A stretch of 63,561 nucleotides of DNA, filler included, from Asterionella formosa (lineage: Eukaryota), in assembly GCA_002256025.1 (NCBI GenBank). It is 11 parts of 11 records of this genome, joined end to end, with 100 filler letters (N's around TTAATTAATTAA, not from the genome) between each part and the next. Parts side by side here need not be neighbours in the genome. Positions count along the whole stretch, not along the records: positions 40,844 to 58,713 come from NKIB01004238.1; 10 more parts are not named here. One strand, given 5' to 3'. A program made the position numbers and the translations under genes. The notes beneath the pieces are model-generated. The model saw nothing but the letters and a program-made list of their open reading frames with translations. It searched no databases and had not been told where the DNA came from. Positions 1 to 63,561 of this stretch are shown here, piece after piece (the first letter of the stretch is position 1; each line of letters starts with the position of its first letter).

Positions 1-190
1 TTACTGGTAGTTTATAATGGTAGCGTCATTCAATTTCCGCCACAAAAATCAGAATTATAACACGTTACTTTGTCTATGTCTAGAAAATTATTGGGTGTTT
101 GGTGCCACCTCGAAAAAAATGTACAGGGGGGTCCAGCAACCTCAGGGGGGTCCAGGACAATGAAGTATACGGTAGTTGGATTTTATTTAA

Positions 191-604
191 CTACACAGCA
201 GGAGGATTTTGAAACGTAAAAAGAGCAACTCCATAACCTTGCATATTCATTCTCCATTTTGTTTGCTCCTTAGAATCTTGTAGTAGTTCAATAACTACAG
301 CAGTACGATTAACATGCTGCGCTGCCTCGACTTTGTTAAGCGCAATCCTCCTTGCAAGATACCAAAATCTGCACCTTTGACCTTCTGGATGGAGATCACA
401 GTCCATGGTCACCTCGATAGCATCATCCTCGAGTTCTTGGAGGATCTCGTCCAACACAATACAGAAAGAGAAGAAAACCACAGAGCCAACCTTTACTGTT
501 GATCCGTAACAGTGATGATGGGAGCAACTGCGACCATTGTTTCTGGCCATCAAGCCAAGGATCTGACCATCAGGAATGGGCGCATCGGCAAAGTCAACAT
601 CCAT
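191..604 (-). CDS. Small hypothetical protein (137 aa), HIRAN-like, probably transposon-associated
   Basis: Intact ATG-stop ORF. DDAIEV...CRFWYLARRIA resembles the HIRAN D-x-N-A-I-x-V...IGYLPR pattern; N-terminal GLxxxNNGRSCxxHxCxG motif. Lies in AT-rich, TE-like DNA. Confidence 0.45.
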   Translation of the reverse strand: MDVDFADAPIPDGQILGLMARNNGRSCSHHHCYGSTVKVGSVVFFSFCIVLDEILQELEDDAIEVTMDCDLHPEGQRCRFWYLARRIALNKVEAAQHVNRTAVVIELLQDSKEQTKWRMNMQGYGVALFTFQNPPAV

Positions 605-1162
605 TTTGACAAAAATGATGATGCAAAATCAATGCATATTAGCATTGCTTGATATCTATCTACATGTACCCAATGTATAAATATATCTTAAATTGGTTTC
701 GATTAACTTATTTAGATGCTAAATATTTAATTACAAAAACAGAGTATATGTTCACGTCTATGTAACTCATAAACCGCATTTTTTCGAGTAAGCCGACCCT
801 CACGTAGAAATTTGGTATGTTGGCTACATAATCGCTCATATGCAAACAGTAAAGACACTGGTGGTGCCGGCAAATCGATGCACCTGTTACTAGACAGAGG
901 GAGTACCTGGCATCATGGCTGCTTGTACCTGGTACGTAAATGAAGGAAACGGTGTGTACAATAATATCTTGCTTGAACTAAGTACTGGTACCAGGTACCT
1001 GTACCGTAATCCATTGTTTGCTTTTTTAGGGGCGTCGTTCTTATCATTCCTCGGCATTTTTTGCACCATGTTGCATCATTTCCGGGTTTTGAGCAAAAAA
1101 TGATTTTGGGTATCAGCAATGACTACCCTAGTGGTATCAATGCAGTATCATTGCTACAAAAT

Positions 1163-1193
1163 TGATACCTTTTTGGGGTCCAAAAAGGTATCA
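1163..1193. repeat. Perfect 14-bp hairpin (tgatacctttttgg-ggt-ccaaaaaggtatca) within a GATAC/GTATC-rich tract
   Basis: Arms 1163-1176 and 1180-1193 are exact reverse complements. Confidence 0.9.
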
Positions 1194-1795
1194 GTGATAC
1201 TGTGATACTGGCAAACTCAGATGAGTATCATTTCTGTTGTCACTGATAAGAAAATAACCAAAAATATGCCTGCAGGGCACAAATTTTAGCAACATAAACA
1301 AAAGAATCTTATGATGTGTATAAAAGCAGCACCATACAATTCATAATGGTGGCTGTGTTCAGGAACAGCACATGCCACAAAACCAAACCACAACAGAGAA
1401 GTCGAGAATTGAACAGATTGAGTGATGTACATAGATTGAAGTGCCAGTATACCAGTAGACTATGAATATAAATTCCATCCACCTATACTATTTAGTGGAT
1501 ATACTGGTAGATTAAAGTGCCAGTACCTGGTACTGGGGTACCAATACTATTGACAATAAATTCTATACTGGTACATAAAACGCGTAGGTTTTCTACATGG
1601 TTTGAGCACTGGTTAATCATCACAATAGTCCGGAAGGAAAAGCACTCGCCAGGTGATGCTAATTCTATTTTATTTTATGTGGAGAATGAAAATTTTCAGT
1701 TTTAATTGAGTAGCCATTGCATGATACTTTTTCAAATATTATGATACCCTATCCAAAATGATAAGAATACCCATTACATAAAGAAAGTCCCTGTG

Positions 1796-2299
1796 TCAAT
1801 CATCAGCCATCATGCCACTAGCTACCATTGCACCTATAAATACTGTGCATGTAAAATCAAAATAATTTAGACTACCGGTTTCAGTATATGATACCAGCGC
1901 ATACAGCAGTAGTGCACCCACACACAACCGCCTCCTCCTGTTTCTTGCTTTGAATATCACTGGTACTGATCGAAGAAAGAGAAAAATGTTGTTGGAGGCT
2001 GCTGGATGGCGGATTGGCATCCAATCCATCATGGCACTGGATTCCCATGAGGCAAGTGTCCTTTGATGATCAAATGCATAGTATTTGCAGTTGAATGGAA
2101 TTGCATGGGTTCTTGTCAGAGGATTGTTGCACAAGTCAAGAATGATCATGTGATGGATATTTTTATTTGACATCATGTAGCTATTGTGCAATATGGCTAC
2201 TTCACCTTCAGTCTTGTGTAAACCAGCCAGTACCCTGGTAATATCATTACCAGTATATGAGGTGTGATAGGAGCTGTTGATTTGAAATGGTGATGTCAT
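1796..2299 (-). CDS. Hypothetical 167-aa ORF with hydrophobic C-terminus
   Basis: Long ORF for AT-rich DNA, with two hydrophobic stretches after a basic patch. No recognisable family. Confidence 0.25.
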   Translation of the reverse strand: MTSPFQINSSYHTSYTGNDITRVLAGLHKTEGEVAILHNSYMMSNKNIHHMIILDLCNNPLTRTHAIPFNCKYYAFDHQRTLASWESSAMMDWMPIRHPAASNNIFLFLRSVPVIFKARNRRRRLCVGALLLYALVSYTETGSLNYFDFTCTVFIGAMVASGMMADD

Positions 2300-2480
2300 A
2301 CCATGAGTACATTGTCACTATGAGTAAAGCAAGCAAGTGAAAGCAATACTAGTTTAGCTAAGCAAAGCTTGTTGAAGCAATATGGTCCTCCTTCAACCAA
2401 AATCCATGGAAGCAAAATGCCAAAATAAGCAAAACAGATTGGTCTGCCACTCTTCCTTTTGATTGTTTTATGCATACAAT

Positions 2481-2566
2481 CAAGTTGCGGTAATTTTGCT
2501 GTACTAAAGATTTAGCTGTCTTTATCTCAGATTTATTGTTGATTTAAGCAAAATGACCGCAACTTG
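2481..2566. mobile_element. 86-bp mini inverted-repeat element (MITE-like), copy 1
   Basis: Ends caagttgcggtaattttgct and agcaaaatgaccgcaacttg form a 20-bp inverted repeat with 1 mismatch. Related copies at 25429, 31072 and 36100. Confidence 0.75.
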
Positions 2567-2696
2567 CAGGTATCCATACCGGTACCTGGGGGTACAAGAC
2601 GTATTACATACTATAGAGGTTGTACCGGCACCATACTGTTCATCATAATTTCAATCGCGATCGTCGCTCGCTCTATTGACACGCCCTCTCGTGACC

Positions 2697-5600
2697 ATGA
2701 GCGATCGAGCGGGCGACCCTTATTACGAGGCAGAGCTTGCCAAGGCACTCAATGAAGCCAGGATGAAGGGCCTGCCGGAAACATGGACTGTCAAGTTGGA
2801 TCTGGTAAGCTTGAAGTTCACTTTTGCTCATCGCAGTGGAGTTGTACAGGAGTGCATGCTGATCACGCAACAATAACGGATGCTGCAATTCACGTCTACA
2901 GGCATGTCTAACAGCACCTCACCTCGTTCCATTATACTTGCGTTGCGAACATAGAAGCGAAAAAAGCGAAAGTGGATCGCCCCGAATGGCAGATCCTGCG
3001 AGTCCATTCCCAAAGCAATCGCCATGTCGGTGGATCTGGGTCTCTTGCCGCCCGAAACGATTGTACCTACTCGGAAAAAGCGTCCCGCATCTCCGACGCC
3101 GCACCAGCCGCCCGCCAAGAAGCAAGCAGACGAACCGGAAGATTCCATCTCCGACCCAGAACTCTCACTCGTACCCCGTATCGTATCCGACACGAGACCC
3201 ACCACGGTCCATTGGGATCCAAATTCGGAACCAGGCAGGAAGGTCGGATGGAAGTGCCGCGTATGGGATGGAAAGCACTGGAAAGAGGGGCGGATGTTGC
3301 TCTACGACACGCACACACGGATGCACAAGGTTCAGTTCGAAGGACCGGTCGCATTGGATGTCGACTCACAACGATGTGCATGGCTGCGCCTGGAAGCGGA
3401 AACTATGCAGTTTGCTACGCGATTGGTCTGGGCGCATGTAAAGGGGTTTCCCTGGTGGCCTGCCATGGTCATGGAAGGTGATGCTTTAGAGGGGGTTAAG
3501 GAAAAGAAGGGGCATGTCCTGGTTGCATTTATTGGCTCTGATGATGTCGCGACTCTCAGGGAGAGCTCCGACTGTTTAAGAGACTTTGACAACGGCAAAG
3601 TGGACACTATTATTTCAAGGGACAAGAAGAAGAGAAATTCCAATGCTGTTGCTGCAGCATGTCAAGAGCAAGAGACGGTGGAGATTGTACGAAACGAAGC
3701 ATGTCGACATTATGCAAAAAAGGCCTTTGGATTTGCAAACAAGCAAGGATTAAATGTTTTGGGCAAACGGGTACAACTATTCAGAGACGATATCAATTAC
3801 CCTTATGGAGATACCTTGGTGGGAAAGGTTAGACTGTACAGCTTTTTATCGAAAAAATGGCTGATATCGTACGAGAGATCAGAAAAGACCAAGAGTAAAT
3901 ATGAAGCGTCGTGGGTCAATCTCAATCAAAAGGATCATGATTACAAGGTCTTGGACAAAGGGAAGCAACCTCATCAGCCAAACGAGGAAGATATAGTCCC
4001 TTTTATACATGGATTTATCTCGAAAATAACAAAAATTGGAAAAGACGATAGCACACCTTCCAAAGACTTGCTCATGTCGAAACTCTTGTCGGAACGATGC
4101 CGGGGATGCGTCGATTATGTCAAGGATAATCAGCAACAAGTCACCTGCAAGGAATGTCGTGGACGTTTTCACCTAGGTTGTGTGGATCCTGCAACAGCTG
4201 CAAAAGCACACACATTAGTTAAAGCCAATGATGCTGACTGGATCTGCCACAAATGTATCAAGTGTGATGGTTGTTGGCAGCATGACATAACATACGGCTC
4301 TCATACCCATGCTGCTCCAAAGTCTTTGATCCCTCCAAATGGTGGCGATTCTCTGAATCTGTGTTCCATGTGCGTAACAGCCTATGAACATGAACGCTTC
4401 TGTCCAGCATGTGCGCATACGTGGAATGATGTACACTATCAAAGGGTAAAGCGTCAACTGAAGGCTGAATCCAAACGAAGCAAAGGCTCCAACAAGCGCA
4501 AACGGACCGATTTGTATGAAGCCATGGAGGAGCAAGAGATGGAAAAATCAGATAAAGTTGAGGCATCGTGGTATGATCCAGACTCCCCTGTGTGGGGCTA
4601 CACCTCTGGGACAATGCTTGGTTGCGATGGCTGCAACTTGTGGGTGCATGCTGGATGTGGTGGTCTCACCCGGGAGGAGTACGAGCAGACATCATCCGGA
4701 AAGCATTCGATTTATAGCACAGAGTTCCTTTGTCGAGGTTGTTGCACGCGCAGAACCAACGAGATAATCCAGAGGCTTGAACGAGAGGACAAACTGTACC
4801 TTTTTGCCATTCCTGTCACGGAGCAAATGGCACCTACCTATCATGATATAATCAAGACCCCTATGGACCTGCAAACAATGGCGAAACGAGCAAAGAGTGA
4901 AGCAGATCTCAATTATGCGTGGGTTAGAGAAAGCTTTGAGTTGATGGTCCTCAATGCATTAACATTCAATCCCTTTTACACTAAATTTTGGAATGAGGCT
5001 AAGAGATACTATCATGATTGTATGACGGAAGTATTTGCTGAGATTGGGAAGGGTGCACCACCTGGTCGTTATGCCAAGCTGGTTCAAGAGGCCTTTCGAC
5101 AAGCCGATTTGGAGAAAAAGAAGGAAGAACAGAGGCTGGAACAAGATGACAACACAGAAAAAAAGGATTTGGTCGCTGGTGCTCAAGTTGCTACTGTCAC
5201 TCTTCCTCCCCTCCGAGATCCGCTCGACCAGTCATCTTGTATCACCTTTCAAGAAATCAAGTTAAAACCTCTCGAAGCTCACTTTGGATCTTGGATGGAA
5301 TGTTGCTTCACGTGTGGTAGCAGTGGAGCGATGGATACAATGCTCTTCTGTGTAGATTGTGGAGAGGCATTTCATTCATTCTGTGCTGCCGTTCCGATTC
5401 ACAGTATGCGCCCATCATCAGTTTCTGGCTGGCGTTGTCCAAATTGCAAGGTTTGCGAAATATCCGGAGATGTTCCGCAAGACGAAACGAAAATGCTGTT
5501 CTGCGAAATGTGTGATAGGGCGTTCATATGTGATTTCCTGGAACCCCCACTGACTTCTGCACCTCTAGGACTCTGGATCTGTGGGCAGTGCGTTGATTGT

Positions 5601-8408
5601 AAATCTTGTGGCAATACCTCTGAAAAGGTGGGTGCAAGCCTCAAGCGCTGGTCTCGTGATCCTCAAAAATGCTACCGATGTGGCGGTTGTAAAGGTCTTG
5701 TGACAGAACATGAGCCAAATGCAAGATGTGTTGTTTGTTTGGTAAGTGGGCAGAAGAACAATGGGGATGTCGCTAAATGCAGTACCTGTCATAGCAAAGT
5801 TCACTTTAAATGCGACCCAGGTGCAGAAGCATTTGTGTGCCAACAATCCCTATCTAGTAGTGACAGCTGTATAGAAGGATACTCTTGTCCTGTATGTCAC
5901 CGAAAAGAAGTACATCAACCCGTGCTACACGGTCAAGTCAGAAGGTACCTACATGATTGTGCGTGGAGCGCCCTCCTAGATGGTGATCTCGTCCCATCTG
6001 ATTCAACAGTCACCATTCAGGAAATCCATGAAAGGCTTATCGAATCAATTGATTGGCAATTACGAGAATTGTGGCGAGGTGAGTATACCTGTTTGATCAA
6101 AGAAGCTGTTCGGATGCTTGAAGTGATCAGGCAAAAAATGGTTTCGGGATTTGATTTGGTCACGGCATGCAAGACCAGTCGAATCGATTTACCAGTTTGG
6201 ATGGCCCAGCGCGCCGCTCGATTCATGCAGGTTAGCAAATGTTCCCTCAAAGGAAAGCTGATAGATGACATGTTAGTTTTGTCGATTGAAACACTTGTGG
6301 CAGTAGCTAAAATGGCTGCTTCATTTTTGAAAGTGAGTTGCCTGGTATTGGGGCTGCCCTTAAAGAAGGCTTTGGAAACCAAAACATATGCACGCATGAT
6401 ATCTCTCCTTATTCCTCCTGAAGAGTGTGGTTTGGTCGGCATCCCGATCGACATTTCTGTAATAGAGGGAGATGTGGAAATAATCCGAATTGATGATTGG
6501 AGGATGAATGTCGAGCCGCAGGTAATGGAAAGCGCTCAATCGAATCCAATTCTCGCCGGTGTCTTTAAGTCAAGGGCTGACAAGGTGGCGGATATCAGTG
6601 AGACACCTGTTGACGCATTTGAGTATAAAACCGCTTCCCCTGTTTGTGGTTGGAACCATCACATTGATCCAGATGATGAAAACAATCGATGGGTGGACCC
6701 CAGACCATGTTGTTTGTGCAGAACTTGCGGTGATGATGATGCCGATAACCCGCAGACATCCACAACTGACAATTTAATCATTCCCCATGTTGGGCGCCTA
6801 TTACCGATGCCATATGGACACTGGGTTCACACTTCATGCGCTCTGTGGAGTTCAGAAGTGTATGAAGCGCCAAGTGGTGGCACTATTAATTCTATGGAAA
6901 AGGCTCGGTCTCGAGGATCCCAGCTCAAATGTTTTGGATGCAACCGATCAGGTGCTACAGTTGGTTGTTTCAAGACGAATTGCTCTAGAAATTTTCATTT
7001 TCCGTGTGCTAAGGCATGTGGTTCTGTCTTCACGGACAAGCGGCAGATGTTTTGTTCTGAACATCAAGACAGTGCCTCGGAAATTTTAGACCGAGAAAGT
7101 ATTGAACAGATGAAAACATTAATAATAGCCGAAGAAAAGAAGGTTTTTGCCGAGAAAGAAGCTAGCGATCCCAATGAAAGCCCTTCTTGCTCAAGAGTTG
7201 GCGCACTTGTTGTTCAATCATTGGGAGAAATTGAACAAAAAGAAGATGGCTTTCACAGTGAAATGTATATAATGCCGAACGGATATTGCGCTACTCGCAT
7301 CTTTTGGTCTGGTCGAACACCCAAGTCAAGAACTGTCTACATTTGCAAGGTCGAGATGAATACAAATGGCAACACTGTCTTTGTCGTTATCCCTGGCGAT
7401 GATCCTGCATCCACAATTCGTAGTAAGTCTGTATTTGAAGCTTATTCAATCATCACACAACGAGTTGCAAAGGCAAATGAAGGGTTCTTTAATGTTCGGG
7501 CAGAAATGTATTCCAAGCTGCCTGCAATTCGCACAAGTATGAAAAAGGCATTTGGACTGAATGGACCTCAATTCTTTGGGTTTGGATTGCATCATGTTCG
7601 AAAATTATTAGAGTGTCTACCAGGCGTTGAAGCTGTCGTGGCCCCTCTGAATGAGGGTTCGCCTTCCTACAGATTTTCTTTTTTCCAACCATCCAAGAAT
7701 GTCATAATGGACCTTCAGCGCAAACGCGCTGCAGTTCAAGCCGAGAAGGCTTTGGAGAACTCATCTGGAAGTGCTCGTACCGAAGGAATTAAGGCAATGA
7801 CTCGTTGTGGTGGCACTGGTCGCATCACTCGCGCCCTTGTTCGCTCCGTAGGGGACGAGGATCGCTTTACTCCCGGCAAGCAAACTGACGCAGAAGAGCG
7901 TCAAGCGAAGGCAGACCGCGAATCAAATCAAGTGAAGTATGCTGCCCTGAAGGCTGTTCCATTGCCACAACGCCTCGTAGCACGTCGATCGCACATTCAC
8001 GGATGGGGATTGTTTACGAAAGTGGATATTAAAAAGGATGGCATGATTATTGAATACATGGGAGAAGTAGTCCGCCAATGCATTGCAGACAAGCGCGAAA
8101 AGGGGTACGAGACATCAGGGATTGGTTCGTGCTACATGTTCCGCTTGGACCTTCAGCGAATTGTGGATGCCACCATGATTGGATGCATGGCTCGGTTTAT
8201 GAATCATTGCTGCAAAAACAATGCGTATGCCAAAGTGATTGGAGTGGACACTATAGTGGGCCCTTCAGCAGATAGGAAAATTGTCGTGTTTGCCAATCGC
8301 GATATCAATGCAGGGGAAGAGATAACATACGACTACAAGTTTCCGGTAGAAGATGGATCTCTTCGATGTACTTGCGGGGCGCCAAACTGTATTGGCCGCA
8401 TGAATTAG
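2697..8408 (+). CDS. Trithorax/MLL/ATX-like histone H3K4 methyltransferase; join(2697..2804,2955..8408)
   Basis: PWWP (WAHVKGFPWWPAMV), several C4HC3 PHD fingers, bromodomain (FAIPV...APTYHDIIKTPMDL...NALTFN), extended PHD (WVHTSCALWSSEV...GATVGC...FHFPCA), FYRN/FYRC, Win motif GSARTEG, SET (SHIHGWGLF, ARFMNHCC, GEEITYDYKF) and post-SET (CTCGAPNC). Phase-0 intron GTAAGC 2805 to CATAG 2954 joins an upstream ATG exon in frame. Confidence 0.92.
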
Positions 8409-8584
8409 TATGGACCTATAGACTATTAGACTAAAACCGGTATAATATAGATTGTATGACAATACACTCTATATGTATTGTAATGTGCCTCACATACTGT
8501 CTATTTTAATGGACTATGCCATTTCTATTCTTATCCTTGGCTGGGAAAGAAAGAAGTTATATGCATCCTGCAATCCCTTGTATC

Positions 8585-8604
8585 GGTACCTGGTACCTGG
8601 TACC
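8585..8604. repeat. GGTACC(T) heptamer micro-array upstream of the J-domain gene
   Basis: ggtacctggtacctggtacc; further accggt motifs at about 8674-8722. Confidence 0.8.
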
Positions 8605-8847
8605 ATCCACATTCATCAATCAGATCTCATTTTTCTATTATCCGTGTACATATTATGTATAACAAGACTGCCAACCGGTATCGGTATTTTAGGTTTACGT
8701 AATTTACCGGTATATTACCGGTCTGTATTCTAATTGACGTCTTTGTTGCCTTGTTGATCGAGAGAAGTCAACCTTCATTTTTCATGCTTTTTGCAGTCAC
8801 TGTTGGGAGCCCTCCCGTCCCTTCTTCACAGTTTCAACGTATCAAAC

Positions 8848-10503
8848 ATGTCAGACGACGTAACCTCCTCCAAAACAATTTCCGAATGCATCAGCACCAT
8901 TGGTGTCGATATGGAAGCCCTCCAAGGCTGTATCAACATCCAAGAAGAATTCTTCACAATCAAGAAGACATATTTCAAAACCATTCTCCAATGTCATCCC
9001 GACAAGGGCGGCGACGCTGCCATATTTCGCACCGTACAGACCGCTTTTGAGGTTTTGCGAGAATTGTTTGATTCAGATCGAGTTGTATCCTTCTATTCCA
9101 TTTCATTCGAATCCGTCAGCGAATCTTACAATCATGCCTGGCAAGACTTTGACAACATGGCAACACCCTCTTATAAGTATTACGAAGAAGCTGCATCTGA
9201 GCCAATTCCTCAGCAGCGCATGGAATGTGCTAAATCAGACCGATCAACATGCAAGCAAAAGAGCACGGCTAGGACATGTGGGGCCAAGATTCCCAAAGGA
9301 GATGTCCGCATTGGTTCATGGCACCAGGAGACGGGTACCTACTTTTGGTGGATGCACTTGGCATGTTGGAGAGTCCCAAATCGGGTGTGGATGGGATTTC
9401 CGACCCCAGGGACTGAAGATTTTATGAACAAGGTCAAATTTGGCAAGGCGCTGGCATCTATGAATAATGTAGTACTTTGTGGCTTTTCGGAATTACCCAA
9501 GGACAAACAAGAGCAAGTTCTAGAACACGTGATGAACAAGGACAATTGGGCACGAGCGAGAAAAATAAAACCTCTCCAGCCAACCGCAAGTGGGGTACAT
9601 AGTTTGAAGAATCCTGAAAATGAGGAGAATCTTGCCAAGCAACTACCAGGTGCTGCCCAAATCATTCCAAGCAGCAATAGTGCTACTCTTGAACGCTTCG
9701 TCATTCCCATTCCTGGCAAAGACGGTGTCATCTCCGAGTCGCTTAGTGGCAAGACTATTGTATTGACGGGAACTTTTCCTGAACTTGGAGGAGGGTCCGG
9801 TCTATCGCTGGGCAAAGCTAAATTGAAAGCCATGATTGAGAGCTTTGGGGGAAAGGTAACTGGATCAGTTTCGGGAAAAACAAATATCTTGGTGGTTGGC
9901 AAGGACCCAGGGTTTTCTAAAGTAAGCTCGGCCCGAAGCAAGCAACAGTGCACTTTGCTTAGCTTGCATGCATTGACCAAAGTTATTCAAGGACACTTGT
10001 TGGAAGATGTTGCAAAGCCAATGACCATTGAAAGTTTTTCTCCTGGTTATGGGGGAAATGGGTTAGCTGACAAGGTGCCATCCGAAGCGCTTGCAATTGC
10101 AGCAGGCTTTGAAGAGATCACGCACCAGGGAAGTAGTAGTGGTAATGACAGGAAAAGAGCAAAGGAAGAGGAAGGCGGTTCCAAGCCATCAACCAAGAGG
10201 AGCAGGAATGCGCCCCATGATGTTGTGAAAACGACTATCATGAAGAAGACGACTGTCATCGCAAATGTGGCAATTACCACCAAACCTAGGAATAAAGCAG
10301 CCCGCAAGAAGAAAGTAGTCAGAAAAGGAAACAATGAGACTTTCTCAGTCACTTGTGATGGCTGTGGTGTAGACTGCACATCACACTCTTACTTTGTTGC
10401 ATCATACAATGTGAGTGGTGACAAAGATTTCTGTGAGAAATGTGGACGAGGCAAAGGAGGTATCCGTCAATCCTATGGGAATACCTTTGCACTTGCAATG
10501 TGA
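8848..10503 (+). CDS. J-domain + PARP-type zinc finger + BRCT + C-terminal CxxC...CxxC finger protein
   Basis: First ATG at 8848 in the 8791 ORF. J-domain IKKTYFKTILQCHPDKGGD...VQTAFEVL; zf-PARP ECAKSDRSTC...CGAKIPKGDVRIG...WMHLAC; BRCT LSGKTIVLTGTF...IESFGGKVTGSVSGKTNILVVGKDPGFSK; CDGC...DFCEKC. Confidence 0.85.
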   Translation: MSDDVTSSKTISECISTIGVDMEALQGCINIQEEFFTIKKTYFKTILQCHPDKGGDAAIFRTVQTAFEVLRELFDSDRVVSFYSISFESVSESYNHAWQDFDNMATPSYKYYEEAASEPIPQQRMECAKSDRSTCKQKSTARTCGAKIPKGDVRIGSWHQETGTYFWWMHLACWRVPNRVWMGFPTPGTEDFMNKVKFGKALASMNNVVLCGFSELPKDKQEQVLEHVMNKDNWARARKIKPLQPTASGVHSLKNPENEENLAKQLPGAAQIIPSSNSATLERFVIPIPGKDGVISESLSGKTIVLTGTFPELGGGSGLSLGKAKLKAMIESFGGKVTGSVSGKTNILVVGKDPGFSKVSSARSKQQCTLLSLHALTKVIQGHLLEDVAKPMTIESFSPGYGGNGLADKVPSEALAIAAGFEEITHQGSSSGNDRKRAKEEEGGSKPSTKRSRNAPHDVVKTTIMKKTTVIANVAITTKPRNKAARKKKVVRKGNNETFSVTCDGCGVDCTSHSYFVASYNVSGDKDFCEKCGRGKGGIRQSYGNTFALAM

Positions 10504-12099
10504 CTATTTTGGACTTGACTTTTACTTTGTTGGATTGGTGGTAACCTTGCAAGGGAACCTCATGTGGGTGTTTGCATTAAATTCAGCAAGTGAGTCTGAA
10601 GCAGTTTACTTGCAACATTATGCTCCAACTATGGTAGCTATTGCAGCTCTTATCATCACTTTGAAGCAGGGCTGGTGTAAACAGCAGAAAGCAAATTGAA
10701 AATTTTGGCTATCTGGTTTCGTCCCCCATTGCTTCTTCCATCTTCAATTCATGACGAAACCGTACTTGATAATTTTGCTTCAAATAAAGCACTAAAAATG
10801 GATTTTGTGTATGCTCATTCCATTTCATTGTAAGTTGGCTACCATCATGGTGCAATAATTGTTCCAGATCTATTGTACCAGTTAGAAAATATATGCCACT
10901 GTTATATTGATTTATGAACTGTTAGCCACTTCTGAGTGGAGGAAACACATGGTTTAAACTTAGTTTAAAAGATAAGCTAATTATTGTTAGGAATAAAGTG
11001 TTCAGATTTATATAGCCAGTAAATATTTATATACTTGTATTGTTGCATTGTGTAACTTGTAATCTTCTTATTAAGGTGCACAGGTTGATTTCGACTAAAA
11101 ATTGCAAGAATTCCATATTTTCACAAATTTTTCTATTGAGCTGGCATCAACTTTTGTAGACATATACCGGTATGATCATATTCTGCCACTGAATGCAAGA
11201 AAAAACCTAATTTTATATTCCATAACATATAAGTATGACATCATTGTGCTTTCCAATATGTGTTCCATCAGAAGAATTCCCTAATGATGCCTTGCTTGCA
11301 AAAACATATATGCACACATAAAATGTGAAGTGGCTAATACAAAAGGATTTTTGTAGAAACAGAGCAAAAATAATTATGGTTTGGGGAAAAATATTTTCCT
11401 GAATAAATAAAGCCACCGATATGCGACAATATTGATGACCTTGGAAAATTTAGATCGTCATGGCTATATACACTTGATCAAAACTGATAACATATTAGTG
11501 GAGTAGAATAAATCGTTTAACATTCAGTTACTTGTATCAAATTCTGATGATTATGCTACTTAAATTTTATGGTCAGAAGTTGGATTAAAATATTGGCAGC
11601 ATAGGCAGGTTCAAATCATGTGTATAGAGTTTCAATTATTTTGAAAGGTATGTCAAGCAATGGCTACAAATTTAAACTGAAAAAGAGATGAGCTAAGAAG
11701 GAGGGGCGATCTTAAAATAGATACAATTTGTGTATCCTTCTAGATTTTTTTCATCAAATCTTTACAGAGACACATTTCACAAATCTCTCTCTCTAATGGC
11801 AATCAGTTTCCGGATTTTTCCAGTTTCCCAAAACATGTGCACAAGACAGCGAAATGATAGCGATGTGGTAAATTTACTCCTGCTGTGCTTCATTTTTACA
11901 CCCTGTCTGATGATCATCACTCCAAAAAATATGCCAAATCGAACACTGGAACCTGAAAATTTGACTTATTGATTCTGAACTGTAAATACAAGACCAACAA
12001 TTTATTCTGACTCTTGCAGCAGTCGCATTATCATTTTCGGAATTTTTGGAATCCTCCCATTCAGTGCAATCAGCAAAATAGGAACATCAATAAGTTGAA

Positions 12100-12940
12100 T
12101 GGAATGATCATGTCACAGAGCTTCTCTTTCATCATGAATATCACATGTCGTTTCAGAACTGCTACGTTTTATCACAGTTAATGTTGTCAAATCAAATCCA
12201 AAATCATGGTGTAAAAAGTGCAAATCAGCATATCCATCCAGAATTAATCCTTGCTATAGGACTACGCAGTAATTTCGTTGACATTCGCCATGTATATTGC
12301 GTTGGCTGCTTTTCGATCTGTTTATGCAGTCTCTCAAATGTTAGTTGATGATGTGAACTCCAGCGCATCGTTAACAATTGATTTCCCAGAAACAAACATT
12401 GATGAATGAAATTCTTTCATGTATGTCTAGGTGGAATATATGGGTAAATACCAAACCAGGAAAAAAGGTTTGATGAATTCCCTCAAGTATATTGTTGGTC
12501 TGGGTATAACATGCAATATGGATTAAATGTTCGAGCTTTCTATGACAGTGATTGCCGGTTCCTGTATTTTGGGGTTATGGCCGCAGGAAAATTTCCAGAT
12601 CAGAAGGCATTCTTGTTTGAAAGAACAAAGCTTTTACTGACTATTTTCAACCTTTGCCCAGGACAACTAATTTGGAATTTGTTGATGCAATGCTCAATGC
12701 ATGATGCTCCCAATGCATGAGTGCTGGGCATATCTTCCAGCTGTCAGGAAATCGGATGTAGTTCAATATATTTCACAAATTGGGCAAATTATTCTTGATG
12801 TTGTCACCAACAAACAATGGGATTCGGTGACCTCCAGCCAATTTGTTATGCCGAAAACGTGAACTTACAGAAAAAGGATTAATGTACTGCTCCTAGTAGT
12901 AGCATACAAACAATAGCTCGAATTTATAATGATGGTTTAT
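12100..12940 (+). pseudogene. Degenerate PIF/Harbinger (DDE_Tnp_4-type) transposase
   Basis: Fragments in several frames: WNDHV...EYHMSF, HPELILAIGLR..FVDIRHVY, LVDDVN...LTIDFP and YGLNVRAFYDSDCRFLYFGVMAAGKFPDQKAF (cf. Harbinger YGLNVQAxCDxxxRFxxxxxxxPGxxxD). Stops and frameshifts present. Boundaries approximate. Confidence 0.7.
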
Positions 12941-13720
12941 AGAAATTTGATGAAATGGTAGTACTACTATATCATTTTGAAATGCTAGTTAGCTCAAATG
13001 TAGATAACTAACTAAAAGTGTACATTTAAAAGTTATCCTAAGTATTAGATGTATGCTCAGCTGCTTGTGTGAGAGAAACTGAGTTCTTGGTAACAAGTGC
13101 ATCCATCAGGGCTTGTTCAAAACTCTTGGCTTCGACGACTTCAGCAAAACTAACATTCTCCTGATTTTCTCTAGCATACCACCTTCGTTCTGCTTCATTG
13201 TTGGCTAATTCAGTCCACAATTCCTTTAACTTTTTGCCACACATAATTCTTCCTTCATCTATTCATTCTTTTTATCGTTTCACAACAGGAGTTTCTAAAG
13301 CTAATTCTGTTGCAGCACTTTAAGATACTAGTGCCATCTGTGTATGATGTTCATTGGCCTTGGAGAATTTAACCAGAGCATCAACAACTTGTTTATATAC
13401 CATTGTCAGTGTCATTCACAGTCTTGCAATGCATGCCTTCTTGGTTGCTTTCGTCGAAATGGGATCTTGGTAGCTTTAATAAGTTCATCCCCTGCAGGGA
13501 CATGTATCAAACTGTTTCTACCAGCACCATTACCGGTACTCAAACTTGGCACCACCACGTGGGCCCAGAAATGTGACCGGTTGAAGCCGTAAAAGATAGT
13601 ACCTGGTTCAAACAATGGGGCGTATTGAGTGAAAAATGATCGTACAAAAATAGAGCTGGTTTTGAGGGAAATGACCAACGGTGCTGTGATTCTTTCCAGT
13701 CTGAACCTATTCATAATTAC

Positions 13721-13770
13721 TACCGGTGGGAGTATACCGGCACCAGGGTACCAGGTACCAGGTACTGTAC
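13721..13770. repeat. TACCGG/GGTACCA micro-array upstream of NDUFAF5
   Basis: taccggtgggagtataccggcaccagggtaccaggtaccaggtactgtac, ending about 87 bp before the ATG. Confidence 0.8.
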
Positions 13771-13856
13771 TTCGGTATCATAGCTACGGGTAATAGCCCT
13801 AATCATAAAAACGAAAATTGGTGAAAACAACATTTCTGTCTAGGCAGTGTTCCACC

Positions 13857-14963
13857 ATGATTTCTCGAGTGACAAGGAGGCCGCTGCAGTCAATACTGAC
13901 CAAAGAAACGACACCCCATCAGGAGGGATTAAATGTATTCACAATCACTCCATTTAATAGAAAGTTCGCTTCAGAATCTCGCACCAACAAAGCCTTTGAT
14001 CGATACCTAAAGAGACTGCAGCGCGATCAGGCCGCTCGACTCCATCAACGCACAGACGGAAAGGAAGACGACGCTGTCGACTACGATTACTTCCGAGAAG
14101 AAATAGCCCGTAGACTCGTGGATCGCTTGGACGATATCAAGATCAGTTTTCCATTGGCGTTGGAGCTTGGCGCCGGGTCAGGTATGGTTCACCGCATGAT
14201 TTGCAGTGACGCCTCATTTGACGGCATAGGGGGAATTGGAGGCGTGCGCAAACTCGTGCAGTTGGATTCGTCGTCCTTGATGTTGCACCGTGACGACGAT
14301 CGCCCTGTGGAAGGTATGGAACGATGCGGGACGTTCAAACTGGTAGCCGATGAAGAAGCTAAACTCCCCTTTCCAGACGGGACGTTTGACCTAGTCTTGA
14401 GCAATGTTTCTATGCACTGGATCAATGAATTGCCATCCGTCATGATAGATGTACATCGTGTACTCAAGCCGAACGGATGCTTCATTTTTTCCATGGTCGG
14501 TGGAGCGACTCTTCCGGAACTTAGGGCATCACTAGTCATGGCCGAACTTGAACGAGATGGCGGTGTCTCTCCGCATGTAGGGCCTTTTTGTGAATTAAGT
14601 GACATCGGTAGTATCCTATCTGGGGCTGGCTTTCAACTACCCACGATTGATGTCGATACCATAAAGGTTGCATATCCCAACAGTATGGTACTCATGGAGC
14701 ACCTGCAACGAATGGGAGAAGGAAATGCGTGCATCAATCGCAAACCGCGGACCAGTCTGGATACATTGTTAGCTAGTGCATGTATTTATGACGAGCAATT
14801 TGGCTTGGAAACTGATGAAGGAATTGAAGAAGGATCAATTGAAGCCTCGGTTCAAGTAATTTTTGCCATTGGTTGGACTCCTCATGAGTCGCAGCAGAAG
14901 CCTTTAGAGCGAGGCAGTGCGACTCTAAAAGTGGGTGACATGGTAGAGCATTCAAAAAGCTGA
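13857..14963 (+). CDS. NDUFAF5: Mitochondrial complex I assembly factor, SAM-methyltransferase fold (arginine hydroxylase)
   Basis: AFDRYLKRLQRDQAA, YDYFREEIARRLVDRLDDIK, ALELGAGSG, DEEAKLPF, SMHWINELP, TLPELRASLVMAELERDGGVSPHVGP, GFQLPTIDVD, IGWTPHESQQKPLERGSA. Basic N-terminal presequence. Confidence 0.93.
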   Translation: MISRVTRRPLQSILTKETTPHQEGLNVFTITPFNRKFASESRTNKAFDRYLKRLQRDQAARLHQRTDGKEDDAVDYDYFREEIARRLVDRLDDIKISFPLALELGAGSGMVHRMICSDASFDGIGGIGGVRKLVQLDSSSLMLHRDDDRPVEGMERCGTFKLVADEEAKLPFPDGTFDLVLSNVSMHWINELPSVMIDVHRVLKPNGCFIFSMVGGATLPELRASLVMAELERDGGVSPHVGPFCELSDIGSILSGAGFQLPTIDVDTIKVAYPNSMVLMEHLQRMGEGNACINRKPRTSLDTLLASACIYDEQFGLETDEGIEEGSIEASVQVIFAIGWTPHESQQKPLERGSATLKVGDMVEHSKS

Positions 14964-15399
14964 GTGGAGTATTGGTCAAGTGTCAGGTGTCAAGCAGAAA
15001 GAGCTATGCATTTCACGCCTATGAAAAGTCTCATGATTTCGAAGTATCCAAATGGATTACCAAAATCGCAACGATGCACCTGCTACTGCAAACTTTGGAA
15101 ACACTGGATGAAGGCACAATTGATGATCGTGCATCAACGAACATGCTGAGATTGCGTACTTAATATTGCCTTTCGAAGGAACTGAAAATCCATGCTTGAC
15201 AATCGTGGAGCAAGTTCACAAGTGTTCAATGGTACTTCATCCCTATAAGTCGTATGTGAATAAAAGATACCCATCGTCTTCCATTTGTACTTTGAAACAC
15301 TACATTTACTATTGACTTTCGATTAGTTCCAAATATTATTCTTCACTTCAAGGCCAGTGCAGAATCATGTTCCCTTATTTTGTGGGAATCAAAGGGTAT

Positions 15400-17532
15400 C
15401 TATCGAAACTTCATCTTCTTTTGGATCTGCGATTGGGCGTACTTCTTTTTACGTTTCCAATCCAAAGTCAGTGAGTATCGTTCTTCCTTCCAAGAGCTCT
15501 TGATATCCTCGTCGTGTCGAAAGCCTTCCGGATTTTCAACAATGTACAAACCTTCATTCATTTCAAAAAAGCTCTTGACAAAAGCTGTAAGCGTTTCTTG
15601 GGGGACAGTAAAGCCTCGGCGTCGGAGTCGTTTCACCTCGGGTCCTTCTGTTGGGCTTTCTTCAACTTGTCTTTCCGCTACCACGTCAGTAGATGGCTTT
15701 GAATCGAACAACAATGACGAAGAATATGCAACCTCCTTGGTAGGCTCTTCTTTCGGGGCACCTAAATCAAAGCCAAAGGAAAAAGCGCTACCAGATAATT
15801 CATCATTATTTCTGGGTGTGATTGTCACTTCAGAAACCCTTGTTCCCATGAGAAACCCATCGCTCTTCCCTTCTCGTGCCGCACGAAAAATATCTTCTAG
15901 TTTCTTTTCTTCGTAGACATCTGCTTCTGTCTCTTGTCTCTCATGAGATCTCCCTTCAATTCGTTTTCCCTTGTCTTTAGGTTGACTCCTACTGTCATCG
16001 TCACCGCTTGACGACCCATCGTGGGACAAGTCCCCTTTCGCCTTGATTAGATTTTCCTCGTTTGCGCCCTTTAGTTTAACTTCAAACTTCATAGATGATT
16101 CCTTTGTGGGGTCATATCTCTGCATCCCAAGCGATCCAAAGGAATTAGATGCACCATAAGTAGGATCTGTTACCTTCTTTGGTGAAGCTTCCATGCCGGG
16201 AAAGATCATTGACAAGACGCCTAGGTTTGCTTTGACATCATCATTGAGATCCACGGTCGAATTATTCGCAGCCAAAAATGGCTGCGTAACACCACCCATG
16301 TCGTCTGCATCGCTCTCGTCATCACCTATTACACCAAAGTCCAACGCAGCAGAGAATTCCTCATTGAATTTTGCTTCTTTGCGCTCCCTCAACAAAGGAT
16401 GACCCCCCACATCACCGTCGTCATCTTCATCGCTAGACCATTGAAAGCCACCCACTGACTGCTTAGTGTCGTGTTTTTTTGATTCGTACATCGGCGTCAT
16501 TTGCTTGACCTCTTCGTCATCGGAATTGTCGCCATCTCCATGTATTGGCGTTCCATCGTCTATGTGATTCCCTTGTTCAGAATCGTCAGATGAAATTTCG
16601 TTAGTATCTGATCCATTTATGGGGTCATCAACTCGTAGGAGTGGAGAGCTCTTGTATGCTAGCTTGTCAAGCACAGGAACATAAACTTGTTCGTTTTCCT
16701 TCACGGCCAAGGCAAAGACGGAGGTATCGATTTCATGAGCATTAGCTTCGGTTCCTGTCACACTAGCTTCTCCTTCGCTATCAGACCATACGTAGGAGGA
16801 ATGTTTGCCGGGAATTTCTTCCTCTTTCCCGTCTAGATCGCTTTGAGAGCTCGTATCAGTGCCTAACAATTGGTTTTCGATCGAACTCCTTGGACATTCC
16901 TGTTGAGCAAAACGAAGATGAACTGCACGATTCATGAATACCTTGTGCATGTTTTTTTCTTCGTCTGTATTTTTGGTCCTCCTGCTCCGCATTTTGAGCA
17001 GCGCTTTCGAGAAATCTCTCCAATCACCAACTTGACATGGCTTTGTGTCAACATGGTATGCGTCCGTGCCGTACATTTGTCGTATTCTCATGTGGCGAGG
17101 GATATTTTTGGGTATTTCAGGGTCTTTCGTTCCTCCATTGTGGTAATTATAAATCAACGCAGACAGCTTCTCTTCTCTGGCAGCTCGTTCTGCTCGCTCT
17201 TTGACAAGTCGCTCCAAAAAGGGAGGTTTCGCTGCTTGTACAATAATCTTGCAACCCTTCCAGCGCACATTGTGATATTGCTTGACAATCAAATCTAGAG
17301 CACTTGTTCCTTCCCTTTCCGACGACGCATTGACATAGAAGAAGGGCTTGGAGTCATTTATAGCATCAATCGACACAATTTCAAGTCCCTCAATGGATTC
17401 GAGGCGCTTGGCGACTTCACTGCCCTTCAATCGCGACGGATCAAGGCCGCCAATGTGGATTCGCTCGATTTTCTTTTCGTTTCGTTCTTTCACTTCTTCG
17501 GGAGAATGGTGATCAGCGAATTCTTTACTCAT
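15400..17532 (-). CDS. NOL8: Nucleolar protein 8-like RRM protein
   Basis: N-terminal RRM (RIHIGGL...FFYVN...YHNVRWKGCKIIVQAAKPPFLERLVKER) matches the NOL8 pattern. Long acidic middle; C-terminal W...R..L..DWKRKKK motif. Confidence 0.75.
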   Translation of the reverse strand: MSKEFADHHSPEEVKERNEKKIERIHIGGLDPSRLKGSEVAKRLESIEGLEIVSIDAINDSKPFFYVNASSEREGTSALDLIVKQYHNVRWKGCKIIVQAAKPPFLERLVKERAERAAREEKLSALIYNYHNGGTKDPEIPKNIPRHMRIRQMYGTDAYHVDTKPCQVGDWRDFSKALLKMRSRRTKNTDEEKNMHKVFMNRAVHLRFAQQECPRSSIENQLLGTDTSSQSDLDGKEEEIPGKHSSYVWSDSEGEASVTGTEANAHEIDTSVFALAVKENEQVYVPVLDKLAYKSSPLLRVDDPINGSDTNEISSDDSEQGNHIDDGTPIHGDGDNSDDEEVKQMTPMYESKKHDTKQSVGGFQWSSDEDDDGDVGGHPLLRERKEAKFNEEFSAALDFGVIGDDESDADDMGGVTQPFLAANNSTVDLNDDVKANLGVLSMIFPGMEASPKKVTDPTYGASNSFGSLGMQRYDPTKESSMKFEVKLKGANEENLIKAKGDLSHDGSSSGDDDSRSQPKDKGKRIEGRSHERQETEADVYEEKKLEDIFRAAREGKSDGFLMGTRVSEVTITPRNNDELSGSAFSFGFDLGAPKEEPTKEVAYSSSLLFDSKPSTDVVAERQVEESPTEGPEVKRLRRRGFTVPQETLTAFVKSFFEMNEGLYIVENPEGFRHDEDIKSSWKEERYSLTLDWKRKKKYAQSQIQKKMKFR

Positions 17533-17704
17533 CTCGTGTGGTTATAGTTGCTGCAACTATCGACATGGATCTCATCCCTGTATCATCAACCTGGGCAAAC
17601 ACAAATGATCAACAATAACATACATTTATCGAGGCCATTCCTGATGGACCGACCGTCTCGAGGCGAGACTTTTGTTTTTTAAACTACCGGCACCAGTACC
17701 GGTG

Positions 17705-17913
17705 TGTCAAGAATATAGCATCAATGGCTATAATGAGTCACAAGGACTGTGGACTCGACTATAGTCCAATGAGTCAAATGGTGCGATCCCATGTCAAGAA
17801 GCTTGCTAACGAGATTGATGTCTTAGATCAATCAGAAGAAGGTTTACATCAACGAAAAGGGAACACGAAGAACAGGTTCTCGAAGTGTGATGAATGGGAT
17901 TGAAACTTAGTTT
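17705..17913 (+). mobile_element. LTR-like fragment (tgtcaag family), truncated by scaffold end
   Basis: Starts tgtcaagaatat...gagtcacaaggactgtggactcga, similar to the complete copy at 59309. Confidence 0.65.
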
Positions 17914-18013
17914 NNNNNNNNNNNNNNNNNNNNNNNNNNNNNNNNNNNNNNNNNNNNTTAATTAATTAANNNNNNNNNNNNNNNNNNNNNNNNNNNNNNN
18001 NNNNNNNNNNNNN
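17914..18013. other. Artificial 100-nt linker (N44-TTAATTAATTAA-N44); identical linkers start at 35896, 37108, 38320, 39532, 40744, 58714, 59926, 61138 and 62350
   Basis: Same length and same six-frame stop cassette at all ten joins. Confidence 0.98.
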
Positions 18014-18831
18014 ATGACTACACGACTATATTTGGAAAGGAACCAAAGAAAGCCTCAACGCCGGGATTCCCGGGAACGGTCCTAAGTAAGAACCGAGGAG
18101 AGACGATCAAGAATAAGGAATATCGCTCCCTCGTTGGAAAAATACTTTACTTCGTGAAGAAAATATCGCCAGTATGCGCCAACGCATGTCGTGAATTGTC
18201 ACAGCACCTCGACAACCCAGGCGAAACGCACTGGCAAGCATTGGAACGCCTACTCGGGTATTTGTGTCCTCATGGGGACATTGCATGCAGAATGAAACTA
18301 CGTGCTCCCAACGAGCTACGTATTCAAGATGTCGTGGACAGCGCCTTCGCCTCTAATCCTGATACACGAAAAAGTGTCAGCGGTTTTTTAGGCATGATCG
18401 GAGGGTGCGCCCTAATTCACTGGATATCAAAAGGACAGGATATCGTAACGCAATCAAGCACCGAGTGTGAATATGTCGCACTCAGTAACGGCTCAAAGGA
18501 AACTGTCTTCGCAACGAATCTACTGGGCGAAATAACCACTATCGTGATGCCTAGTCTAATGGGTGAGGACAATACCGGTGCGATTTATTTAACGAAAAAT
18601 CATCAGGTCGGGGCACGTACAAAACACATCGACGTAAGATACCACTATGTACGAGAAGAAGTCGAAAACGGAACGATTAAGGTTGACTACGTCAATACGG
18701 AAAAGAATCCTGCAGATGTCCTAACTAAAAATGTCACGGACAAGATTATGAACATGCACGGATACGCGATCCAAAACGGGATGATGGATTGTTGGAACAA
18801 GGAGAGTGTTAAAGTGAGCTCATCTACGTAG
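18014..18831 (+). mobile_element. Ty1/copia pol 3' end (RT C-terminus + RNase H), 5'-truncated
   Basis: EYRSLVGKILY, RELSQHLDNPGETHWQALERLLGYL, DSAFASNPDTRKSVSG, QSSTECEYVAL, EDNTGAI, RTKHIDVRYHYVRE, NPADVLTK. Confidence 0.95.
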
Positions 18832-19208
18832 TTAGGACTCGGAGTCAAACGAGTCAACCGATTCGAATGTGTCAACTTTGATGTACCAAGCTCTCATCAA
18901 CAACACATTATACCTTGTTACTCCGACTCAAATGAGCTGGACAATATAAGCTATTTCGGAAGACCGATAGTTTGAAATGAATGATCATGGTTAAAAACCT
19001 ATGATCAGTAAGTGTGAGATAGACATGGGTCTATCTATGATTGTTTGTTCCTAGAAATGCAAACAGCATTTGGAGAATAGTTCGTTTGTTTTGTTCAAAC
19101 AGAACAACTCACAATAAGAATATAGAAACGGAAAGAGAAACGAACGTCTCTATCTATAGTCTTCTTTGTCTAATGATATAGATCTATACAAAAGGTAATA
19201 CTTTAACA
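18807..19208 (+). mobile_element. 3' LTR (402 bp) of the copia element
   Basis: Follows purine tract aaggagag; bounded by the 9-bp inverted termini tgttaaagt...actttaaca. Confidence 0.85.
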
Positions 19209-20554
19209 GAAGATAACTATCGTTGAGGAATAGCATGAGTTCTAACTCTATTGGATGCATGTTTAGGGAATGTTTACTTGAAAGTTGAAATTGAGGAAGA
19301 AGAGGGCGGCATTTCCATTGCATTTTCAGGGAGAAAGCCGGTGCGATCTTGAAAATCTGAATATTGCATGGTTTCTGAATTCAACCCTTGGAGAGTTTTT
19401 AGTCACAATTGTTCGTCCTGTTGTGACTGAATATTGTTATAAACTGAATCGTTGCTGTCGTCATTAAGTGGATGATTGTGGTCACTTGATTCAAGGATAG
19501 GACACATAATCTCTTCTTGTCAAATCTCCCTAAATGCTGCAGCAGTTACACTGCCATCATTAACTTCTTTCCTTGAATGATTCGATGCACTACCGCAATA
19601 CATAGTTTCACTATGTATTCCAGGAACTCGATGTTCTTGCATGCAATGTTGACAGTGACCATATGTATAAAAAAACGGCTGCTACAATTTCAATTGTGAG
19701 ACTCAGATGGGGATTTGTTCTTCCGAAATTTAAAGATACACAGATAAAACCATTGCAATGTCCGCAAAGACATTGCAAATTTAAAATGATGACATAGTCA
19801 GGATAAGAAAAAGAATAGAATGAAAATGAATTATTAACAATAAATTTAGCATCACTCCGATCATGCTGTGCTGGACAATACAGAGTCGTGAAATTATCAC
19901 ACCACCATAGTAGTAAAAGTAGTAAAAATGGAGGTATACTGCTACATGTAGTGCAGGCGGCACTAGTAATAGTAATAGTATAGAGCAGAATCTATGTGCA
20001 TTGTAGAAGTTTCACACTAACTATAATTATTATGTAGCTACTAAGTATGCATAGGATTCTATGAGATCCATTCAAAATCAACATCGTCATCAATGTCCTG
20101 TTGATTAATGCGGTCATTATAATCAATATTCTTTTCTGGAACATTTGTTTGAAGTGATTTAACATATTGATGCATATCCTCTTAACTTACGTTGGGAAGT
20201 GAGAAGTATGAGTGTGGTAGATGATATTTGCGGTGGGAGTAGCAATTCCACTAGGATTCCTGCCTTTCATATTCAGATCGATTCTTTTGTGAAAGTCTAG
20301 TGTAGTAAGATTTCCTTATAATAACCTAGTAAATCAATATCATCAGTCCATTGATCAGTGAGACCATTTTAAACTGAAATTTCTTTCCTTGCTCACACTT
20401 TTTTTGATAAGTGTTTTCCCACCAACATCGACAAAACCAGTAGAATGATGAATATCGTTCTCTGAAATTTCCTGCTTATCTGGATTGAAACCAAGATATT
20501 TTTGTTGCAATCGGAATTTTCCTTTCAGCACCAAGAAGCAAAATGCTTCTGTAC

Positions 20555-20814
20555 TTGTTCACTGTATTAACTTATGGGAAGTAATTCTGTGTCAAGCTTG
20601 TTTAGTTTTTATTACAACAGGCAGTTCGAATCATGATGGTATGGTCACTTACAGCCACAATGAGATGAATCCATGTTCAGTTTCCATATTCCTCAACAAA
20701 TCATGAAGACATTGGCTGATGTTGTATACAACTACGCTGATAGATATAAAAGGATGTGTTACTTATGTTCTAACGGGTGATTCTTGTGAGCAATGATCCG
20801 ACGACAGCACTTAC
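20555..20814 (-). pseudogene. Duplicated intron-exon-intron relic, copy 1 (copy 2 at 27288..27573)
   Basis: Clearly alignable with 27288..27573. The minus strand reads GTAAG...CTATCAG / exon (..DLLRNMETEHGF..) / GTAAGT...CCCATAAG. Confidence 0.55.
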
Positions 20815-21420
20815 CGCAACCGTAATTTTTTCACATTCATCTTAGCCGCAAAACACACCACTTCACGAAATTTTGTCTACACATGAGTGTTAATTAAGCG
20901 GTACTTCACATGCATGAAGAATGCCACTCTTCATCTAAAAAGGTTACTTTTAACGGTTTCATGTGAAGTTTTTACGATGAATTTTGAACGCGATACTGAG
21001 AAAATTAGTTGATGTTCCAAATAATTCATTTGAAAATTCAACTGAGATCCGCTCTTGAGGCTAATTCTTTCACGATACGCATTTTACTAAGTGAAATAGA
21101 AATGAAATTTGTGGTGTCTAATGTCATGCATCTGAGATCAAAGTTTTACGGTTGTACACATCACATAAAGAACTCACGCTTTTCCGGTTAAAAACTCACT
21201 CTTCCCAGTTTTCATGTAATGTAGGTTACTACCGGTACTATGTTACTGTACTACTAGCTAGCTACTAGCTACTAGTAGTAGTAGGCAACCCAATATTTTT
21301 ACGTGATTATTCTCCTAAATTCACCGTGATCCTTCGATCCACTGCCTAGCACCTACGTTGCTGAGTATATATATCAACATATGTATACTATTTTGCAATA
21401 AGTCGAATTCTTTTCAGGTT

Positions 21421-22075
21421 CATTTGCTTGATTCCCAGAAATCTGAGCTTGAACTTACCGAAGCGAAAGGCCAAGTACATCTTTTATTTTCCATCCATTA
21501 TTCAAGAATAGATTGGTCGTGTAATTCGAGATATTATGCATGCTTTTCGTTACAATATTCAAGCTACCTAACGCCAGCAAGAAGTCATACCATCTGAAAG
21601 CGCAACTTTGATGGTCCACCAGTAAGGTGAAAAAAATGACTTTCGATTTTTCCAGCTAGAGAAACTTCCAAAGCTTACTATTCTTTGGTGCTTTCCAAGG
21701 AGAGAATTCTCTAATCTAATTGAGCCAGATCCTGAGGACATGGGGTTTCTTCGCTCAGTACTAAATCCAATTGGGTCGATCTTTTGTTGAGTTAATGTTC
21801 AATAATCCAGTTCACAGAAACCTACTAGTTTGCTGTGCTGTAAAGAAAATTTTAGAGTTTTGCTCAATTTTTTCTTTATTTTATATTGAGCCACATAGCA
21901 CTCCAAAAATTACTAATTGCAAGTGTCACCATTCCTGATCAGCATGTTCAAGAGATTGATTGTATGGCCAAACAGAATCATTTGCTTCATTTCCAAAAAG
22001 CTGAGCATCAAGTTACCAAAGCAAAAGGCCAAGTACATCTTTTATCTTCCTTCCATTATGCAAGTATAGCTTGGT
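21421..22075. repeat. Two diverged ~95-bp direct repeats (about 21421..21516 and 21978..22073)
   Basis: catttgctt...ctgagc...ttacc.aagc.aaaggccaagtacatcttttat.ttcc.tccattat is present twice. Confidence 0.8.
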
Positions 22076-23269
22076 GCTGTTGGATGGTTCTGCAGACCAG
22101 CTGAAGCTTTCTTGAGCAACATAGGCGCCACCTCTTCAAGGACTGCCTCTCACGAAATGACAAAAATATATATTCGACAAAAAAAGGATTTGATTCCACC
22201 AACCTAGTCTCTCGAATTTCCCAAAAATGTTAATGCATCCACACATGATGCTCCTCTAAATTGAAATGGCGACAGTTAATAAATTTTGAAAACATTTCGC
22301 TCAGAAATATTGTTAAGGTGCATTCCATTACGCCTTTATAGTTGTTCTACATGCCAATGCAGTCGAAGGGAAAATTATCAAGTGCATGAATTTGGATGCA
22401 AATATCTCACAATAAATGAACAAGAGTAGGCATGATATTGGACAAGAGGAACTGTTATAAATTAAAGTTGAGTTAATATTTGATGTCAGATAAAAAATCT
22501 AAAATATCTCAATTACCATAGCGCAACGATGTTATTATGTATCAAATCATACAATTTTTAATTGTCAGAGCGCGTCCAGTAATTATAAATTTAGACAATG
22601 CAAGAATACAAATATGCAAGTATTTAATCACTATAAAAAATCTGAACAACTCCTTCCTGATAATAATGAACTAATCTTGCAAGCTAATTTCAAACTGTAC
22701 ATTCCTTTACTCAATTTAGTGGTGGCTTATAGTTCAAGTATTGTCATAGCAGTGGTGTACAGTTTCTAACTTGTATACCTGGTACCATAGCATAAGAAGT
22801 TCTAGGAGTAGCTACCCTGTAGAACCCAATGTCAAAGTGTGTCTGTTAGGCTGTTGATGTCAACAGGTGTCTGAAGACTAGTTGTGGTCTGAGGAATGTC
22901 CTAAGGGAAGAAGACAGGATTTCTATCATAGCAGAATAATATGATACAGATGAGTGGCGCTAGAAAGTAATGGAATGTGCTAGAAGAGGCGCCATATATT
23001 TCAATACCTCCATTCCTCCAGTAAGTACATACCAGTATGCATGCCAGAAAGGAAGAACTATCTTCTATTACCAAATTCGTCCTGTTTCATGCAAAGTTTT
23101 ACTGAGGCCATCTTCCTATGTAAAAGTACATAACAAACATCTTCTTTATTTGTTTCTTTCTTCTTGTATGTAGTAGCTACAACGACGGCATCATAGAAAT
23201 TAGCAGAACACAATGAGTACCCTAGAATGGCATTCAAGGCGACATGTATTTATCTGACTACCAGTAGCA

Positions 23270-25044
23270 TCATTCACTGACCTTTGATGTAGGACAATGA
23301 TGCCTCTTCATCAAGGTCAAAACATGAGAGAGTGACTCTATCATGCTCTTTCGATGACTAGGACTGAAATGAAGGAAATCATTAGCTTGAAGCCCCATCA
23401 TCAGGATCAGTAAATTGCTAGTTATTTCGATCAGAGAAGATTGCTCTACTTGATCCTCAGGGTGCAAATTCAGATTCGACATGGAATGCTGTTTCACAGC
23501 CAACCCCGCAAAGCCATGCTTATTTGTCTCACTTCCAATTTGATCAGAAGCCTTTCTCTTGAGTGTGGTAGTAGTTGGAACTTTAGAGAATGTATCAATG
23601 TCCTTGAATTCCCTGACATTGTTGTCAGGTTGTAAGATCAACGGAGAAAACGACTGTTCTACCATGAAACTTTGAGATTCACAGGACCATTGTCGCAAGC
23701 TAGCAGACTTCGGATCGGAATTTGTTGGAGGTGACAACTCGGTAGTGGATGAAAAAGCAGTGTCTTGACCGTGACCACGAAGCGAAATTGGAATAGCCAA
23801 CACGATTGGTTCAAGCTCCTGAGCGGCGTTGTTAACGTTTGGTTTACACTCAGGTACATAACCTGAATGAGACATTATATAGGAAGCATTCATTCTTGGG
23901 TTGTCTTTCAGCATGGGAACAAGTCGATCTTGACTGTTCGCCTTTTCGCCATCAAACTCAACAGGCAGGAATTCACCTTGCCACGGCCTTTTGTAATAGC
24001 CGTTTGAGGCAACAATCTCGTCAAGTTGCGTCACATGGAGCAATTCATTTTCACCCACCGAAGTATCCATGCCCGTTGTCATATTCTCTTGTAATGAGCT
24101 GGCAAACCTTCCAGGTTTACAGTGACCCACGCATTCATTACATATTAGAGGGGTTGAATACATTGGTCCCACAACTTTTGTGTGAGAATTCATGCAGATT
24201 CCTCCTGGAAAATTTCCAATGACGCTAATCGGTCTGTCGCTATGATCTCCATTTGGCGTCAATTGGCTTGCATCGGTTTGACTTGGAATGGCGGATTCAG
24301 AGGCCCATGGAAAGCCGTCCAGGATAAAGTCATCGTCATCATCACTCGAGAGTTCATCGAATTCCAACGCATGAATCGGAGCAAAATTTGGTAGGTCAAC
24401 TTTGGTGGTCGTTCGTGTGACGTGGCTTTCTTCATCATTTCCACTATAAAGTGTTTGCTTCGCCTTTGGTACGGCCTGTTGCTGCGAACGAGTCACAGAT
24501 GTATGGCGCAGGTTGTCTTTCGTCGCAGCCACTATTGGTTGTGTGATCACTTCTTCGGCACCTTTTCCACAGTTCTTGGAATTCTCTTTTTTCTTGAGTC
24601 GGAGTTTTGAAGCCTTTTCTTCTCGGAACAGCTGAGCTGTCTTTTCTCTGGCCATGGCGTCACCGACATCGTCCCACATGCAAGATTTTTCGTTTAACTT
24701 CAAAAAGCGACCAGGAGGTTGTTGAGTTGTTCGCCATTCTGTAACGGTTTGATGAGCTACTGATCCCCTTTCTGGACGAATCGTGTTGTTGTAGCAAACT
24801 GTTTTGGCTTTCACAAGCGCACGATATCGCCTGTTTCCTGGATCTGAGAAATGGATCAAGAAAGTTAGCAGACAAGTGAAGTAGTCGATTTCCCAGAAAT
24901 CTGTTGGAGGTACAAGGTGATTTTATTCTGCTGACGAAGATACTTACGATGGTTGGTTCCTCCTCCTCGTCCATACAAGACATCATTTGCATGAGGCGTC
25001 TGGATTCCTTTATGAGGCCAACAAAGGGGATTCATCTCGTCCAT
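23270..25044 (-). CDS. DUF6824-type diatom protein; join(complement 24948..25044, 23270..24843)
   Basis: Splicing (GTAAGT at 24947, CAG at 24844) gives PHANDVLYGRGGGTNHHPGNRRYRALV...QQPPGRFLKL...WDDVGDAMAREKTAQLFRE, the typical NDVLxGRG...HxGN...GRFL...AREKxxQxxR motif, followed by a low-complexity tail. Confidence 0.85.
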
Positions 25045-25428
25045 TGCTGCTTTTCGTTATTGCTGGAAACGAGGAAGCCTTATTCGCTATGCTATTTCAA
25101 GCTGTTTGTTCTGGAAAGTGACTTTGTGGTCGTTTTGATTCTTGTCGACGTCTCACAAAAGTATACCAGTAGGCTGATTAGATTTGTTGCGGAAATCTCA
25201 TGGAGTTTTCATCTATGGATGAGTAATTTGCTCTACAAATGCATTCATGCCCAGTAATGCATAGGTGTAGTATTGTGAATAGCAGAGTGCCGGAATTACA
25301 TATATATATATAAATAAATTCTTGCATACAATTTTCTTTCTCTCTCAATACCTACCATAGTTTTGGTCTTGTACACGACAAAAGATCATTCGATGGATAG
25401 AAATAAGCGAGGTACCAGAGAGTACCAG

Positions 25429-25529
25429 CAAGTTCCGGTACCTGGTGCCAGGTAGTTGTTCTCAAATTAAACATTACGCTATCTTTATTCTATATGTTCA
25501 CTGTAATGTTTCAAAATGACCGCATCTTG
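25429..25529. mobile_element. Degenerate copy of the 85-bp mini inverted-repeat element with a 14-nt insertion in its left arm
   Basis: caagttccggta[cctggtgccaggta]gttgttct ... caaaatgaccgcatcttg. Confidence 0.55.
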
Positions 25530-25612
25530 CAGGGACATCACCTGGTACCAACCAGCCAACCAGGATACCGGTATTCTGATTGCTCCGGTGTATTTGTACA
25601 GTTTCTTTTTTA

Positions 25613-25995
25613 CTTACCAGGACCATTTTGTTACTCCCCCCTATATACCGTAAACTTCTTAAAATCTCCAGGTACTTTTCCTGTTTTGTGGAGCACGCTT
25701 ATATGTGATCTAATTTAAACGGTTGTGGAGTTATTGTTAAACGCTAACCCTATTCCGCCAAATTTTGGGGATTTTGGCAACATTTCGTGACATCATCGGA
25801 CACAAAAATAAATAGCAAAAGACCCCATCCAGATAGACATTTAGCATAACCACATAAACACATGTTTTAGAAGAATGAAACCAGGTACAAATTTTGACTC
25901 CAGTGAAAATTATACTATTTTTTTCTTACCAGGACCAGTTTGTTACTCCCCCTATGTACCGTAAAGATCTTAAAATCTCCAGGTACTTTTCCTGT
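25613..25995. repeat. Two ~72-bp direct repeats (25613..25684, 25925..25995), probably TE termini
   Basis: cttaccaggacca.tttgttactcccc..ctat.taccgtaaa..tcttaaaatctccaggtacttttcctgt twice. Confidence 0.85.
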
Positions 25996-27287
25996 AATGG
26001 ACAATTACATCGATTAAAGCATGATATTTTAACAAGGTCATATGAAACAAGGCAATTTTCTTTGGCACGAAAAATTGTGTTTATAAGTGATTCATTACAT
26101 ACAGAAAACAAACAGAAGAAGATGAGTAAACTGAACATCAACTTAACTGAGCGAGGTTATTTCAACAGAGATTGATTTCGAAGGAATGATTCCGGATGCA
26201 AGGATGTTGCTTAGTACCTCGCCTGATAATTTGGGAATATCGCCTACCAAGAACTATTTACCATACATGACAAGATCTAAGAACAAACGATGCAACGACT
26301 GTTTCGAATAAATGCGAGGAGTATTTGATGGAACCGACAAGATGATAAAATGGGGACACCACCAGTCTAAGAGCGATGCAAATACTTCGAAAAAACATGC
26401 AAAAAAATATTATATTTTCTAGCCGTCGCCTAGAAAAATAACTACATATAAGATCAGGGGTATCGTATGATAACTGGCACAGAAATTTTCTGTCCATGAT
26501 AGTACGCATTTTGTTATTTGTGTAAAAGGTAGGTACATACTATTCATATGAATATTTGATTAGCATGTTTATCCTTATAATGTTTGATCATATTGTTCTA
26601 TTATTGATCCATATTGACTCATAACGGCAACCACAACAAGTAATCATACAAATACAGTAATTGAGTAACAACAACTCAAGTCGAAATCACTACTTCTCTT
26701 GGAATTTCAATTTCTCTTCTCATAACCATGAATTACTAATTGTTTTTACAAGATCATCATTGATTTACCTTAGCTACATCCTATATTTTGTATTTGTTCA
26801 TCTTATAGCCATATTCATAACATCGTATTTCTATGTATCTGTCCAAAATACGTGGAAACTGATTGTAATTTCGCTACTAAATGTAGAATTGTTTCTATTA
26901 TCTATCTCTATGAAGAGTTATTTTACACCATCTCACTCCTGTTCAATCTCTTGTCTGTTGCGTCCATAATACCCCTTTTCTGACACAACCACTGTATCTG
27001 CCTACTTCGGACTTTCCCTTGTACTTGTCTGATTCTGAAGGATAAACTGATGTTGCTGATAGCGGCGGGTTGCCTCTCCCCCCCCATTCCCTTGTTGTAC
27101 TCTGTATCAGAGCTTTCCTTCATTATTAGTAATCATGTTAATGTTGTAACAACTGCAAAACAAATACTTGTTAGTCATATTATTCTTATGCAACAACACG
27201 CAGTTCATTCTATTTTCACTTACCATGAATAGATGTATTCCGTCACACAGGATTTCTCAACACAATGTGTCAAACGATCCATTTTGA

Positions 27288-27573
27288 TTGTTCACTGTAT
27301 TAACTAATGGGAAGTATAAGTGTGTTAGGCTTGTCTTGTCCAGCTTTTAATACAACAGGCAGGTCCAAACATGATGGTATGGTGCGTCACTTACCGCAAC
27401 AATGGTACGAATCCATGTTCAGTTTCCATATTCCTCAACAAATCATTAAGGCATTGATGTTCAGATCTTCCATATACTCTTTATTTACAATCACTCTGAT
27501 AGATGTAAAAGGATGTGTTACTTATGATCTAACAGGTGATTCTTGTGAGCATTGATCCAACGACAGCTCTTAC
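27288..27573 (-). pseudogene. Duplicated intron-exon-intron relic, copy 2
   Basis: Homologous to 20555..20814 with the same splice signals; the exon has an in-frame stop. Confidence 0.55.
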
Positions 27574-27860
27574 AATTATTCTCAAGAAAAATTTCTTTTT
27601 TCAAGAACAGTTCACCACCTGTTACCCTTGGTGGAAATGAATCATCCATTTTTTCAATGTTTGATAGGAAGGAGCTTGATACTATGGCTAAGTAGGCTAC
27701 TTAGCCGTAGTATATAAGTGATATATGTATGATACTCCAACTAGTAGCTATAGGGGTACCCCGGTAGGCTGTTGCATCTGGCGTGATAAGTATTAGCAAG
27801 GCCATCAGGGGTAATGTTTGTGTTTGTGGGTCATTGAGAAAATCTATTCTTATTTGCAAA

Positions 27861-27975
27861 TTCTAGTCGTACTAGTCTGCCATTTCTAGTCGTAGTCAGC
27901 AGTTTCTAGTGGTAGTCAGGAGTTTCTAGTCGTAGTCAGTATATTCTAGTCATTGTAAGCAAGTTCTAAACGTAG
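27861..27975. repeat. 20-bp minisatellite (tttctagtcgtagtcagNag), about 5-6 degenerate units
   Basis: Tandem units are directly visible. Confidence 0.85.
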
Positions 27976-29543
27976 AAAGTAGGATTCCTATGTGGATTGC
28001 GAAGCTAGAAGACGGTTTCTGAACCCGTTCATCAGTCACCAAATCCGAGTCGTGTTAAGAGACGGATTCTGCAAATTGTCATCTGTCAATAAGAGTAACG
28101 TTTTCCTAAATTATTTTTAAGAATAATATTTTCATCGAAAGCTGGCTTATCTCGTCTAGTAGCAGGCATGATACGATCCATTGGGAGTGCGTCGAATCTG
28201 AAAAGGTGCACATAAAATGTATGTTACCGGACCTTCCAGGTGACCTTGTACCCACCAGTACCAGCACCATTCAACAATGCACGCTTGCCAATGTGTAACT
28301 GAGATGTCTGTTCTAGGTTCACTTGACGATTATAAATTATCAGGATAGGGCTTTGCTTAGGGTTTATTATACTATGCATCTCATCATCAGAAAATATACA
28401 TGGTACCCTTTCTAAGTTTGCCTGTTGATACTATCATATTTTATAATACCCCCTTGTAAGCTGCCTATGGTCTTGGTCGATATAGCAATAATAAAAAATG
28501 CATGCTCATTTACTATATATAATCATGAGCTCCCCCAGTGAGTTGAGCTGTCCAGCATCTTGGAAAGGTCTCATCTTCATATAGCTATGGAAGAATCAAT
28601 AGTGCGAAAAAACCATTTCAACAGTATAAGTGGGCTCATATCATTTCATTTTGGCTGTGTATATATGCTAAGTGCATGGGAGCATTCCATGGCTTTGGTC
28701 ATTGTTCTGAGGACGAAATTTGGATACTGTCTTATTCTATACTACTTCCCAGTCCCTTGAGCTGTCCAACATTAAGAAGAAGGTCTCATAGTCGGATAGT
28801 TATGATTGAATAACTAGCCAGTAGTGATGATAGCGGTTGATTAGTACTGGCTGTAGTATTTCTACTAAATTTGATTTGTATTCATGTATGAAGTTCTATT
28901 CATAGATCATAACATATCTGATAGTAGTGATTCATAATACCGGGAACACTGGTGGTGAAGAATTATTAAACGAACATAATGCTGGAATCTTTATCATATT
29001 ACTGACACTAGCACTGCTTCCCACCCCCTTTTCATCCTTTGCATTACTGCCAGAGTACATTGTCATTTTCTTTTGTTGCACTGTATGTCATCAACAACAT
29101 TTCTTTCTTCCTCTTTCATCACATTGCTTGCTCTGATGAATATAGGACTCAAGAAAAGACATTTGTTGCTTTTTGGTCATCTTTCACCACCCCATCTTGG
29201 CTAAGTCTGGGCTTGAGCTACTTATTTACATTGCGCTACCTAAAATGCATCCAAGATTCTTGAATTTAATGTGATGCATTAACAAAATAGCATTTGTATA
29301 TTCCAAACTTCACTAGTCAATATTATTCAGATCAAATCCAATTTTTTTAAGATATTGTAGCAGACCAATAGATAGCTATTGCACTATGATAATAGTACAG
29401 CAATCTAGGCTGATTAAAAACTAGCAATTCTAGATACTGATCAAGGGTCATCAAGATAGTGATCCGCTTCATTTTAGTCCAAGAAATTGAATGAGCTCCA
29501 TTGAGTCACTCTCATATGTTTGGACCAAGATGGCGGAGTAGAA

Positions 29544-29918
29544 CGTCCAAGTGAGCTCATCCTAGCTAAATAGTCATGACTCACAGTCGAATGAGTCGAC
29601 TTTGGCATGGTTGTACCAAGCTGACATCAAACACACGATACTTTCTGGGATATTGAGCTGGTGGATGATATAGACCATTTGGAAGACCAAGAGTGTGAAT
29701 CTAATTATCAATGCTTATACATCTATGATCAAAGAATGTGAGATAGACATGAGTCTTTCAATGATTTTTTTGATCTGATAAATGCAAACAGCATTTCGAG
29801 ATTGTTTGTTTGATTATTCAAACTGAACAAACCTAAAAGTAGCTTTATAACTCACAACGAGAATAAAGCATTTGTTTAATGATAGCTAGATCTATCTAGA
29901 AAAGGTAACACCTTAACA
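29544..29918 (+). mobile_element. Diverged solo LTR related to 18807..19208
   Basis: Shares aagtgagctcatc, tgtaccaagct..catcaa, ctatgatca, tgtgagatagacatg, aaatgcaaacagcattt and the end aaaaggtaa.ac.ttaaca. No intact TSD. Confidence 0.8.
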
Positions 29919-30250
29919 GCGTAATACTGTCTACAATTTTTCATATTGTTTGGTATGGCCTTGAGTGGGCTGCGTTTCTTAAGGATGATTGCAAAAAATG
30001 ATATGAATATAGTTATCAACTGAATACCGCAAATTTCTTAACTACTCGGGCCCATCCATTGTATGTTTTCTTTATGATTTGTTTAATCCCTACCACTTGC
30101 TTGACGAGTTTAGATTCTTAAAGGAAACCCTAATGCGATTAGAATGGAATGACTGTTTCGAGCTTTCGGATTTTACTCCTTTGCTACGTAATGTTTGGAT
30201 GTCAACCTAGTGCGTGAAAATCAAAACTTAAGAATAGTACATCCATTCAT

Positions 30251-30899
30251 TTATTCATCGGCTTCTTGTGAGTTGACAGGATGCCAAGTCTCACAAAGAA
30301 TTGTGTCGTCTGCGATTCGTTCTCTACTCTCTGGCACCAAAATTTTGCCCATTAATGTGTCATACTCATCATCGACAGTAAGGCCAAGTTCAACGCAATT
30401 CTGTATTAATGTTAGAGTGAGAGATGTGTGCCAACGAATACAAACCATATAAACAAAGATATTGTACTTACGTCATCCTCCCCAATTTCAATATCGCAAA
30501 GTAAGTCCTGATATCGAATTATATCACCCTCTTCCTTGTGCCATTTCACCACGATTCCTATAACGATACGTGTACATTTGGGTGAATAATTATTTCTAAT
30601 ATAGATAGGAATTTGTTTATACCTCTTGTATTATGAAACACAACTTTGCACAGAGGTTCTCGTCTACACATGCATAGATAGATACATACAGACTCATACT
30701 TACCACCATTGCATCCGATGCTGGGCATACAAATGTTGACCTTTTCTGTGAATTGACTGACATTTGTTTTTGTTGTCTTTTTCCCACTCGAATTTGAGGA
30801 ACTAGTCGTCAATGATCTGAACGGTAATGAGCAATGATGGGGGAAATGTACAACCCGGTTGCAACGCTGTAAGTACGTCGATAGTGATATCCACTTCAT
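30251..30899 (-). CDS. Stand-alone biotinyl/lipoyl-like (single hybrid motif) protein, about 143 aa, probably mitochondrial; exons 30704..30899, 30472..30557, 30251..30400
   Basis: Two GTAAGT...YAG introns keep the frame and give ICMPSIGCNGGIVVKWHKEEGDIIRYQDLLCDIEIGEDDNCVELG...MGKILVPE (cf. E2 lipoyl MPxL...GxIxxWxKxEGDxVxxGDxLCEIETDKA). Ser/Arg-rich N-terminus. Confidence 0.8.
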
Positions 30900-31071
30900 T
30901 ATTATTATTGTCAACACAAGGATGATGAATGGCGGATGATGTTTGTGAAATGTTTCTTGTGGCTTGCCTTGATCTTTCGTCCTCTTGGAAAATTGGAACA
31001 GTATAAATTGGTATGTACCAGTACCATTATGCGAGCATGCCAGCAAGGAGTTTACGTACCAGGTACCAGAG

Positions 31072-31156
31072 CAAGTTGCGATACAGCTGAAGCTAAATAG
31101 TTAGCTTACTTTATCCATTATCAAATTGTTTATTTAAGCAAAATGACCGCAACTTG
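31072..31156. mobile_element. 85-bp mini inverted-repeat element, copy upstream of the lipoyl-like gene
   Basis: caagttgcg...ttagct..ctttat...atttaagcaaaatgaccgcaacttg; the right end is identical to copy 1 over more than 25 bp. Confidence 0.75.
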
Positions 31157-31838
31157 CAGGTACCAGGTGGACCGGTACTGGTACTGGTACCTGGTAAAAA
31201 GCACGGTCAAAAGACCCAAGATACCAATGGCACAATCAGGGTGGTAATTGCACGGTGAATGGACACAATTCACGTAGGACTTGTCACTTATGATGAAGTA
31301 CTTCTTTTTAAGATGAGCATTTATGTGCCGAAGCAAGCATGTTTCAAAAACCAAATCCATTGAGATTCATGTGAACGAATAGGTTTAAGGGTTAATCAAG
31401 AATAGGGAGACGAAAAATTTGTTTCCTATCGATTATTTAGCATTTTCTCGGTTGTTGGCAAAGTAACCGTATGCATATGCACAGAACCAAACCTGATGTT
31501 CAAAATCGGATTCCTGTTGTGTTACATGAATACCTGTTCCCAAGAAGAATTGTTATCCTGGCAAGATTGCTACCACTAGGTTACCTATTCATAGGATGAG
31601 GTATCCATCTGATGCAACCAACCATTTGGAAACTATGCCAATAATTCCAACTATTTCGCAATTCCCAATAAGGTTAAGGAACCCAAATGAAGTCTACTAC
31701 TTCTTGTTGGTCAGCTAATACATACCCATATTTAACGACGGTATACTCGGAAGAGATGTATGTTGCAAATCGCAAAAATATGCAGCTGAATAGTGCACAG
31801 GGGGCTGATGTGAGTTTGGAATCAGTCACGAAATGTCG

Positions 31839-33683
31839 TCACTGCTCGCTCACCGACTTCACTATCTGTGGTGACTTCCGTTTCACAAGGCGCAAAACCA
31901 TTGGTCTGGATGATTTGGTAATAATGCCTAGCTTTTTCAGTGGATTGGCATATTGAGGATCAGGATGATAGCTACTTTCGCCGGTTTGAATCTTGGACGT
32001 CCATGTCCGGACGACCGATGGAAGCGTGTCATAAGCTAGTGTGCCATCCTCGTGCGTTGATGATTGCAAAATGTTCCAATACTCCTCAAAGTTCTCTTGA
32101 AAACGCAGTTGCAGCTCTGGTCTCGTTACCTTTTTGCGAGCAACAGCACGCGAGTGTTCACCGATTATACCAAGTTCCTTTAATTCTGAAAGGTAATCGG
32201 AGTCGGGATCATATCGTAGGGTACCACCAAGTACGCTTGATGCCCATAATAGGGCCTTTTCGTTGATACCAGACTCATCAATATCATAACCGTGTGAATT
32301 ATCAAGGTAGACTGGAATGCGACGTCCGAATTCCTCAAAGAAGGTGTGGCCGCGCTCGCTGTTGATGAATGCATGGAACGTCGGGAGATGATATTTACAT
32401 TTCTCATCAAAGGTCCTCATTACATTCTTTCCCAATGCAGCTGGTGTGAAAGAAAACGGAACTTCACCTGCTCTGAGGAGCTGTCTCGACTTTCTTGTCA
32501 AAAGTCCGAGTCCTGCTAGCCTCGGTGCATACGATGCCTCAAAAAGGTACGCGCCGTGCTTTATACTTTCTGCCCAATTGCGCGCCTGCTTGGAAACATG
32601 AGTTGAAAATCCGAATAAACTTCCGTTCTTTTCATAATATTCCTCCAGCTCTGGGAGTAACATTTCGCATCTTTCATCAAAAGACTTGAACAATATAGAG
32701 TCAGCCGGTTTGAAAGACACAGGAAGTTCACCATCTCTGAGCAATTGTCTAGATTTCTCCGACAAGATTCCTAGTCGTTCGAGTCTCGCTGCGTGCTCCC
32801 CCAAGAACATCGTTTCTCCCATCTTGATTCGACTTGCCCAACCAGATGCCTCCTTTGATATCTCCTTCGAATATTGTGATAACATACCATGTCTTTCATA
32901 ATATGCCTCGAGTTCCGGGAGATAGATTTCGCAGCTTTCTTCAAAAGACTTGTGTGATACAATGTCAGTTGGCTGAAAGACTACTGGTGTTTCGCCTTTT
33001 CTTAGTCGCTGCCTAGATTTCGGCGACAAGATTCCAAGTCGCTCTAGCCTAGATGCATATTCTGCCAAGAACATCGTGTCTCCATGTCTGATACTGGTTG
33101 CCCAACTCGATGCTCCCTTCGATATCTCTTTTGAAGTATAGCTTAACACTCCATGCATTTCAAAATAATCCTCAAGCTCTGGCAAATACATTTCGCACCT
33201 CTCTTCAAATGGCTTGCTGCGAGAATATACGACCAGCACTACTGGATCAAATGCTACAGGAGATTCACCTTGTTCCAAGTATTGAATTGACTTCTCCGTC
33301 AACAGACCAAGTCGCTGCAATCTTGTGGCATACTCAGCCAAAAACTTGGTTCGTCCGAGCCTGATCCCACTGGCCCATTTCGATGCGTTTGCCGAAAGTT
33401 TTTGCTTCCTATCCTGACGATGATCCTCCAGCTCTGGAAGGTACTTTTCATGGAGCTCCCTCGGGGCTAATCGTTTGGATGGCTTTGCTTGTATAAATGT
33501 ATCAACAGCTTGCTGTTCTGTTTTCTGATAACTTTCAGTATTTTTGCTTGTTGTGAATAATTCTTGATTGAGGCGGAGCTTTGAGTAATGTTGCTCGCAT
33601 GAGATGAATCCCTGACAGCAAGTTAGTAACCATAGGCAGAGAAAGCACCCAAAGAGTGGAAGGAAGGAAGGGTATGTTGTCAT
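31839..33683 (-). CDS. 614-aa tandem-repeat protein (four well-conserved ~88-aa and two diverged HA-like repeats), predicted plastid-targeted
   Basis: Single intact ORF. Signal peptide ends CCQG|FIS. Repeat consensus KSFEERCEMYLPELExYYExHGxL...SKEISKxASxWAxxIKxGxxxFLAEYAxRLERLGILSxKSRQxLRxGExPVxFxP. Confidence 0.85.
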   Translation of the reverse strand: MTTYPSFLPLFGCFLCLWLLTCCQGFISCEQHYSKLRLNQELFTTSKNTESYQKTEQQAVDTFIQAKPSKRLAPRELHEKYLPELEDHRQDRKQKLSANASKWASGIRLGRTKFLAEYATRLQRLGLLTEKSIQYLEQGESPVAFDPVVLVVYSRSKPFEERCEMYLPELEDYFEMHGVLSYTSKEISKGASSWATSIRHGDTMFLAEYASRLERLGILSPKSRQRLRKGETPVVFQPTDIVSHKSFEESCEIYLPELEAYYERHGMLSQYSKEISKEASGWASRIKMGETMFLGEHAARLERLGILSEKSRQLLRDGELPVSFKPADSILFKSFDERCEMLLPELEEYYEKNGSLFGFSTHVSKQARNWAESIKHGAYLFEASYAPRLAGLGLLTRKSRQLLRAGEVPFSFTPAALGKNVMRTFDEKCKYHLPTFHAFINSERGHTFFEEFGRRIPVYLDNSHGYDIDESGINEKALLWASSVLGGTLRYDPDSDYLSELKELGIIGEHSRAVARKKVTRPELQLRFQENFEEYWNILQSSTHEDGTLAYDTLPSVVRTWTSKIQTGESSYHPDPQYANPLKKLGIITKSSRPMVLRLVKRKSPQIVKSVSEQ

Positions 33684-33797
33684 TCTCCACTTGATGTTTT
33701 AATCTCGACGCCTTACTCGTTGTCGACCGGCACTTACGTCAACCAAGTCACCTGTGTGGCGAACACGTGGCACAACAAAGAATTGATTTTACATATC

Positions 33798-33815
33798 GGT
33801 TAGGGTTAGGGTTAG
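33798..33815. repeat. Short interstitial TTAGGG telomere-like repeat
   Basis: ggttagggttagggttag, about 115 bp upstream of the 33683 ATG. Confidence 0.6.
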
Positions 33816-34869
33816 TGACAGTGGCAATTCCAACCCTGTTGCACAGCACTGATTGCTGGGATCAATTGAGGTTCGTCCCCATGATGGAGGGTACCTTTTC
33901 AGCGTGTTAGAATAAAGTTTGATAACTATGGATCAACATGTATTGGCCACAATTAATCAGGGATGCCTGATCTACTTGCGCTATTTAACACCCAAACACA
34001 GTGACAATAATCCTGCTACAACAACATGTTTCATGATGAAAAAGAAGCTATCCCTATGAAGGAGGCGGATCATGGTTTCTTTGATAGTACCCTCCTCAAT
34101 GTCATGTTGCATCAACTGCAGAACTAAGCTATATGGACAATGATTTACTTAATTCAAGTTGGACAAACAAGATAAGACCCACAGTGGTGGCGAAGTTTAA
34201 ACACCTCCTTGCCTTTTAATTAAAGCATGGATACAGGAGAAACAGGCCATTTCAGGCTGCCTTGGTTCATTGAACCGACTGAATTCACAATCAATATTTT
34301 AAACCAAATCATCATTTAAGGGGGAGGAGTGAACCAAGGAAATAACACAGCCTGCAGCATGGTCTTGTCCAAAGATCTTCACTCGCTTGATCCATGGCGA
34401 GGAAGATCAACAGAGATAGGCGTAAAAAGAAGCGTGAATTCCTCAGCTACCTACATTGCCCAATGTCGGGGTTGCGTGTACATTCCCCTTACATGCCTTC
34501 TTAAGATTGAAGAAGACACCTTCCCCCTGCATATGGCCTCCTCCGTGACCATGGAGTATTCGGAATGCCCCATTCGAGGGTCTAATTTTTAATTCCAACA
34601 ATTATGACTTGTTCCAATTATTAGTACCTGATCATCCTCTGGTGCACATGGCTGAATCAAGGAGGAGAAGAAAATACAAACTTGTTATGTAGACTGTGAT
34701 ATTAACCAGCAATTATCATTTTATAAGTGGTTTTATCATAGATTGAAACACCGTTGATTACTTTCAATTAATACTCTGTATGGTACATACTCCGAGTATG
34801 CCGCTATGCATCATGCACAAGATAAAGTTGGTTTGTAAGATGTGTTCGGTTTGGTAGAAGTTTATATAA

Positions 34870-35895
34870 ATTTGTACATCTTCAATGTAGGCCTTATCAC
34901 CCTGACAGTTGATGAATGAACAGATCATTCGGACGTGAAATTTATATTTCTCATCAAACACTGCTCCGCACTGCAGCCGGCGTGAAGGAAAATGGAACTT
35001 CACCTTCACGTAAGCACTGTCTTGACTTCCTTGTCAACAGTCCGATTCGTTCTAGCCTTGGCGCATGTGATGCCTCAAAAAGGTATGAGCCGTGCTTGAT
35101 ACTATTTGCCCACACAAAAGCTTGCTTCGAAATACGAGAGGACATTCCAAACAAACTTCCATTCTTTTCATAATATGCCTCAAGCTCCGGGAGGTTCATC
35201 TCACAGCTTACTTCGAAAGACTTGGGTGATACAGTCAAAGATGGCTCAAAGGCAACTGGAGAATCTCCATTTCTCAATCGCTGTCTCGATTTTGTAGACA
35301 AAAGTCCAAGTCGCTCCAGCCTTGGGGCATATTCTGCCAAAAACATGCACTTACCTTCTTTTATGCCAGAAGCCCATTGTGATGCTCCCTTCGATATTTC
35401 TTTTGAAGTATAACGTAACTCTCCATGTATGGCATAATATGCCTCCAGCTCTGGCAAATACATTTTGCACCTCTCTTCAAATGGCTTTCTACGCGAAGTT
35501 GAATACACCTCAGCGGTTTCAAATGCAACAAGATATTCGCCATTTTTCAAGACCTGAATTGATTTATCCGTCAATAGACCAAGTTGCTGAAATCTCGTGG
35601 CATACTCTGCCAAAAACTTGATTCGTCCGTGTCTTATCCCACTGGCCCAATTCGATGCATTTTTAGATAGTTTTTGGTTTTGTTCCTGACGATGAGCCTC
35701 CAACTCCGGAAGGTACTTTTCATGAAGTTCCTTCGGGGTCAATCGTTTGATTCCTATAGGTAATTTACGGCGATTCTCAATAATATCGCGTTGAATTGAC
35801 TTCTCTGTCAACAGAAACAGTCGCCGCAATCTTGTGGCATACTCAGACGAATACTTAATCTGGCCGTGCCTGATCCCACTGGCCCATTTCCATGC
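34870..35895 (-). pseudogene. Tandem paralogue of the 88-aa repeat gene; 5' part beyond the scaffold end; frameshifted at the start of repeat 5
   Basis: Same repeats in ORF 34954..35829, open to the gap. After FSFTPAAV the homologous FDEKYKFHVRMICSFIN continues in a different frame. Confidence 0.75.
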
Positions 35896-37207
35896 NNNNN
35901 NNNNNNNNNNNNNNNNNNNNNNNNNNNNNNNNNNNNNNNTTAATTAATTAANNNNNNNNNNNNNNNNNNNNNNNNNNNNNNNNNNNNNNNNNNNNACTTC
36001 CTCGATGAAATTGCCTCTCAATGGAAAACTATGGCAAGCAACTCAACATCCCAGCTTTCTTTGTTCCATATATTAAATTATTTTTATTAAAGCAAAAATG
36101 TTGCGGTAATTTTGCTGAACTACAAAGATTTAGCTTCTTTTACCCTGGGTACCCCCGCCAGGGCAGCGGTATACTGGTACACCAACGTATGGCTGATGGT
36201 ACCAGGTGAGCGATCTTGCACATCAATACAGATGTATATAGGAGAATGAGTTACACACAAGGATTAACAAATAAGCTCATATATTCAACAAATACTACTA
36301 CTTCTAGTTAGATACTTCACTTTGAATTCAAAAAGAGTCCAATTAGAATTAATATTGTTGATGTCCTCTCAAGTTCCAGTGGTCCCATTGATGAAGGATA
36401 ACAACATACTAAACATCAAGATTCAAACTTCTTTGTGTATCCTAACAAGCCAGGTCGACATTTCGAGTCTTACAGCAAAGATATGATCAATTGACGCTCA
36501 GGGGAAGCTTGTTTATTGATTTCAGTAAATCCTGTGATATGGCTAACACATATATCTTCAGTCCAGCAGATTCCTTGCTTGTTCACCTACTGCTACAAAA
36601 GATGACTCATAGATATCGTCCTGTCTGACTGGATGAGCGTTGCAATACACTCAGATGCTCAGTCCCACCATAACAGTCTCAACAAGAAAGTCATAGTGAT
36701 GTGGCTGGAAGATTACCTTCTTCATGATATCTCTGAGAGTCAATAACAGTGGCTGGATGCCATGATATTACTCAATAAAACATTTCAACATGTTTATAAT
36801 CGACTTCGTTGCCTGTCTCAAGACCTTAAAGATACTCCTAAAACTCATGATAACTCATCCAGAAGATCAAGAGGTTTCCGCCAAGGAAGATTTGAGGTTG
36901 ATTGTCATTTTGCTTGATCGACAATGCGTGGCAACAAGTGTTTGAATGGAACAATGAAAAGAACACAAAATAATTGATTTGCTTGGTTTTGACTTACTTC
37001 GAGAGTCAACAATCATTAAAAGATCAACTCAAGCACATCCTCAAGCATGAGTTCTACCATAAGCCGAAATCGACTTCGCATCGCTTGTTGAAGGCAATCG
37101 TGTTATGNNNNNNNNNNNNNNNNNNNNNNNNNNNNNNNNNNNNNNNNNNNNTTAATTAATTAANNNNNNNNNNNNNNNNNNNNNNNNNNNNNNNNNNNNN
37201 NNNNNNN

Positions 37208-37360
37208 AGTCATTCTAAGACTCTCTTCGAATTTCCAATTAACATTTCCATAGAAATCTTCAATCTTTGATGTTGTTAGATAGCTGATTGATGTGGCAAT
37301 ACAAGATTCGACTCGTTGGATTAAAATCGAGTCCACAATCCTTGTGAAACATCCTTGACA
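37208..37360 (-). mobile_element. LTR-like fragment (tgtcaag family)
   Basis: Reverse complement aligns closely with 59309..59470. Confidence 0.8.
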
Positions 37361-37445
37361 CATGTGACTGCATTTTGGTACCTGGTACCAGGTACTGGCT
37401 GAGTACGAGTACCAGGATTGCGTTCGTGTTCATGAGTCAAATAAG

Positions 37446-38319
37446 GGTACCAGTAAAAAACTGCTGTGACCCACTAAAAAAAATTGGAACCGCTGTGACC
37501 CACTGAACAGGAGAAAAACACGGTTTGACCCCACCAAATGCCAATATGTTAATTTTAAAACTTCGACCCAAATCCTGACCATCTACGCTTTAAGGATATG
37601 CCATTAGATTTAAGTTTATAGCAATTTGTTTCTCCTAAAATATTGGTTGAAAAGTGCAATCGACGAAATTATTGCCAGAACACGGATTACCCCATGTTTT
37701 AAGGATTCATTGTTTTGTGATATACGCAACTAGATACAAAAATATCGCATGCGATTTATTTTGCCTATGATTCTTGTCATAAACATATCCCTATCCCCTG
37801 ACATTGATTGAGTAATTTCAGCATGCATAAACGGGCGCGCCAAGGTCAACCCACATACCATCAGCCCCCGTACAACAATGCGAAGAAAGTGTGCACCGAA
37901 ACCGGTACATACCGGTATGTGTTGACGGCTGAATGCATTTGTGTGTGATTGTGATGTACCGGTATCCTGGTACAGCAGGTACTCGGATAAATCTGGATAC
38001 GAAAATTCTTCTTAAAAATAATTTTTCGAAAACCAAACGGGGTAATCCGTGATCGTAATGGTATATAAAATTATATTCAACTATAGATAAAAATTTAAGT
38101 ACGGCTGTGACCCATTACCGGCAAATTTTGTCCACATAAAAGGGTTCGTATCTCAGCACCTCGACCTTTAATGAGAATATCGACAGATCCACAACTTGAT
38201 GACTCCTTTGGTTAACAAGACATGCAAGTTTGATTCTCGCAAGACATGGAATAGGTTTAGTCGAACTAATCAAACGAATAGGAGAACTCAGTGGGTCACA
38301 GCAGTTCTTTACTGGTACC
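37446..38319. mobile_element. Non-autonomous DNA transposon (~874 bp) with 30-bp TIRs, possibly PIF/Harbinger-type
   Basis: Left ggtaccagtaaaaaactgctgtgacccact versus right (revcomp) ggtaccagtaaagaactgctgtgacccact, 1 mismatch. Internal gctgtgaccca repeats. Preceded by taa-g; the right flank is lost in the gap. Confidence 0.85.
37681..38051. mobile_element. Internal or nested 371-bp segment bounded by a perfect 13-bp inverted repeat
   Basis: cacggattacccc (37681) and ggggtaatccgtg (38039..38051). No TSD seen. Confidence 0.55.
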
Positions 38320-38419
38320 NNNNNNNNNNNNNNNNNNNNNNNNNNNNNNNNNNNNNNNNNNNNTTAATTAATTAANNNNNNNNNNNNNNNNNNNNNNNNN
38401 NNNNNNNNNNNNNNNNNNN

Positions 38420-38545
38420 AAGGTACCAAGTACTGTCCCAGGTTCCTGGTACCTGGTACCAACACGGGAGCCTGGCACTTGGTACCTGGAAGCCAGCCCC
38501 GTCCTCCGGAGTAGCAGGAAGTGGTACCCTGGTACCAGGAACCAG
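38420..38545. repeat. Dense GGTACC(A/T)GG micro-array
   Basis: aggtaccaagtactgtcccaggttcctggtacctggtaccaa...ggtacctgg...ggtaccctggtaccaggaaccag. Confidence 0.8.
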
Positions 38546-38815
38546 TTGCAGCAACTCGCTTAAAGAATCCACATGTACTACCGGTTTCGTTTGTGCGTAT
38601 GCCTTGTCAAATCATCCACATATATAGCGGTAGCCAACTGCCATATGGGGTACTCCTGGTAACTGGTAACTGATACATGGTACCAGGGGGTGCCGGCATT
38701 TCGCTCGCCGCCCGGCCAACGTTCACAATGTGTAGTGTTCGCCGTTGGCTGCAGGAAAACCGGTACAATCTGGTTGTTCGTATCGTACATATTATGTGCC
38801 AGGTACAGATACATG

Positions 38816-38982
38816 TGTTGAGGGGAACCTTATCGTGAATAAAGGTGAACTACAATATTATGACTATTCTATTGCTGTTCCAAGTACATCGTTGTCAGCA
38901 CTCACGCATGTACCTAATCTGGTGGCTGCGCCGGTATGGTTCGTACGGCGCATGTATGGAGCATCATATGCAGATATTAACA
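38816..38982 (-). mobile_element. 3' LTR (167 bp) of the CoDi-like copia element
   Basis: Minus strand: purine tract ggtgagggtg, then tgttaatatc...ccctcaaca. Confidence 0.7.
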
Positions 38983-39531
38983 CACCCTCACCAACAGATG
39001 CAGGCAGGAGAACAGGAGCGGGGAGGGAGATGCTATCAGCATCGGAAGCCAAGCACGCATAATAGTTAGGAGGACTAGGGAGGGATGGAGGGCAATGGAG
39101 GTAGTGCGGGCGCATCAACATATGATGGGAAGCGGGATGATGTTTAGTGAAATAATCAGCACGATTCAAACTACCTTTTTTCCAGTATACAAGAAATTGG
39201 CCTTGGCGAACCCGATCGCGTACCCAGTAATAACGCATATCCATAGCTTTGGAACGTTTTTGTCGGACAGTATCATTGGCGATGCCACTGGCAGTGCTAT
39301 TATCGGTGACAATACGGGTAGAAGGTTGGGGATGACCAAGCTCAGCAAGAATGGTGCGAATAGCATATGCCTCTTTGCCATTGTGGAATAAAGCAGCTAA
39401 TTCGGCCTCAGCAGCACTTGATACAACCTCCTTAAGAATTTGACAGTGGACGTAAATAGCACCGTTAAGAGGAGGGATGGATGTAGTGAGGCTAGGTGGA
39501 GACACGGGTTTACAGCTGAGAAAGTGAATGC
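38983..39531 (-). mobile_element. CoDi-like Ty1/copia RNase H domain, 5'-truncated
   Basis: NGAIYVHCQILKEVVSSAAEAELAALFHNG...LAELGHPQP...TDNSTASGIAN...KRSKAMDMRYYWVRDR...NRADYFTKHHP. Confidence 0.95.
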
Positions 39532-40863
39532 NNNNNNNNNNNNNNNNNNNNNNNNNNNNNNNNNNNNNNNNNNNNTTAATTAATTAANNNNNNNNNNNNN
39601 NNNNNNNNNNNNNNNNNNNNNNNNNNNNNNNGGAAAAAACCCTTTGACTTTCCCTCCCTCCCAACTTTCCTTTCTCATTTGACCTTGATTTGTTATTGGT
39701 ATGCATGTTTAGCAGAGAAGTAAGAGTTCTCGCCTTCTTGTACCTTTAGTGTGATTCACTGGGCATTCAAGTTAACAATCAGATCTATTTCCACCTGTTT
39801 CAAATCAGCAGCAGGTTGGCTCTCTTGTAGGTTCACCCAGAATTGACCTGCATCAAACTATTGAAATGCTAGGCTCGCTGTTGGCCGGGAAATAGAATGG
39901 ATGGAAAGGGGCCAAAGTACCCAGCAGCTTATCAATGTACTTAATAACATTAATAACAAAGAAAACACGTTTATTCAATCTTACTGTATGTTAAAGCTCG
40001 CAAATAAGCGAGCTCGTGCCCACATCAATGGAAACAATTAGTACCAATTTTATTGGTCTGTATGGTAAAATGGGACCTGTCTCCTTGTCAACCACACACC
40101 CCAAAACCCTAGGGACTACATCAACGAAAGGCGGTTGGAGAAAACATAATCGAATCCACCACATCATGAGGTGTGCCAACCGCTATGCCATTCCCCTAAT
40201 AAATAATATTTTAAAAAATTACTACAAGCTTAGAATTAGGTACAAAATTTTACAGACTGTGAAAATGACTATTGAAGCTATGAAGAAAATCAGGCCTTCC
40301 AGTGCATCAAAAATGGAATTGAAATTGATGATTGAAATCGTTTGAACTTGAAAATCTTTCTCTTCAATGTTGCTATTTACATTTTAGACTATGGCAAAAA
40401 TGGCGAAGTTGGTTTGCTCATTGTGTTTAGCACTCAAGGAATGCCCAATGTTATGCACCCCTTCTAAGGAATACCAATCGCGGTGGTATACATTGAGGGG
40501 GTACAATAAACTGTAGCTACCACTTAAAAACTAAAAGCGACCACCTGAGGACCTCTGAACTGTATGTCACTGCTAAATGGGGTAAATCCAAAATTTATTA
40601 ACTTTTTCTGCAAGATACAATAATTATTGTTACAAAAGAGTTGATCGGATGAATATGACGAGTGAATACTATCAGCATACATACTTGTTTTGTTCCATTG
40701 CTTGCGTAAATTGTTAATTATGAATTATGGCCAAAAGGTTGCTNNNNNNNNNNNNNNNNNNNNNNNNNNNNNNNNNNNNNNNNNNNNTTAATTAATTAAN
40801 NNNNNNNNNNNNNNNNNNNNNNNNNNNNNNNNNNNNNNNNNNNGTAACAACCCTTTAATAACT

Positions 40864-41526
40864 ATGGCATACACATCTCTTTCGGGTTCCAAACTCCGCG
40901 CCAAACTTGGTGGTTCTCTCAATGAATCCGCCAGTGCCCCAACGAGTACCTTTGCCAAGAAACAATTGGAGAAATTGGGGTGGTCGGAGGGTAAGGGACT
41001 TGGAAAGCAAGAACAGGGAATCACTACGCACATTAGGGTCAAGAAGCGTGAAAATGATGTGGGGTTGGGACACTCTGTTTCGGCACAAGCACAAACCATG
41101 TGGTGGGCGGATTCGTGTGGAGACGTACTTTCGAGACTGTCGGGAAAGAAGAAAGTTACCATGACAGACGAAGCACTCTTTGATGCAACGGGTGGAGCGA
41201 GATTTGGAATGAGAGCTCAGAGGAAGCAGACAGGCAAGTGGTCGAGAGCAGAAAAGGAGGATGCCAAGGCAGAAGAGGAAGCGACAGCCAAGGTGGAATG
41301 GAACGGCACTGGGGAGGCCAAGGTGATATTGTCGAAGAGTAAATCAAAGAGAATGACAGCGGCAGAAATTGAGGGCGGAAGTGATGAACCAAAACTGAAA
41401 AAGACGAGATGTGATACTACACCAAATGAGAAAATAGAAGAAAACTCTGAGTCTATTAAAAAACCCAAGAAGAGTAAGAAAGAAAAGAAAGCAAAGAAGG
41501 CGATAAAGAACAAAACGAAGCATTAA
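40864..41526 (+). CDS. GPATCH4: G-patch domain nucleolar protein (GPATCH4/PINX1-like)
   Basis: G-patch FAKKQLEKLGWSEGKGLGKQEQGI...GLG, then WW and TDEALFDATGG motifs as in GPATCH4; Lys-rich tail. Confidence 0.75.
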   Translation: MAYTSLSGSKLRAKLGGSLNESASAPTSTFAKKQLEKLGWSEGKGLGKQEQGITTHIRVKKRENDVGLGHSVSAQAQTMWWADSCGDVLSRLSGKKKVTMTDEALFDATGGARFGMRAQRKQTGKWSRAEKEDAKAEEEATAKVEWNGTGEAKVILSKSKSKRMTAAEIEGGSDEPKLKKTRCDTTPNEKIEENSESIKKPKKSKKEKKAKKAIKNKTKH

Positions 41527-42087
41527 TGGATGGGTCACTCTATTGTTGTATATATGACGCGATTTAACTACCTGTGGATTTCAAGTGAAAGGTTGTTACT
41601 TGCAAACCATTGTTTATTTCCACCATCAACAGGAAACAATCTGAGCCCTTTGCCACTCTTTGAAACTCAATTGTATCTCTTAAGAAGGTAGGGAAGTAGA
41701 ATTTTTCAACCTCATCAAGGTCGGTATATGGCACCGGTTGTTACATGCCTGTAGCATCCACCGTAACCCCTCCCGTTGACTTGAAACATGGAGGCCAATG
41801 CGCTACAAAGTTTTGTCAAATCGACATGACAAGAAACTTACACATCAACATTGGACTCTGAAGGAGGCAACGGATGCAATGATCTTTGTGCCGAATGTTT
41901 GAACGCGCATTTGGAAGCCAAATGAAAAATTAAATGAATCCAGCACTCAGACCATAGCAACTTGGAGAAACGAAGTAGCGAAAAACAACCAGGTAGAAAT
42001 TACATTGGCAATATTCCTGAAGTGTTCATGGTAGTCTACTATTGTTATGCAGCGATAGATACTAACGTGAGGTTGTCCATCCAAACC

Positions 42088-42411
42088 TTACACGGTGACT
42101 TCGGCGTACTGTCCCGGTTGCAAGAATGCAATGGGCTTTTGGCCCATGGCCAATTCCCAGCTCTGCAGTTCAATCTGGGTGGTTCCATCCTTGCGAAAGT
42201 CTTGGACAACCCCGGTTCCGTAGATGGACTTGACGGTGGTCCCATTCTTGACTCCGACGGTGAATTGTCCCTCGGCCAAGTAAGCAAAAGGCGCCTGCCC
42301 ACCAGCCAACACCCAGCTCTCAATCTTCACAACAGCAGCACCATTATCGCGGCAATCTTCGACGGTTCCGACACCGTAAATGCTCATAACTCTATCTCCA
42401 ACAGTGACCAT
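42088..42411 (-). CDS. 107-aa protein of two tandem SH3/KOW/Tudor-like beta repeats
   Basis: V.SIYG.G.V.D.R..G......SW.LA.GQ.P.A.L..GQ[FY] occurs twice; coding-like composition. Confidence 0.8.
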   Translation of the reverse strand: MVTVGDRVMSIYGVGTVEDCRDNGAAVVKIESWVLAGGQAPFAYLAEGQFTVGVKNGTTVKSIYGTGVVQDFRKDGTTQIELQSWELAMGQKPIAFLQPGQYAEVTV

Positions 42412-42565
42412 GGTTGCGCTTTATTTCAACACTAAAGGTGTAGATGTATGTGATGGAACCTTCCGATTGTATGAACCGGTATATGATATACTTGAAACGA
42501 AACCAACTGCAGCCAATGCTTGCCATGACCGTGGCACATGTGTATGTGTATCGCGTTGTACAGAC

Positions 42566-42614
42566 TACCTGGTACCAGTACCAGGGTACCGGTACCGGGT
42601 ATATGCCCCGGTAC
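42566..42614. repeat. GGTACC micro-array in the divergent promoter region
   Basis: tacctggtaccagtaccagggtaccggtaccgggtatatgccccggtac between head-to-head genes. Confidence 0.8.
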
Positions 42615-42919
42615 AATGATGCCGACAAAATACTAAGCACGTTCCCTATCCGGGTTTTCTTCAATTTCCCGCCTATCAAGATTTTTCGCGCCAAACTCAA
42701 AATTTTATTGACCCGCACGACCTAGGTTGAAGCAAATCAAATTATTGTCGTGGTGGAGGCAATGCCCATCAACATATCCCACCACCTTTCCTCATGGCAT
42801 TGCCAAATATGTACGCTATCAGTACAACGGCCGATGCCTTCTCTCGATTTTCCCATGAACCATCACAGTCTTCGTTGCCAAAATCTCCAATCCGCACAAC
42901 CAGAAAGCTTGAGAGAACC

Positions 42920-43786
42920 ATGATAATCGCAACCACCCTCGTTCTCGGTCTCCTTCCTGTCGTGTCATCACTTTCCACAGTTGTCTTTGGCCCACAATCG
43001 AGAGAACTTCTGTTACTGACTGCTAAAATTGCCGCTCGCGAAGGAATTATCACTAGCTGCATTTGTTCCGAAGGTACCGAAATTGGATGCAGACGTTTAA
43101 TGTATGGCATGGAATATGCCGATATTGGAGTGGACGAATCTGACAAGGCCCGACCAATCTCAGCTGGAACAGACATTGGGAATGCATTGGAGGCATGTCA
43201 CTCGATTACCTTGATTAACTACGATACCCCTGTCGAACAGAGTCTACTAAATACTCTGATTCAAAATGCTGGGCCCAATTTATCCAAGATTGTTGTTCTT
43301 GCCAAAATGGGCATAACCCGGGCCAAGAGTGGCTTCTTTGGTGGTTCTGACGCAACATTGCTGGAAGCGGAAAACAGAATCCGAAAGGTATGTGCAGAAA
43401 AAAACCTTGCACTCTCCATTGTTCGCGCTGGCGTGCTCAAGGGTGGTGGTCCCGGTAGTGATGGAAATGACTTTGGAATGAATAAGGTATACTATAATAC
43501 CATCTTTGACATTGTTGAGGCCAACGTGGCCATGGCTCATGACAAGTTTTCGATTGGAGCTGAGGTGGAAGCAGGTGATCCAGTTGATTTACCCAACATT
43601 CTGTCCCAAATGGCAACAAAATCTTCCTTTGAACCAAAACGTGGGGAAACAAATAGAATTGTAGCAGCTGGGGCAACTGTTGCTGCGCTACTACATCCCG
43701 ATCCAGTAGAGGTTTCCATCTCAAGTATCAAATCAGACCAGTTGCCGACAATGTTGGAGTGGAAGAAACTATTTTCAAAAATATAG
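42920..43786 (+). CDS. Signal-peptide-bearing (probably plastid) atypical NAD(P)-binding Rossmann-like protein
   Basis: Hydrophobic N-terminus MIIATTLVLGLLPVVSS|L. LLEAENRIR...LSIVRAGVLKGGGPG and ETNRIVAAGATVAAL resemble atypical SDR (NmrA/Tic62-like) motifs. Confidence 0.7.
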   Translation: MIIATTLVLGLLPVVSSLSTVVFGPQSRELLLLTAKIAAREGIITSCICSEGTEIGCRRLMYGMEYADIGVDESDKARPISAGTDIGNALEACHSITLINYDTPVEQSLLNTLIQNAGPNLSKIVVLAKMGITRAKSGFFGGSDATLLEAENRIRKVCAEKNLALSIVRAGVLKGGGPGSDGNDFGMNKVYYNTIFDIVEANVAMAHDKFSIGAEVEAGDPVDLPNILSQMATKSSFEPKRGETNRIVAAGATVAALLHPDPVEVSISSIKSDQLPTMLEWKKLFSKI

Positions 43787-44314
43787 ATTTAAGAGGCATA
43801 AATTGGAAAAATGGAAAAAAAGTATTTTTCCATTATTCTCATATGTGGCTCCAATGCAAATTTTTTTGAATCAGTGTGTGAAGCGAATTGGAAAAATGAC
43901 GATTTCAACTGGAGATCTCAATTGTCCGTTGGTTTTGTGCCATTATTGTCATCTGTGAAAAATAGATTGTTAAGTGCCTTAAGCATCACATCATGCAATC
44001 AAGTTGAGATGTGCAAATTTATTCAGGACTATGTGATTAAGGCCACGCCAAGTCAATGAAACAAGCCTGACAAATCAATATGCTCACAACGAATTCCAGC
44101 AGACTTGCCTTCTTTTACTCTGTATGTCCTCTTGTTTCCATAGAGCCATTATTAGGTCCATGGGGAAGTTTAGCTTTGTTAGATGGCACATCATCTGAAG
44201 ACCAGATCCCATGGTTATTCTGCCATGACATGGAATATCTCCTGAAAGCTATCTGCTTCGCTTCTGTTAAAAATGGGAGGCAATGCTCTATCTCGGGATT
44301 GTAGGTCAAATCCT

Positions 44315-44392
44315 GTTAGATGGCTGATTGGCATGGCAATGCAAGGTTCGACTCATTGGATTACAATCGAGTCCACAATCCTCGTGACTCTA
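44315..44392 (-). mobile_element. LTR-like fragment (tgtcaag family); may extend to a ttaaca end at about 43968
   Basis: Reverse complement gagtcacgaggattgtggactcgattgtaatccaatgagtcgaa...gcattgcca...aatcagc..tctaac matches the 59309 copy. Confidence 0.7.
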
Positions 44393-45356
44393 NNNNNNNN
44401 NNNNNNNNNNNNNNNNNNNNNNNNNNNNNNNNNNNNNNNNNNNNNNNNNNNNNNNNNNNNNNNNNNNNNNNNNNNNNNNNNNNNNNNNNNNNNNNNNNNN
44501 NNNNNNNNNNNNNNNNNNNNNNNNNNNNNNNNNNNNNNNNNNNNNNNNNNNNNNNNNNNNNNNNNNNNNNNNNNNNNNNNNNNNNNNNNNNNNNNNNNNN
44601 NNNNNNNNNNNNNNNNNNNNNNNNNNNNNNNNNNNNNNNNNNNNNNNNNNNNNNNNNNNNNNNNNNNNNNNNNNNNNNNNNNNNNNNNNNNNNNNNNNNN
44701 NNNNNNNNNNNNNNNNNNNNNNNNNNNNNNNNNNNNNNNNNNNNNNNNNNNNNNNNNNNNNNNNNNNNNNNNNNNNNNNNNNNNNNNNNNNNNNNNNNNN
44801 NNNNNNNNNNNNNNNNNNNNNNNNNNNNNNNNNNNNNNNNNNNNNNNNNNNNNNNNNNNNNNNNNNNNNNNNNNNNNNNNNNNNNNNNNNNNNNNNNNNN
44901 NNNNNNNNNNNNNNNNNNNNNNNNNNNNNNNNNNNNNCACATGGAATTGTTCTTGATCCGCCATCATGTGCTGCATTTTCTTACTGTAAGATTTTCTCAA
45001 CAGATCAGTCCTTTCGAAGGTGTGTGTATTGATCGTTATCTTGATTGCTCATGGGTTTGTTGGAACGTCGACTTTACTTCATATGAACCTTAGTTGAACA
45101 CACAAGATGCTGCGAGACGATTCAGCCGAAGGGGCGACAATCCAGAGTTTGACGGTGTTGAAAGCAGTGTCATCATTGCCTCGCAATATCACGTGAGGGA
45201 CCCAGAACCAGTTACCGGTCCTCTTTTCACTATGGAGAGCTATAGCAACTCACGTTTCTGTCGGAATCCTGCCTTCGTCCGATGACTCTCTCGTATCTTC
45301 TATTCTCACACATATCCTCCTTTGTTACTTCAGCATTTTACCTTACTTCCGCCACA

Positions 45357-45605
45357 ATGCCAGCTGATTTGTTGAACCCCACCCCAGAGTTGGAACTCAG
45401 AACCCACAAACTTAAGCGTCTTGTGCAAAGCCCAAACTCTTTCTTTATGGATATTAAGTGCCCTGGATGCTTTCAAATTACGACTGTTTTTAGCCACGCG
45501 CAAACAGTTGTCTTGTGCGGAAACTGCAATATCATGCTCTGCCAACCAACTGGAGGTCGAGCCCGTCTGACTGAAGGATGCTCCTACCGAAAGAAGGTTG
45601 AATAA
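45357..45605 (+). CDS. RPS27: 40S ribosomal protein S27 (eS27)
   Basis: DLLNP...[41 protein letters not shown]...[20 protein letters not shown]. Confidence 0.98.
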
Positions 45606-45822
45606 TGCTTCAAAATAGAGACAAGCTTTGAAAAACATGATGAGTTATCGTGTAGCCTCCCTCCGCCAAACTATAATTGAGCTAGGCAAATGTTGGCACA
45701 TTGATTGCAGTGAAATAAAGGTAGAATATTAAGATTTTGAAGAATCGTGAAGCTTAAGGAATCAATACTAGGGCGTGCGCGTTTTGCATGCGTTCAAGGT
45801 AAAGCTAAGAATTGTCTTCATG

Positions 45823-48800
45823 TCATGTGAACGTTTTGCTCATTGCATTAGCAGTTGAAGCACACTGGTAGCTCCAGTTTGCTGCAATCAGTGCCTTTTG
45901 GGCCAACACGCTCGAATAGTCTGATACTCCGTCGGAGGTGCAGTGACGAAACTGGATTCCAAGTGTAGGACCAGATGCATTGAAGCCCCTACTAGTTAGC
46001 GCGACAAGACGAGAGTACGTCCTAGACAATGGATAGAGTAGGTCAAGATTAGCCCAGGATCGTTGTCCAGGGCCCTCGTAGTTGACCGCCTCTTCCGATA
46101 CAAAAGAGCTCCACTCAAGTATACGAGTATGGTTCCGGAGGAGTTTCCAAGCATAATCTGAATCAGTGTAGATGTCGACCTTAGCTTTGAGCAAACTAGA
46201 ATTGCTATTGATTTCAGCTTCTTGATTCAATAATTGTAGGATCACTTTGAGGGCGTCGTGACAGGCGTAAAGCTCACAGCGATTGCGTGATGGTCGCAAA
46301 TACGGATAACCATTAAGAATTGATCCTTGAGTATAGCATGTACCTCCCTCATTTTCAGGCATAATCTGTGCAAAACTTCGTATGGTTGCTTGGCGAAGAC
46401 GTTCGACCAGAGCTTCGCTTCCGTGTGCGACCTGAGGAAAGTACAAACACATACCGCCTGCTCGACGAAACCCCCTGACCTGCTCAAAATCATCGGCAGG
46501 AAAAGGTCGACCTGCTACGTAAACAACAAAGGGAACAATATCTTTATCGTAGCAGAATTCCAAAGGATAGGTTGAATTCAGAATAGCATTCCTCAGACTT
46601 TGTGCCGGTTCCTCGTTTCTTTCGCCTTGCTTTGGTCGAAATTGCCTTTTCTGAATCGAATTCGTATAAGAAGTAGTTCTAACCTGTATGGATGATGCAG
46701 GTAACGCAAGTTCAGCGTATGCATACGTATTTCCATTGAACACCTTGCCACTTCGACATAACGCATAGATTTTCTGCAAGCTGATATCAAGCTTCGTTGC
46801 TGCATCCTTCGCGCTAGAATATCTTGCAGGAACTTCGTTGGGATCCAAGCTAATTTCGATGACAGGTCGCGAAAACTTGTTGTTGGTGTTGTTCTGGCGT
46901 CGAATTAGGACATTTTCCAATGGTATCCCAGACAACAACCCCAACTTGAGCCTCTTCTCAAGTGCTTCCGCTGTCAAGAAAAGCAGGGATGGATTCATCA
47001 GCAAAACTTGCCTAATGTCGCCATTGGGACTCAAAGCATCTTGTATCATGTCAATTTTGGGTCCTAGCGATGTTTTGATGCTAAACTTCACTATTCTGGG
47101 CGCTGCACACATGAGATCTCGAAGCTGACAGGTAGAAAGGTCCAATCGTTTCTGCAAAAACTGAAGAGTCGGCAACAGATTACGCTTCCAGCTCAACGTC
47201 AATAGGTCCGGATTCTTAATTAGGGTGAAACCCATTTGTGACTCTGACATTTCACAATAGTCCATGAAGGCTTGGGCAGTTGGACGGAGATTTTCTTCGA
47301 GGGATAATCCAAGAAGTAGTGGCGTAATCTTAATCATATTTCGTAGACCCGTTCGTGGAATGCTCAAATCATCGAGAAAAAATGCAACCTTTGGACGCAA
47401 AGAATTTTCAATGCTGGAATGAAGTAATGAGGGTTGCTTCAGGGCCATTTTTGATAACTCATCCCGAGTCAACCCGATTTCATCAATGAAAAACGACAAT
47501 CTTGGTTGAAGTCCATTTTCTATTGACATTCCAACGAGCGAAGGCATACGTAGCATAATTTTTCGCGTATCTTTGGATGATAATCCAAGTCCCTTCTGTA
47601 TGGCGTTCAAAGTGGGAAGAATATTGTGCGGTACACTGTAACTGACCAAGCTCGAATGAGTCTTTATCATGGCCTGTACTGTGCCAGTGGAAACTTGTAG
47701 TCTCGCTCGGAGATAGTGCAATGCGTGTTCCTTGAATACAAATCTTGTCGCACTTTTGTGATACATTACCCAAGCAGGATCCGTATCACATGTCACTAAA
47801 GAAGGAAAGGCTTGAAGCAAAATTTTCAACTGGCTCCAACTAGCTCCTATCGACTTCACATACGCCACCATACTAACATCCGACGGAGTGGCACCGTCCA
47901 GGTAATCGAACAGAGTTTCTCTGACTTCATCACATAATTCTTTGGGAACTTGTAGAGTTTGATAAAAATACAGGAAGTTGGGCTTTTGCGCTGCATCTTC
48001 ATAGTACATGGCAAGTATGTGCGGAATGCCCTTCACTATCAGTCTTACTTGGTCTTTTGTAAATCCAGTACCGAAACCTTTCGCTGCTAAAAGTGGCCAA
48101 TCAATATGACTGGTATTCAAATAATTCGCTGGTGGAATAGGTGACAGCAGAAATCGTAACCGCTCGGCAACTTCCTTGGGGTCGTACAAACAGACTTGTG
48201 GAAAATTGTGAACGACGCTCTGTTTAGCCACAGCTGGAGTGAACCCAATTTGATTCAACAGGTGAAGAAGGTTGGCGTAGTTTGAGCTAATGGTAGTATT
48301 CGTATGCGTGAGGAACCTAAATTTCCCCACCCGATCGGCGAGATATCCGACTATGGATACAGTCGTCGACCCGGTTACCAAGTTAGACAATGTCAGCAGT
48401 GCTTGGTAACCCCGTTGAGTTCGCTCTCGAAGCTCTTCTCCAGAGATGACCTGTCGATACAAAGTTTGTTCATCCTTGCCGCCACCTGCAACAATCCCCA
48501 AATCTGGAAGCTCGTTGTCAAAGGTCTGGAACCCCATTATCGCAAATTGAGCACTCGGGTAAGCCTCGATTGCATCGTCGAAGAACTCAAAGCTTTCCAC
48601 CAGTCTTGAGTCTTGATAGACTGCGTGCCGTTGAAAATTGTTTGAAAAACGAATAGTTACAGGCCCATTGAAATCTTCCAAATCTCTTTCATTCAGTTTG
48701 GCATGTTCTAGATGCGCTTTGGTGATGGCATGTAGAAGGAAGGTTGGACAAGAGCCCGCATTTCTTCCTCTGGAACTAATGGACAGAAATGCCCTAGTTT

Positions 48801-48849
48801 GGATTAACGAGATGCACAAACATAACCAAATAGTGCACGAGCACTGCAT
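45823..48849 (-). CDS. Plastid-targeted mTERF-repeat protein with NUMOD1-like HTH and C-terminal RNase H-like domain
   Basis: Signal peptide ...IQTRA|FLS. Many mTERF repeats (PSLVGMSIENGLQPRLSFF, PSLLHSSIENSLRPKVAFF, PLLLGLSLEENLRP, PDLLTLSWKRNLLPTLQFL). YSSAKDAATKLDIS..KIYALCRSGK. RNRCELYA, VDIYTDSDY, NLDL, IQFRH. Confidence 0.88.
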   Translation of the reverse strand: MQCSCTIWLCLCISLIQTRAFLSISSRGRNAGSCPTFLLHAITKAHLEHAKLNERDLEDFNGPVTIRFSNNFQRHAVYQDSRLVESFEFFDDAIEAYPSAQFAIMGFQTFDNELPDLGIVAGGGKDEQTLYRQVISGEELRERTQRGYQALLTLSNLVTGSTTVSIVGYLADRVGKFRFLTHTNTTISSNYANLLHLLNQIGFTPAVAKQSVVHNFPQVCLYDPKEVAERLRFLLSPIPPANYLNTSHIDWPLLAAKGFGTGFTKDQVRLIVKGIPHILAMYYEDAAQKPNFLYFYQTLQVPKELCDEVRETLFDYLDGATPSDVSMVAYVKSIGASWSQLKILLQAFPSLVTCDTDPAWVMYHKSATRFVFKEHALHYLRARLQVSTGTVQAMIKTHSSLVSYSVPHNILPTLNAIQKGLGLSSKDTRKIMLRMPSLVGMSIENGLQPRLSFFIDEIGLTRDELSKMALKQPSLLHSSIENSLRPKVAFFLDDLSIPRTGLRNMIKITPLLLGLSLEENLRPTAQAFMDYCEMSESQMGFTLIKNPDLLTLSWKRNLLPTLQFLQKRLDLSTCQLRDLMCAAPRIVKFSIKTSLGPKIDMIQDALSPNGDIRQVLLMNPSLLFLTAEALEKRLKLGLLSGIPLENVLIRRQNNTNNKFSRPVIEISLDPNEVPARYSSAKDAATKLDISLQKIYALCRSGKVFNGNTYAYAELALPASSIQVRTTSYTNSIQKRQFRPKQGERNEEPAQSLRNAILNSTYPLEFCYDKDIVPFVVYVAGRPFPADDFEQVRGFRRAGGMCLYFPQVAHGSEALVERLRQATIRSFAQIMPENEGGTCYTQGSILNGYPYLRPSRNRCELYACHDALKVILQLLNQEAEINSNSSLLKAKVDIYTDSDYAWKLLRNHTRILEWSSFVSEEAVNYEGPGQRSWANLDLLYPLSRTYSRLVALTSRGFNASGPTLGIQFRHCTSDGVSDYSSVLAQKALIAANWSYQCASTANAMSKTFT

Positions 48850-49449
48850 TATTGTAATGTAAACGACAAAATTTCACGTCTCAAAGAAGTGTTAGAAGAG
48901 CTGCTGAACTTGAACAGTCATCATCACCAACCACAAATATCATCATGGTGACCGTGCGTAGCCCATTTTTGAGGAGCAGGCGGCCCTGAATTCACCATGT
49001 GATGCATGTACAGTAGCAGGTACCCCTGGTGCCCTTGCATGCAACTCATACACCGGTAGGTATAACTAGTATTCGGTACATACCCGGTATTTTGAACATG
49101 GGACTGAATTACGACGAATTGCGGGGTAGCAGCATGGTACCTGGTTACCTGGCATGTAGTAGAGTCCTTCATCAGTATCATAAAAAATGCCTTACTACCG
49201 GCATCATTCTTGAATTCAAACCATGCGTCAGTCTTCATTTTGTGTGGTATTTGTTCACTTTTTCTTTTTGGACAGAAAATTCTATCCGTCGTAGTGACAG
49301 CTACAGCACTAGTAATTAACTAGCACCGTGTACAAAGGTAGTGATCATGAATGTTAGTGATTTCGCTGTGATCATCTTGTTACAACCAAAACCAAACTCT
49401 CTTTCTTCTTGCCCATGGCTTGAAGTTTTTTCTTTCAAAAAATAAGTAA

Positions 49450-50045
49450 ATGTCCATTTATTCTGTATGTGATCAATATTGTCTTTTGATGACAACAACA
49501 GGATTTTTAAGAGGTGAATCACTTTTTAATTGCAAACTTAGCAAATTTGGTTCTTTGTTGCACAACAACAAGGATAAAAATAGTCTCAAGGATATTTTAA
49601 TTCATGTGATGTGCATTGCTACAACTGGGAAAACAAATGGGTTAAAGGCTCTTCATGGATGTTGTATCCAACATCATAATGTTAATGAGTGTACTACTCT
49701 TCTTGGTATGCTTGGATTTTATTTAATGGCAAGATGTATGCAGAGTGGAGAAGCATAATCCTTTGATTTTACTTTAAACCAAGCCTGGTTCAACATTAAG
49801 TTGTTGACGGATTCTTGGGGCTTCGACAACAAAATTCAGTAACTGATCAGGCATATGCAAGTAATAAGACAAATGCTTGCAGATATCTTGGCATTATTTA
49901 GAAACATTTTGTGCGTTTTGGTCGATCGGCTGGTTCAGTTAAAGCAGAATTGGATGAATTTGATGGCTATAACATCAACAACCTTGGGAATTGGAATGTG
50001 GATACTCGTCGTGATGTTTATTCAGCTAAGCTGCCAATGAGAGGT
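49450..50045 (+). pseudogene. Degenerate Crypton-like / NDC10-II-type tyrosine recombinase, running into an N gap
   Basis: LMTTTGFLRGESLF, GKTNGLK, LGFYLMAR, FDFTLNQAWFNIKLL, HFVRFGRSAGSVKAEL...LGNW...DVYSAKLPM, in the order R-K-xxxR-W-Y of tyrosine recombinases. Contains a stop and frameshifts. Confidence 0.75.
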
Positions 50046-53034
50046 NNNNNNNNNNNNNNNNNNNNNNNNNNNNNNNNNNNNNNNNNNNNNNNNNNNNNNN
50101 NNNNNNNNNNNNNNNNNNNNNNNNNNNNNNNNNNNNNNNNNNNNNNNNNNNNNNNNNNNNNNNNNNNNNNNNNNNNNNNNNNNNNNNNNNNNNNNNNNNN
50201 NNNNNNNNNNNNNNNNNNNNNNNNNNNNNNNNNNNNNNNNNNNNNNNNNNNNNNNNNNNNNNNNNNNNNNNNNNNNNNNNNNNNNNNNNNNNNNNNNNNN
50301 NNNNNNNNNNNNNNNNNNNNNNNNNNNNNNNNNNNNNNNNNNNNNNNNNNNNNNNNNNNNNNNNNNNNNNNNNNNNNNNNNNNNNNNNNNNNNNNNNNNN
50401 NNNNNNNNNNNNNNNNNNNNNNNNNNNNNNNNNNNNNNNNNNNNNNNNNNNNNNNNNNNNNNNNNNNNNNNNNNNNNNNNNNNNNNNNNNNNNNNNNNNN
50501 NNNNNNNNNNNNNNNNNNNNNNNNNNNNNNNNNNNNNNNNNNNNNNNNNNNNNNNNNNNNNNNNNNNNNNNNNNNNNNNNNNNNNNNNNNNNNNNNNNNN
50601 NNNNNNNNNNNNNNNNNNNNNNNNNNNNNNNNNNNNNNNNNNNNNNNNNNNNNNNNNNNNNNNNNNNNNNNNNNNNNNNNNNNNNNNNNNNNNNNNNNNN
50701 NNNNNNNNNNNNNNNNNNNNNNNNNNNNNNNNNNNNNNNNNNNNNNNNNNNNNNNNNNNNNNNNNNNNNNNNNNNNNNNNNNNNNNNNNNNNNNNNNNNN
50801 NNNNNNNNNNNNNNNNNNNNNNNNNNNNNNNNNNNNNNNNNNNNNNNNNNNNNNNNNNNNNNNNNNNNNNNNNNNNNNNNNNNNNNNNNNNNNNNNNNNN
50901 NNNNNNNNNNNNNNNNNNNNNNNNNNNNNNNNNNNNNNNNNNNNNNNNNNNNNNNNNNNNNNNNNNNNNNNNNNNNNNNNNNNNNNNNNNNNNNNNNNNN
51001 NNNNNNNNNNNNNNNNNNNNNNCGTTATTTATAGGGTCGGAGCAGCCGCCATTTGAAGATTAGCAGTCATGCGACCGTCTTTTTCTGACACAATTATCAA
51101 CCAGTTGTCATCGAGAGAGAAAGTACTGGTGGGCCTTGCATTGTGTCGTTGTCCGCAACGGAAAGGTTCATGTTTGCATCTTGTGGAGCATCTGTAGCAA
51201 AGTGTCGACGCTTCCTGCACTGCTTGTATTTGAATTTGTATTCAAAAAGAGACACCAAAGACGACGTGGTTACATAGCAACAACGCAACAACGAGGAGGC
51301 ACGGCTCTCATAGCAGCTTCTTTGGAAAAAGGTCATCAAAGTCAAGGCTCATCGCACTACTGCTAATGAAGAATCCACAAAGACGACTGATACAAGGCGA
51401 GATTTTGTGCATTGGGGAGCTGCAGCAGTCAAGCACGACCATAATTGTTTTGCGATTTTAATGGAAGATAAAATTTACTATCGCTACTTACTGGAGGGAG
51501 ACGATCAGCCAGGTTGCTTTGTACTGATGACCATCACTGTATTATATCATGGTATAGTGTTTATATTCTGAATTGGTATATAATAACCAGGTTATTAAAA
51601 TTGCTTTTCTTTATGGTTATTTGTCATCAGGTCTGACTTGGTGGTGTCAGACTTTGGACTCAAGTCCAGACTTGGTATAAACAACTGCTGATGCAACTTA
51701 GAGGGAGTGCCAGGGTATTCCCTGTTCCCTGCTGGGTGGCAAGCAACTAATATTACTACAACTTGTACCACTGGACTCGGAACTCTGGCAAATTATTCAT
51801 TATCTTCACCACCAGGCAGCCGATGCAGCCAGGTGGATGACAGGACAATATGCATGTGTTGTCTACTGGTACTAGTAGTCATGTGATGGTGGTCCATTAA
51901 TGTTGGACTATTGGAATATCATTGCATATTGGTGTGACGATGCAAAATACTAATAGGGACATACAAACATTTGATTTGACGATGAGATTATGGTGTCCAG
52001 TGAATAAACCATTTGATTAAATTATTTCTTTTTGAGTCCAGTGGCATATGTTTTTGTCGTGATTCCCTCAAAAATCGCGTATATTTCACTTGCTACAGAG
52101 TGAGCTAAAGTTGATTTAATCATTATTTGCTTGCTGGGTTGAGATCATCCTAGTCTTGGAAACGTGAGGAAGTGAAGCCTGAAGCTCCATTGTGAACAAA
52201 CTTGTTTTCTAGTCATTTAGCTCATGAATGCCCATGTGAAAGACAAAAAGGATTATCAATCATTTTTGCTCTTTGTCAGGTTTGATCAGTCCACTCATGC
52301 TGTCCACTCCTGGGAATCCCACTCCGTCGAAAAGGATGTGTTTATTAATAAAAGTACTGGATACACGAATACTCTGTTTATTCAACGAGTGCTCAACCAA
52401 TGCAATTTCCTGTACAGGTAGGTACCAGGTACATTACAAGGTATGCTTCTTAGGAGCTACATGTATTTCCTGGTAGGTATAGGATGTAAACCCACTCCTT
52501 CCATTTGTTTCTTTCGTGCTTTTTAAATCAAGTAATTTGAAATTCTTTGGCAGGCAGGCCGGCCGTGCGCGCGATGTATTATCAACTCGCACAGAAATAT
52601 CATCGGGACATCGTTGCTTGCGGTTCCTCAATTTGAGGTCCTGTCTATCTGCTTAAGTAACCTTTGTCATGGAGTATTTATACATAGTCAACTCAGGACC
52701 ACTTCGTATCTGTGGAGCATTATATTCAGTCATGATCAAGAATTCGGCCAGCATACACACATATTACTATGAAAACGAAATTTTAAATGATAACAGCGAG
52801 TCCCGTTGCGCAAGCAAGGTCCTCCCTCACCTGCTCGGAGGACATCATATGTTGACAAGGTCACCGTGTACCGCATTGTACTGTACATACACATGTTTTG
52901 TTTGTTTTGGTATGTGTTTTATGTGCTCCACTTCGGAGTCTCCTGCATGACACATTTCAAGGCATCAAATACAGTCAAATTGTCGGCGGGAAAGGGCTCA
53001 CTTTCTCCCCATTATCATACCGATTAAACTAGAA

Positions 53035-54909
53035 ATGAAAGTCCATTCTTTAACTTGCAAGATGAGAATCGCAGCGCTCGCGTTGGTGGTAGCTACGCAC
53101 TTGGTTATTGCAGCCGCTTCCTGTGTACCGGTTTGCGTGGGCCGCCCGCAGGTCGTCAGCGCATGCGATACGTTCTCTGGAACTAGTAACAATTTCCTTG
53201 AAACTTGTGTCTGCGATCGTGTTGTGACGGTGAATTGGCAAAATTGCAATCCACAGGCAGATGATCAGGTTGGCATCTACAACTGCAAAGGATATGATCA
53301 CACAGTCTATAACTACGAACCATTCGCCGCCACAGATACTGGAGCATTGGACACGATGGGAACGATGTCGTTTCCAGATGCACCTGACGCATATACATGC
53401 ACGTGCTTGGTGGCCATCATGAACAGAAATGTCAGCGGAAATATTCCGCCCTATGATATTGTTATCGAAGGTACGGAATTCATTATTCCTGGCAGCTCTT
53501 GTGCGCCTTCAGCTGCTCCGCAAACTGCTGTTCCTACTGTCATTGCGTCTGGTGTGGCAGAAACTCCAGCTCCTTCTGGCAGTTACGGTAAGGTAACCCC
53601 TTCGCCTTCTGCAGTTGTATCTGGTGCTGCGGTGACCCCTGCTCCTTCTGGAGCTTATCCTGCTGCTATCGCGACTCCTGCGCCTTCTGGAGTTGGTTCT
53701 GGTGATGTGGTAACCCTTGCTCCTTCTGGAGCTTATCCTGTTGCTGCGGTGACCCTTGCTCCTTCTGGAGCTTATCCTGTTGCTGCGGTGACCCTTGCTC
53801 CTTCTGGAGCTTATCCTGTTGCTGTGGACACTCGTACGCCTTCTGGAGCTACTCCTGTTGCAATGGTGACTTCTGCGCCTTCTGGAGTTGGTTCTGGTCC
53901 TGTGGTGACGTCTCCGCCTTCTGGAGGTTATCCTGCGTCTTCGGTGAGTCCTGCCCCTTCTGGAGTAGGTAGTGATGGTGCGGCGACTCCTGCACCTTCT
54001 GAAAGTTCACTTTCTCCGGTATCTGCTACTCCGGTAACTGCTCCTTCTGGAGGCTCGGTCGCTCCAGTTGCTTCGCTTACACCTGTTCCCTCTGGAGTAA
54101 ATCCTGGTGGTGTAGAGACCTCTCCTCCTTCTGGTGGATATGGTATGATGACTCCTGCGCCCTCTTCAGTTGGATCTGACGGATCGTTATCTTCTGCGCC
54201 TCAACGTGGGCCTGTTCCCAACTGTACTGGTGTTGCGGAAGATCCCTACGAATATTTCGGTAACGGCTTTTTCATCCCTTGTTGCGACATTGCGGAGCAA
54301 TGCCTTAAGGACTGGAACAACAATAGCCGCGTATACTATCGTTGTGTGGAGCCAGGCACTTGTGACTCTAACCTTGTTGACCCAGGAGAAACTCCATCTG
54401 TCTGTACTCTCGTCAACAATGATCCTTACCAGGTGTACGGGAACGGGTCGTTCATTCCTTGCTGCAACCCTAGCACGCAGTGCCTCAACACCTGGGATGG
54501 CGATGACCGTTACTATTTCCGATGTGTTACCGACTGTTACCCAGCAATAATCCCCTCTCCAGTGTGCACCAGTCGAGACCAAGATCCATTTCAATTCTTT
54601 GGCAATGGAACTGAAAACGTCTGTTGCCCTGGGCTTGTTCACTGCTTGGACGACTGGAACAACATTGACCGATTTTATTATCGCTGCCTGGAATGTTGTG
54701 CTAATAGCTGTCCAGCGGACAAAAATCCATCTCCGACGTCAAGCAAGCCAGGTGTGAGATCGGATCAACTTGCTAATTATGTTCCGAAGCCTGGCGAGGT
54801 AGGTGTTTTTGTGTCCAAGTCAACGCTTGCAAGCAGTGGAGCTATCCATATGGTAGTGTCCGTCACTGGCATTTTGGTGGGCGCTTTTGTTTGCGTTTTT
54901 ATTTCTTAA
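53035..54909 (+). CDS. Secreted, C-terminally anchored mucin-like surface protein with TPAPSG repeats and three Cys-rich modules (ATG may be 53062)
   Basis: Signal peptide MRIAALALVVATHLVIAAA; Cys-rich N-domain; ~13-aa P/S/T/A/G repeats; three C-x5-DP[YF]-x3-GNG-x4-CC-x5-CL-xx-W-x4-R-x-Y[YF]RC modules; hydrophobic C-terminal end. Confidence 0.88.
   Translation: MKVHSLTCKMRIAALALVVATHLVIAAASCVPVCVGRPQVVSACDTFSGTSNNFLETCVCDRVVTVNWQNCNPQADDQVGIYNCKGYDHTVYNYEPFAATDTGALDTMGTMSFPDAPDAYTCTCLVAIMNRNVSGNIPPYDIVIEGTEFIIPGSSCAPSAAPQTAVPTVIASGVAETPAPSGSYGKVTPSPSAVVSGAAVTPAPSGAYPAAIATPAPSGVGSGDVVTLAPSGAYPVAAVTLAPSGAYPVAAVTLAPSGAYPVAVDTRTPSGATPVAMVTSAPSGVGSGPVVTSPPSGGYPASSVSPAPSGVGSDGAATPAPSESSLSPVSATPVTAPSGGSVAPVASLTPVPSGVNPGGVETSPPSGGYGMMTPAPSSVGSDGSLSSAPQRGPVPNCTGVAEDPYEYFGNGFFIPCCDIAEQCLKDWNNNSRVYYRCVEPGTCDSNLVDPGETPSVCTLVNNDPYQVYGNGSFIPCCNPSTQCLNTWDGDDRYYFRCVTDCYPAIIPSPVCTSRDQDPFQFFGNGTENVCCPGLVHCLDDWNNIDRFYYRCLECCANSCPADKNPSPTSSKPGVRSDQLANYVPKPGEVGVFVSKSTLASSGAIHMVVSVTGILVGAFVCVFIS
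53630..53950 (+). repeat. 39-bp coding tandem repeat (VTLAPSGAYPVAA)
   Basis: Near-identical units gtgacccttgctccttctggagcttatcctgttgctgcg at about 53710-53826, diverging outward. Confidence 0.9.
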
Positions 54910-55547
54910 TCAAGGTATTGTTGTCGTCACCATTGGTTTGCAAGAACCCCCCCATGGAACGCAAAATTCCAATTTCAAACAACCAAATTTATTCATAAAA
55001 CAGATGGTGCATATTTAGTCCTTAAAGTTTTATTATTTGTTCATGGTTGAAGGGATTGTCACTTTATTATTTCTCTTGCTTTGTTCAAGCACTCGAAATG
55101 GTAAGCCCGAATGTCTGATCATTGCAGCACCCTCGGACTTAAAATAGATCACCTTTCAATTATGCACACTCTAGTACCGGTAGTACACTGAACCACTAAC
55201 CGTATCCTTGACGACCCAAGACTTGAATGATTCCTAATTAATTATAATTTGCTGGAAAATATCTCACCTTCCCCATCATCTGCCGAAACTTGCGGTCGTG
55301 TAAAGGTGACTTCGAAGAATATGAAAATGATGAAATAAGTTCGGAAAGTGAAACTGGCAGACGGATATGGTTTCTTCGACCCAGGGATACTCCATTGGGT
55401 AATTCAATTCCGAAATTCCTAATCATTTTTCAGGCTTTGTTTCACAAAGAAAAAAAAACATGCCACAAATGTGTCAAGGGTAGTGACAAACGACAAGGCA
55501 ATAGGATGGCACTGATCTCGCCCCTGCGACAGGAGGTTATCTCATGT

Positions 55548-56388
55548 TCAATGTTTCGTTTTGATAGTATCCAATCCAATTTCGACATTTCCAACAATAG
55601 GAAATCCCTTTCCTGGGCCTTTCTCACCAAGAAAAAATAGCACTGCTGTTCGACCAACACAATGTAGGATTGTCATGGTATCGTAGCCACCGAATCTTGT
55701 TCGTGTCCCCATGGGAGGCTGAGGTTTGCCCGGTTTAATCATTCTAGAATACAACACTGCACTTGGAGGCAGTGAAGGAAAGTCAACTTCCATTTCCATG
55801 AGAACTTCTTCCTCTCGTAGGTTTGGAGTATAAATCAAGTTAATGTGAGAGTGATCTGGCGAAACGCCAAAGGGTGTTCCACAACACGAAGAATAAATAC
55901 GTCGTTTGTCTGTCGTGGTAGACAACTTGACAGACTGCAAATACTCACGGCCCTTGACCATTTGGATCTCTGAGTCGTGCACCAATAAATGCTGGGCGCC
56001 TGGCGAGCAGAAGTTATCAAGCTTGGCAGATCCAGATTCGAGAACCTAACCAGGACGAAGCAAAGAGGAGAAGCGAACTGTGAGTGACCTTTGTGTTGAC
56101 TTTACATTGAGCAGAGAAATTCAACCTTTCACTCACCCTTTCACAAAATCCAACACAATCACAGCAAGCACATTGGAAGGATGGAATCTCACTGTATCGA
56201 TAGTTAGCAGCAGGTATGATGATGCTAGCTTCCACCTCCCCACAAGAGCACCTGTAACTGGCGCGTCGTGTCTTGGTCTCTGTTGTGCTACGCTCTATGA
56301 TCCAATACAATCCAAAGGCAGATAGAGTTGCAGCGGCAGTGGCGCCCACTACTACCAATGACTTGAGAATGGAGGAGGACTCTGGCAT
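55548..56388 (-). CDS. GFA/CENP-V/Mss4-like zinc-binding protein with N-terminal membrane anchor; join(complement 56137..56388, 55548..56045)
   Basis: CSCGEV...CACCDC in exon 1 and IQMVKGREYL...RIYSSCCGTP in exon 2. Phase-0 intron GTGAGT...TTAG keeps the frame. Confidence 0.82.
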
Positions 56389-56907
56389 TGCTGATATTGG
56401 GTTGTTGACTTTGACCTCAAATCAGCCTCTTTGAAATGTTACAAATGTGCATTTTAATTTAACGTGATGTACCAAAAATTGTGAAGGGACAGGAGGTGCT
56501 TGTTAGTTCTTGTATCGTAGTCTAAGAGTTTTGTTACATTGGAATACTATAGCTACTAGTAGACTATTTGGGGATTTAACAATAAGTGAATTCAGTTATT
56601 GTTGTTTATGATGTGGCATTCATACATGATGAGAACCCCCCGTGCAGGTGTGTCAGGTGTACCGTTATTTGATTTTCGCCTCCCAACGAAAATAAGGAAT
56701 GCCGGTACCGGTACGGAGGCAGGCTTGCTAATACCACGATGGCAGGTAGTTACATGTTCAACACAAGAAACTCAGAGTCGCCAGGACCTAAGGAGCAACT
56801 CCTACGTTTATTGGTTGATACAAAGAAATAAATACTTTGTTGTTATTGGTTACTTTATGGATGTAGACTACCGGCAGTGATTCCGGTCAATCGACGCGAC
56901 AAAGAAT

Positions 56908-58143
56908 TTATCCCATCAACAAAAAGTCTCCACCATCTTCGGTCTTGATTCTGTTATTGATTTGACCCTTGACTTTAACCTTGCGCCGCTTTCCTTGGAC
57001 CACCTTTTTCATGTCACCAAAATGTTTTCGATCCGTCATTTTTCGATCTCGAAAGGATTCAAATCGATCTTCCACCAGTGATCCTTTGGGTCTGACGGTT
57101 CGCAACGACGACGACAGCTCGGATGTGAGTGCCACAGGAAAGGTGGGGACGTTGGTAGGATCCTTTTCACTCAAATGTTGGAAGACGTCCTTTCCCAACG
57201 TGCGCTCCGTCTGTACCTTCAGCTGCTTGACCATTTGCTTACGTTCCTTGTTGGCGGCCAATTTGGATTGAATGTCTTTGGAGTATTTCTTCAAGTCTGC
57301 CACTGAATTCAATAGCTTCTTAACTTGTTTGCGTTCAAAAATTTCCTTGAGTTCCGCCCTATGTCTCTTTTGCTTGTTGCGTTGGGCACGGGTCAGCTTT
57401 TCCTTTCTCTTTTGCAGAACGATCGGTTCGTCATTATTGTCGTCGTCGTCACTTTCTTCGTCGTCATCGCTCCCCACCAGAAGCGCCTTGGTTTCTTCTG
57501 TGAGCCCGGCACTAATTGGTGCAGCCTTATAGTCTTCAGCTTCCTTTCGTCGCAATTCCAACGCCAGTGCTTCTCCAATAACGTTTTGATGTTGCGTAAT
57601 ATCTGGATGATAGGATTGCCCCGACTGAGCCACTTGTAGTGCCACAGCCTTGAAAGTGGACTTGGCGGCCACCATGGGACGAGTCGTCATGTGAGCCGGA
57701 GCAGTTCCGGCCAAGGACATGCCAATGCCAGGCGACGAGACTGGTTTTACCTTCTGCTTCTTCCCCACAACCGCATCCTCGAAACCCCACAAATCAAATC
57801 CAGGTCGGCAATTTCCGATCGTCCGCTTGTTGCGACGAAGCCTATCCAAGGAGCCCACCGCTTGTTGCAATTCAGATTTGCTCTTCGTTTCCACCAAGGC
57901 TTGCACTTTCTTTTGGTCTCCTTTTGGTAATCCACTGTGTTTGACTGTCGACTTAGTCTTGACCTTGTTTGGAACTGGCAACACTGCAGCAGCGTCTGTG
58001 TCCAAGACAAACAGCGCATCATCAGTTTTGGATGTGACATGCTGTTCTTCCACCTCCTTGGCGCCAGCTTCGATAAGTTCCTTGGCCGCGAGAACACCTC
58101 GCTGAATGGCCCGCTGTTTGGATCCAGTTGCCTTTTTCCCCAT
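56908..58143 (-). CDS. NOP53: Ribosome biogenesis protein NOP53 (GLTSCR2)
   Basis: LFVLD motif, DLW, GQSYHP...HQ, KLTRAQRNKQKR, ELSSSLRTVRPKGSLVEDRFESF. Confidence 0.92.
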   Translation of the reverse strand: MGKKATGSKQRAIQRGVLAAKELIEAGAKEVEEQHVTSKTDDALFVLDTDAAAVLPVPNKVKTKSTVKHSGLPKGDQKKVQALVETKSKSELQQAVGSLDRLRRNKRTIGNCRPGFDLWGFEDAVVGKKQKVKPVSSPGIGMSLAGTAPAHMTTRPMVAAKSTFKAVALQVAQSGQSYHPDITQHQNVIGEALALELRRKEAEDYKAAPISAGLTEETKALLVGSDDDEESDDDDNNDEPIVLQKRKEKLTRAQRNKQKRHRAELKEIFERKQVKKLLNSVADLKKYSKDIQSKLAANKERKQMVKQLKVQTERTLGKDVFQHLSEKDPTNVPTFPVALTSELSSSLRTVRPKGSLVEDRFESFRDRKMTDRKHFGDMKKVVQGKRRKVKVKGQINNRIKTEDGGDFLLMG

Positions 58144-59308
58144 ATTTGCTGGTGTATGCTTTTTGTTGTTCTTCGAATCAATGGGGTCGCTCTAGGGTAG
58201 AATAGGTGTGATACAGCAGACTGAAAGAAAATGTAATTAAGATTAAATAATGCTAGATCAGAAACGAATCAAGAACATGGGTTGGCAAAAACCACCATGT
58301 ACATGTATAAATAGTAGTATTATATGCATAAATCAAAGAAAACCACACACAGACAGAACAAAATAATCGGTAGGCCGCAATATTTATTTCATTAGACGAT
58401 CATGATAATATGCTATTTTATCATACCATATTTCATATTATAGAGAGTATAGAGTATGTACACAGGTATACCGGTAGATGGTTTTAGCTACTCAATACTA
58501 TTCTTTGTGAAGGAGGCCTGTTAATTTTGGTTGGCCTCGAACTGAGGCACGTCTGTCTGAAGTTAGCGGTCGGCTCGTCCGTCCTTTCGCACCTCAACGT
58601 TTGTTGGTGAAGTGGTCCCTGGCATCATCATGAATCATCATTCAAGCTACATATGTATCATGATGTACATACAGAACTTACAGTATAAAAATGCTGTTGG
58701 CTGTAGACAGTACNNNNNNNNNNNNNNNNNNNNNNNNNNNNNNNNNNNNNNNNNNNNTTAATTAATTAANNNNNNNNNNNNNNNNNNNNNNNNNNNNNNN
58801 NNNNNNNNNNNNNTACCGCGCAAATCAAACACTTTATAAGGTGTACAAGGTGCCAGGTACCAAGTGCACAATGTATGTACATCCTGTAGGTCGCTAATTA
58901 AATAGTGTAAGTAATGAGTAAGCATTTATTTGCTTCGTCCAATGTCGCTACATACCAAATATATGCATACAGAACCTAGTCTATATAGGTACCTGTTACC
59001 CTCCCCCAGTTGAATGCTCTCCACGTGGCCATTTTTGGACCGATGCACGAGAAAGATGATTGCTTTTCGTTTTCGTCCTCATGATTTCTTTCCTACCAGC
59101 ATGGACACGAAGATGATTCGGCATACTTACTATCGTGTACAACTGTTACCCCTACCTGGTACGTACCAGGTACCAGGTAACCCTGGGATTGAGGGTACGT
59201 ACTGCAGTCTACATGATTCTGTAAACAAAGTGTCTACAGCTGTACTTTAAAGCTGCACGTGCCTACGTACTGGCCAACTACCGGGATCATGCAGTGTACC
59301 AGCAGGTA

Positions 59309-59714
59309 TGTCAAGAATATTAGCCCGAGTCACAAGGATTGTGGACTCGATTGTAATCGAACGAGTCGAATATTGCATTGCCACGTCAATCAGCTGTCTA
59401 ACGAGATCAGAGATTGAAGATTTCTATGGAAATGTTAAGTGGAAACTCGAAGAGAGTCTTAGAATGACTTTGCAGGAAGCAAAGATGCATGGAAAGGAAA
59501 CATTTAGTTTAGCTTATAATTTAATTTGAGATTTAGATTATCAACCGAGGAAACAGTGTGTTAATTGACAGGAAGGTCAATTAGTCTATCTAGCAGGAAG
59601 GCTAGAAGCAGAGACAAGAGAGAAAGTGAGTGGTACTAGGTAGTACTACGATCACGTAAGAGTCTACGTGAAGAGAGACCCAACCCGCGGGAAGGAGTAC
59701 GGACCATTTCAACA
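59309..59714 (+). mobile_element. Complete solo LTR-like element (406 bp) with caggta direct repeats on both sides
   Basis: caggta|tgtcaag...tttcaaca|caggta; three further partial copies in the window. Confidence 0.8.
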
Positions 59715-60808
59715 CAGGTACTGGTAGCCTAGAAAGGTGCTTTACTCGGCCGAGTATTTAGTAAATACATAAACTGGACTGGTGGTACCTGGTAGTCTAA
59801 TGCCTTACCGGTACTTCAAAATCATATTTGTATACCGTAATAATACCGCTTTGAAAGAGAACATAATACCCGTACACGTGTATGCATGAATCGATACACT
59901 GTTATTTAGCTACCAGTAAATGATTNNNNNNNNNNNNNNNNNNNNNNNNNNNNNNNNNNNNNNNNNNNNTTAATTAATTAANNNNNNNNNNNNNNNNNNN
60001 NNNNNNNNNNNNNNNNNNNNNNNNNTTTTGGGTTTTGGTTTGGGTCAACGGTTAGCAACGGCCTCAAACAGCGATCACAAAAATAAAGGACGTTTTGAGT
60101 CAGGAAGTATTATTATCGTACCAACATTTTGTCAGTAGGAGTGGAAAGGGAAAAATTCTCATATCATGTCCGGAATTTTGCTTAGCTGAATAAGACCCTC
60201 GGGGTCATTAATCAATGTTAAATACTGGTATCAAACATACATTGGACTAAACTTCAACCTTCTTCTACATGACGATTATAACGAACCATGTGGAGTGGTA
60301 CCACATGGTATTTTTCCAATAAATGTGCCTGTTGTACTGATACCGGTTTACTATCACGAAGGGCATATGTACAAACATATTTTATGATGGACAAAAGTTC
60401 CGGCATCATCATGGTTATGATTTCATGTAGAACTCAACGACATCAGGTGGTAGAGAAATTATTTCAGGTACTAACTGTGATTGACAAGTGTCAAGAATTA
60501 CAAACACGAGCGACATCATACGACATGCACGCAAATGAATGTTATTTTTACATATGCGAACAGGTTTATATAAGTAAGCCCTTCTATCACTCCCCGTAAT
60601 TCAATCGCATCGGCATGCAGGAGGAATGAGTTGCGTAGAATTCTACGACAAGTGGTAGAGACACCACTTTGGTAGAAGGGCTGAAGAATTACTTTTCAAT
60701 CACGACTAAAACGACGACAACGACGACGAGACACGAACAAGAACCAAACAAAGAAGTATCTCGAATAAATAATAGACAACTCTCATTACATTCAAGACGA
60801 CTTTGAAA

Positions 60809-61137
60809 ATGCTAAGAGCATTTGGTTGGAAAAAGGAAACAGAATGTTTGAATCTCGGAGTTGATTCATTTCCTGGTTATGGTGCGTTTCCAGTACAGGG
60901 ATTATGGACATCTTCACAGGACTGTTCCTTTGTGAATGATAATGTTGATTTTGACACAAACGAGATTAGGAGTGAACATGACCAGCTAGAACGTGCAACA
61001 CTATTCAATGCTGAGCTAGTGGTTGATCCAGAACTTGCCAGTGCCTCTGTTGTTGACATTAAAGCAGAAGAAAGGGCTCAATGTAAACGTCAAGTGCGGA
61101 CTGCTTTGGTGCTATTTTTGGTAATTGGCTTGTTAGT
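60809..61137 (+). CDS. 5' part of a probable single-pass membrane protein, truncated
   Basis: ORF open to the contig end; acidic N-terminus, basic patch, then TALVLFLVIGLL. Confidence 0.5.
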
Positions 61138-61237
61138 NNNNNNNNNNNNNNNNNNNNNNNNNNNNNNNNNNNNNNNNNNNNTTAATTAATTAANNNNNNN
61201 NNNNNNNNNNNNNNNNNNNNNNNNNNNNNNNNNNNNN

Positions 61238-62349
61238 GAAGAAATGAAACAACATATTCCCCTCAGTTGCGTCGGCAAGATGAGGTACCATGCAGAAGTT
61301 GATGAGGAAGATGAGTTGGCCGATACAGCAAAGGCTGTATACAAGGCAGCTGGAACATTCCGCATTGTTGCTTGTATCGCCGGTGGAGAAGCCGGGGTTG
61401 ACCTAGCCGATGCCTTGTCTGAACGTCTCAATGTGCGAACTAATGGAACCGACATTCCAAATCGTCGCGACAAAAAGTTGCAACAAGAACTTATCAAAGC
61501 ATGTGGACTCCGTAGTGTCCGTCAAGCGGGAGGTGCCAAATTCTCGGAAGTTGAAAGCTTCCTTCGTAAAGAATCCTATCCTGTGGTTCTCAAGCCGGTT
61601 GAATCGGCAGGATCAGACGGTGTCAAGTTGTGCCACAACTTTAACGAAGCAAAGGAGCACTTTGAACTTTTGATGAAATCTCAAATGGTCAATGGAGGCG
61701 ACTGTGCTGCTGTCTTGTGTCAGGAGTTCTTGCGCGGGAAGGAGTATGTGGTCGATCACGTGTCTCGCGACGGTGTGCACAAGACCGTTATGGTATGGGT
61801 GTACGACAAACGACCTGCAAATGGATCCGCTTTTGTCTATTTTGGTTGTGTTCCAGTCGATCCAGAGTCGCAAGAGGGTAAGATTGTGATTCCATACATT
61901 CGTCGAGTCTTGGATGCATTGGGAGTCAAGAATGGCCCTTCCCATGGTGAAGTCATGCTGACTCCGGATGGCCCCTGCCTAGTTGAGATGAATTGCAGAG
62001 CCCATGGAGGTGATGGTAACTGGCGTTCGTTGTGTCAAGCGCTCACTGGCGGCTACTCTCAAGTCGATGCCACAGTTGACGCCTACTTGGAGAAGCAAGG
62101 TTTCTTTGCCTTACCCGACAAGCCGCCATCGCCATTCAAGGCCGCTGGTCAGGAAGTCATTCTCGTGTCGTACTCACGCGGAACCGTCAAGGCAACTCCA
62201 GGACTCGAAATTGCCGAACAGCTTCAATCGTTTGTCTATTTGGAGACTGGTGTCAGGATTGGTTCCAAGGTGGACTACACGGTCGACCTATTCACTTGCA
62301 TTGGCAGTGTAATTTTGATGCATCACGACAAGGCTATCTTGGAAGCCGA
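61238..62349 (+). CDS. ATP-grasp domain enzyme (amino-acid ligase/carboxylate-amine ligase-like), partial at both ends
   Basis: IAGGEAGVDLAD, RRDKKLQQE, YPVVLKPVESAGSDGV, LCQEFLRGKEYVVD, GPSHGEVMLTPDGPCLVEMNCR. Confidence 0.9.
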
Positions 62350-62450
62350 NNNNNNNNNNNNNNNNNNNNNNNNNNNNNNNNNNNNNNNNNNNNTTAATTA
62401 ATTAANNNNNNNNNNNNNNNNNNNNNNNNNNNNNNNNNNNNNNNNNNNNC

Positions 62451-63561
62451 GACTTGCCTTCGGGAAGCTATTATGTCGTGGAGGAGAATCTGAATGGATA
62501 CATCGACGTGAAGGACTCGGACGGCCCTCCTCCAAACAGTATCGCGGTGACGTTGGGTAGTGCGCAGAACAGCACTGGCAACGACTTTGTTGACGAACAG
62601 TTGCGTTTGATTACAGGACAGGTGTTAGAGGATACCAACAACGACGGCAAGGGAGACACACCGATCCCTGGCGTAAGCGTGACGTTGAATTATCCTAATG
62701 GAACCACGGTGACTGTACTCACTGATTCCAATGGAAACTTCACATTCATTGCCCCTCCTGGAAATTATTACGTCACTGAGGATACTCCTCAAGGCTATAC
62801 GGATGTGGGAGACAGTGATGGAGGAAATCTCAACAGCATTTCCGTTGATATCACAAAAGGAAACAGTTTGGACAACTTCTTTGTTGATAAGAGAATGACC
62901 ACATCACCGACATCGCCACCAACGCCAGGTCCCACACCTCAACCATCGCTTAAGCCAACTACGGTACCAACACCGTCACCAACGTCTCTCCCGACACCTG
63001 TTCCTACCCCGCAGCCGACGCTTAAGCCATCTCCTGGACCAACACCATCACCAACGCCAGGTCCCACTCTTCTACCCACCCTAAAGCCATCCCCTGGACC
63101 AACACCATCACCGACACCACTCCCAACACCTGGTCCTACCCCTCAGCCAACACTGAAACCATCTCCTGGACCAACATACATGCCAACGCTAGTACCCACA
63201 CTGACACCAACTGTAAGCCCAACCAAAACACCTACTGGAAATCCAACCCTTTCTCCAACAGTCGGTCTTGGTTCCATTTGCGGAAATGTCTCAGAAGATA
63301 CTGATAACAATGATGTCGGTAACGTTAACCTCGGAGGCGTTCGCATCACTCTGCTCGATTCTTCTAAAAATGCCTTGACATCTACATATACCAATTCGAA
63401 TGGCAACTATTGTTTTTTCGACTTGCCTTCGGGAAGCTATTATGTCGTGGAGGAGAATCTGAATGGATACATCGACGTGAAGGACTCGGACGGCCCTCCT
63501 CCAAACAGTATCGCGGTGACGTTGGGTAGTGCGCAGAACAGCACTGGCAACGACTTTGTTG
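62451..63561 (+). CDS. Internal fragment of a large SdrD-B/Cna-B-like repeat surface protein with a Pro/Thr-rich linker
   Basis: Open frame from 62451: [26 protein letters not shown]...TDSNGNFTF...PGNYYVTE...[10 protein letters not shown]...N.FVD; ([10 protein letters not shown])n; [17 protein letters not shown]...[21 protein letters not shown]. Absent from the ORF track because it has no stop in the window. Confidence 0.9.

What the first reader, a model, noticed from the sequence alone, without database searches (positions are those of the whole stretch)
31839..33683. Predicted plastid-targeted protein built from ~88-aa helicase-associated-like repeats
Seen: six repeats with conserved F-EE...L..Y...HG, A..W...I..G and RL..LG, and variable residues around the Trp helix (SKWASG, SSWATS, SGWASR, RNWAES, LLWASS, RTWTSK). 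The presequence has Phe at +1. Established: the HA domain (PF03457) has the pattern W.E....L..Y...HG...L..W...QR...R...L..LGF and is predicted to bind nucleic acid; organelle gene expression often uses modular repeat proteins (PPR, OPR, mTERF). Inference: a candidate new modular plastid DNA/RNA-binding family with a possible per-repeat recognition code.
Basis: partly seen in the sequence, partly recalled or inferred. Interest (0 to 1): 0.75.

Follow-up and report, generated by a model that had tools for sequence, protein, structure and literature searches.

The report
Divergent HA-like repeat protein, likely plastid-targeted
This is a real, transcribed algal nuclear gene whose protein carries a plastid-type import signal followed by six small three-helix domains that look like very distant relatives of the DNA-binding "helicase-associated" (HA) domain; it is a lead to an unstudied organelle protein family, not a proven one.

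Summary
ORF 31839-33683 (-) encodes 614 aa with six internal repeats, each a 69-aa core plus a linker, and all the quoted motifs are present.

The gene is real:
- Contigs from RNA libraries match it exactly, with no intron.
- dN/dS against a tandem paralog at 34954-35895 (-) is 0.24.

The family is tiny: 7 hits among 1.84 billion representative proteins.

HA kinship is probable but weak on every single test:
- P0001 has no Pfam HA hit; two relatives score 20.5-21.6 bits against a cut-off of 28.4.
- hhalign gives P 0.003-0.011.
- The nearest language-model clusters are all HA, some of them from diatoms.

AlphaFold models the repeats as separate three-helix domains on flexible linkers, not a PPR-like solenoid.

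The presequence is a hydrophobic signal followed by Phe (CQG|F). It passes the ASAFind matrix criterion, but SignalP was not run and Glu at +5 is atypical.

Plastid location and nucleic-acid binding are inferred. A per-repeat recognition code is unsupported.

The parts
31839..33683 (-). Complete single-exon CDS, 614 aa plus stop (P0001)
   Evidence: Contigs from RNA libraries cover 31605-33607 at 100% identity with no joints. dN/dS against the paralog is 0.24.
33609..33683 (-). Residues 1-25: putative signal peptide, h-region FLPLFGCFLCLWLLTCC, inferred cleavage CQG|F
   Evidence: Kyte-Doolittle 11-residue maximum is 2.57. ASAFind-matrix cleavage-site score is 4.88. SignalP was not run.
33462..33608 (-). 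Residues 26-74: Phe(+1) transit-peptide-like spacer, modelled as low confidence
   Evidence: Composition. The first 15 residues hold one acidic residue (E at +5) plus K and R. pLDDT is below 50 for residues 1-70. Nearly identical in the 12-repeat paralog form P0026.
33273..33461 (-). Repeat 1 core (aa 75-137), the short type that lacks the HG-loop segment
   Evidence: iE 4.1e-28. Helices 74-91, 98-108 and 116-124.
33000..33206 (-). Repeat 2 core (aa 160-228)
   Evidence: iE 5.1e-36. Helices 159-177, 189-199 and 207-215, pLDDT 86-90.
32736..32942 (-). Repeat 3 core (aa 248-316)
   Evidence: iE 7.7e-34. The single-repeat model has pLDDT 79 and pTM 0.67.
32472..32678 (-). Repeat 4 core (aa 336-404)
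   Evidence: iE 6.9e-32. Three helices.
32136..32420 (-). Repeat 5 (aa 422-516), divergent, with a ~20-aa insertion between helix 1 and helix 2
   Evidence: iE 4.7e-16 for aa 448-516. Lower pLDDT, 37-71.
31896..32099 (-). Repeat 6 core (aa 529-596), divergent
   Evidence: iE 1.1e-21. pLDDT 75-82.
34954..35895 (-). Tandem paralog, same strand, 1.27 kb upstream. Its last 4 repeats and stop are present. It is cut at 35896 by runs of N.
   Evidence: It is 99% identical to P0003 residues 194-506. The full-length form P0026 has 12 repeats and the same presequence.

Best explanation
SHOWN.
- This is an intron-less, transcribed nuclear gene of a freshwater microalga. 'Diatom' is inferred, not verified.
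- The protein has a hydrophobic N-terminal signal, then Phe and a ~50-aa spacer modelled at low confidence, then six copies of a 69-aa three-helix unit.
- Each unit is followed by a ~19-aa linker carrying a GE.PV.F.P motif, which the models place in a short beta-bridge back onto the domain.
- It belongs to a very small, lineage-restricted family and sits next to a tandem paralog whose full-length form has 12 repeats and the same presequence.

INFERRED, with my odds.
(i) The unit is a highly divergent homologue of the HA (PF03457) DNA-binding domain, about 0.7.
(ii) The signal-plus-Phe presequence takes the protein across the four diatom plastid membranes into the stroma, about 0.55.
(iii) There the six independently folded domains, strung on flexible linkers, bind organellar nucleic acid multivalently, DNA more likely than RNA. 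The Trp helix (helix 2) with its conserved Lys/Arg at W+5 would form the contact face. About 0.45, conditional on (i).

It would then act like a nucleoid-associated or gene-expression factor built as beads on a string, not as a PPR-type solenoid.
For: The gene is real.
- ORF.
- Contigs from 4 RNA-library runs of 4 studies match 31605/31703-33204/33343 with 0 differences and no joints.
- 15 of the 16 runs that hold the stretch are on record as RNA, from lake or freshwater samples.
- dN/dS is 0.24 against the tandem paralog over 252 codons.

Repeats.

Fold.
- Three helices per unit, pLDDT 80-92 in R1-R4, linkers below 50, pTM 0.26.
- The single unit has pLDDT 79 and pTM 0.67.

HA kinship.
- Pfam HA in relative P0005: E 2.7e-4, 21.6 bits, residues 124-177 to HA positions 7-63 of 64, i.e. 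one repeat core in register. The same in P0033: 6.1e-4, 20.5 bits.
- hhalign of 25 family repeats against 22 bona fide bacterial HA units: score 18.4, P 0.0031, 61 columns end to end. W aligns to W, K/R at W+5 to the HA Arg, and RLerLG to rLe.IGF. None of 200 column shuffles reached that score (mean 9.6, sd 2.0, maximum 16.2).
- VIA-align against 48,161 chains: 2kta, a Bacteroides vulgatus domain, is rank 3. The title of Mills 2013 links it to PF03457.
- Atlas, residues 154-417: first hit 0.87 with 171 shared features. All five rows shown are PF03457, two of them Bacillariophyta clusters, and 10 of the ten best hits with a family share it.

HA as a DNA binder: the END-nuclease preprint says HA domains were 'previously shown to bind DNA' and cites the NMR paper (passages only). 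HA fusions to TniQ target selectors are also reported (figure legend).

Targeting.
- KD maximum 2.57; TCCQG|F; transit score 4.31 against the cut-off of 2 with the published ASAFind matrix.
- Relative P0004, 45% identical with an unalignable presequence, has NCGAS|FYYAAKQNHYRPATT with no acidic residue.
- Family members are basic, pI 9.5-9.7, while P0001 is 8.2.
Against: HA kinship.
- P0001 has no HA hit even at E <= 10, and none of its six repeats hits HA when scanned alone. Only 1 of 7 family members scanned hits HA, below Pfam's cut-off.
- The tool's own hhalign on window-only repeats (9 rows) gives probability 3.9%, P 0.011, over just 22 columns. My larger run gives a probability of only 10%.
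- An HMM of bacterial HA units sees nothing in the family beyond a reversed-sequence control.
- Foldseek finds nothing at E <= 0.001.
- Atlas scores under 0.9 are 'a lead only' by the tool's own text.

Targeting.
- No SignalP, ASAFind or HECTAR was run.
- The ASAFind transit score is dominated by the Phe term. Without it the score is 1.06, no better than random 19-mers of the mature protein (0.95 +/- 0.28).

Other points.
- The conserved acidic LPELE motif on helix 1 and the near-neutral pI of P0001 sit oddly with a pure nucleic-acid binder.
- No binding or localisation data exist.
Confidence: 0.45

Rival explanations
1. The repeat architecture is as described, but the protein is not stromal. 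It stays in the ER or secretory pathway, or in the periplastidic compartment, and its helical domains bind proteins or other ligands there.
For: - Only a hydrophobic N-terminus is directly visible.
- Glu at +5 and a net charge of about 0 over the first 20 residues resemble the periplastidic-compartment-type presequences described in ASAFind 2.0.
- The transit score minus the Phe term is no better than random.
- A conserved acidic LPELE face is present.
Against: - Periplastidic-compartment proteins characteristically lack Phe/Trp/Tyr/Leu at +1, whereas this protein and P0004 both have Phe.
- P0004's transit region is textbook plastid type.
- HA domains are associated with DNA-handling proteins wherever they are annotated.
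Confidence: 0.25
2. The 69-aa unit is a new three-helix repeat that resembles HA only by convergence, as happens with common small helical bundles. Its function cannot then be borrowed from HA.
For: - Every sequence test is below the accepted thresholds.
- The unit has its own features that HA lacks: the LPELE motif, the KS.Q tail and the GE.PV.F.P strap.
Against: Four different kinds of test all point to the same family out of thousands: the Pfam HMM, profile-profile comparison with a shuffle control, the structural rank of the one HA structure, and language-model features. The alignments are in register over the whole unit, with Trp on Trp.
Confidence: 0.2
3. One reading: a PPR/OPR/mTERF-like modular reader in which each repeat recognises one nucleotide or a short element through variable residues around the Trp helix.
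For: - The most variable core columns flank the Trp, at W-1, W+3 and W+6.
- dN in W-2..W+9 is 0.33 against 0.14 elsewhere.
- Repeat number varies from 3 to 12 within the family.
Against: - The models show no stacking between repeats: pTM is 0.26 and linker pLDDT is below 50.
- dN/dS of the Trp segment is 0.36, so there is no positive selection.
- Variable exposed faces are expected in any small domain.
- No Pfam PPR, OPR or mTERF match at E <= 10.
Confidence: 0.1

Closest known systems
HA, helicase-associated domain (Pfam PF03457), as tandem arrays on bacterial SF2 helicases
   Same: - A small three-helix unit of about 64-69 residues in head-to-tail arrays.
- The motif order aromatic - L..Y..G - W - basic - RL..LG is shared.
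- The bacterial examples fetched here carry 9, 8 and 6 matched HA units in a row (7-9 by Pfam in the two ORFs scanned), with a period of about 67 aa.
- A weak profile-profile match and a weak structural match.
   Different: - No helicase or other enzymatic domain.
- The period is 88 aa because of a 19-aa linker/strap.
- It has its own LPELE and KS.Q motifs and lacks HA's LG.W glycine and terminal GF.W.
- It is below Pfam's threshold.
- It carries a eukaryotic targeting presequence.
Eukaryotic HA-only proteins ('Helicase associated domain-containing protein' clusters of diatoms, oomycetes, euglenozoans and green algae in the ESM Atlas)
   Same: They are its nearest neighbours by language-model features, at 0.85-0.87 with 168-171 shared features, and are proteins made of HA units only, 156-580 aa.
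   Different: Those clusters are recognised by Pfam in 96-100% of members, and this family is not. I could not obtain their sequences, so no alignment or targeting comparison was made. I found no functional study of them: searches.
PPR / OPR / mTERF organellar helical-repeat proteins
   Same: The concept matches: nuclear-encoded, presequence-bearing, tandem helical repeats, lineage-specific expansion and tandem gene duplication. (The properties of these families are stated from general knowledge.)
   Different: Those are 30-38-aa helical hairpins that stack into one solenoid. Here there are 69-aa autonomous three-helix domains on flexible linkers. No Pfam match to any of them.
Myb/SANT, TetR-HTH and other three-helix DNA-binding domains
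   Different: They score lower than 2kta, though within the tie margin. No sequence signal.

Membership tests
HA domain (PF03457) | Match to the Pfam HMM at or above the gathering score of 28.4 bits | tested here: not met
   P0001 has no HA hit at E <= 10, and 0 of its 6 repeats hits HA when scanned alone. Relatives P0005 and P0033 reach 21.6 and 20.5 bits, E 2.7e-4 and 6.1e-4. The 12-repeat P0026 has none.
HA domain (PF03457) | Profile-profile similarity to bona fide HA units | tested here: inconclusive
   hhalign scores 18.4, P 0.0031, probability 10%, over 61 in-register columns, and 0 of 200 column shuffles reach it. The window-only profile gives probability 3.9%, P 0.011, over 22 columns. 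An HMM of bacterial HA units against the family sequences shows nothing above the reversed control.
HA domain (PF03457) | Three-helix fold like the solved HA domain (2kta) | tested here: inconclusive
HA domain (PF03457) | Occurrence as tandem arrays | tested here: met
   There are six units here and 3-12 in relatives. The bacterial HA proteins fetched carry arrays of 6-9 matched units (7-9 by Pfam in the two ORFs scanned).
Diatom bipartite (ASAFAP-type) plastid presequence | Cleavable ER signal peptide | tested here: inconclusive
   The 17-residue hydrophobic core has a KD(11) maximum of 2.57, and -3 Cys / -1 Gly are compatible with the (-3,-1) rule.
Diatom bipartite (ASAFAP-type) plastid presequence | Phe/Trp/Tyr/Leu at +1 and an ASAFind transit score above 2 | tested here: met
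   With the published matrix, TCCQG|F gives a cleavage-site score of 4.88 and a transit score of 4.31. P0004's NCGAS|F gives 4.69 and 4.16. Caveat: Phe alone contributes 3.25.
Diatom bipartite (ASAFAP-type) plastid presequence | First 15 transit-peptide positions almost free of acidic residues, with net positive charge | tested here: inconclusive
   P0001 has FISCEQHYSKLRLNQ, with one Glu at +5 plus K and R, net +1. P0004 has no acidic residue and net +2 over the first 15 positions (K, R).
Diatom bipartite (ASAFAP-type) plastid presequence | Experimental plastid localisation | not testable with these tools
   This needs GFP fusion or proteomics. Searching the supplementary files of the ASAFind paper and of a T. 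pseudonana organelle proteome paper for HA terms found nothing.
PPR / OPR / mTERF | Match to the family profiles, and 30-38-aa hairpin repeats forming a solenoid | tested here: not met
   No such Pfam hit at E <= 10. The unit is 69 aa with three helices, and the models show no inter-repeat packing.

The most novel reading that the evidence does not exclude
This is the founding view of a fast-evolving, lineage-restricted family of organelle-directed HA-array proteins. Members with a signal peptide followed by Phe (this gene, its 12-repeat tandem paralog, and P0004) would go to the plastid. Members with an Arg/Ser-rich, acid-free, non-hydrophobic N-terminus (P0033, P0006) would go to the mitochondrion. 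All would act as sequence-selective binders of organellar DNA or transcripts, with specificity set by the variable exposed face of the Trp helix and by repeat number. That would make it a diatom analogue of the PPR/OPR/mTERF solution, built from a DNA-binding domain of prokaryotic type.
Probability: 0.12. Interest if true: 0.8.

Novelty: new variant of a known kind. Interest (0 to 1): 0.45.

Why it matters
HA-only proteins appear to be common in diatoms and other protists (Atlas clusters). My literature searches found no functional study of any eukaryotic HA protein. Very little came up on nuclear factors that organise or regulate diatom organelle genomes.

A subfamily that carries organelle presequences, is transcribed in lakes, is under purifying selection and varies in repeat number gives a concrete, cheap entry point: GFP targeting, EMSA and DAP-seq. 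If the HA kinship and plastid location hold, it would show a prokaryote-type DNA-binding module redeployed as a tandem array inside a secondary plastid.

If they fail, it is just another lineage-specific helical repeat protein.

Tried and rejected
- Self-BLASTP returned only the identity hit and was uninformative.
- The metagenome-contig scan failed with alignment A1, which has no conserved stretch. With P0001 it found no relative.
- No whole genome is held for the window, so the family could not be counted in this organism.
- Word-indexed searches with the repeat profile ('longer') and with P0005+P0006 brought back only family members. None bridged to HA.
- PDB sequence searches with A2 and P0005 gave only chance-level rows, best E 0.14.
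- Foldseek with the whole model gave meaningless global helical matches.
- PF03457 was absent from genome G001 and from the 14 control genomes. I had to sample 401 genomes to get 4 with HA.
- RNA contigs of X1, X2 and X7 all stop at 33607, and no laid contig covers 33631-33824, which includes the ATG. I do not read this as a transcript start. No DNA run was laid, the 5' coding part is almost identical at protein level in the paralog, so assembly graphs may branch there, and R1 can only be translated from M1. It remains an open point.
- An ORF at 38864-39583 (-) that looked retroelement-like by eye has no Pfam hit, so I dropped that idea.
- The paper with the HA NMR structure (PMC3637686) is not held. 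I know only its title, from a reference list.
- Searches of our earlier findings returned nothing.
- Complex prediction was not used, because no protein-protein claim is made.

Full report
WHAT IS THERE

The minus strand of 31839-33683 holds one uninterrupted ATG-to-stop ORF of 614 aa, P0001. A stop lies five codons upstream of M1, and the next in-frame Met is residue 165. M1 is therefore the only AUG from which repeat 1 can be translated.

The window is eukaryotic nuclear DNA with long single-exon genes. Examples are an MLL-like SET/PHD/bromodomain protein, a PARP-zinc-finger/BRCT protein, Nop53, a G-patch protein and a 1008-aa mTERF protein. No whole genome is held for it.

THE REPEATS

- Local alignments between five of the six Trp-centred segments score z = 5.1-41.6 above shuffles. 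One segment was missed by my regex.
- An HMM seeded on R2-R4 recovers R1, R5 and R6.
- After iteration over the family the model settles on a 69-position core. It scores the six units at iE 5e-36 to 5e-16.
- The core consensus is E..CE.YLPELEAY...HG.L....EISK.AS.WA..I(K/R).G...F..EYA.RLERLGLLT.KS.Q. It is followed in R1-R4 by a linker with GE.PV.F.P.
- R5 carries a ~20-aa insertion, and R5 and R6 are far more divergent.
- At the DNA level there is no tandem repeat, so the internal duplication is old.

THE GENE IS REAL AND USED

Of the 16 public runs that hold the stretch, 15 are on record as RNA. They are mostly lake or freshwater metatranscriptomes and come from 13 studies.

Contigs from four runs of four studies match 31605/31703-33204/33343 with no differences, no indels and no joints. 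There is thus no intron in that span, and a 3' UTR of at least 130-230 nt. No laid contig covers the first 76 nt of the ORF.

Directly upstream, on the same strand, lies a paralog at 34954-35895, cut by runs of N. Nei-Gojobori comparison of R1, R2 and R4 with their partners in the paralog gives dS 0.67, dN 0.16 and dN/dS 0.24 over 252 codons. Both copies are under purifying selection.

THE FAMILY

A full HMMER scan of 1.84 billion representative proteins found 7 proteins at E <= 1e-3. Word-indexed searches added none. Cluster look-ups gave full-length forms.

| Protein | Length | Repeats | N-terminus |
|---|---|---|---|
| P0026 (the paralog) | 1043 aa | 12 | Differs from P0001 at three residues and one indel in the first 74 |
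| P0004 | 395 aa | 4 | Hydrophobic signal, then GAS\|F |
| P0033, P0006 | 324, 337 aa | 3 | No hydrophobic signal: Arg/Ser/Gly-rich, 6-7 Arg and one acidic residue in the first 40 |

By general knowledge the N-terminus of P0033 and P0006 looks mitochondrial. This was not tested.

One 614-aa variant, P0013, carries in R1 a patch identical to R1 of P0026. That suggests exchange between the tandem genes.

FOLD

AlphaFold2 on the family alignment gives helices of about 19, 11 and 9 residues for each unit. pLDDT is 80-92 in R1-R4, lower in R5 and 75-82 in R6. Every linker is below 50, and pTM is 0.26.

A single unit (R3) gives pLDDT 79 and pTM 0.67. A two-residue beta-bridge ties the linker back to the loop after helix 2.

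The models therefore show beads on a string rather than a stacked solenoid.

IS THE UNIT AN HA DOMAIN?

Against:
- P0001 and each of its repeats scanned alone have no Pfam HA hit, even at E <= 10.
- An HMM built from 22 bacterial HA units sees nothing in the family above a reversed control.
- Foldseek finds nothing.
- The tool's hhalign on 9 window repeats gives only 3.9% probability over 22 columns.

For:
- P0005 and P0033 hit PF03457 at E 2.7e-4 and 6.1e-4, with 21.6 and 20.5 bits against a cut-off of 28.4. One repeat core aligns to HA positions 7-63 of 64.
- I fetched genuine HA arrays by scanning 401 bacterial genomes; 4 had them, in SF2 helicases with 7-9 HA units. hhalign of 25 family repeats against 22 of those units aligns 61 columns end to end, with Trp on Trp. 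The score is 18.4 and P is 0.0031, and none of 200 column shuffles reached it (maximum 16.2).
- For residues 154-417, all five Atlas rows shown are HA clusters (10 of the ten best hits with a family share it). The first scores 0.87 with 171 shared features, and two are diatom clusters. The whole protein gave 0.78.

No single line passes an accepted threshold. Four independent kinds of test pointing to the same one of about 25,000 families make remote homology the best reading. I put it at about 0.7, and I do not file the protein as a Pfam-defined member.

TARGETING

The N-terminus has a 17-residue hydrophobic core with a KD maximum of 2.57. It is followed by CQG|F.

I read passages of the ASAFind paper and copied its published matrix (Table S2). 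With it, the site after Gly25 scores 4.88 and the transit peptide 4.31, against a cut-off of 2. P0004 scores 4.69 and 4.16.

This criterion is nearly equivalent to 'Phe at +1'. Without the Phe term the score (1.06) equals that of random mature 19-mers.

ASAFind 2.0 (passages read) states two things:
- Plastid transit peptides are almost free of acidic residues in their first 15 positions.
- Periplastidic-compartment proteins lack the Phe.

P0001 has Phe but also Glu at +5. P0004 is textbook. SignalP could not be run.

I rate stromal import at about 0.55.

FUNCTION

Nothing here tests binding. The inference rests on three points:
- The HA kinship.
- The reported DNA binding of HA (passages; I could not read the primary paper).
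- The company HA keeps, namely helicases, nucleases and TniQ.

Supporting details are the conserved Lys/Arg at W+5, which aligns with the conserved HA Arg, and the basic pI of most members. Counter-details are the conserved acidic LPELE face and the pI of 8.2 for P0001.

The Trp-helix segment changes 2.4 times faster than the rest (dN 0.33 against 0.14), but its dN/dS is 0.36. That shows a variable exposed face, not a selected recognition code.

VERDICT

- HA-like: probable.
- Plastid-targeted: plausible.
- Nucleic-acid binding: inferred.
- PPR-like code: unsupported.

It is a divergent variant of a known domain architecture in a new cellular setting. It is moderately interesting as an experimental lead.

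Noticed in passing
window 34954-35895 (-), N runs from 35896: A tandem paralog of the gene sits here. Only its last four repeats are present in the window, because the assembly is interrupted by N runs. A full-length form from another source, P0026 (1043 aa), has 12 repeats. Nine of them form three near-identical super-repeats of three units, and the protein has the same presequence. This points to recent intragenic amplification.
   Followed up: partly
window 33798-33817 (+), 115-134 nt upstream of the ATG: Three telomere-type units, TTAGGG / CCCTAA on the gene strand, sit in the presumed promoter. This is the only such site in the window, and 0 of 100 shuffles gave 2 or more matches. Its function is unknown.
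   Followed up: partly
window 17914-18013, 35896-40843, 58714-62449: Pairs of 44-N runs, 12 bases apart, recur every 1212 bases. There are larger N blocks at 44393-44937 and 50046-51022, and the second explains the GC dip at 50-52 kb. This looks like masking or scaffolding, not biology.
   Followed up: no
P0033 and P0006 (relatives, not in the window): The three-repeat members of the family have Arg/Ser/Gly-rich, almost acid-free, non-hydrophobic N-termini (MLSVGRCWF...). These look like mitochondrial presequences, so the family may serve both organelles. No predictor was run.
   Followed up: partly
P0013 vs P0001 vs P0026, repeat 1 (window about 33340-33474): A 614-aa variant from another assembly carries in R1 a 19-residue patch identical to the paralog's R1. 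One RNA contig (X7) shows 13 differences over the same span. This suggests gene conversion between the tandem copies, or allelic diversity.
   Followed up: no
window 33243-33533: Short RNA contigs with 4-6 mismatches pile up here to word depths of up to about 1400, over the R1-type repeat only. This is consistent with much higher expression of the multi-R1 paralog or of further paralogs.
   Followed up: no
cluster of P0002 (JGI/Logan contigs of about 2.3 kb): Several near-identical contigs split the ORF into 418+193, 387+245 or 387+220 aa pieces. These are frameshifts relative to the window, due either to assembly indels or to truncated alleles lacking R5-R6. The four runs laid show no indel within the ORF.
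   Followed up: partly
window 45823-48849 (-): A 1008-aa ORF has an mTERF domain (E 5e-29) and a weak HTH_17 hit. This is another candidate organellar nucleic-acid-binding factor, 12 kb away.
   Followed up: no

Follow-up and report, generated by a model that had tools for sequence, protein, structure and literature searches.

A predicted plastid mTERF protein of a diatom-like alga that joins a NUMOD1-like helix-turn-helix to a C-terminal pseudo-RNase H fold

What might an organellar repeat protein do with an RNase H fold at its C-terminal end? The question is raised by a long open reading frame (ORF) in the window, by which we mean the whole stretch of DNA analysed here (63,561 nucleotides, filler included, joined from 11 parts of the Asterionella formosa assembly GCA_002256025.1), within the part taken from NKIB01004238.1. 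An initial annotation had proposed that this frame encodes a plastid-directed fusion of mTERF repeats, a NUMOD1-like module and an apparently inactive RNase HI-like domain. The segments of the predicted protein, from the N-terminus onward, are the following.

45823..48849, minus strand: the whole ORF (P0001), 1008 aa plus stop, matched by a colinear RNA-library contig
48790..48849, minus strand: signal-peptide-like hydrophobic segment, aa 1-20, ending in TRA and followed by F21 in an ASAFAP-like junction (sequence and crude presequence test)
48670..48789, minus strand: transit-peptide-like stretch, aa 21-60, with E48 as its first acidic residue; putative function
48442..48669, minus strand: small alpha/beta N-terminal domain, aa 61-136 (orthologue alignment and AF2 model)
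46906..48441, minus strand: helical solenoid, aa 137-648 (Pfam PF02536, Foldseek and AF2 helix pattern)
46711..46872, minus strand: candidate NUMOD1/I-HmuI-like helix-turn-helix (HTH) after a basic patch, aa 660-713 (sub-threshold profiles and model)
46540..46710, minus strand: linker, aa 714-770, poorly conserved in the alignment, with pLDDT <50 at aa 719-738
45829..46539, minus strand: pseudo-RNase H, a type-1 fold without the DEDD tetrad, aa 771-1007 (Foldseek, VIA and hhalign)

The gene is nuclear and comes from a diatom-like alga. As had been claimed, the reading frame is intronless and runs without an internal stop through all 1008 codons, and the short motifs quoted from it lie where they had been placed: VYVAG at aa 776, NRCEL at 856, YTDSDY at 894, NLDL at 934 and IQFRH at 965, with the HTH string PVIEI...YSSAKDAATKLDIS..KIYALC..GK at aa 662-702 and QTRA followed by F at aa 17-21. 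A polyA RNA library yields a single contig of 3453 nt (X1 record 8) that is colinear with positions 45462-48914 and spans the entire ORF with 0 gaps or joints; it continues through the C-terminal region, whereas an earlier end of the transcript would have told against the proposal. Contigs of three further RNA runs together cover the ORF piecewise, RNA-library contigs being by themselves no proof of one transcript. Nine of the 12 variants among the RNA contigs are synonymous, including all three within the C-terminal third, and the full-length AF2 model has a pLDDT of 87.7 and a pTM of 0.83. Upstream of the ORF, positions 49007-49147 have no RNA contig cover in X1, X5 or X7, which is a weak hint of the 5' limit of the transcript.

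That the ORF is an artefact, made of two adjacent genes or of a chimeric assembly, we reject as having almost no chance of being true, given the contig that spans the ORF, identical 1008-aa proteins present from several sources, nine same-architecture relatives with an identical domain order, and an mTERF match in each of the 66 tested representatives of at least 500 aa. These representatives come from a family of 132 cluster representatives at 50% identity, gathered by a phmmer search with the C-terminal domain alone, with no canonical RNase H among the 132 matches. Stand-alone RNase H-like proteins were considered and rejected: an mTERF match is missing from 11 tested representatives, all of them only 352-494 aa long, and they look like fragments because several start inside the last mTERF repeats. 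Sequence collections label the family members simply as mTERF or hypothetical proteins, so that neither the HTH nor the RNase H fold has been noticed. A literature search conducted mostly outside the subscription journals found, among the matches listed, no description of an mTERF protein with NUMOD1 or RNase H-like additions, and nothing relevant on mTERF proteins in diatoms or stramenopiles. The combination of mTERF repeats, HTH and pseudo-RNase H is thus conserved and so far undescribed. Taken purely as an architecture, that is, an mTERF solenoid followed by a NUMOD1/I-HmuI-like HTH and then by a C-terminal type-1 RNase H fold, we regard it as very probably correct.

The N-terminus consists of a Cys/Leu/Ile-rich hydrophobic segment, a small residue followed by Phe, and an acid-poor stretch, and AF2 assigns a pLDDT <50 to aa 1-42. 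A pattern of this kind is said, following Kilian and Kroth and Gruber et al. (ASAFind), to be the plastid signal in diatoms and their relatives. We scored it with our own crude script, devised after the sequences had been inspected, which looks for a signal peptide, a small residue, Phe or Trp, and an acid-poor transit region in that order. The window protein and 22 of the 33 full-length family members score positive, whereas shuffled N-termini gave 3.5/33 and two sets of internal windows 4/33 and 0/33. On this crude measure the N-terminus is a candidate bipartite presequence of the diatom type, with an ER-type signal peptide ending at the TRA-F junction. Residence in another compartment (the mitochondrion, the periplastidial space or the secretory path), in which case the plastid reading would be wrong, has in its favour the 11 of 33 full-length members that fail the presequence test and the fact that mTERF proteins are mitochondrial in animals and dual-targeted in plants; against the excess of the plastid-type pattern over the shuffled controls, we consider it improbable. 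The encoded protein is accordingly treated as a predicted plastid-targeted mTERF-family member of a conserved subfamily. The small domain that follows the presequence (aa 61-136) is conserved, with motifs FQRH, SFEF.DDA.EAYP and VAGGG, and is modelled with strands at 64-69, 74-79 and 82-87 (pLDDT 93-96). It has no Pfam match, and aa 58-140 yielded no usable match in the ESM Atlas.

The central part of the protein is recognizable by conventional means. Pfam mTERF (PF02536) matches aa 384-635 with 101.6 bits (cut-off 23.1; E 5e-29) and is also matched in 10/10 aligned orthologues, and the model contains about eight regular mTERF repeats of ~37 aa at aa 374-648, preceded by less regular helices, in agreement with the mTERF repeats previously placed at 46950-48300 (aa 184-634). 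A Foldseek search with the full model shows the left-handed helical repeat fold of solved mTERF proteins, retrieving MTERF3 (3m66, E 2.8e-6, TM on target 0.62) and DNA-bound MTERF1 (3mvb, E 3.5e-6); other fold matches of the solenoid include MTERF4, as MTERF4-NSUN4 in ribosome assembly intermediates, and an mTERF protein of the Tetrahymena mitoribosome. A single-sequence phmmer search of the whole protein against PDB gave only a weak match to MTERF3 and one to a designed repeat protein, and no RNase H.

The module between the solenoid and the linker is harder to place by primary sequence. No Pfam NUMOD family matches the window protein at E<=1, and HTH_17 scores 22.1 bits, below its cut-off of 27 (E 1.9e-4). 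Among the 10 orthologues, NUMOD1 is matched in three (best E 1.6e-4) and I-HmuI_NUMOD-like in two, all below threshold, and across 59 representatives NUMOD1 is found in six at E<=0.01, again all under the Pfam cut-off. Orthologue profiles align with aa 119-170 of I-HmuI (1u3e_M; 52 residues) at E 0.0046, and a second profile at E 0.0041; over these 52 residues it is the pattern V..l..dG...eF.S..eAA...G.s.s.iy...r.g....G..y.Y of the module that aligns with the I-HmuI HTH. An ESM Atlas query with the HTH had phage NUMOD proteins as its nearest clusters (score 0.85, taken only as a lead). The AF2 model of aa 663-711 has the succession beta-beta-alpha-alpha-beta and, with the repeated sub-threshold matches, fits the NUMOD1-like module proposed at 46715-46870 (aa 660-712). 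The assignment of this candidate HTH to the NUMOD1/I-HmuI type is therefore sub-threshold but consistent. In two family members (P0106 and P0115) the HTH is duplicated.

The structural case for the C-terminal domain is stronger than its sequence scores would indicate. In the window protein PF00075 reaches 16.3 bits (E 0.012), below the cut-off of 25.8, and in the orthologues it is matched in 6/10, likewise below threshold (best E 0.0096). A Foldseek search with the C-terminal model returned 21 matches at E<=1e-3 (E 5e-5 to 1e-3), all matches listed being type-1 RNases H, and the domain was recovered again when the full-length model served as query. VIA gives Z scores of 12.5 for foamy RT RNase H, of 12.4, and of 12.3 for human RNase H1, the last with 148 of 149 residues aligned at an rmsd of 3.4, in agreement with the RNase H arrangement of a five-stranded sheet and helices A, B, D and E. 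hhalign aligns the domain with E. coli RNase HI at E 0.0016, setting E859 on E48 and D896 on D70, and SRNRCEL and TDSDY of the window protein align with TNNRMEL and TDSQY of type-1 RNase H, at 19-20% identity of the domain to the human and E. coli enzymes. A search of the domain profile against PDB sequences gave HIV RNase H (TDSQY) at E 0.058-0.08, with an unrelated MEF2 chain scoring equally, and was set aside as no evidence by itself. The domain proposed at 45870-46535 (aa 772-993) is thus well founded, the modelled unit extending over aa 771-1007, and structure model and fold search agree that the C-terminus adopts an RNase H fold.

The residues that correspond to the catalytic and substrate-binding positions of type-1 RNase H, in E. 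coli numbering unless indicated, are these.

46513..46515, minus strand: A779, at the D10 position (VVYVAG against EIFTDG)
46288..46296, minus strand: R852-P853-S854, aligned by hhalign with R41-T42-T43 (human R179, T181)
46273..46275, minus strand: E859, at the E48 position (hhalign)
46162..46164, minus strand: D896, at the D70 position (hhalign; a profile alignment also sets it against TDSQY of HIV RNase H)
46048..46050, minus strand: N934 of ANLDLL, the putative equivalent of N100 (human N240), from motif and spacing
45889..45891, minus strand: L987, most likely at the D134 position (ADxLA against A-K/L-x-A-A, the register being the probable one)

The loss of the first catalytic Asp, noted for the window protein alone, extends to the family: the D10 position, A779 here, is acidic in 0/99 members (S 53, A 25, T 16). 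The position of E48 is acidic in 40/115 (E 20, D 20), with S in 55 and G in 10, and that of D134, assigned by motif and spacing, in 3/107 (K 37, R 22, L 11, Q 11, E 3); no column of the last helix (aa 970-1000) is >=70% acidic in the family, which agrees with the final Asp having been reported missing. Only the D70 position is acidic in most members (116/128; D 102, E 14). As judged from these alignments, the family as a whole has lost all but one of its four catalytic carboxylates. Within the domain only columns 786, 896 and 936 are >=70% acidic, with D/E in 89/102 at 786 and D936 in 119/122. The two acids at D896 and column 786 could, for example, form a non-canonical metal site, making the protein a site-directed hybrid or RNA endonuclease after all, and the fold matches do include one type-1 RNase H (4ibn) whose active-site motif is rearranged. 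The two-metal site of the RNase H fold, however, needs more than two conserved acids, so that this pair falls short of it, and with no acid at the D10 position, Ser prevailing at that of E48 and none conserved in the last helix, we judge retained nuclease activity very unlikely.

The putative substrate-binding positions have had a different fate from the catalytic ones. In human RNase H1, according to PMC5363678, R179, T181 and N240 form a DNA-phosphate pocket and F213 lines the DNA channel. The R852 position of the family is R in 85/115 and K in a further 7, the S854 position is S in 111/115 and T in the other 4, and N934 is kept in 115/122; R857 is conserved in 114/115, and Y899, at the place of F213/Y73, in 113/126. 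The predicted equivalents of the DNA-phosphate pocket are therefore conserved in the family. The RNase H-like domain is also basic, with a median pI of 9.2 and a pI >8 in 77/93 members. The conserved pocket equivalents, together with the basic charge, lend some support to the idea that the domain reads RNA:DNA hybrids or R-loops.

Following this idea, the solenoid and the HTH would anchor the protein at defined plastid DNA sites, and the dead RNase H module would bind an RNA:DNA hybrid at the anchored site without cutting it. Such a hybrid, perhaps that of the nascent transcript, perhaps an R-loop or primer, would be marked, stabilised or shielded by the protein, which would couple it to replication or to the pausing or termination of transcription. 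As a complete explanation, a plastid mTERF protein with a pseudo-RNase H serving as a site-anchored, non-cleaving hybrid reader is put forward tentatively, with a little less than even confidence. A more far-reaching form, which we regard as doubtful, would see in the family a natural, ancient and programmable dead-RNase H reader of R-loops, conserved across complex-plastid algae, in which the mTERF array and HTH select fixed sites of the plastid chromosome and the hybrid is clamped uncut, either protecting a replication-primer R-loop or creating a pause or termination signal. As a biological setting, Arabidopsis has a chloroplast RNase H1 that clears R-loops and eases head-on conflicts between transcription and replication, according to PMC10761990 and PMC12652420.

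The proposed function is open to a different construction, in which the solenoid would bind an RNA of the plastid, such as rRNA, an intron or the end of a transcript, and the dead RNase H would serve as a module for duplex or structured RNA, or as a docking platform, with no hybrid involved. Many mTERF proteins act on RNA or ribosomes and not on DNA, which counts against a DNA-site reading; plant mTERF4 and mTERF9 bind plastid RNA, and Prp8 has an inactive RNase H-like docking domain. The MTERF4-NSUN4 and Tetrahymena mitoribosomal matches of the solenoid fit such an RNA-directed factor, lost catalytic residues are what a scaffold would show, and the whole-chain pTM suggests that the domains pack as one body. 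On the other hand, the candidate HTH looks like the dsDNA-binding modules found in homing endonucleases, DNA-bound MTERF1 is among the best matches of the solenoid, and the RNase H-like domain conserves the predicted equivalents of the residues by which human RNase H1 holds the DNA strand. Weighing these, we consider an RNA-directed role possible, if rather unlikely. Diatoms and their relatives are major primary producers, and little is known of how expression and replication of their plastid chromosomes are coordinated. If the domain of the preferred reading does bind hybrids, nature would have its own version of the engineered dead RNase H probes, and plastid R-loops would become directly accessible to study; if it does not, the protein would still show clearly how a nuclease fold has become a non-catalytic part of an organellar repeat protein.

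Comparison with known systems brings out likenesses and differences for each part of the protein. The mTERF family includes human MTERF1-4, plant mTERF1-35 and Chlamydomonas MOC1, and the window protein shares with it the PF02536 repeat solenoid, the fold of MTERF3 and DNA-bound MTERF1, and predicted organelle targeting; unlike the solved mTERF structures, which are 270-400 aa long among the matches listed, it comprises ~1000 aa. Its additions are a conserved domain near the N-terminus, the HTH and the RNase H fold, for which the literature search turned up no counterpart among mTERF proteins. The HTH differs from those of NUMOD1 and I-HmuI homing endonucleases (PF07453, PF22083) in scoring below the cut-offs and in having no homing-type nuclease attached, and from phage and intron NUMOD modules in its position within a eukaryotic nuclear gene. 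The C-terminal domain resembles type-1 RNase H (E. coli, human RNase H1, retroviral; PF00075) with Z scores of 11-12.5 and near-full coverage; it departs from that type in a ~39-aa helical insert (aa 804-842) that separates strand 2 from strand 3, a longer, non-basic region at the site of the basic protrusion, the absent DEDD tetrad and its sub-threshold Pfam score. Catalytically dead human RNase H1 (D210N) binds hybrids without cutting them and serves as a laboratory probe for R-loops, and the fold searches with the domain retrieved its complexes with hybrids (2qk9, 2qkb, 2qkk). Unlike in D210N, the loss here is natural and ancient and affects D10, D134 and often E48, whereas the D210 equivalent is kept. 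Further parallels in overall design may be the organellar repeat proteins with nuclease-derived domains, PPR-SMR, the PPR-LAGLIDADG protein OTP51 and OPR/FASTK-RAP, in which a repeat array likewise picks the target and is joined to an often inactive domain of nuclease fold, although both the type of repeat and the nuclease fold are different.

The single frame in which the initial annotation had placed an mTERF, NUMOD1-like and apparently inactive RNase H fusion is open over 1008 codons (window 45823-48849, minus strand), and every sequence string quoted from it was found in its place. Nineteen of the 20 listed sequencing runs holding all or part of the locus are RNA on record, and at least half of the locus's sampled words are present in 9 of the 20. 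RNA contigs from four runs (X1, X2, X5, X7) were compared with the locus. In X1, a polyA, transcriptomic library, a lone 3453-nt contig is colinear with 45462-48914 with one differing letter and a gap or joint count of 0; with 65 nt ahead of the ATG and a further 361 nt beyond the stop, it covers the whole mTERF ORF, so that a transcript ending before the C-terminus, envisaged in the initial annotation, is not what was found. Contigs of X2, X5 and X7 cover the ORF as overlapping or adjacent pieces and none of the four runs reported a joint inside it, contigs from RNA libraries being in themselves no proof of strand or of a single molecule. Within the ORF the contigs carry 12 single-base differences, 9 of them synonymous, including all 3 in the last third. 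That the fusion is an artefact of the gene model is practically excluded.

The window is eukaryotic nuclear DNA, a context confirmed by two ordinary nuclear genes, those for the G-patch protein and the Nop53 homologue:

40864-41526, plus strand: G-patch domain protein (E 1e-14)
45282-45605, plus strand: gene for ribosomal protein S27e (PF01667, E 1e-25); it and the mTERF gene are convergent
56908-58143, minus strand: Nop53 ribosome-biogenesis homologue (E 3e-35)

The S27e ORF as listed begins upstream of its likely true start (MPADLL...). The X1 contig spanning the mTERF ORF extends to 45462, covering ~144 nt at the end of the S27e frame, which lies on the opposite strand; this reflects either a 3' overlap between the two genes or a merger introduced by the assembler. 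One X2 contig connects position 45338 with position 45604 on the opposite strand, within the S27e gene, where coverage is high (depth 2971); this appears to be a hairpin-type artefact of the assembly or the library. The N runs near the mTERF locus, at ~44390-44950 (with X in ORFs at 44320-45093) and ~50000-52000, are assembly gaps; GC in the bin 50001-52000 is 0.219.

A full-length structure model of the protein, built with 75 relatives, is confident (pLDDT 87.7, pTM 0.83) and has the following parts:

aa 1-42: disordered presequence
aa 61-136 (window 48442-48669, minus strand): small alpha/beta domain
aa 137-648: helical solenoid, with about eight regular three-helix repeats at aa 374-648
aa 663-711: beta-beta-alpha-alpha-beta module
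between the HTH module and the RNase H fold: disordered linker
aa 771-1007: RNase H fold

The mTERF repeats are borne out by Pfam (aa 384-635, 101.6 bits, cut-off 23.1) and by a Foldseek search with the full-length model, which places MTERF3 and DNA-bound MTERF1 on top (E ~3e-6), with RNase H entries recurring; the protein is filed as an mTERF family member. Two further Pfam matches, HTH_17 (aa 680-702, 22.1 bits, cut-off 27) and RNase_H (aa 846-907, 16.3 bits, cut-off 25.8), fall below their cut-offs. The aa 61-136 domain (pLDDT 93-96), which carries the motifs Y-S-x-N-F-x-R-H and SFEFLDDA.EAYP and sits directly behind the presequence in most full-length family members, has no match in Pfam or the ESM Atlas.

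For the beta-beta-alpha-alpha-beta module, the description "NUMOD1-like HTH" is acceptable, short of formal family membership. The whole-family profile matches I-HmuI, a homing endonuclease, in its C-terminal DNA-binding region (1u3e, E 0.0041), and sub-threshold Pfam matches to NUMOD1 and I-HmuI_NUMOD-like occur in 3 and 2, respectively, of 10 aligned orthologues; in the wider family a NUMOD1 match is present in 6 of 59 representatives. When only the 60-aa module is profiled (21 members), the best sequence match is a 66-aa solved chain named sCTP-23166 (PDB 8b6e_A, E 1.6e-4), ahead of I-HmuI (aa 119-170, 52 residues, E 0.0046). In the ESM Atlas, the named clusters closest to the module consist of phage NUMOD proteins, which at a score of 0.85 is no more than a lead. 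The module is doubled in tandem in two family members, P0106 and P0115, and is not recognisable in the aligned segment of some others (e.g. P0043, P0109, P0014, P0037).

The proposed RNase HI-like C-terminus does adopt the type-1 RNase H fold. When an AlphaFold2 model of aa 640-1008 (nine relatives, pLDDT 71.8) was searched against the PDB, Foldseek returned 21 matches at E ≤ 1e-3, type-1 RNase H throughout among the matches listed, with E values of 5e-5 for a gammaretroviral enzyme, 1.4e-4 for E. coli RNase HI and 3.6e-4 for human RNase H1. VIA-align gave Z scores of 12.5 for the foamy virus RT RNase H, 12.4 for the Rv2228c N-domain and 12.3 for human RNase H1 (148 of 149 residues aligned, rmsd 3.4, 20% identity), the matches covering model residues 132-355, or aa 771-994 of the protein.

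Alignment of the C-terminal domain profile with E. coli RNase HI (hhalign, E 0.0016) pairs YLRPSRNRCEL with YTRTTNNRMEL and VDIYTDSDY with VILSTDSQY, so that E859 corresponds to E48 and D896 to D70; the TDS motif can likewise be aligned with its counterpart in HIV RNase H. Judged by motif, with VVYVAG standing for EIFTDG and A-L-I-A-A for A-D-x-L-A, A779 occupies the D10 position and L987 most likely the D134 position, in agreement with the earlier reading that the first and final catalytic Asp are missing. The loss of the tetrad extends across the 132 family representatives over which the census was taken.

Catalytic positions in the family (E. coli RNase HI numbering)
D10: acidic in 0 of 99 (S 53, A 25, T 16)
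E48: acidic in 40 of 115 (S 55)
D70: acidic in 116 of 128
D134: acidic in 3 of 107 (K 37, R 22)
H124: His in 63 of 110

Acidic residues reach 70% or more in just three of the domain's columns (786, 896 and 936), and no conserved acid was found on the last helix in any register. Judged by the enzyme family's defining feature, the domain is predicted to be inactive and, by its residues, to lie outside the RNase H enzyme family; this predicted inactivity would predate the diversification of the family. A residual non-canonical nuclease is unlikely, and the domain at most works like a catalytically dead RNase H.

The family was collected with phmmer, using aa 738-1008 against 1.84 billion representatives: 132 proteins match at E ≤ 1e-3, 99 of them at E ≤ 1e-10, and in every match the domain lies at the C-terminal end. 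The Pfam scan took in 85 of the 132; nearly all of the remaining 47 are short pieces. Among those scanned, mTERF is present in 51 of 59 (E ≤ 0.01) and 23 of 26 (E ≤ 0.001) and in all 66 of at least 500 aa, the 11 without a match being 352-494 aa long. The closest relatives share 63-66% identity overall and 57-59% over the final 369 aa, the pseudo-enzyme part therefore being about as constrained as the rest. Database names for the family reach "hypothetical protein" at most, with mTERF as the sole precomputed Pfam label; in the literature covered, which takes in few subscription journals, no description was found of an mTERF protein fused with a NUMOD or RNase H-like module.

In diatoms and their relatives, the bipartite plastid signal combines a hydrophobic stretch, a small residue followed by F, and an acid-poor region. 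The N-terminus, in which a hydrophobic stretch rich in Cys, Leu and Ile is followed by TRA|F and 27 acid-free residues, appears to fit this pattern, as had been proposed. A crude script, requiring a hydrophobic 10-mer followed by [AGSC][FW] and no more than one acid among the 20 residues after that, was positive in 22 of 33 full-length members, compared with 3.5 of 33 shuffled N-termini and 4 of 33 and 0 of 33 internal windows; designed after the sequences had been seen, it lends support to targeting, not proof.

On these data, the protein would be located in the plastid, where the solenoid and HTH would anchor it on DNA and the C-terminal domain would bind an RNA:DNA hybrid without cleaving it. 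Such a setting is plausible: an active RNase H1 clears R-loops in Arabidopsis chloroplasts and also relaxes head-on transcription-replication conflicts (PMC10761990, PMC12652420). As the chief alternative, the mTERF protein would be directed to RNA or the ribosome, its dead fold serving to bind RNA or a protein partner. The surface that the domain retains is basic and conserved: its median pI is 9.2, with values above 8 in 77 of 93 near-complete domains (8.2 in the window protein), and among its best-conserved columns are P784, R792, G793, G798, G799, P853, S854, R857, C858, S897, Y899, N934, D936, A989 and A990. For hybrid binding, the comparison is with human RNase H1, in which, according to PMC5363678, Arg179, Thr181 and Asn240 form the DNA-strand phosphate pocket, with the DNA channel lined by Phe213, Trp221 and Trp225. 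In the hhalign register R852 and S854 take the positions of E. coli R41 and T43, seven and five residues ahead of the catalytic Glu, the same spacing that separates R179 and T181 from E186 in the human enzyme; N934 of ANLDLL is, from motif and spacing, most likely the equivalent of N100/N240, and Y899 stands at the position of Y73 in E. coli and F213 in human RNase H1.
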